From Methylorubrum extorquens (lineage in GTDB: Bacteria; Pseudomonadota; Alphaproteobacteria; Rhizobiales; Beijerinckiaceae): a stretch of 32,000 nucleotides of DNA. The number at the start of each line of letters is the position of its first letter. Positions within the stretch are counted from its first letter, which is position 1. Location of the stretch: NCBI GenBank assembly GCA_900234795.1, contig LT962688.1, forward strand, positions 3,900,001 through 3,932,000, read 5' to 3'. Both the position numbers and the translations under genes were made by a program. Below are positions 1 through 32,000 of the stretch, piece by piece. The notes beneath the pieces are model-generated. The model was given only the letters and a program-made list of their open reading frames with translations, ran no database searches and had not been told where the DNA came from.

Positions 1-81
1 GAGACTCGTGGCGATCACGGTGCGCCGTGAGAGGGTCGTCTGAGCCGCGAGGCTCCGCAGGTCGGCATCGAACGCGGTCAT
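1..81 (-). CDS. 5' end of an unidentified gene running off the left edge; N-terminus MTAFDADLRSLAAQTTLSRRTVIATSL with a Tat-like SRRxV motif
   Basis: ATG at 81-79 (minus) is preceded by GAGAGG with a 5-nt spacer. The frame is open to the window edge and GC-rich at third positions. Only 27 codons are visible. Confidence 0.3.
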   Translation of the reverse strand, partial: MTAFDADLRSLAAQTTLSRRTVIATSL

Positions 82-376
82 GCGTGCCTCTCGGGTATGG
101 ATGCGTCGAGTGGGCAGTCGCCCGACGGCAGAGTTAGGGCATCGCCCCGAAAGGGGGATGCCGGCTTTTGGAAAAGGAGGATGCGTCGGCCGAAGCCCGC
201 GCCGGTCGGCGAACCGCGACGGGCGCGCGCGCAGCCTCGCGCCGCCCGCGCGGTGGCCCAACGCCCGAAAGAGCCAGCCGCGGTCTCGGACAAGGCCTTC
301 AGCGGTTTCATGCTCCCCTCGGGATCAGGCCGCGGCTCAGGCCGGTTGCTCCGCCACCGTCCTCCTGAGATCCGTC

Positions 377-943
377 ATGACGCCAAGGCAAGACGAACGG
401 GACAGCCCCGCCCCACGGACGACCTATTCGCCGCCTCAGCCGGAAGGGCTGGCGCCCGCTCTCCTGCGCAACATCCGGACGCTGCAGGAGCGCCGAAGCG
501 CCGCCGAACGCGAGGCCTCCCTGCAGGATCGCGTGGCCGAGGCGATCACGCGGTTCACGGGCAGCATGGCGTTCGTCGCCCTGCACGTCGTGCTGTTCGG
601 CTTCTGGACCCTGGTGAATTCGGGCCTGCTGCCGATCCTGCCGAAATGGGACGCGTCCTTCGTGATCCTCGGGACCGCGGCATCGGTCGAGGCGATCTTC
701 CTCTCGACCTTCGTACTGATCAGCCAGAACCGCATGGCCGCGGCGGCCAACAAGCGGGCCGATCTCGACCTCCACATCAGCCTTCTGGCCGAGCACGAGG
801 TGACGAAGCTCGTCGCGATGGTGTCGGCGATCACGGAGCGGATGGGCATCGAGACGGTCGCCGATCCAGAAGTCGGCGAACTCAGCCAGGATGTGGCCCC
901 CGACGCCGTCCTCGACGAGATCGAGCGAAACGACCGCGCCTGA
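377..943 (+). CDS. DUF1003-family integral membrane protein (188 aa)
   Basis: The C-terminal two thirds of ORF 80..943 reads FTGSMAFVALHVVLFGFWTLVN...VEAIFLSTFVLISQNRMAAAANKRADLDLHISLLAEHEVTKL. This is the two-TM plus QNR(q)a..D...a..d pattern typical of DUF1003. In-frame ATG at 377 (MTPRQDE) was chosen; the upstream Arg/Pro-rich part looks non-coding. The start is uncertain. Confidence 0.7.
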   Translation: MTPRQDERDSPAPRTTYSPPQPEGLAPALLRNIRTLQERRSAAEREASLQDRVAEAITRFTGSMAFVALHVVLFGFWTLVNSGLLPILPKWDASFVILGTAASVEAIFLSTFVLISQNRMAAAANKRADLDLHISLLAEHEVTKLVAMVSAITERMGIETVADPEVGELSQDVAPDAVLDEIERNDRA

Positions 944-961
944 CGCCCCGGCCCCCAAAAG

Positions 962-989
962 AAAATGGCCGGGCGAACCCGGCCATTTT
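962..989. terminator. Bidirectional rho-independent terminator between the convergent DUF1003 gene and mclA
   Basis: Perfect 12-bp stem AAAATGGCCGGG / CCCGGCCATTTT with a CGAA loop. The A-run and T-run flanks give a U-tract in both orientations. It lies 19 nt after the DUF1003 stop and 23 nt after the mclA stop. Confidence 0.75.
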
Positions 990-1011
990 CCGTTCTACCG
1001 ATAGAAGGAAA

Positions 1012-1986
1012 TTACTTCCCGCCCATCGCGTCGGCCTTCTGGATCAGCGCCTCGGCCATGCGGATCGAGGCGATGTCGATGAGGCGGCCGTCGAGCGAGA
1101 CGGCGCCGCGGCCGGCCTTGGCGGCCTCTTCCATGGCTTCCAGGATGCGGCGGGCCTTGGTGACCTCGGCCTCGGAGGGGGTGAAGACCTCGTTGGCCAG
1201 ATCGATCTGCGAGGGGTGGATCGCCCACTTGCCCTCGAAGCCGAGCGCGGCGCAGCGGCGAGCGGCCGAGGTGTAGCCGTCCGGATCGGAGAAGTCGCCG
1301 AAGGGACCGTCGATCGGGCGCAGGCCGTAGGCGCGGCAGGCGACCAGCATGCGGTTCTGGGCGAACAGCCACGGATCCTGCCAGTGCGTCTGGCGGTTGC
1401 CGGCCTCGTCCTTGTCGGTGAGCACGCTGTAATCGGCGTTGACGCCGCCGATCACGGTGGAGCGGGCGCGGGTGGAGGCGGCGTAGTCGGCGACACCGAA
1501 GGACATCGCCTCAAGGCGCTTGGACGAGGTCGCGATCGCCTCGACATTGGCCATGCCGAGCGCGGTCTCGATCAGCACCTCAAAGCCAATCTTCTTCTCG
1601 CGCTTCTTGGCCTGCTCGATCTGCGTCGTCAGCACGTCGATGGCGTAGACGTCGGCCGGCACGCCGACCTTGGGGATCAGGATCATGTCGAGGCGCGGGC
1701 AGGCCTCCACGATGTCCACCACGTCGCGGTACATGTAGTGGGTGTCGAGACCGTTGATGCGGATCATCATGGTCTTGTTGCCCCAATCCAGGTCGTTGAG
1801 AGCCTGGATGATGTTCTTGCGGGCCTGCTCCTTGTCGTCGGGCGCAACCGCATCCTCGAGGTCGAGGAAGATCACGTCGGCCTTCGAGGCGGCCGACTTC
1901 TCCATGAAGGTCGGGTTGGAGCCGGGAACCGCGAGTTCCGAGCGGTGCAGGCGCGGGGTGGCCTGCTGGATCAGGGTGAAGCTCAT
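1012..1986 (-). CDS. mclA: Malyl-CoA/beta-methylmalyl-CoA lyase (324 aa), serine cycle
   Basis: The translation from internal ATG 1986 starts MSFTLIQQATPRLHRSELAVPGSNP, which I recognise as the M. extorquens MclA N-terminus (HpcH/CitE-like fold). GGAGGA lies 8 nt upstream. The 23 extra N-terminal codons in the ORF track overlap that RBS. Confidence 0.95.
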   Translation of the reverse strand: MSFTLIQQATPRLHRSELAVPGSNPTFMEKSAASKADVIFLDLEDAVAPDDKEQARKNIIQALNDLDWGNKTMMIRINGLDTHYMYRDVVDIVEACPRLDMILIPKVGVPADVYAIDVLTTQIEQAKKREKKIGFEVLIETALGMANVEAIATSSKRLEAMSFGVADYAASTRARSTVIGGVNADYSVLTDKDEAGNRQTHWQDPWLFAQNRMLVACRAYGLRPIDGPFGDFSDPDGYTSAARRCAALGFEGKWAIHPSQIDLANEVFTPSEAEVTKARRILEAMEEAAKAGRGAVSLDGRLIDIASIRMAEALIQKADAMGGK

Positions 1987-2173
1987 CGGAAATCCTCCGT
2001 TCTGTGAGACCGTCTTGTCGTGCGCGCGGTCACGCGTGGGGGTCGCGTGCCGCACTTGAAAAGCATCGTCCTTTTCCGAAAGCCGGCGGCCACCTTTCGG
2101 GACGATGTTCTATCTCGCGCGTCCGGGCCGGCCGTCCAGCCGGTCCCGGAACACGTCGCCGAGATTGTATGCA

Positions 2174-4942
<2,769 letters not shown>

Positions 4943-5075
4943 GGGATCCCCCCTGGCGAGGTTCTCTTTTCGGAGTTCCGCAGGCTGATGCCTTCGGGCG
5001 GGCAGATGGATTCGATCGTCGGGGCGCTTCCTCCCCGCGGGACGGACTGGAGACCGCGTGCGCGTTTGCCTCCAT

Positions 5076-5183
5076 CCTCATCCCGAGGTGCCGGAGCGAA
5101 GCGGAAGCCTTGAGGGATCTTCCAGGAATCGCCCGCGATCCGGAGGCCCCTTCGAGGCCGCGTCGCGGCACCTCAGGGTGAGG
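5076..5183. repeat. ~108-bp imperfect palindromic intergenic element (MITE/REP-like), copy 1
   Basis: The left arm CCTCATCCCGAGGTGCCGGAGCGAAGCGGAAGCCTTGAGGGATCTTCC is mirrored by the right arm GGAGGCCCCTTCGAGGCCGCGTCGCGGCACCTCAGGGTGAGG. By eye it is about 80% identical to the element at 7607-7715. It lies in the mtkB-ppcA gap. Confidence 0.75.
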
Positions 5184-5220
5184 CGTCGGACAGCAGAAGC
5201 GCTGCCCGACGGAGAGGGCC

Positions 5221-6111
5221 TCAAGCCGCGCGGGCGAGCACGTCGGCCACGGTGCTGCCGAAGGAGCCCGGATCGGGCGCCACGGTCAGGCCGTAGGAGC
5301 GCATGATCTCGGCCTTCTCCGCGGCGCTGTCGCCGGTCGCCGAGATGATCGCGCCGGCATGCCCCATGCGGCGGCCCTTGGGGGCGGTGAGGCCCGCCAC
5401 GAAGCCAATCACGGGCTTGGAAAAGTTCTCCTTGATCCAGGCCGAGGCCTCGGCCTCCTGCGGACCGCCGATCTCGCCGATCATCAGCACGGCTTCCGTC
5501 TCAGGATCCTGCTCGAACAGAGCGAGGTGGTCGAGGAAGGAGGAGCCGTTGATCGGATCGCCGCCGATGCCGACCGAGGTCGAGATGCCGATGCCGAGCT
5601 CCTTCATCTGCGCCGCGGCCTCGTAGCCCAGCGTGCCGGAGCGGGAGATGACGCCGACCTTGCCGGGCAGGTAGATGTGGCCGGGCATGATGCCGAGCAT
5701 CGACTTGCCGGGCGAGATGATGCCCGCGCAGTTCGGGCCCACCACCATCGTGCGCTTCTCCTTCGGATAGCGCCGGAGGTAGCGTTTCACCCGCATCATG
5801 TCCTGAGCGGGGATGCCGTCGGTGATCGAGCAGACGAGCTTGAGGCCGGCATCGGCCGCCTCCATGATCGCGTCCGCCGCGAAGGGGGGCGCCACGAAGG
5901 TGATCGAGGTGGTGGCGCCGGTCGCCTCCACGGCCTCCTTGACGGTGTTGAACACCGGCACGCCGCAATGGGTCTTGCCGCCCTTGCCCGGGGTGACGCC
6001 GCCGACGACGTTCGAGCCGTAGGCGATCATCTCCTTGGCGTGGAAGGTGCCCTTGTCGCCCGTGATGCCCTGAACCAGGATCGGGGTCTTCTCGTCGATG
6101 AGAATGCTCAT
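5221..6111 (-). CDS. mtkB: Malate thiokinase (malate-CoA ligase) alpha/small subunit (296 aa)
   Basis: From ATG 6111 the translation reads MSILIDEKTPILVQGITGDKGTFHAKEMIAYGSNVVGGVTPGKGG. This is the succinyl-CoA synthetase alpha-like family, with the phosphohistidine loop region MGHAGAII. It lies 22 nt downstream of mtkA. The upstream 44 codons in the ORF track are Arg/Pro-rich and overlap mtkA. Confidence 0.95.
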   Translation of the reverse strand: MSILIDEKTPILVQGITGDKGTFHAKEMIAYGSNVVGGVTPGKGGKTHCGVPVFNTVKEAVEATGATTSITFVAPPFAADAIMEAADAGLKLVCSITDGIPAQDMMRVKRYLRRYPKEKRTMVVGPNCAGIISPGKSMLGIMPGHIYLPGKVGVISRSGTLGYEAAAQMKELGIGISTSVGIGGDPINGSSFLDHLALFEQDPETEAVLMIGEIGGPQEAEASAWIKENFSKPVIGFVAGLTAPKGRRMGHAGAIISATGDSAAEKAEIMRSYGLTVAPDPGSFGSTVADVLARAA

Positions 6112-6133
6112 GGCGTGATTCCTCCCCCGTTCG

Positions 6134-7306
6134 TCAGTGCTTGGCGCCGTGGCAGGCTTCGACAGCCTTGCGCGCGGCTTCCGTAAGGGTGTCGGCGGTG
6201 ATGAGGTCGAGCCCGCTCTCGGCGAGGATCTTCTTGCCTTCATCGACGTTCGTGCCGGCGAGCCGCACGATGAGCGGCACGTCGATCTTCACCTCGCGCG
6301 CGGCCTTGACCACGCCCTCCGCGACCCAGTCGCAGCGGTTGATGCCGGCGAAGATGTTGACGAGGATCGCCTTCACATTGCGGTCCGAGAGGACGAGGCG
6401 GAAGGCCGTGGCGACGCGATCCGGGCTGGCGCCGCCGCCCACATCCAGGAAGTTTGCCGGCTCGCCGCCCGCGTGCTTGATCATGTCCATGGTCGCCATG
6501 GCCAGACCCGCGCCGTTGACGATGCAGCCGATTTCGCCCTCAAGGCCGATATAGCTGAGATTGTGCTCGGCAGCCTGGGCCTCGCGCGGATCGCCCTGCG
6601 ACGGGTCGTGCATGTCCGCGATGTTGCGGCGGCGGAACAGGGCGTTGTCGTCGAAGGACATCTTGGCGTCGAGCGCCAGAACCCGGTCGTCCTTGGTGAC
6701 GACGAGCGGGTTGATCTCCAGCATGGTGCCGTCGCAGTCGCGGAACGCCCGGTAGGCGTTCATGATGGTCTTCACCGCGGCCGAGACCTGCTTGATGTTG
6801 AGGCCGAGCTGGAACGCGATCTCGCGGGCCTGGAACTGCTGCAGGCCCACCGCCGGCTCGACCACGACCTGGATCAGAGCCTCGGGCTCCTTGGCGGCGA
6901 TCTCCTCGATATCCATGCCGCCGCGCTGGGAGGCGATGACGCGAACGCGCTCGGCCTTCCGATCGAGGACGTAGCCGAGATAGAGTTCACGCTCGAACGG
7001 GTCGGCGGTCTCGACGTAGACGCGCTGCACCGGCTTGCCCTCGGGGCCGGTCTGGAGCGTGACGAGGCGTTTTCCCAGCAGGTCGCGGGCGGCGTCGCGC
7101 ACTTCGTTGTAGGTCCGGCAGAGCTTGATCCCGCCCGCCTTGCCCCGCGCGCCGGCATGGATCTGGGCCTTCACCGCCCAGAACGAGCCGCCGAGCTCGG
7201 TCGCCGCATAGACCGCTTGATCCGGGCTGAAAGCCACGGCGCCCTTCGGGACGGCGACCCCGAAGCTCGCGAGCAGCTCCTTGGCTTGGTACTCGTGAAC
7301 GTCCAT
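6134..7306 (-). CDS. mtkA: Malate thiokinase (malate-CoA ligase) beta/large subunit (390 aa)
   Basis: [22 protein letters not shown]... is an ATP-grasp SucC-like N-terminus. GAAGGAGG lies 6 nt upstream of ATG 7306. Gene order matches the qsc cluster. Confidence 0.95.
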
Positions 7307-7470
7307 CGAGACCTCCTTCGCGTTTCCGTCGTTTTTGTTGGGCCGACCTTCGCGGAAAAATTACTTTTCGGGAAGCGGGTCAGCTCTCAATTTTTTCTTT
7401 TGTAGTGCTTCAGTTTGCTTGCCCGTCAGTGACTTAGAGCCGTATCCAACCTGATTGCATCAGGCCGGCG
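7307..7470 (-). promoter_or_regulatory. Probable mtkA-mtkB-ppcA-mclA promoter/leader region (AT-rich island)
   Basis: This is the lowest-GC stretch of the cluster (e.g. CGGAAAAATTACTTTTCG, CAATTTTTTCTTTTGTAG), directly upstream of mtkA. It contains the dyads GAAAA-N5-TTTTC (7364-7378) and GTCAGTGAC (7425-7433). The exact -35/-10 and any LysR (QscR) sites were not resolved. Confidence 0.4.
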
Positions 7471-7606
7471 CCTCTCGGTCTTTGTTTTGACGCGCATTCT
7501 TTCGACGAACCGGTGACCACTTCGTCAGAATGCGCTCGAGCGGGCTTCTCACCTGCGAATCGTCCGGTGCGGGGACGGAGCATAGCAACGCTCGTCCGAT
7601 CCGCCT

Positions 7607-7715
7607 CCTCATCCTGAGGTGCCGTAGCGGAGCGGAGGCCTCGAAGGATCCTCCAGCCGGCCGCGCGATCTCTGGACGATCCTTCGAGGCCGCTTCGCGG
7701 CACCTCAGGATGAGG
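7607..7715. repeat. ~109-bp imperfect palindromic intergenic element (MITE/REP-like), copy 2
   Basis: Left arm: CCTCATCCTGAGGTGCCGTAGCGGAGCGGAGGCCTCGAAGGATCCTCC. Right arm: GGACGATCCTTCGAGGCCGCTTCGCGGCACCTCAGGATGAGG. It is the same family as 5076-5183 and lies in the fch-mtkA gap. Confidence 0.8.
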
Positions 7716-7855
7716 AAGAGGGTGGGACGACAGCCATCCGCTCCCCGCCTTTGCGAGGCGGAGCCGCAGCAATGCAAGGCTCGCCCCGTCCGGAACAGTC
7801 GCGCTCGGGAATGGCTTCGCGTCCGCTCGCGCCGACGGCGGGCGGCGCGAAGGTC

Positions 7856-8482
7856 TCAGTTCACCTTGGACTTCACGGTCTCGTAGATCCGCTCGTTGAG
7901 CGCGCCCGCCTCGGCCAGCAGGCCTTCCAGCTCCTTCAGCCGCTCCTCGGCGAAGGCGCGGTCGTCGAGGCCCTTGGCGTTGACGTAGACGTTGAGGGCC
8001 GCCGAGCGCAGGCCGGCATAGGCCGAGAGCACGGCGACGCCGGCATCCGAAATGACGTTGAGATTGCCCTTCTCGGCGACGATCTCGGCCAGATCGATCA
8101 CCTCGCGGCAGACGCGGCAGCAGGCGAGCGGCACGTCGGTCGCGGTCTTGAGCGCCTCCTGAATCTTGGCGGCGCGGGCGGCCTTCTCTTCGTCGGTGTT
8201 CTTCGGCAGCCCGTAGGCGCCCATCACCGCGTCGAAAGCCTCGACGTCGTCGGCGATCATGCCGGTGAGCGTGTGGCGCAAGCCTTCCGACTTCTCCAGC
8301 ACCTGCTTCAGGTCGGCTTCGACCTCGACATACTTCTTCTTACCGATGGTGAGATTGCACACCATCGACACCAGCGCCGCGCCCATGGCGCCGGAGATCG
8401 CCGCGGCACCGCCGCCGCCGGGGGTCGGGGCCGAGCTCGCCAGGCCGTCGAGGAATGTTTCGATTGTCTCGTTCGCGGCCAT
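7856..8482 (-). CDS. fch: Methenyl-tetrahydrofolate cyclohydrolase (208 aa), FTCD C-terminal domain family
   Basis: MAANETIETFLDGLASSAPTPGGGGAAAISGAMGAALVSMV is the characteristic cyclodeaminase/cyclohydrolase N-terminal glycine-rich motif. It lies between mtdA and mtkA. Confidence 0.92.
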   Translation of the reverse strand: MAANETIETFLDGLASSAPTPGGGGAAAISGAMGAALVSMVCNLTIGKKKYVEVEADLKQVLEKSEGLRHTLTGMIADDVEAFDAVMGAYGLPKNTDEEKAARAAKIQEALKTATDVPLACCRVCREVIDLAEIVAEKGNLNVISDAGVAVLSAYAGLRSAALNVYVNAKGLDDRAFAEERLKELEGLLAEAGALNERIYETVKSKVN

Positions 8483-8576
8483 GGGTCCCCTCCCCTGTCA
8501 GTTCTTGTTGATTCGCTGGGGCGGCGCCGAAGGCCGGCGCCGCCCATTGAGCTGTGACCCTTTGGGCCGTGAGCCG

Positions 8577-9443
8577 TCAGGCCATTTCCTTAGCCAGCTT
8601 GTAGATCTCCTCGGCGTCGAAGACGCCTTCGCTCGACTCGAACAGCTTGGCGATGCAGGCGCGGTGCAGCTTGAGCTTCAAGCCGCCGATGCCGAGCGCA
8701 CCGAAGGCGCGCTTTCCGCCGTATTCCTTGCCTTTGTCGGTCGCATCGATCCCGCCGATGCCGAGCGGCGGCTGGGCGTTGTAGTCGGCCACGATCTCGA
8801 TCGAACTCTCGTTCTGCCAGGCTGCCTGCGGCAGCAGTTCAAGGCCGATCGCACCGGCGGTGAAGACGAAATGGGCGCCCTTCACGGCCTCGGCGCGCGA
8901 AGCATCGTCCGCGGTCTCGGCCGCGGTGACGTTCACCTTGAACCGCTTGTTCACGGAATCGGCCGCGGCCTGTGCCTTGTCGAGCTTGCGCCCGCACAGC
9001 ACGACCTCGGCGCCCTCGCCGGCGAGCAGCGCCGCCGAGCGCATGCCGACCGGGCCGGTGCCCGCGAGCACGACGGCCTTCTTGCCCTTGACCGAGCCGC
9101 CCGCCGCCTTGACGACGAGCGCCACGCCCGCCGCGGCGGTCGTGTTGGAGCCGTTCGAATCCAGCATGCAGGACACGCGGAACGGGCCGAAGAAGCGCTT
9201 CTTCACCGCCTCGAACACCCGCTCGCCGGCCGCCATGTCGCCGCCGCCGACGAAGATCGCCGTCGACTGCTTCTCCTTGCCGCCGCGGGTGTAGATCGTG
9301 CCGTCGACATAGGCGCCGACGTTGTCGGGCGTGACGTTGCCGTAGCCGGTGATGTGGTCGGCACCGCCGTCGTAGCCGACGACGACGTCGAAGACGCTCG
9401 GCGTGGCATCGGTGTCGAACTGGAAGAGCAGCTTCTTGGACAT
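8577..9443 (-). CDS. mtdA: NADP-dependent methylene-H4F/methylene-H4MPT dehydrogenase (288 aa)
   Basis: MSKKLLFQFDTDATPSVFDVVVGYDGGADHITGYG is recognised as the MtdA N-terminus, and the Rossmann motif VLAGTGPVG is present. Position matches the qsc cluster. Confidence 0.92.
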   Translation of the reverse strand: MSKKLLFQFDTDATPSVFDVVVGYDGGADHITGYGNVTPDNVGAYVDGTIYTRGGKEKQSTAIFVGGGDMAAGERVFEAVKKRFFGPFRVSCMLDSNGSNTTAAAGVALVVKAAGGSVKGKKAVVLAGTGPVGMRSAALLAGEGAEVVLCGRKLDKAQAAADSVNKRFKVNVTAAETADDASRAEAVKGAHFVFTAGAIGLELLPQAAWQNESSIEIVADYNAQPPLGIGGIDATDKGKEYGGKRAFGALGIGGLKLKLHRACIAKLFESSEGVFDAEEIYKLAKEMA

Positions 9444-9586
9444 GATTCCTCTGGCCGGTTGTTCATGGACCGCGGTGATGGATCACGCGGTGCGTCTGCA
9501 TGGAGGATGCGTCCGGGGCCGTCCGGTCCCGGTCGCCCTCGAGAGTCTTTTCGTAACGCGGCCCCATTCCGAGGCCGGTGCGTTTC

Positions 9587-10531
9587 TTACGCCTCGACGA
9601 CGTTCTGCGGCTTGCCCGCGACGAAGGCTTCGACGTTGTCCACGAGCTGGTCGGCGAGGATCTGCATCGCCTCCTTGCTCGCCCAGGCCACGTGCGGGGT
9701 GACGATCAGGTTCGGCAGGTCGGCGTCGCAGAGGATGTTGCCGTCCTTCGGGGGCTCCTGGGCCACGACGTCGAAGCCGGCGCCGCCGATCGTGCCGTCC
9801 TTGAGCGCCTGGAGCAGGGCCGCCTCGTCCACCAGCCCGCCGCGGGCGGTGTTGATGAGGATCGCGGAGCGCTTCATCTTCTTGAGCTGCTCGGCCCCGA
9901 TCATGTTCTTGGTGTCGGGGGTCAGCGGTACGTGCAGCGTGATGACGTCGGACTGGGTCAGGATCGTATCGAGATCCACGAGCCCGTCCTGCGGGAACAC
10001 GTCGAAGGCGAGCACCTTCATGCCGAGGGCCTCGGCCCGCTTGGCGATCGACTTGCCGAGCGCGCCGTAGCCGATGATGCCGAGCGTCGAGCCGGCGATG
10101 TCGTAGATCGGGTAATCGAAGTAGCAGAACTGCTTCGACTTGTTCCAATCGCCCCGGCGCACCGAGTTGGCGTAAGGCACGATCGCCCGGCGCAGCGCGA
10201 ACATCAGGCCGACCACGTGCTCGGGCACGGTGTTGAAGGCGTAGTTGCGGATGTTGACGACCGTGATGCCTTGCGCCTTGGCCGCAGCCTTGTCGACGAC
10301 GTCCGTGCCGGTGGCAGCCACCGCGATCAGCTTCAGATCGGGAAGCTGCTTCAGCGTGTCGGCGCGCATCGGCACCTTGTTGATCATCGCGATCTCGGCG
10401 CCCTGAAGGCGCTCGACGATCTCCTCCGGCGTCCAGGTCGACTCGTATTCCTTGTACTCATGCGGGAAGTTGAATTCGCGCACGGTCGCGTCGAGCGACT
10501 CGCGATCGAGGAAGACGACTTTCTTTGTCAT
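9587..10531 (-). CDS. hprA: Hydroxypyruvate reductase / D-isomer 2-hydroxyacid dehydrogenase (314 aa)
   Basis: From ATG 10531 the translation reads MTKKVVFLDRESLDATVREFNFPHEYKEYES. The NAD motif GIIGYGALG is present, as are the catalytic-type residues of D-2-hydroxyacid dehydrogenases (...NTARGGLVDE..., ...TPHVAW...). The upstream 66 codons of the ORF-track entry are Arg/Gly-rich with low coding quality. Confidence 0.92.
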   Translation of the reverse strand: MTKKVVFLDRESLDATVREFNFPHEYKEYESTWTPEEIVERLQGAEIAMINKVPMRADTLKQLPDLKLIAVAATGTDVVDKAAAKAQGITVVNIRNYAFNTVPEHVVGLMFALRRAIVPYANSVRRGDWNKSKQFCYFDYPIYDIAGSTLGIIGYGALGKSIAKRAEALGMKVLAFDVFPQDGLVDLDTILTQSDVITLHVPLTPDTKNMIGAEQLKKMKRSAILINTARGGLVDEAALLQALKDGTIGGAGFDVVAQEPPKDGNILCDADLPNLIVTPHVAWASKEAMQILADQLVDNVEAFVAGKPQNVVEA

Positions 10532-10811
10532 TCTGGACCCCTTCCGGATCGACCGGCGGGCAATCGTGTCGCTCACGAAACCCCTGCCGCCCCGTCGTCG
10601 CCGGAGCGAGAACGGTCGGTGACCGGGAGTTTCATGAGGCACCGACGCCGGCCCCGTTTCCTCACCTGTCTCGAAGCGTCTCCCGCGGAACGCCGGCAAA
10701 CCGGACGTTCCACGGGGCGCCTTTCTCATGTAGCGGAAGCGGCGCCGTTGGAACCGGCGTCGCCCCCAAAAATCAGGCCAAAGAATTAGGCCCCAAGATC
10801 AGACCCCAAGA

Positions 10812-12021
10812 TCAGGCCTTGGCGAGCGGGTTCTCGCGCAGGTAGCTGGAGGCGGCGGCAACACCCGAACCGGGGGTCACCTTCACGCCGTTGTCGATGA
10901 GCGACATCTCGGCACCGGCGATGGCGCCGAGCAGCGAGAGTTCGTTCAGGTCGCCGACGTGACCGATGCGGAACACCTTGCCCGCGACCTGGGACAGGCC
11001 GGCGCCGAGCGCGAGGTTGTAGCGCACATAGGCGTGCTTGATGATCTTGGCCGCGTCCACACCCTCGGGCGCCAGGATGGCGGTGACGGTGTCGGAGTTC
11101 CACTCCGGCGACTTGGCACAGGTCTTCAGGCCCCAGGCCGCGACGGCCTGACGGGTCGCCTCACCGAGCACGGCGTGGCGGTGGTAGACGTTCTCCAGGC
11201 CTTCCTCGAACAGGCAGGCGAGCGCCTCGCGCAGGCCGTAGAGCAGCGGCAGCGGCGGGGTGTAGGGGAAGTAGCCGGTCGGGTTCTGCTTCTTCTGGTC
11301 CTCCCAGTCGAAGTAGACGCGGGCGAGCCGGTCGTTGCGGCCGGACTGACCCTCGGCGGCCTTGAGCGCCTTCTGGCTGACGCAGATCACGCCGAGGCCG
11401 GCGGGCAGCATCAGGCCCTTCTGGGAGCCGGCGATGGCGCAGTCGACCTTCCACTCGTCGGCCTTGAAGGGCAGCGAGCCGATGGAGGACACGCCGTCGA
11501 CGAACAGCAGGGCCGGGTGGCCGGCGGCGTCGATCGCCTTGCGCACGGCGCCGATGTTGGAGGTCACGCCGGTCGCGGTCTCGTTATGGACCACCATGAC
11601 GGCCTTGATCTCATGGTTCTTGTCGGCGCGCAGGGCCTCCTCGATCTTCTCGGGCTTGGCGCCGGTGCCCCACTCCTCCTCCTGGACGACGACGTCCAGG
11701 CCGAGGCGCTGGGCCATGTCGATCCAGAGATGGCTGAACTGGCCGAAGCGGGCGGCCAGCACCTTGTCGCCGCGGGCGAGCGTGTTGGACAGCGCCGATT
11801 CCCAGATGCCCGTGCCGGAGGCCGGGAACAGGAAGATCGTGCCTTCGGTCGAGCCGAACACCTTCTTGGTGTCCTCGAACAGCGGCTTCGTCAGCGACGG
11901 GGAAATCGACCGAACGGTGATCCTCGGACTGCACCATCATGGCGCGCATCACCCGGTCCGGGATGTTGGTCGGGCCGGGAACGAACAGATGGTTGCGTCC
12001 CGGACGTCTCGTTGCCGCCAT
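10812..12021 (-). pseudogene. sgaA: Serine-glyoxylate aminotransferase, interrupted by a 1-nt insertion (or an assembly error) in a C4 run at 11899-11902
   Basis: The N-terminal 41 codons (MAATRRPGRNHLFVPGPTNIPDRVMRAMMVQSEDHRSVDFP, ATG 12021, GGAGGA RBS) are in one frame. The remaining 361 codons (SLTKPLFEDTKKVFGSTEGTIFLFPASGTG...ENPLAKA) are in the -1-shifted frame. The span is 1210 nt, which is 403 codons plus 1. Removing one C gives a contiguous 402-aa class-V aminotransferase. Confidence 0.85.
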
Positions 12022-12036
12022 GAGAATTTCCTCCAA

Positions 12037-12630
12037 TTAAGTCGTTCTGGGCAGAGCGGCCCTTCGCGGCCGCGATCCCGCCCGATCCTGATGGCGAGCG
12101 CAAGCCCGCCGCGAAACGTCGTTCAGTCCCACCGCCGGTCCCACCGCAAAGCCGCGCGCAAAAGGCCTTCCGCCGACCGGGACCGTACCTCTGCGATGTC
12201 GGATCGTTGATCGTCCCGGAGCGGCGAAGCGGCCGTCGTGCCGCTCGCGTCGCGGCGCGTGCAGCCGCGCCGGTCGCCTCCTAAGGACCGAACCCTCGAT
12301 GCGTCAGCCCGGCGCCGCATTCAAGCGCGCTCCTGCTGCGTGTCCAGCGCTCCCATCCATCGCGGCCATTCCCGCACCTCTGCCGGGTGCTGCTGCGCAT
12401 GCCGGGGCACGCGCGGCGGATGACCTTGGCTGCCGTTATGCCTCCCCCGCCGGGGAATGGAAAACGGAAAAAAACTGAACTGAAAAACAAAAAGATTTTC
12501 GTATGCACCGGCTGCGGGCAGGGTCTGCGGCGAGCCATGGGCGGGCGCGGTGCCGGAAACCGGGGAGACCGCCCGCAGCGCCGAAGCGGGGCAGAACGAT
12601 GCACCCCGCCGTCATCAAACTGAGATCGGA
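12037..12630. promoter_or_regulatory. Long divergent non-coding region upstream of sgaA and of the lpxH-like gene; expected site of the sga-operon promoter and LysR (QscR) sites
   Basis: About 590 bp have no convincing ORF; only Arg/Pro-rich shadow frames are present. An A-rich island lies at about 12455-12505 (GGAAAACGGAAAAAAACTGAACTGAAAAACAAAAAGATTTTCG). No motif-level assignment was possible by eye. Confidence 0.35.
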
Positions 12631-13497
12631 ATGCGATTTGGCTCTTCCCCGTCGCGGTGCGGTTGTGAGGAGCCGAGGGCGCCAGTGTCACAGGATCCGG
12701 AATCGACCATCCGCGTTCGGACGCTCTTCCTGTCCGATCTGCATCTCGGCACCAAGGGCTGCCAGGCGGCCCTGCTGCTCGACTTCCTGCGCGACGTCGA
12801 TGCCGACACGATCTACCTCGTGGGCGACATCGTCGACGGCTGGCAGCTCCGCTCGGGCTGGTACTGGCCGCAGGCGCATAACGACGTGGTGCAGAAGCTG
12901 CTGCGCAAGGTGCGGAAAGGCGCGCACGTCGTCTACGTGCCCGGCAACCACGACGAGTTCCTACGTGACTATATCGGCATGACCTTCGGCGGCATCGAGA
13001 TCGCCGACAGCCGGATCCACGTCGCGGCCGACGGCAAGCGCTACCTCGTCATCCATGGCGACCAGTTCGACATGGTGGTGCGCCACTCCAAGTGGCTCGC
13101 GCATCTGGGCGACTGGGCCTACACCACCGCGCTCGCGGTCAACACCGTGGTCAACCGGATACGCCGCCGGCTCGGCCTCGCCTACTGGTCGCTCTCGGCC
13201 TGGGCGAAGCTCAAGGTGAAGAACGCGGTCAACTTCATCGGGCAGTTCGAGACCTTCCTCGCGACGGAAGCCCGGCGCCAGGGCGCGGACGGGGTGATCT
13301 GCGGCCACATCCACCATGCGGCCCATCGCGAGGTCGAGGGGCTGATCTACCTCAACACCGGCGATTGGGTGGAATCCTGCACCGGCATCGTCGAGCATTA
13401 CGACGGCCGCATGGAGGTGCTGCACTACCCGACCCTGCTGCGCGAGCGCCGCGGGACCGAGTCCTTCGAGCCCGAGATCCGCCGCGCCGTCGCCTAG
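12631..13497 (+). CDS. LpxH-family calcineurin-like metallophosphoesterase (UDP-2,3-diacylglucosamine diphosphatase-like), ~288 aa
   Basis: Metallophosphoesterase motifs appear in order: LFLSDLHLG, VGDIVDGW, PGNHDEF, IHGDQFD and CGHIHH. The start is ambiguous: ATG 12631, or GTG 12685 preceded by GAGGG. Confidence 0.8.
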   Translation: MRFGSSPSRCGCEEPRAPVSQDPESTIRVRTLFLSDLHLGTKGCQAALLLDFLRDVDADTIYLVGDIVDGWQLRSGWYWPQAHNDVVQKLLRKVRKGAHVVYVPGNHDEFLRDYIGMTFGGIEIADSRIHVAADGKRYLVIHGDQFDMVVRHSKWLAHLGDWAYTTALAVNTVVNRIRRRLGLAYWSLSAWAKLKVKNAVNFIGQFETFLATEARRQGADGVICGHIHHAAHREVEGLIYLNTGDWVESCTGIVEHYDGRMEVLHYPTLLRERRGTESFEPEIRRAVA

Positions 13498-13529
13498 AGC
13501 CCCGCCCCTCACGGACAGACGAGACCCGC

Positions 13530-14612
13530 ATGAGGCTGCTGCTCGCCACCGATGCGTGGCACCCGCAGGTCAACGGTGTGGTGCGCTCGGTCGAGCGCAT
13601 GGCCGAGGCCGCCGCCGGTCTCGGCGTCGAGCCGCTGATGCTGACGCCGGCCGACTTCCCCTTCCTGCCGATGCCGGGCTACCGCGAGATCCGGCTCTCT
13701 CTGGTCACCCGCGGCCGGGTGCTGTCCCGCTGGGAGCGGCTCGCGCCGACCCATGTGCACATCGCAACAGAAGGCCCGATCGGCCACGCGGTGCGCGCCG
13801 CCTGCCTGTCGCGCGGGCAGGCCTTCACCACGAGCTACCACACCCGCTTTCCCGAATACCTCGCCGCCCGCGCGCCGGTGCCGGAGGCCTGGAGCTATGC
13901 GTGGCTGCGCCGCTTCCACGCCGCGGCGAGCGGCACCATGGTCAGCACGCCCTCCCTCGAACGGGAGCTGGCGGGGCGTGGCTTCACCCACCTGATGCGC
14001 TGGACCCGCGGCGTCGACACCGACCTCTTCCGCCCCCGTGACGGCGACGACGGGGCGAACCCGTTTCCCGATCTGCCGCGGCCGATCTTCCTCTCGGTCG
14101 GCCGGCTCGCGGTCGAGAAGAACCTTGCCGCCTTTCTCAGCCTCGATCTGCCGGGCTCCAAGGTCGTGGTCGGCGACGGGCCGGACCGGGCGCGGCTCCA
14201 GGCGCTGGCGCTGGCGCCGGACGCGTACTTCCTCGGCGCGCTGACCGGCGAGGCGCTGGCGCGGGTCTATGCGCGTGCCGACGCCTTCGTGTTCCCGAGC
14301 CTGACCGACACCTTCGGCATCGTGCTGCTCGAAGCGCTCGCCTCGGGCCTGCCGGTGGCGGCCTATCCCGTGACCGGCCCCCTCGACGTGATCGGCGGCA
14401 CCGGCGCGGGCGCCCTCGATGCGGATCTGCGCGCGGCCGCACTCGCCGCGCTCGCGATCCCGCGGGAGCGCTGCCGGGCGGAGGCGATGCGCTACACCTG
14501 GGCCGAGAGCGCGCGCCAGTTCTACGACAACATCGCGACCGCCCACGCGCTCGGATCGGTTCAGCGCTCCGCCCGCCAACCGGGCAGCGCCCCGCTGCCG
14601 CGCCCCGGCTGA
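13530..14612 (+). CDS. GT4-family (GT-B, group 1) glycosyltransferase, 360 aa
   Basis: From ATG 13530 the translation reads MRLLLATDAWHPQVNGVVRSVERM, a typical GT4 N-terminus. The C-terminal E-x7-E-type region FVFPSLTDTFGIVLLEALASGLPV is present. It lies 32 nt after the lpxH-like stop. Confidence 0.8.
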   Translation: MRLLLATDAWHPQVNGVVRSVERMAEAAAGLGVEPLMLTPADFPFLPMPGYREIRLSLVTRGRVLSRWERLAPTHVHIATEGPIGHAVRAACLSRGQAFTTSYHTRFPEYLAARAPVPEAWSYAWLRRFHAAASGTMVSTPSLERELAGRGFTHLMRWTRGVDTDLFRPRDGDDGANPFPDLPRPIFLSVGRLAVEKNLAAFLSLDLPGSKVVVGDGPDRARLQALALAPDAYFLGALTGEALARVYARADAFVFPSLTDTFGIVLLEALASGLPVAAYPVTGPLDVIGGTGAGALDADLRAAALAALAIPRERCRAEAMRYTWAESARQFYDNIATAHALGSVQRSARQPGSAPLPRPG

Positions 14613-14739
14613 GCGGGGCCGGCATTCCCGCGGGATCGATCGGATGCCGCCGGATTCATGGCCGGGACGCCCCCTTGTCCGCGGGGTTTTGACCCGCCCC
14701 GGGATGACGGGGGACCGCAGGGATGCCAGGGTTCGCGCC

Positions 14740-15390
14740 ATGGCCCTTCGAGCAAAATCCGTCAAAGCCCCGCGCCCGTTCGATCCTGCGCTTGCCGCCA
14801 CCTATCCGGCGGTGATCGGCTGCGACGAGGTCGGGCGCGGCGCCCTGTGCGGTCCGGTGATGGTGGCGGCCGTGTGGTTCGACCCCGTCGCCTTCCCGCC
14901 GGAGATCCTGGCCCGGCTCGACGACAGCAAGCGCCTCGACCGTGCCGCGCGCGAGGCGCTGACCCCGCTGATCCGGGCGCATGCGCGGGTTTCGCTCGCG
15001 GCGGGCTCGCGGGCGCTGGTGGATCGGGTGAACGTGCGCGGGGCGACCCTCGACGCCATGCGCCGGGCGGTCCTGGGCCTCGGCCTCGACGCGACCGTGC
15101 TGGTGGACGGGCGCGATCCGATTCCCGGCCTGGCGCAGGGCTGCCGCGCGGTGATCGGCGGCGACCGCCTCGTGCCGCAGATCGCCGCCGCCTCCATCGT
15201 CGCCAAGACGTTTCGCGATGAGATCATGCGCCGGCTCGCCCCGCGCCACCCGGCCTATGCCTGGGAGCGCAACGCCGGCTACGGCACCGCCGCCCACCTC
15301 GCCGGCCTCACCGCGCAAGGCCGCAGCCCGCACCACAGGCTCAGCTTCACGGGACGGTTCGAGGCCGCGCGCGGCATCTCGGACGCGTGA
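14740..15390 (+). CDS. rnhB: Ribonuclease HII (216 aa)
   Basis: The active-site motif IGCDEVGRGALCGPV and the downstream DDSKRL and AASIVAK motifs are present. The start is ATG 14740, or alternatively ATG 14704. Confidence 0.85.
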   Translation: MALRAKSVKAPRPFDPALAATYPAVIGCDEVGRGALCGPVMVAAVWFDPVAFPPEILARLDDSKRLDRAAREALTPLIRAHARVSLAAGSRALVDRVNVRGATLDAMRRAVLGLGLDATVLVDGRDPIPGLAQGCRAVIGGDRLVPQIAAASIVAKTFRDEIMRRLAPRHPAYAWERNAGYGTAAHLAGLTAQGRSPHHRLSFTGRFEAARGISDA

Positions 15391-15744
15391 CGGGGTGCCG
15401 GTGGGATCCTTGCCGGTGCCGTCGTGTCTCCCCCTTCCCCGCAGCCACGGCCGTCCGGAAAAACTCGGAAGCCGAAGGTCAGCCGAGTCGGGTTCTCGGA
15501 AGCCCTCGCGACCATGCGCTGTGGCCTTTGGCGCGAGCTGTGGGACCGGATCGGGCTTCTCCTCTCATCCGCATGACCCGCCCGCTTAACCGCCCGTTAA
15601 CCCAAACTTGACTTGATCGATCTCGAGACTGCGCGCTCCCTGCGTGCCTCGATCCGATGCCGCTTCCGCCGAGGGAAGCGCCTGCGCGCCGGGCAAGCCC
15701 GGGCGGGCATAGGGGCGGGCAAGGGAGCCGGTAGGGAGACCGAC

Positions 15745-16362
15745 ATGCCGCACGATCCCATCCGAACGGGGGGCACGACCCGCCGCGCCGCCCTGCTCGG
15801 CCTCTCGGCCGGACTTTCCGGCGGCCTCCTGGCCGGGGCCACCCCCGCTCTGGCCTATCAGGACGACGGCGTGCGCCCGGACTCGTTCCGCGCCGCCGAG
15901 GTGGTCGAGAATGGGCACCGCTTCTTCGGCAGCGTGTCCCGCGGCCTCGCGCTCACCGTCGAGGAGGCGACCCGGCGCTGGGGCGAGCCCAACGGCTACA
16001 TCCTGGGACAGGAGGCGTCCGGCGCCATCGTCGGCGGCCTGCGCTTCGGCGAGGGCACGCTCTATACCCGCAATGCCGGGCAGCGCCGGATCTACTGGCA
16101 GGGGCCGACGCTCGGCTTCGATGTCGGCGGCGACGGCGCGCGCACCATGATGCTCGTCTACAACCTGCCCGCCGTGCGCGACCTCTACCGCCGCTTCGGC
16201 GGCGTCGACGGCTCGGCCTACTTCATCGGCGGCTTCGGCATGACGGCGGTGACCGACGGCGGCATCATCGTGGTGCCGATCCGCTCCGGCGTCGGCGCCC
16301 GGCTCGGCATCAATATCGGCTATCTGAAATTCACCGGCCGCCCGACTTGGAACCCGTTCTGA
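15745..16362 (+). CDS. DUF1134-family periplasmic protein (EipA-like), Tat/Sec signal, 205 aa
   Basis: ATG 15745 follows GGGAGA. The signal reads TRRAALLGLSAGLSGGLLAGATPALA. The mature part reads GYILGQEASGAIVGGLRFGEGTLY...GFDVGGDGARTMMLVYN...GSAYFIGGFGM, which matches my recollection of DUF1134. Confidence 0.7.
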   Translation: MPHDPIRTGGTTRRAALLGLSAGLSGGLLAGATPALAYQDDGVRPDSFRAAEVVENGHRFFGSVSRGLALTVEEATRRWGEPNGYILGQEASGAIVGGLRFGEGTLYTRNAGQRRIYWQGPTLGFDVGGDGARTMMLVYNLPAVRDLYRRFGGVDGSAYFIGGFGMTAVTDGGIIVVPIRSGVGARLGINIGYLKFTGRPTWNPF

Positions 16363-16571
16363 CCGTTTCCCGAACGATTCGGGCCATCGCCTGACGCCAC
16401 ACAATCTCCCGGAGAGGGCGGGCTGGGGGCCCTCTGCGACAAGCGCCCGCGGGTGCGGTCGCCGACGCTTAAGGCCGGAGGGAAGACACGGCGCTTGCCT
16501 CCGCGCGGGCAAGACGGGCAAAAGACGCAGCGGCCGGACCTGCCCGGCCGAGGCGGCGTGAGGGCCCCTTC

Positions 16572-17294
16572 GTGATCGAGACCGTGATGATCTTCGGGCT
16601 CGGCTTCCTCCTGGCGAGCCTGTGCGCCCTGACGATCCTGCCGACCGTGAGCGCCCGCGCCAGCCGTCTCGCCCGACGGCGGATCGAGGCGACCCTGCCG
16701 GTGAGCGTGTCCGAGGTCGTGGCCGAGCGCGACCATCTGCGCGCGGAGTTCGCCGTCGTGCAGCGGCGGCTGGAGCGGAAGGCCGAGGCGATCGCCGCCC
16801 GGCGCCACGCCGACATGGCCGCCATCGGGACCCGCACCATGGAGACCGAGGCTGCGGTCGCCGCCCGGATCCGCAGCGAGGCCGAGGTGGCCCGCGCCCT
16901 CGAGCGCATCGCCGGGCTCGACCGGGACCTCGCCTCGGCGCGGGCCGAGGGTGAGACCGGGCTCGCCACCCTGCACGCCCTGGAAGAGGCCCACCGCGCG
17001 ATCCTCGACGATCTCAAGGCGACGCGCCGGATGCAGGCCGCGACCGCGCCGTCGGGCGCCGAGGGCGAGACCGTCGGGCCTGCCTCCACGGCGGCCGAGA
17101 TCGAGGCGCTGCGCGCGGAATTAACGGCGGCCCAGGCCGCGCTGGCCGCACGCGGGAGCGACGACACCGCCGAGCTGCGCCGCCGTATCAGCGAGGTCGC
17201 CGACGCCTTGGCGCGGCACGACCGTCTGCCCCAAGATCGCTTGCCCCAGGCCGGAGCCTTTCCGGCCGCGTCGCCCGCGCTCGCCGAGAGCTGA
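16572..17294 (+). CDS. Membrane-anchored coiled-coil protein, unknown function (240 aa)
   Basis: It has a GTG start, one N-terminal TM (IFGLGFLLASLCALTILPTV), then a long Ala/Arg/Glu heptad-like region. Third-position GC is very high in this frame only. Confidence 0.6.
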   Translation: MIETVMIFGLGFLLASLCALTILPTVSARASRLARRRIEATLPVSVSEVVAERDHLRAEFAVVQRRLERKAEAIAARRHADMAAIGTRTMETEAAVAARIRSEAEVARALERIAGLDRDLASARAEGETGLATLHALEEAHRAILDDLKATRRMQAATAPSGAEGETVGPASTAAEIEALRAELTAAQAALAARGSDDTAELRRRISEVADALARHDRLPQDRLPQAGAFPAASPALAES

Positions 17295-17484
17295 AACGCA
17301 CCGAGCGGCGCCGGCCGGGGGCCTACTCTGCCAGCATCTCTTGCCCCGTCCCGTACGAGCCCGTAAGCACCGAACCATCTTGCGTTTGCCCCGGACCCGC
17401 CTTGTTTCGAACAAGCGGGGGCATCATCGCGCCCGGATCTCCTCTCACGAATCTCTTCCCACGAACCGCGATCGAGCGAACATC

Positions 17485-17763
17485 ATGGCTTTGAAGCTGA
17501 CGCCCCTGGTTCTCGCCCTCACGGGTGCGGTCGCCGTGTTGGCTGCTCCGGCACAGGCGCAGCAGTCGAAGCGCGGCAACGAGACGCTCAAGAAGTACTG
17601 CACCGGCGATTACCTCAGCTATTGCGGCAACCTCGACCCGGACGATCCGGCCACCGATCAGTGCTTCAAGACCAACTGGGCCAAGCTCTCCGAAAACTGC
17701 CGTCGGGCGATCGACGCCTACGCGCCGCCGAAGGATTCGCAGCGCGGCAACAAGAAGAGCTGA
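17485..17763 (+). CDS. Small secreted cysteine-rich-repeat protein (92 aa)
   Basis: ATG 17485 starts the Sec signal MALKLTPLVLALTGAVAVLAAPAQA. The mature part carries C-x2-D-x4-C...C-x7-LS-x2-C (CTGDYLSYC...CFKTNWAKLSENC), the bacterial 'cysteine rich repeat' pattern. GC3 is high. Confidence 0.65.
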   Translation: MALKLTPLVLALTGAVAVLAAPAQAQQSKRGNETLKKYCTGDYLSYCGNLDPDDPATDQCFKTNWAKLSENCRRAIDAYAPPKDSQRGNKKS

Positions 17764-17915
17764 CGACCGCGCTGGGGCCCGACGGAAGCGGGCGCGCTGC
17801 GCAGCCATGTCGCGCGCGCCTCGTCCCGCCCGAGACGCCGCGGCCCACCTTTCGGGGCGAGGCTCCAACGGCTAAGCTCGTACCGCCCAGCCGGGAAAGA
17901 CCGCCGGAAACACCG

Positions 17916-18266
17916 ATGCCCGCCCCTTCCGCCCGCCTCTCGATCCTGATCGCGCTCGGCCTCACCCTGGCCTGCACGGCCTGTGGCCGGCGCGGCAGCC
18001 TGGAGCCGCCGGGTGCGGCCCTCTCCGAGACCGCTCCGGGGACGCGGCCCGGCGTTCCCGCCTCGGCGCGGAGCCTGCCGGGCAGCACGGTCTCCGTGGG
18101 TGATCGCGGCGCGGCCCCCGATCCGGAAGCCGTGCAGGCGGGCGACGAGCTGAGCGCCGCGGCGATCCCCGCAGGCGGCGACGGCGTTCCGGTCACGACC
18201 TCCCGCGGATCCAAGCGCGGCTACCGGATCCCGAAAGAGCCCTTCATCCTCGATCCGCTTCTGTAG
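17916..18266 (+). CDS. Probable small lipoprotein upstream of lysA (116 aa)
   Basis: ATG 17916 starts a signal-like MPAPSARLSILIALGLTLACTACG with a lipobox-like LAC/TAC, followed by a Pro/Gly/Ala-rich low-complexity region. Small lipoprotein genes commonly precede lysA or dapF. Confidence 0.55.
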   Translation: MPAPSARLSILIALGLTLACTACGRRGSLEPPGAALSETAPGTRPGVPASARSLPGSTVSVGDRGAAPDPEAVQAGDELSAAAIPAGGDGVPVTTSRGSKRGYRIPKEPFILDPLL

Positions 18267-18464
18267 CGGGCCGCCGGAGCGCGCCCCTACCGAGGCCGGT
18301 CTCCGGTTCGGGGGCACACAGCTTCCGATCCTCGATCCACTCCCCTCCGGGCGTGCCCGTGAAGTGGGAGTTTTGTGAGAGACACGTAGACAGCGCACCG
18401 CGCGTGGGGGCATTCGGATGCGCCGATCCCTCATCCGGCGGGCGCGGCGGCGGATTCTCCTGAC

Positions 18465-19733
18465 ATGCACCATTTCCACTACCGGGACGGGCGCCTCCAC
18501 GCCGAGGACGTCGATCTGACCGCGCTGGCCGAGGAGGTCGGCACACCGTTCTACTGCTACAGCACCGCGACTCTGGAACGGCACTACCGCGTCTTCGCCG
18601 AGGCCTTCGCGGGCGACGATGCGCTGGTGTGCTTTGCCATGAAGGCGAACTCGAACCAGGCGGTGCTCGCCACCCTCGCGCACCAGGGTGCGGGCATGGA
18701 CATCGTCTCCGAGGGCGAATTGCGCCGGGCGCTCGCTGCGGGCGTGCCGTGCGAGCGCATCGTGTTCTCCGGCGTCGGTAAGACCCGCGAGGAAATGGCT
18801 GCGGCGCTCGACGCGAACATCCTCTGCTTCAACGTCGAGAGCGAGCCGGAACTCGCCGCCCTGTCCGAGGTCGCCGTCGCGCGCGGGCGCAAGGCGCCGG
18901 TCTCGATCCGCGTGAACCCGGATGTCGATGCGCTGACGCATGCCAAGATCTCGACCGGCAAGTCCGACAACAAGTTCGGCATCCCGATCTCCCGCGCCCG
19001 CGCGGTCTATGCCGGGGCCGCCCGGCTACCCGGCCTGGAGATCGTCGGCGTCGATGCGCATATCGGCAGCCAGATCACCGACCTGACCCCGTTCGACAAC
19101 GCCGCGCGCCTGCTCTGCGAGCTGGCCCGCGATCTGCTCGCCGACGGGCACCGGCTGCACCATGTCGATTTCGGCGGCGGCCTCGGCATCCCCTATCGCG
19201 ACGACAACGCGCCCCCGCCCGATCCGGCGGCTCTGGCCGCGATCCTGCGCCCGCATTTCAAGCCGCTCGGCCTGCGCCCCGTCTTCGAGATCGGGCGGAT
19301 GATCGCCGGCAATGCCGGCATCCTCGTCACCCGCGTGATCTACGTGAAGCCGACGGACGAGAAGACCTTCGTCATCGTCGACGGGGCGATGAACGATCTG
19401 ATCCGCCCGACGCTCTACGAGGCCTTCCACGCCCTGCGCCCGGTACGCGAGCCCGCGCCCGATACGCCCCGGCTGACGGCGGACGTGGTCGGCCCGGTCT
19501 GCGAGAGCGGCGACTATCTCGCACTTGGGCGCGAGATGCCGATGGTGGCGCCGGGCGACCTCATCGCGGTGATGAGCGCGGGCGCCTACGGTGCGGTCCA
19601 GGCCTGCACCTACAACAGCCGCCGCCTCGTGCCCGAGGTGCTCGTGACCGGCGACCGCTCGGCCGTGGTGCGCCCGCGTCCGAGCTACGACGACCTGATC
19701 CGCCTCGACCGCCTGCCCGACTGGCTCGCGTGA
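18465..19733 (+). CDS. lysA: Diaminopimelate decarboxylase (422 aa)
   Basis: It is a fold-III PLP decarboxylase: MHHFHYRDGRLHAEDVDLTALAEEVGTPFYCYS, the AMKAN PLP-lysine motif, GGGLGI and CESGD. Confidence 0.93.
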   Translation: MHHFHYRDGRLHAEDVDLTALAEEVGTPFYCYSTATLERHYRVFAEAFAGDDALVCFAMKANSNQAVLATLAHQGAGMDIVSEGELRRALAAGVPCERIVFSGVGKTREEMAAALDANILCFNVESEPELAALSEVAVARGRKAPVSIRVNPDVDALTHAKISTGKSDNKFGIPISRARAVYAGAARLPGLEIVGVDAHIGSQITDLTPFDNAARLLCELARDLLADGHRLHHVDFGGGLGIPYRDDNAPPPDPAALAAILRPHFKPLGLRPVFEIGRMIAGNAGILVTRVIYVKPTDEKTFVIVDGAMNDLIRPTLYEAFHALRPVREPAPDTPRLTADVVGPVCESGDYLALGREMPMVAPGDLIAVMSAGAYGAVQACTYNSRRLVPEVLVTGDRSAVVRPRPSYDDLIRLDRLPDWLA

Positions 19734-19803
19734 CGCTCTCGGCGGAGCCCGTGTGGCCCGCCGCCCGTTGCGTGAGGACGCCGCCCGTCCGAGAACACTG
19801 ACG

Positions 19804-20355
19804 ATGAAGACTGCCGATTGCGACATCCTGATCCTGCCGGGCTATGCCGGCTCCGAGGAGGAGCACTGGCAGGCGCGCTGGGCGGCCCGGCTCAAGACCG
19901 CGCGGATCGTCGCGCAGGACGACTGGCACCGGCCCGATCCGGAGGCGTGGCGTGCCCGCGTCGCGGAGGCGGTTGCGGCGGCGACCCGGCCCGTGATTCT
20001 CATCGCCCACAGCCTCGGCGTCGTCGCGGCGGTGGAGGCCGCACCGCGCTTCCCCGAAGGCGTCGTGCGCGGGGCCCTGCTGGTGGCCTTCCCCGACATC
20101 GAGGCGGGGGCGGACCTGCCCGAGAGCGTGCGCGCCTTCGCGCCGGTGCCGCGCGATCCGCTGCCCTTCCCGTCGCTGCTGGTGGCGAGCCGCACCGACC
20201 CGCACTGCACCTACGAGCGGGCGGAGGATTACGCCTATGCCTGGGGCTCGGCGCTGGTGGATGCGGGCGAGGCCGGCCACATCAACGTCGCGAGCGGGCA
20301 CGGGCCGTGGCCGGAGGGCCTGATGCGGCTGGCCGGCTTTCTCGCGCCGCTTTAG
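19804..20355 (+). CDS. RBBP9/YdeN-like alpha/beta serine hydrolase (183 aa)
   Basis: From ATG 19804 the translation reads ILILPGYAGSEEEHWQARW. The nucleophile elbow AHSLG, and D and GHIN near the C-terminus, follow the PF06821-type pattern. Confidence 0.72.
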   Translation: MKTADCDILILPGYAGSEEEHWQARWAARLKTARIVAQDDWHRPDPEAWRARVAEAVAAATRPVILIAHSLGVVAAVEAAPRFPEGVVRGALLVAFPDIEAGADLPESVRAFAPVPRDPLPFPSLLVASRTDPHCTYERAEDYAYAWGSALVDAGEAGHINVASGHGPWPEGLMRLAGFLAPL

Positions 20356-20563
20356 TCGGGCCGATCCGCCGGGGAGCCGAATAGGGTATTGCCGATCAGG
20401 GAGTTGCCGGATTTTCCGTCAAATGCAGGTGCCTAGGGATGGGAATGCAGTTCTAAAAAGTTTCTTCGATCCGGGGCGAATCGGGAACTTAAATTTCCTC
20501 AATTGCTTTCTCCGGGCAGACCGGCCGGCAGTGTCGGTCGGATAATTTCGGAGGGACGCCATC

Positions 20564-20950
20564 GTGACGCTCACGAAGACCATCGCTACCGCCACCGCTT
20601 TCGCCTTCATCGCCGGCTCTGCGCTCGCCGCTCCGTGCAACACGGGCAGCACCAACGCCAAGGCCCCCGGAGATTCCGCTGCTGCCAACAGCAGCACCGG
20701 CAGCGGCGCCGATGCGGGTTCGAAGAACCTCGCGGGTGGCCAGCAGCCGGCTTCGCCCGGCACCGTCGGCGCGATGAACAATGTCGGCGCCGGTCAGGGC
20801 GTCGGCAACAAGCCGGGCTCGGACCAGACCAGCTCGGCCAAGAACACCGCCGGCGGCGACCAGCCGGCCGCCCCGGGCACGGTTGGCGCGATGAACGCCG
20901 CCGGCCATGACCAGAAGCTCGGCGAGAAGAAGGGCGGCGACGACTGCTGA
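20564..20950 (+). CDS. Secreted low-complexity protein with two 25-aa internal repeats and a terminal Cys (128 aa)
   Basis: The GTG start lies 7 nt after GGAGGGA. The signal is TATAFAFIAGSALA/AP. Repeats KNLAGGQQPASPGTVGAMNNVGAGQ (20723-20797) and KNTAGGDQPAAPGTVGAMNAAGHDQ (20840-20914) are present. A strong terminator follows the gene. Confidence 0.62.
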   Translation: MTLTKTIATATAFAFIAGSALAAPCNTGSTNAKAPGDSAAANSSTGSGADAGSKNLAGGQQPASPGTVGAMNNVGAGQGVGNKPGSDQTSSAKNTAGGDQPAAPGTVGAMNAAGHDQKLGEKKGGDDC

Positions 20951-20977
20951 TCGCCGCACTCACTCAGCCGTAACGAA

Positions 20978-21013
20978 AAGAAGCTCCCAGGCCGCCCGGC
21001 CTGGGAGCTTCTT
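20978..21013. terminator. Rho-independent (probably bidirectional) terminator between convergent genes
   Basis: Perfect 16-bp stem AAGAAGCTCCCAGGCC / GGCCTGGGAGCTTCTT with a GCCC loop. It starts 28 nt after the stop at 20950. Confidence 0.75.
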
Positions 21014-21083
21014 GCTTTCGGGGCGCCGCCCCGGTCCCCGCCCAAGGCATGATCCCTTTGGGGATGATCCCTTTGGAATCTTA

Positions 21084-22106
21084 TTATTCCTTTGGTTCGC
21101 TAGTCCGAAAAAGCTGGCCGGCGACGTCGTTGACCGTAGGTGGGCTGACGCGGACGAAGGGTAAGGGCCGGCAGACGGCCACCGCCGCGAGGCCGAACCG
21201 GGCGGTCATCAGGCCGTTGAGCACGCCCTCACCGAGCTTGGCCGAGACGCGGGCGGCGAGCCCGAGGCCGAGCACCTGGTGCAGCATGCCCTCGCCGACC
21301 GCCATGCCGCCGGTGACGGTGAGATGGGCGAAGGCCGCGCGGGCGAGCCGCAGGAAGCCGAGCAGGCCGGGCCGCCCGCCGTAGATCGCCGCGATCCGGC
21401 GCAGCAGCCGGGCGGCGGAGAACACCACGAAGGCGACATCGACGATGGCCCGCGGGCTGAGCGCCGTGACCGCCGAGACTTGGCTCGCAGCCTGGGCGAT
21501 GGCCGCCTTGGCCTGCCGGTCGAGGGGTGCGAGCAACTCGCCCTCGGCCAAAGCCAGCCGGTCGTCCACATCGAGGATCGCGTCGCCCACTGCATCGAGC
21601 CGGCGGATGGCGCCTGCCAGCGCCGGCCGGTCGGCGTAGAAGCCGCGCAGCTCCTGCACCACGCCCTGCGCCGCGGTGTGGTCGCGGGTCGTGAGGGCGG
21701 CCAATGCGCGCTCGCGCAACGCCTCGATCTTGCGCTCGCGCCAGACGCCGAGTGCCTCGCGGGCGACGATCGCCGTGAGCGCGATCACGGCGACGGCGAG
21801 GAGCGCGAGCGCGACCCCGCCGAGCCAGGGCGCGGTGGCGAACAAGTCGGCGATCAGCCGTTCCAGCGAGAGCCCGACGGCGATGGTGACGAGGCCGCCG
21901 AGCGCGCTGAACAGGATCGACAGCCACGGCGCCCGCCGCTTGGGCGCCACCGGCACGGCAACGCCGTCGGCGGCGTCCACGATCTCGTAGGGCTCGTCGA
22001 CGAGGCGCACCTCCGGCCGCGGCGGGGCTTCGGCGGTCGCGGCCTCCGGCAGAGGCTGGTCGGCGGCGGGGATGCGGAAGGCGCGCGGGCGCTGCGGGTT
22101 GGTCAC
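21084..22106 (-). CDS. ycjF: YcjF-family (UPF0283) inner-membrane protein (340 aa)
   Basis: The GTG start overlaps the ycjX stop (GTGA at 22106-22103). The topology is a charged N-terminus, two central TMs (WLSILFSALGGLVTIAVGL, WLGGVALALLAVAVIALTAIV) and a C-terminal hydrophobic region. The pairing with ycjX is conserved. Confidence 0.78.
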   Translation of the reverse strand: MTNPQRPRAFRIPAADQPLPEAATAEAPPRPEVRLVDEPYEIVDAADGVAVPVAPKRRAPWLSILFSALGGLVTIAVGLSLERLIADLFATAPWLGGVALALLAVAVIALTAIVAREALGVWRERKIEALRERALAALTTRDHTAAQGVVQELRGFYADRPALAGAIRRLDAVGDAILDVDDRLALAEGELLAPLDRQAKAAIAQAASQVSAVTALSPRAIVDVAFVVFSAARLLRRIAAIYGGRPGLLGFLRLARAAFAHLTVTGGMAVGEGMLHQVLGLGLAARVSAKLGEGVLNGLMTARFGLAAVAVCRPLPFVRVSPPTVNDVAGQLFRTSEPKE

Positions 22107-23551
22107 GTCAGCTTGTCCCCGATCAGGAACTGCATGGCCCGGTCGAGCCGGATTTGCGGCAGGTGGCCCGCTCGACCGAGCGCGTCGGGCTTCACCGGCG
22201 GCGGGCGGAAGCGGGGGAAGCGGAACGAGCCCGCCGGAACCGCGCCGTCGAGCACCGCCTGCGGGTCCGCGGGCAACTCGCCGGGAAACACCGCGGCCTC
22301 CGACAGCCCGTCGAAGATCTCGTCGCCGACATGCTCGCCCGCCTCCGGCGTGCCGGAGACCGCGCGGAGCACTTCGCCGCCGTCATGGACCGTGGTCTCG
22401 CGGGTGGCGCGGACGGAGGCGAGCGCCACGGTGCCGACCCGCGCGCCCGCGGCCTCGGTGCGGCGCATCGCCCGCGAAACGAGGAGGCGCAGCAGCGCGT
22501 CGAGCCGGTCGTGGCTCGACTGGTGGAGGTGGTCGGCCTTGGTCGCGGCGAACATGATCCGCTCGGCCCGCGGCGCGAAGAAGCGCGAGAGCAGGCTGTT
22601 GCGCCCGATCCGGAAGGCGAGCAGCACCGCGTCCAGCGCTTCCTCCAGTTCGGCGAGGGCTGCCGGGCCGGAATCGACCGCCGAGAGCACATCGACCAGC
22701 ACGATCTGCCGATCGACGCGCTGGAAATGCTCGCGGAAGAACGGCTCCACCACCTTGCTCTTGTAGGCCTCGAAGCGACGCTCCATCAGGGCGCCGAGGC
22801 TGCCGGGCACCTGGTTTTCCGCCAGACGGTCGAGGGGCGCGAAGGTCAGCATCGGCGAGCCGGCCAGATCGCCCGGCATCAGGAAGCGCCCCGGCGGCGT
22901 GGTGGCGACCGATTCCGCGCCGGCGCGCAGCGCCCCGAGATAGGCCTTGAAGGCGTTGGCGGCGCGCTCGGCCAGCACCTCGTCGAGGGGGGCCGCGGGG
23001 TCGAGTTCCTGCATCAATGCGAGCCAGGGGGCGGCGATCTCGGCCCGGCCGGCCCGGCGGGTGCCGGCGATGGTCGCGCGCGACCACGCCACATAGCTCT
23101 GATCGACCAAAGCGAGGTCGAGCAGCCATTCGCCGGGATAATCCACCACATCGAGCATCAGCGTGCCCGGGCCCGAGCGCCAGCCGCCCGCGCGCTCGTA
23201 CTCGATCTCCAGGCGGAGCTGGCTGATCCGGTCGGTCGAGCCCGGCCAGCGCCGGGCCTCGGTGAGCGCGGAAAAGTTCTCCTCGAAGGGGAAGCGCGGC
23301 ACGTCGTCGTCGGGTTGCGGCACCAGTCGGGCCCGGCGCAGCCGGCCCGCCTGCGCCGGCTCGAAGGCCGGCAGGGCGTGGCCCTCCACGAGATGATGGA
23401 TCAGCGCGGTGGTGAACACCGTCTTGCCGGAGCGGGCGAGACCGGTGACGCCGAGCCTCAGCGTCGGCTGGATCAGGAGATCGCTGGAGGCTTCGGCGAA
23501 GGCCTTGATCGCGGAGCCCGCTTGCGCGGCGTAGTCGAAGAGGGGCGGCAA
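22103..23551 (-). CDS. ycjX: YcjX-family P-loop NTPase (DUF463), 482 aa
   Basis: The N-terminal LRLGVTGLARSGKTVFTTALIHHL (Walker A) resembles E. coli YcjX LRLAVTGLSRSGKTAFITSL. Length and partner gene fit. Confidence 0.82.
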   Translation of the reverse strand: MPPLFDYAAQAGSAIKAFAEASSDLLIQPTLRLGVTGLARSGKTVFTTALIHHLVEGHALPAFEPAQAGRLRRARLVPQPDDDVPRFPFEENFSALTEARRWPGSTDRISQLRLEIEYERAGGWRSGPGTLMLDVVDYPGEWLLDLALVDQSYVAWSRATIAGTRRAGRAEIAAPWLALMQELDPAAPLDEVLAERAANAFKAYLGALRAGAESVATTPPGRFLMPGDLAGSPMLTFAPLDRLAENQVPGSLGALMERRFEAYKSKVVEPFFREHFQRVDRQIVLVDVLSAVDSGPAALAELEEALDAVLLAFRIGRNSLLSRFFAPRAERIMFAATKADHLHQSSHDRLDALLRLLVSRAMRRTEAAGARVGTVALASVRATRETTVHDGGEVLRAVSGTPEAGEHVGDEIFDGLSEAAVFPGELPADPQAVLDGAVPAGSFRFPRFRPPPVKPDALGRAGHLPQIRLDRAMQFLIGDKLT

Positions 23552-23651
23552 GGCAGGCTCTGGCGGCAGGCTTCGGCGGGGAAGCGGGACGGGCTGTCAG
23601 GTGGCGCGGGACGGCTGCGATCTCAAGACGCGGAAAGGCCTCGGAGGCATC

Positions 23652-26600
23652 TCACGCCGCCCGGAGGGCCCTGATCGTACCGAGCGTATCCGTCCGCAGC
23701 ATCGCGAGGCGGTGGATCAGGGCGGGAAGCGCGCCGCCGTCCCGGCAGGCGTCCTCGATCTCCCGGCACAGCCCGGACAGGGCGAGGAAGCCGAGGGCGC
23801 CCGCCGCGGCGACCATGGCGTGGGCATCGTAGGCGAGTTGCTCGCGGTCGAAATCGGTCCGGCCCGGCTCGGCCCCCTCCGGGAGGAAGCGCAGCTCGAG
23901 GTCGAGTTCGAGCAGGGACAGGAGCGACAGCACCCGCTCGCGGCCCATCGTGGCCTGCACGGCGGCAAAGGCGGCGCGGTCGAGCAACGGCTCGCCGTCG
24001 CCGTGCCCGCGATCCGCGAAATCCGGCGGCCCGGTTTCGGGGCGACGCCCGAGAATGTCTCCGGGCGGAGGCGCTGGGGATACCGCCTCCCGCGCCCGCT
24101 CGGCGCCGACGACCCGCCAGTGCTCGATCACCGCGCAGAGCTGGGCGCGCTTGAACGGCTTGCCGACATGGTCGTCCATGCCCGCTGCGATGAATTCCTG
24201 CACCTGCCCGTCGAGGACGTTGGCGGTCATCGCCACGATCGGCAGGCGGGCGGCAGGCCCCGTCATGGCGCGGATGCGGCGCGTCGCGGTGAGGCCGTCC
24301 ATGCCCGGCATCTGCACGTCCATCAGCACGACGGCGTAAGGGTCGGTGCCGGCCTCCTCCGGGCCATAGGTGGCCTCGACGGCCGCGATCGCTGCGTTCC
24401 CGTCACCCGCCACATCGACGCGGTAGCCCTGCACCTCCAGCACGGCGCGGGCCAGCGTCTGGTTGATCGGCACGTCCTCCACGAGCAGGAGCCGGGCCGG
24501 TCGTGCCGCCTCCGGGCGATGCGGGCCGGTCGCCGGCTGCGCGGCGGGTGGCGTGGTGGCGCGTGGCAGGGCCAGGGTGAACCAGAAGGTCGAGCCGGCG
24601 CCCTCCCGGCTCTCGACGCCGATCGCGCCCCCCATCATGGTGACGAGGCGATGGCAGATCGCGAGCCCCAGGCCCGACCCGCCGAAGCGCCGGCTGATCG
24701 AGCCGTCGACCTGGCTGAAGGGCTTGAACAGCCGGTGCCGCTGCGAGGGCGCGATGCCGATGCCGGTGTCGCTGATCTCGAAGCGCAAAGCCTCCGCAGT
24801 GCCGCCGTCGGCGCCCGGGACGGAGCCCTCGTAGCGGGCGGTGAGGACGACGGAGCCGGCCGGCGTGAACTTGACCGCGTTGTTGAGCAGGTTGAACAGC
24901 ACCTGCCGCAGGCGGTTCGCGTCGCCGACCACGCTCGCGGGCAGATCCGGATCGATCCGCGCCTCGACGGTCAGCGCGCTCTTGAGGGCGGTGCCGCGCA
25001 TGATCGCGACCGTGTCCTCGATCAGCTTGCCCAGGGCGAAGGGAAGCGGGTCGAGTTCGAGTTGGCCAGCCTCGATCTTGGAGACGTCGAGAACGTCGTT
25101 CACCACGGTGAGCAGGGACTCGCCCGAGACGCGGATCAGCTCCAGGCGGCGCTGATCCTCCGGATCGTGGTCCCTCCGGTCGAGGAGCAGGTCGGCATAG
25201 CCGAGAATTCCGTTCAGCGGCGTGCGGATCTCGTGGCTCATAGCCGCGAGGAACTCGCTCTTGGCCGCACTCGCCCGCTCCGCCTCCACCGTGGCGGCGC
25301 GGGCCTCGGCGGTGGCGGCGCGCAGAGCCGCCTCGGCCGCCTTGCGCTCGGTGATGTCGAGATGCAGCCCGAGCATCCGGTAGGGGCGGCCGTCGCTCTC
25401 GTAGAGCGTGCGGCCGGAGGTGTAGAGCCAGCGCTGGCCCACCCGGTATTCCGCGATGAAGCGGGACCGGGAATCGACGGCGTGGTGGATCCGGTTCCAA
25501 GCCTCGACAACATCGTCGGGGTGGATGGTCGCGGTCCATTCCGTCGGCGACAGGGCGCGCGGTTCACCGGTCTCGGGCAGACCGTAGAGGCGCACGCTCT
25601 CCGGCGACAGCACCGTGATGCCGGTGCGCAGGTTCCAGTCGAAGGTGCCGGCCTCCGCGCCCTCCAGGGCGATGCCGAGCAGGCGGCTCGTATCCTCCAC
25701 CGCCAGCCGCGCGGAGACGATCTCGTCGATGTCGAGCGCGGTGCCGATCCACTCGGTGATCCCGGCCGGGTCGCCCGCGTTGCGGATCGGGGTGATCGAC
25801 AGCTTGTGCCAGCGGTAGGAGCCGTCCCGCGCCTGCAGGCGCCACTGACCGTCATAGCCCTGGCCGCTGGCCTGAGCCGCCTGCCACGCGGCCTCCATGG
25901 CGGGCGCGTCGTCGGGATGGTTGCGGGCGAGCCGCTGCACCCGCGCGGCGCCGATCGGGCCGTAGTAATCCTCGAAGCGCGTGTTGACGTAGGTCGCCTC
26001 GCCGCTGTCCGGATCGACGGTCCAGACGAGCAGCGGCAGGGCGTCGGCGAGGCTGCGGTAGCGCATCTCGCTGCGGCGCATCTCCGCCCGGATCTGCACC
26101 CGGTCGGTCACGTCCATGAGGATGCCGAACAATCCGATCGTCCGGCCCGCCTCGTCGGTCTTGCAGGTGCCGCGCACCATCACGTCGCGGATCGTTTTGT
26201 CGGGCCGCACGAACCGCGTCTCGACCTCGAAATCCTGCCCGCCCGCGATCGCCGCGGCGATGATGGCCTCGACGCGCCCCCGATCCGCGGGATGACACAA
26301 CTGGGCGAGGCCGGGATGTCGGGTCGTCGGCGCCGCGGCATCGAGGCCGGCGATGCGCAGGAGACTCTCGGAGTAGATCGGTTGGCCGCTGGCGAAGTTG
26401 AGACGCCAATGCCCGACCTGGGCGATCTGCTCGGCCATGGTGAGGAGGGAGTTGGCGCTTGCCCGCCGCTCGATCTCCACGCCCTGGGCGCGGATCGTGC
26501 TCTCATGAATCTGCCGCAGCGCCCGCTCGCTGGCGAAGGCGAGGTTGTCGCGCCGCAGCCGCATCTGCGCCGTCACGATCTCGGCGAGGTCGCGCAGGGC

Positions 26601-27029
26601 TGCCGCGTCCTCCGGGGTGAAATCGCGCGGCTGCGGATCGGCGAGGCAGAGGGAGCCGAGCCGCACGCCCGGCCGCAGGATCAGCGGTGCGCCGGCGTAA
26701 AACACGATGTGAGGCGGGCCGGTCACGATCTCGAGACCTGAAAAGCGCGGGTCGCGGCGGGCATCGGGGACGACGAGCATCGCATCCTGCGCGATCGTCC
26801 GATCGCAGAAGGAGCCTGCGCGCGACGTCTGCGTCGGCATGATGCCGACGCAGGCCTTCAGCCATTGCCGCTCGGCATCGACCAGGGAGATGTAGGCGAT
26901 CGCGACCCCGAACAGGCGCTGCGCCGTCCGGCACACGGCGTCGAACTGCGCCTCGGGATCGCTATCCAGAATGCGCAGCGCGTGCAGGGCCGCGAGGCGC
27001 TCGGCCTCGCTCGCCGCTCCCGTGGTCAC
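23652..27029 (-). CDS. Hybrid sensor histidine kinase: GAF, multiple PAS/PAC, HisKA, HATPase_c, REC, Hpt (1125 aa from GTG 27029)
   Basis: GAF-like N-terminus: [21 protein letters not shown]...[22 protein letters not shown]-box [16 protein letters not shown] boxes ([23 protein letters not shown]), receiver [10 protein letters not shown]...[12 protein letters not shown], and a C-terminal Hpt-like [12 protein letters not shown] are present. The start was chosen because GTG 27029 overlaps the upstream gene's TGA (GTGA). The ORF-track ATG 27230 would overlap that gene by 205 nt. Confidence 0.85.
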
Positions 27030-28441
27030 GGCCTCACCTTCGTTCCGGACACCTCGCCCCGGCCTCCGATCCTCTTCTCGCGCGCTCCACCGGTCCCGCT
27101 CGGCGCTGCAACGCTCGGATGTCCTCCGATGCGCCGCGGGAGGAGGAGGGTCAAGGGCGCGGGTGCCGCGCGCAGGCGAGCTACCTCCAGTGCCCAGACC
27201 ATCCCCAGCATCATGTAGACGTGGCGCCACTTCTCCACGTCGATCTGCATCGCCTGGAGGAAGAACATCAGCAGCGCCGGGAACACGATCTGCGCGTAGG
27301 CCCGGTAGGGCGAGGGACGCAGCATCAGCCGGAAGCCGACGAAGGAGGTCGCCGCCACGAGGGCGATGAACGCGGCGCCCGCGAGCCAGCCGCCGTTGGC
27401 GAAGCTGCCGATGTAGGAGTTATGCGGCTCCAGATTGAAGATCTGGCGCCAGCGCAGGGGCCCGAGGCCGAGCGGCTCCTCCAGCAGCATCCCCATGCCG
27501 CGGATCTGGTTGCCGAAGCGGCCGGTCTCGCCCTCGTCATAGTCCTGCGTGACCGCGGCGCGGGTCTGGAAGGTCTGGGCGACGCTGTCGATCGAGAGCA
27601 GCCCGGCCAGCGCGACCGCGCCGAAGCCGATGGTGACGAGACCGAGCGTCACGATCCGCCGCCGCAGGGCTCGCGAGCGGCTCGTCGTGTAGAGCGCCAC
27701 GACCATGACGGCGACCGCCACCACCGTCCCACCCCAGGAGCCGCGGGAGAAGGACAGGAAGATGCCCGCCATCACCACGACGAGGCTGAGCAGCGACAGG
27801 ATCGGCCACCGGGTCGCGCCAGAGAGGAGGCGGTGGATCAGGTAGAGGGCGCCGAGCGTCAGGAACGAGCCGAACACGTTCGGGTCCTGGAAGGTGCCCG
27901 AGGCGCGGCCGTACTTGTAGAACAGATCCTCGATGCCGAGGAGTTGCAGGTAGCCGACGATGCCGAGACCCGCCGAGAGCACGCAGCTCGCGGTATAGGC
28001 CTTTAGCGCGACCTCGATGCGCGCCTGCGTGTCGTCGGCGTAGAGCATCGCGAAGAAGATGCAGGTGGCCGCGAGGTAGAAGAGCTGCACGGTCCACGTC
28101 ACGGACAGCGGCTCGTTGAGATAGGGCAGCAGCGCGATCCCCATCGCCGTGAGGTAGGCGAGGAGCAGGAGCACGAGGGGCAGCGCCCCCCGGTGCAAGC
28201 GGATGCCGAGCGCCAGCCACAGCACGATTGTCGGAATCGCGACGAGGTCGTAGGGCGAGGCGTCCGAGAAGGCGAAGCAGGCAAAAAAGATGAACGCCGC
28301 GTGGAGGCCGCTCGCGAGGCCCTGGACCGCGCGCAGGGCGGGGACGCGGCCCCAAGCGCCCGCGGCCCAGGGTGACGAGCCCGCCGCCCATGGCGACGCG
28401 GCGGCCGTCGCACCTGTCGGCGCGGCTGTCATGGAAGACAT
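27026..28441 (-). CDS. O-antigen ligase / Wzy_C-like (ExoQ-type) polytopic membrane protein (~471 aa)
   Basis: It has roughly 10-12 hydrophobic segments and a periplasmic-loop motif region (FSRGSWGG ... [17 protein letters not shown], the H-N-x-Y pattern of Wzy_C). The start is uncertain: GTG 28480, ATG 28441 or ATG 28432. Confidence 0.72.
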
Positions 28442-29019
28442 CGGCGAACTCGAACTCTCGCGGGGCACCGCGCACGCCACCCGCCCGAGCCCCGCGACGC
28501 GGCACCCGGCGGGATTGCGGACCCCTCAACCGGGCTGATCGAACCACCGAAAGGTTGCGTTTTAACCAACAGCCCCGGATGCGCAGCTCGCTGCCCTCCT
28601 TTCGAGGTGCGGAACGTGACGGCCGGCAAACCTGAGATCATCGTTCCGTGCGTGCAGGGCGTCAGCGGCCGCTGCCTACGAGCGATGCCCAGGACGGGGG
28701 CACAGCGTATTTGGAATGACAAGTCCGAGACGGCGCGCTCGACCATCGCGGACACATCGCGACGGCTGATGTGCCAATGCTGTCTTCTTGAATAATAGTT
28801 CTACTCGAAGAGGGGCGATCTAGCGGTAATTTTCATCCAGATCGGATCGGTCTCGACTTTGCCGGGACCGCGCCAAAAAAGTCAGCCGCGCAGTTGTTCC
28901 GTCTCACCGCGTGCGCCACGGCACGTCACTGAGGACAACCACTCCCCATATTCAACTTACCGAAGAAAAGGAAGGTCTGGATCGCCAGACTATCCCGAGA
29001 TTGATTGTTGGAGAGATTG

Positions 29020-29271
29020 ATGAACACTCGTATCGCTGCTGCCGTCGCCGCCATTGTCCTGGGTGTCGCCCCGGTCACGTCGGCTCTGGCCTTCAGCCAA
29101 AGCCATGCCCGCCCGATCCCGATGACGTCCGGCTGGACCGGCTCCCTCGGCGTCCATGATGGCCCGTCCTACGCGGCCTGCCCGATGAACTCGGCCGCGG
29201 AAGGCAACGCCAACCAGCAGAACTTCCCGGTCAAGCAGTACGGCCAGACCACGGGCGGCAACCGCTGCTGA
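29020..29271 (+). CDS. Small secreted protein, unknown function (83 aa), C-terminal Cys
   Basis: ATG 29020 lies 4-5 nt after GGAGAG. The Sec signal is MNTRIAAAVAAIVLGVAPVTSALA/FS. GC3 is high. A 22-nt perfect palindrome GCCCGATCCGGCCGGATCGGGC (29278-29299) follows. Confidence 0.6.
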   Translation: MNTRIAAAVAAIVLGVAPVTSALAFSQSHARPIPMTSGWTGSLGVHDGPSYAACPMNSAAEGNANQQNFPVKQYGQTTGGNRC

Positions 29272-29394
29272 GTCCCGGCCCGATCCGGCCGGATCGGGCA
29301 TGATCTCTCAGGCCTTATTCTTACGCTCTCCGTCTCGCCGCACCGGCATCGGCGATGAGCATTTCGATTGGATACGAATGGAGGATTTCGACAG

Positions 29395-29496
29395 ATGCGG
29401 ATGATGCAGGCGTTTTCTTACGGGATGATCGGTGCGCTCGCGCTCGGCCTCGCGACCACCGTGATCGGTTCCGCGAACGTGTTGCTCAACCTCTGA
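29395..29496 (+). CDS. Candidate 33-aa hydrophobic membrane peptide (MRMMQAFSYGMIGALALGLATTVIGSANVLLNL)
   Basis: It is below the ORF-track size cutoff. GGAGGA lies 9 nt upstream of ATG 29395. 29 of 33 codons end in G/C, matching genome bias, unlike the overlapping 67-aa track ORF. One TM helix is predicted. A canonical terminator lies 70 nt downstream. Confidence 0.45.
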   Translation: MRMMQAFSYGMIGALALGLATTVIGSANVLLNL

Positions 29497-29565
29497 CGCC
29501 GAACCCTTCCCCCCTGATCGAATCGATCCGGCCGGCAGGCCGGCTCGGAGATCGGTAAGAAGAAA

Positions 29566-29592
29566 GGGCCGCCCGCGAGGGTGGCCCTTTTT
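29566..29592 (+). terminator. Rho-independent terminator
   Basis: GGGCCGCCC-GCGA-GGGTGGCCC forms a 9-bp stem with one G-U pair and a GNRA loop, followed by TTTTT and preceded by AGAAA. Confidence 0.7.
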
Positions 29593-29724
29593 CGTGCGCG
29601 GTTTCCGACCGGTGGCGCGTCACCCTGGAGCGCATTCCGACGAAGTGGCCGCCGGTTCGTCGGAATCCGCGTCAAAACAGGGACCGAGAGCCGCCGGCCT
29701 GATGCCATCCGGCCGGATACGGCT

Positions 29725-30711
29725 CTAGACCTTGCAGGCGAAAAAGCCTTCGCGGATCGCTTCCGGATCGAGGTTGCGGCCGATGAAGACGACGCGGGAG
29801 ACGCGCGGCTCGTCGGCGCCCCAATCCCCCTGGACGTCGCCGTCGAGGATCATGTGAACGCCCTGGAAAACGAAGCGCTTGGGCTCGTCGGGAAAGGCGA
29901 CGATGCCCTTGCAGCGCAGGATGTCCGGCCCCTGAACCTGGGTCAGGTTCGAGATCCAGGGCATGAACTTCTCCGGATCGACCGGGCCGCCGATCTTGGC
30001 GGAGACCGACTGCATCTGCTCGTCGTGGTGATGGTGGTGGCCCTCCTCCAGGAAGTCGGGCTCCACGTCGAGGATGCGCGCGAGGTCGAAGGCGTTGCGG
30101 TCGAGTACCTGATCGAGCGGGATCGCGCAGCGCTCGGTGCGATGGATCTTGGCCCAGGGGTTGATCGCGCGGATCTGGCCCTCGACCCGGTCGAGGTCTG
30201 CCCCTGAGACGAGGTCGGACTTGTTGAGCAGGATCACGTCGGCGAAGGCGATCTGGTTCTTGGCCTCGGGCGCGTCGGCGAGCCGGTCGGTGAGCCACTT
30301 GGCGTCGGCCACCGTCACCACCGCGTCGAGCCGGGCGGCCTCGCCGACATCCTGATCGACGAAGAAGGTCTGGGCCACGGGGGCCGGGTCGGCGAGCCCG
30401 GTGGTCTCGACGATGATCGCGTCGAACTTGCCGCGGCGCTTCACCAGCCCGTCCATGATGCGGATCAGGTCGCCGCGCACGGTGCAGCAGACGCAGCCGT
30501 TGTTCATCTCGAACACTTCCTCGTCGGCCCCGACCACGAGGTCGTTGTCGATGCCGATCTCGCCGAACTCGTTGACGATCACGGCGTAGCGCTTGCCGTG
30601 CTGTTCGGTGAGGATGCGGTTGAGCAGCGTCGTCTTACCGGCCCCGAGATAGCCGGTGAGCACGGTCACCGGGATTTTCTGGGAGGCGGCGAGGGGGGAA
30701 GCATCGGACAT
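29725..30711 (-). CDS. COG0523-family G3E GTPase metallochaperone (CobW/ZigA/YjiA-like), 328 aa
   Basis: Evidence includes the P-loop [12 protein letters not shown], the metal-binding GCVCCT (CxCC), NKSD, a His stretch [10 protein letters not shown] in the linker, and a CobW C-terminal domain. Confidence 0.9.
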
Positions 30712-30751
30712 GGAAGGCCTGGGTCGATTGCGCGGTGACGGAACGTCAGGC

Positions 30752-30768
30752 TGTTATATTGTATCAAC
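30752..30768. promoter_or_regulatory. Candidate Zur-type operator upstream of the COG0523 gene
   Basis: TGTTATATTGTATCAAC is an AT-rich imperfect dyad (GTTATA / TATCAAC) 41-57 nt upstream of the start codon. The half-site TGTTATA matches the generic Zur-box half-site as I remember it; the second half matches only 5 of 7. Confidence 0.28.
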
Positions 30769-30810
30769 GGGCGTCCATGAAAGACCGCTCCGTTGCAACG
30801 CTGCTTCTTG

Positions 30811-31398
30811 TCAGGCTCCGCCGTTCGTACGGACCGGCCGCAGCCCCTCGCTGAGGGCCGCCAGCGTCCGCCCGAACCCCTCCGTCCCGGCAAGGAACCG
30901 CTCCAGCAGCAGCGAACCCTCCAGCGTCGCCACGATCATCCGGGCATGGGCCTGCGGGTCGAGGCCGGCGCGGACGCTGCCGGAGATCTGACCCTCCTCG
31001 ATCACGCCGGCGAGCCAGGCGATGTGCTTCTCGAAGAAGGCGGTGATGGCGCGGCGCAGGGCCTCGGGCAGCGTCTCCAGCTCGACCGCGAGCGCCGCGC
31101 ACAGGCAGCCGAGCCCGCGCTCGACCCCGCCGAGATAGAGCCGGCCATAGGCCTCGATCCGGGCGACCCCGTCGGCGGTCTGGCCGGAGATGTCGTCGAG
31201 CGCCGCGTCGTAGCGCGCGTCGTAGGCCTCGATCAGCGCCTGGGCGAGCGCTTCCTTGGTGCGGAAATGGTGGTGGATGCTCGCCTTGCGGATGCCGACC
31301 GCTTCGGCGAGGTCGGCGTAGCTGAATCCGGAATAGCCCCGGCCGCGCACCAAAATCTCGGCCTCGCTGAGGAGCGATGCGCGCGTGTCTCTCATCAT
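30811..31398 (-). CDS. TetR/AcrR-family transcriptional regulator (195 aa)
   Basis: The N-terminal HTH reads LLSEAEILVRGRGYSGFSYADLAEAVGIRKASIHHHFRTKEAL, followed by a helical C-terminal ligand domain. Confidence 0.85.
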   Translation of the reverse strand: MMRDTRASLLSEAEILVRGRGYSGFSYADLAEAVGIRKASIHHHFRTKEALAQALIEAYDARYDAALDDISGQTADGVARIEAYGRLYLGGVERGLGCLCAALAVELETLPEALRRAITAFFEKHIAWLAGVIEEGQISGSVRAGLDPQAHARMIVATLEGSLLLERFLAGTEGFGRTLAALSEGLRPVRTNGGA

Positions 31399-31462
31399 CC
31401 ATCCGTTCGTATCGGGCCGATCACGTGCTCGCGACGGCTCCGCCCGTTCGCGATGGTGGCAC

Positions 31463-31492
31463 TTGACGGCTCAAAAATCTACCTACTAGATG
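31463..31492 (+). promoter_or_regulatory. Possible sigma70-type promoter and TetR operator region for the divergent MBL gene
   Basis: TTGACG (31463-31468), a 17-18 nt spacer, then CTAGAT/TAGATG. The spacer holds the dyad ATCTA-N5-TAGAT (31477-31491). This is the only AT-rich patch in the tetR-MBL gap. Confidence 0.3.
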
Positions 31493-31580
31493 GGTTGCAC
31501 TATATCGATAAATTCACCGGGAGGAAGCGGTCGATGGCGGCACGGATGTGCCCAGGTGACGAGGCCGGCGGAGGCGGGTG

Positions 31581-32000
31581 TTGAGCGCCCCCGTCACACG
31601 TCGCGCGGCTCTGTTCGGCGGGTTCTGCCTGTGCTGCCTGCCGCGGGCGGGCTTTGCCGTCGATGCCATGACGATGGAGGAGGTCGCACCCGGCACCTTC
31701 ATCCGGCGCGGGCCCGATGCCGAGGCGACGCCGGAGAACGCCGACGGTATCGCCAATATCGGTTTCATCATCGGGCGGGACGGGGTGCTCGTCACCGAAT
31801 CCGGCGGCAGCCTCGCCGACGGGCAGTGGCTGCGCCGGGAGATCGCCCGGCGCACCGACAAGCCGGTCCGCTACGTGATGCTCACCCACGTGCATCCCGA
31901 TCATGTCTTCGGCGCTGCCGCCTTCCGCGGCGACAACCCGACCTTCGTCGGACATGCCGGTCTGCGCGGCGCCCTCGATGCGCGGGGCGCGTTCTACCGC
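31581..32000 (+). CDS. Tat/Sec-exported MBL-fold metallo-hydrolase, 5' partial (140 codons, continues past the window)
   Basis: It is not in the ORF track because it is open-ended. TTG 31581 lies 6 nt after GGAGG. The translation reads LSAPVTRRAALFGGFCLCCLPRAGFA...IANIGFIIGRDGVLVTESGGS...VRYVMLTHVHPDHVFGAAAF, containing the HxHxDH zinc motif. Confidence 0.72.
   Translation, partial: MSAPVTRRAALFGGFCLCCLPRAGFAVDAMTMEEVAPGTFIRRGPDAEATPENADGIANIGFIIGRDGVLVTESGGSLADGQWLRREIARRTDKPVRYVMLTHVHPDHVFGAAAFRGDNPTFVGHAGLRGALDARGAFYR

Follow-up and report, generated by a model that had tools for sequence, protein, structure and literature searches.

In the deposited genome of Methylorubrum extorquens TK 0001 (LT962688), which we take to be the type strain of the species, the serine-glyoxylate aminotransferase gene sgaA is split by one extra base. 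This base is almost certainly a homopolymer-length error left in the Nanopore-based assembly rather than a biological mutation. The stretch analysed, referred to here as the window, comprises positions 3,900,001-3,932,000 of that record (32,000 nucleotides). On this reading the strain would have a normal sgaA, and the finding would carry little biological weight and no biological novelty, with modest value as a curation flag.

On the minus strand, a GGAGGA Shine-Dalgarno sequence followed by a 7-nt spacer precedes the sgaA ATG at 12021, and from this ATG to the stop at 10812 the deposited locus measures 3n+1 nt. The reading begins MAATRRPGRNHLFVPGPTNIPDRVMRAMMVQSEDHRSVDFP, and the aminotransferase frame is lost at TTC CCC GTC, in the context ...GTC GAT TTC CCC GTC GCT GAC GAA GCC.... 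Frame 0 translates as MAATRR...SVDFPVADEAAVRGHQ... and then turns into Arg/Pro-rich nonsense up to a stop at 11611. The +1 frame gives ...SPSLTKPLFEDTKKVFGSTEG... up to the native stop, with the aminotransferase sequence ...SLTKPLFEDTKKVFGSTEG... remaining open throughout. Because G TCG CTG ACG AAG CCG continues unaltered downstream as GTCGCTGACGAAGCCG, the four Cs of the window represent an insertion, and deletion of one base from the run produces an ORF of 402 aa plus stop. An earlier note had located a split by one extra base of a C4/G4 run within 11861-11940 and had proposed that deleting one C brings back a class-V aminotransferase; both points hold. Its description of the locus as 1210 nt, one more than 403 codons, is correct as to length, the intact gene consisting of 402 sense codons and a stop (403 triplets). 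In the ORF listing the 5' piece appears as 11611..12036, which amounts to 141 aa when counted from a TTG.

Features of the sgaA region and sites at which the window departs from near-identical loci
Feature	Position in window	Strand	Remarks
sgaA (serine-glyoxylate aminotransferase)	10812..12021	-	true gene span; 1210 nt deposited, 1209 nt corrected
Contiguous SgaA product			predicted; tryptic peptide would span SVDFPSLTKPLFEDTK
G4 run (C4 on the coding strand)	11898..11901		plus-strand letters; one base surplus, G3 taken as the true state; window G4 vs G3 elsewhere, 10/10 covering near-identical loci disagree with the window
Artefactual 349-aa CDS	10812..11861	-	internal GTG start; without SgaA residues 1-53
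Artefactual 5' ORF, 136 aa from the real ATG	11611..12021	-	41 genuine SgaA residues, then out-of-frame Arg/Pro-rich tail
hprA (hydroxypyruvate reductase)	9587..10531	-	intact, directly downstream of sgaA
Remainder of serine-cycle island, all intact	1012..9443	-	supported by gene order and by the Pfam families of syntenic loci
mtdA	8577..9443	-	
fch	7856..8482	-	
mtkA	6134..7306	-	
mtkB	from 5221	-	
ppc	2174..4942	-	
mclA	from 1012	-	
A7 run	12468-12474		window A7 vs A6 in 12/12 covering loci; sgaA / metallophosphatase divergent intergenic (promoter) region
Single base, window T	13663		T (CCCCTTCC) vs C (CCCCTCCC) in 12/12 covering loci; GT4 glycosyltransferase gene 13530..14612, + strand
Single base, window T	15436		T (CCCCCTTCCCC) vs C (CCCCCTCCCCC) in 9/9 covering loci; intergenic, between RNase HII gene and EipA-family gene

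With one base deleted, the corrected SgaA (402 aa) was 100 % identical to one M. extorquens SgaA orthologue (P0134) and differed by 1 aa over 402 aa from the M. extorquens strain PA1 protein (P0133, with ABY30194.1 among its accessions). Compared with these two proteins, it contained no lesion besides the extra base. The corrected protein matched Aminotran_5 (PF00266) at 88.1 bits, against a gathering cut-off of 21.5; the 349-aa fragment aligned to the profile only from position 80 onward and the 136-aa 5' ORF gave no match in the Pfam search. The closest solved structure was a serine-glyoxylate aminotransferase, 6pk1 (E = 1.5e-144, residues 6-397). Within the N-terminal 53 residues that the 349-aa piece lacks, 25 columns were invariant among 13 homologues, down to 69 % identity, so a protein initiated at the internal GTG would lose a strongly constrained segment. 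The 13-sequence alignment also had invariant S199, Q200 and K201 in the PLP-lysine motif S-Q-K (within GSQKGLM), K201 presumably being the Schiff-base lysine by analogy with AGT-family enzymes.

The top NCBIfam match of the corrected protein was BhcA (NF045640; 549.7 bits, nearly full length), and membership of this L-aspartate-glyoxylate aminotransferase family was ruled out by a score below the curated cut-off of 650. Genomic context and sequence identity place the protein with SgaA and not with the BhcA equivalog. It is predicted to have serine:glyoxylate transaminase activity, for which the methanol growth of the strain is indirect support. The protein is like SgaA of M. extorquens AM1/PA1 in its 402 aa, its PF00266 class-V fold and its gene neighbourhood; the only difference is the extra G/C of the deposited TK 0001 record, and biologically there is none.

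The gene heads a serine-cycle island, sgaA-hprA-mtdA-fch / mtkA-mtkB-ppc-mclA, which lies entirely on the minus strand and has identical Pfam families in identical order in three syntenic loci (L001, L019 and L020). The sgaA-hprA-mtdA-fch cluster, and the need for sgaA in C1 growth, were reportedly described by Chistoserdova and Lidstrom in 1994. Compared with the locus of a Leaf isolate (L001, 97.7 % identical), the sgaA indel was the sole non-3n indel within any CDS across 734-22001. The other CDSs of the island showed none relative to this locus, and HprA was the same as its 314-aa HprA without a difference. Long antisense ORFs of 350-600 aa were observed opposite the serine-cycle genes, among them 8259..10070 (+), 9578..10789 (+) and 10959..12023 (+). 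These had no counterpart among the gene calls of the syntenic loci and are typical of DNA of 67-70 % GC, not genes.

Logan assemblies of Illumina runs were retrieved using the exact products of the neighbouring metallophosphatase, DUF697 and Ppc genes. This gave more than 20 runs (ERR2831463, -466, -467, -471, -504 and -573; ERR2849800-818, including ERR2849801 and ERR2849812; ERR2822809; and others). The same exact-product look-up found no record for the 349-aa fragment, the 136-aa 5' fragment or the 360-aa GT4 protein of the window. The runs presumably stem from the Genoscope resequencing and RNA-seq work on TK 0001 (PRJEB27428/29054/29055), as judged from perfect sequence identity, strain-specific markers, sample number and accession ranges. 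The two largest contigs, common to 9 and 7 samples respectively, matched the window at 100.000 % identity over 1-7517 and 15648-32000. Across the whole 32 kb the window and the Illumina assemblies differed at exactly four sites and were otherwise 100 % identical; the nearest other strains (L011, L019 and L020) were ~0.15 % different from the window.

At the sgaA site the Illumina assemblies had the shorter run, and the gene was called in them as an intact 402-aa gene (1209 nt). The earlier note had advised counting the Cs against other alleles. Among the fetched loci the 27-mer with three Cs was present in 15, and the 28-mer with four Cs was present in the window only. The note had also left a choice between a homopolymer sequencing or assembly error and a genuine frameshift in a methanol-negative or suppressor-carrying strain. 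The first is borne out by four private sites that every covering Illumina locus contradicts. The second is contradicted by G3 with an intact 402-aa gene in the Illumina assemblies and by the growth of the strain on methanol.

All four window-private sites were inside or bordering homopolymers and fell between 11.9 and 15.4 kb, within 3.6 kb. The two T/C sites had the contexts CCCCT[C>T]CC and CCCCCT[C>T]CCCC. More distant outgroup strains matched the Illumina state at 4/4 of these sites, and outside this stretch the window (28 kb with about 27 other genes) was without errors. That the four window-only 'derived' states share a homopolymer context and cluster within 3.6 kb indicates unpolished Nanopore consensus errors rather than a mutation spectrum. 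The A7 run is probably a second homopolymer error of the record. The T at 13663 replaces S45 with F45 in the GT4 protein, where the Leaf isolate has S, and Phe45 is probably a spurious missense. A TGGCGC 6-bp tandem duplication in the same GT4 gene (14212-14217), which adds Leu-Ala, was a TK 0001-specific strain marker; it is real, because the Illumina assemblies carry it.

A real +1-base frameshift in the sequenced TK 0001 clone would make sgaA a pseudogene and leave survival on methanol to a suppressor or a second aminotransferase. In its favour, the base stands in a deposited sequence that had undergone MiSeq polishing at 134x, and beyond the 3.6-kb stretch the window (28 kb) is free of errors. 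We nevertheless consider such a mutation very unlikely, given G3 in over 20 Illumina assemblies that otherwise match the window exactly, and given that three more private differences in homopolymer context within 3.6 kb form an error signature. Nor did sgaA show secondary degenerative changes, and sga is very highly expressed, with a normalised RNA-seq read count of 8.3e4, among the highest (PMC6595629). The DNA for the genome came from cells in minimal medium with 1 % methanol (PMC5824006). The strain grows optimally at 1 % methanol and has been evolved to tolerate 10 % (PMC6595629), and serine-glyoxylate aminotransferase (SGAT) is required for growth of M. extorquens on C1 substrates (PMC2948502 Table 1). 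A null sgaA allele therefore conflicts with methanol growth, with the C1 requirement for SGAT and with the high expression of sga.

The sgaA site was located in 79/80 species-representative genomes, in the motif ...(E/D)DHRS-x-x-F-P-x-L..., and 79/79 kept ...F-P... in frame. In 18/79 of these relatives a C4 run was present; it forms TTC CCC, where the Pro codon is a synonymous one and the length is unaltered. The case of relatives sharing the four-base run in another register with an intact protein, which the earlier note had raised, thus does not arise. Other relatives had TTT CCG, TTC CCA and like codons in place of the run, and the tract was not conserved. The frameshift itself was conserved in 0/79 relatives and 0/15 near-identical loci.

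These comparisons also bear on two explanations in which four Cs would be functional. Under phase variation, sgaA would be a contingency locus switched on and off by the homopolymer, with the assembly having caught the off state. A mononucleotide run that changes in length by one unit is what would be expected, but the run has only 3-4 bases, and tracts of this size are far below the lengths with appreciable slippage rates. A single length was moreover found in 10/10 covering independent assemblies, and relatives swap the run for other codons. The probability of phase variation is in our view negligible.

Under programmed recoding, CCCC would be genuine and full-length SgaA would be made by +1 tRNA-Pro frameshifting on CCC-C/G or by transcriptional slippage. 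The upstream frame does have a strong Shine-Dalgarno sequence and an ATG, and tRNA-Pro is known to be prone to +1 shifts at CCC-N. The finding of G3 in Illumina assemblies of the same strain all but refutes recoding, and the extra base is likewise absent from the relatives and near-identical loci counted above. A 4-nt run is also too short for efficient slippage, and recoding of low efficiency would severely limit a high-flux enzyme of a central pathway. We regard it as vanishingly improbable. It is likewise extremely unlikely that the sequenced clone was truly CCCC and either made SgaA by +1 tRNA-Pro frameshifting at CCC-G or was kept viable by a compensating suppressor in the culture. If it were, a core serine-cycle enzyme would depend on recoding.

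The error reading is consistent with how the record was made. The genome of TK 0001 (= DSM 1337 / ATCC 43645) was obtained from MinION reads by Canu correction and smartdenovo assembly, followed by polishing with 2x150 MiSeq reads at 134x (PMC5824006). The real chromosome would then have GGG (coding CCC) at the run and encode an ordinary intact 402-aa SgaA, transcribed at the start of the sgaA-hprA-mtdA-fch cluster. This PLP-dependent class-V aminotransferase is predicted to convert serine and glyoxylate to hydroxypyruvate and glycine in the serine cycle. The run would have been over-called by one base by the basecaller or assembler, and Illumina polishing would have missed the ~3.6-kb stretch (11.9-15.4 kb) that holds the three other homopolymer-context errors. 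The exact step of the error, whether basecalling, consensus or polishing, is one that we infer.

The single-base over-call of a short G/C run is like the homopolymer errors that remain in Nanopore (R9-era) assemblies after incomplete polishing, and the window likewise has a length error (A7/A6) and, at the borders of C runs, two T/C swaps. Unlike the usual residual errors, those of the window number 4 per 32 kb, are locally clustered and involve a run of only 3-4 bases. Against the error reading, the assembly is generally well polished outside the 3.6-kb stretch.

At the annotation step, the pipeline would have kept only the longest downstream ORF, with its internal GTG, as a bogus 349-aa 'sga' CDS. 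The 349-aa ORF is identical to SOR30783.1 / UniRef100_A0A2N9AU09 (UniProt A0A2N9AU09), labelled serine-glyoxylate aminotransferase. In Supplementary Table 3 of Belkhelfa et al. 2019 (PMC6595629), TK0001_v2_4181 'sga' is given as 3910812..3911861 (1050 nt, minus) and TK0001_v2_4182 as 3912685..3913497, corresponding to the window ORF 12685..13497. Both sets of published gene coordinates equal those of the window ORFs plus exactly 3,900,000 (LT962688). The 136-aa 5' ORF is unannotated in the MicroScope labels, in which 4181 and 4182 are consecutive. The expectation that the error would spawn two bogus CDS annotations was thus half right: a bogus 349-aa CDS is found in GenBank and UniProt, and it is the only one, the 5' piece having been passed over. 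The truncated SgaA has also propagated into the published expression table, as the 'sga' gene model of PMC6595629.

Neither an sgaA frameshift nor reference errors are mentioned in the main text of the TK 0001 papers from 2019 and 2024, and Table 1 of PMC6595629 lists no 1-bp sga discrepancy among 24 resequenced isolates. The absence of sga from that table would be expected only if the authors removed whatever the wild-type control also showed, on which the paper is not explicit. The same table reports dxs (TK0001_v2_4086) as 'del T/-' in all 24 evolved isolates, a change not linkable to methanol tolerance. This shared 1-bp deletion in the DXP synthase gene could be another homopolymer error of the reference rather than an adaptive mutation.

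In Supplementary Table 3 of PMC6595629 the TK0001 label occurs about 3450 times and 'fragment' 222 times, and the '(fragment)' genes of TK 0001 include those for glutamine synthetase II, metA and dihydrolipoamide dehydrogenase. The annotation counts 6,160 CDSs for 5.71 Mb, 24.3 % of them 'strain-specific' (PMC5824006). The many fragments and the CDS total are consistent with more residual indels elsewhere in the genome, and the figures of 6,160 CDSs and 24.3 % strain-specific may be inflated by such indels. Extended to the full genome, the error rate of the window would predict a few hundred residual errors. Data quality matters here since transcriptomics, metabolic modelling and strain engineering all use TK 0001 as a reference, and the 3.6-kb stretch also contains the spurious GT4 missense and the indel in the sgaA promoter region. 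The errors found, together with the many '(fragment)' genes, suggest that the record needs re-polishing. Until then, caution is advisable for pan-genome counts of strain-specific CDSs, pseudogene calls and variant calls made against LT962688.

A structural difference was also observed among the Illumina contigs. Contig ERR2831466_191 (9 samples) departs from the window at ~28287/28288 and enters an IS110-family transposase. The junction lies in a Wzy_C (O-antigen-ligase-like) gene at 27026..~28441 (-), as seen in locus L013 over 1-1360. Table 1 of PMC6595629, which covers SNPs and short indels, does not include an insertion in Wzy_C. The site was uninterrupted in the contigs of at least 7 other samples, which points to an IS insertion carried by only some of the cultures derived from TK 0001.
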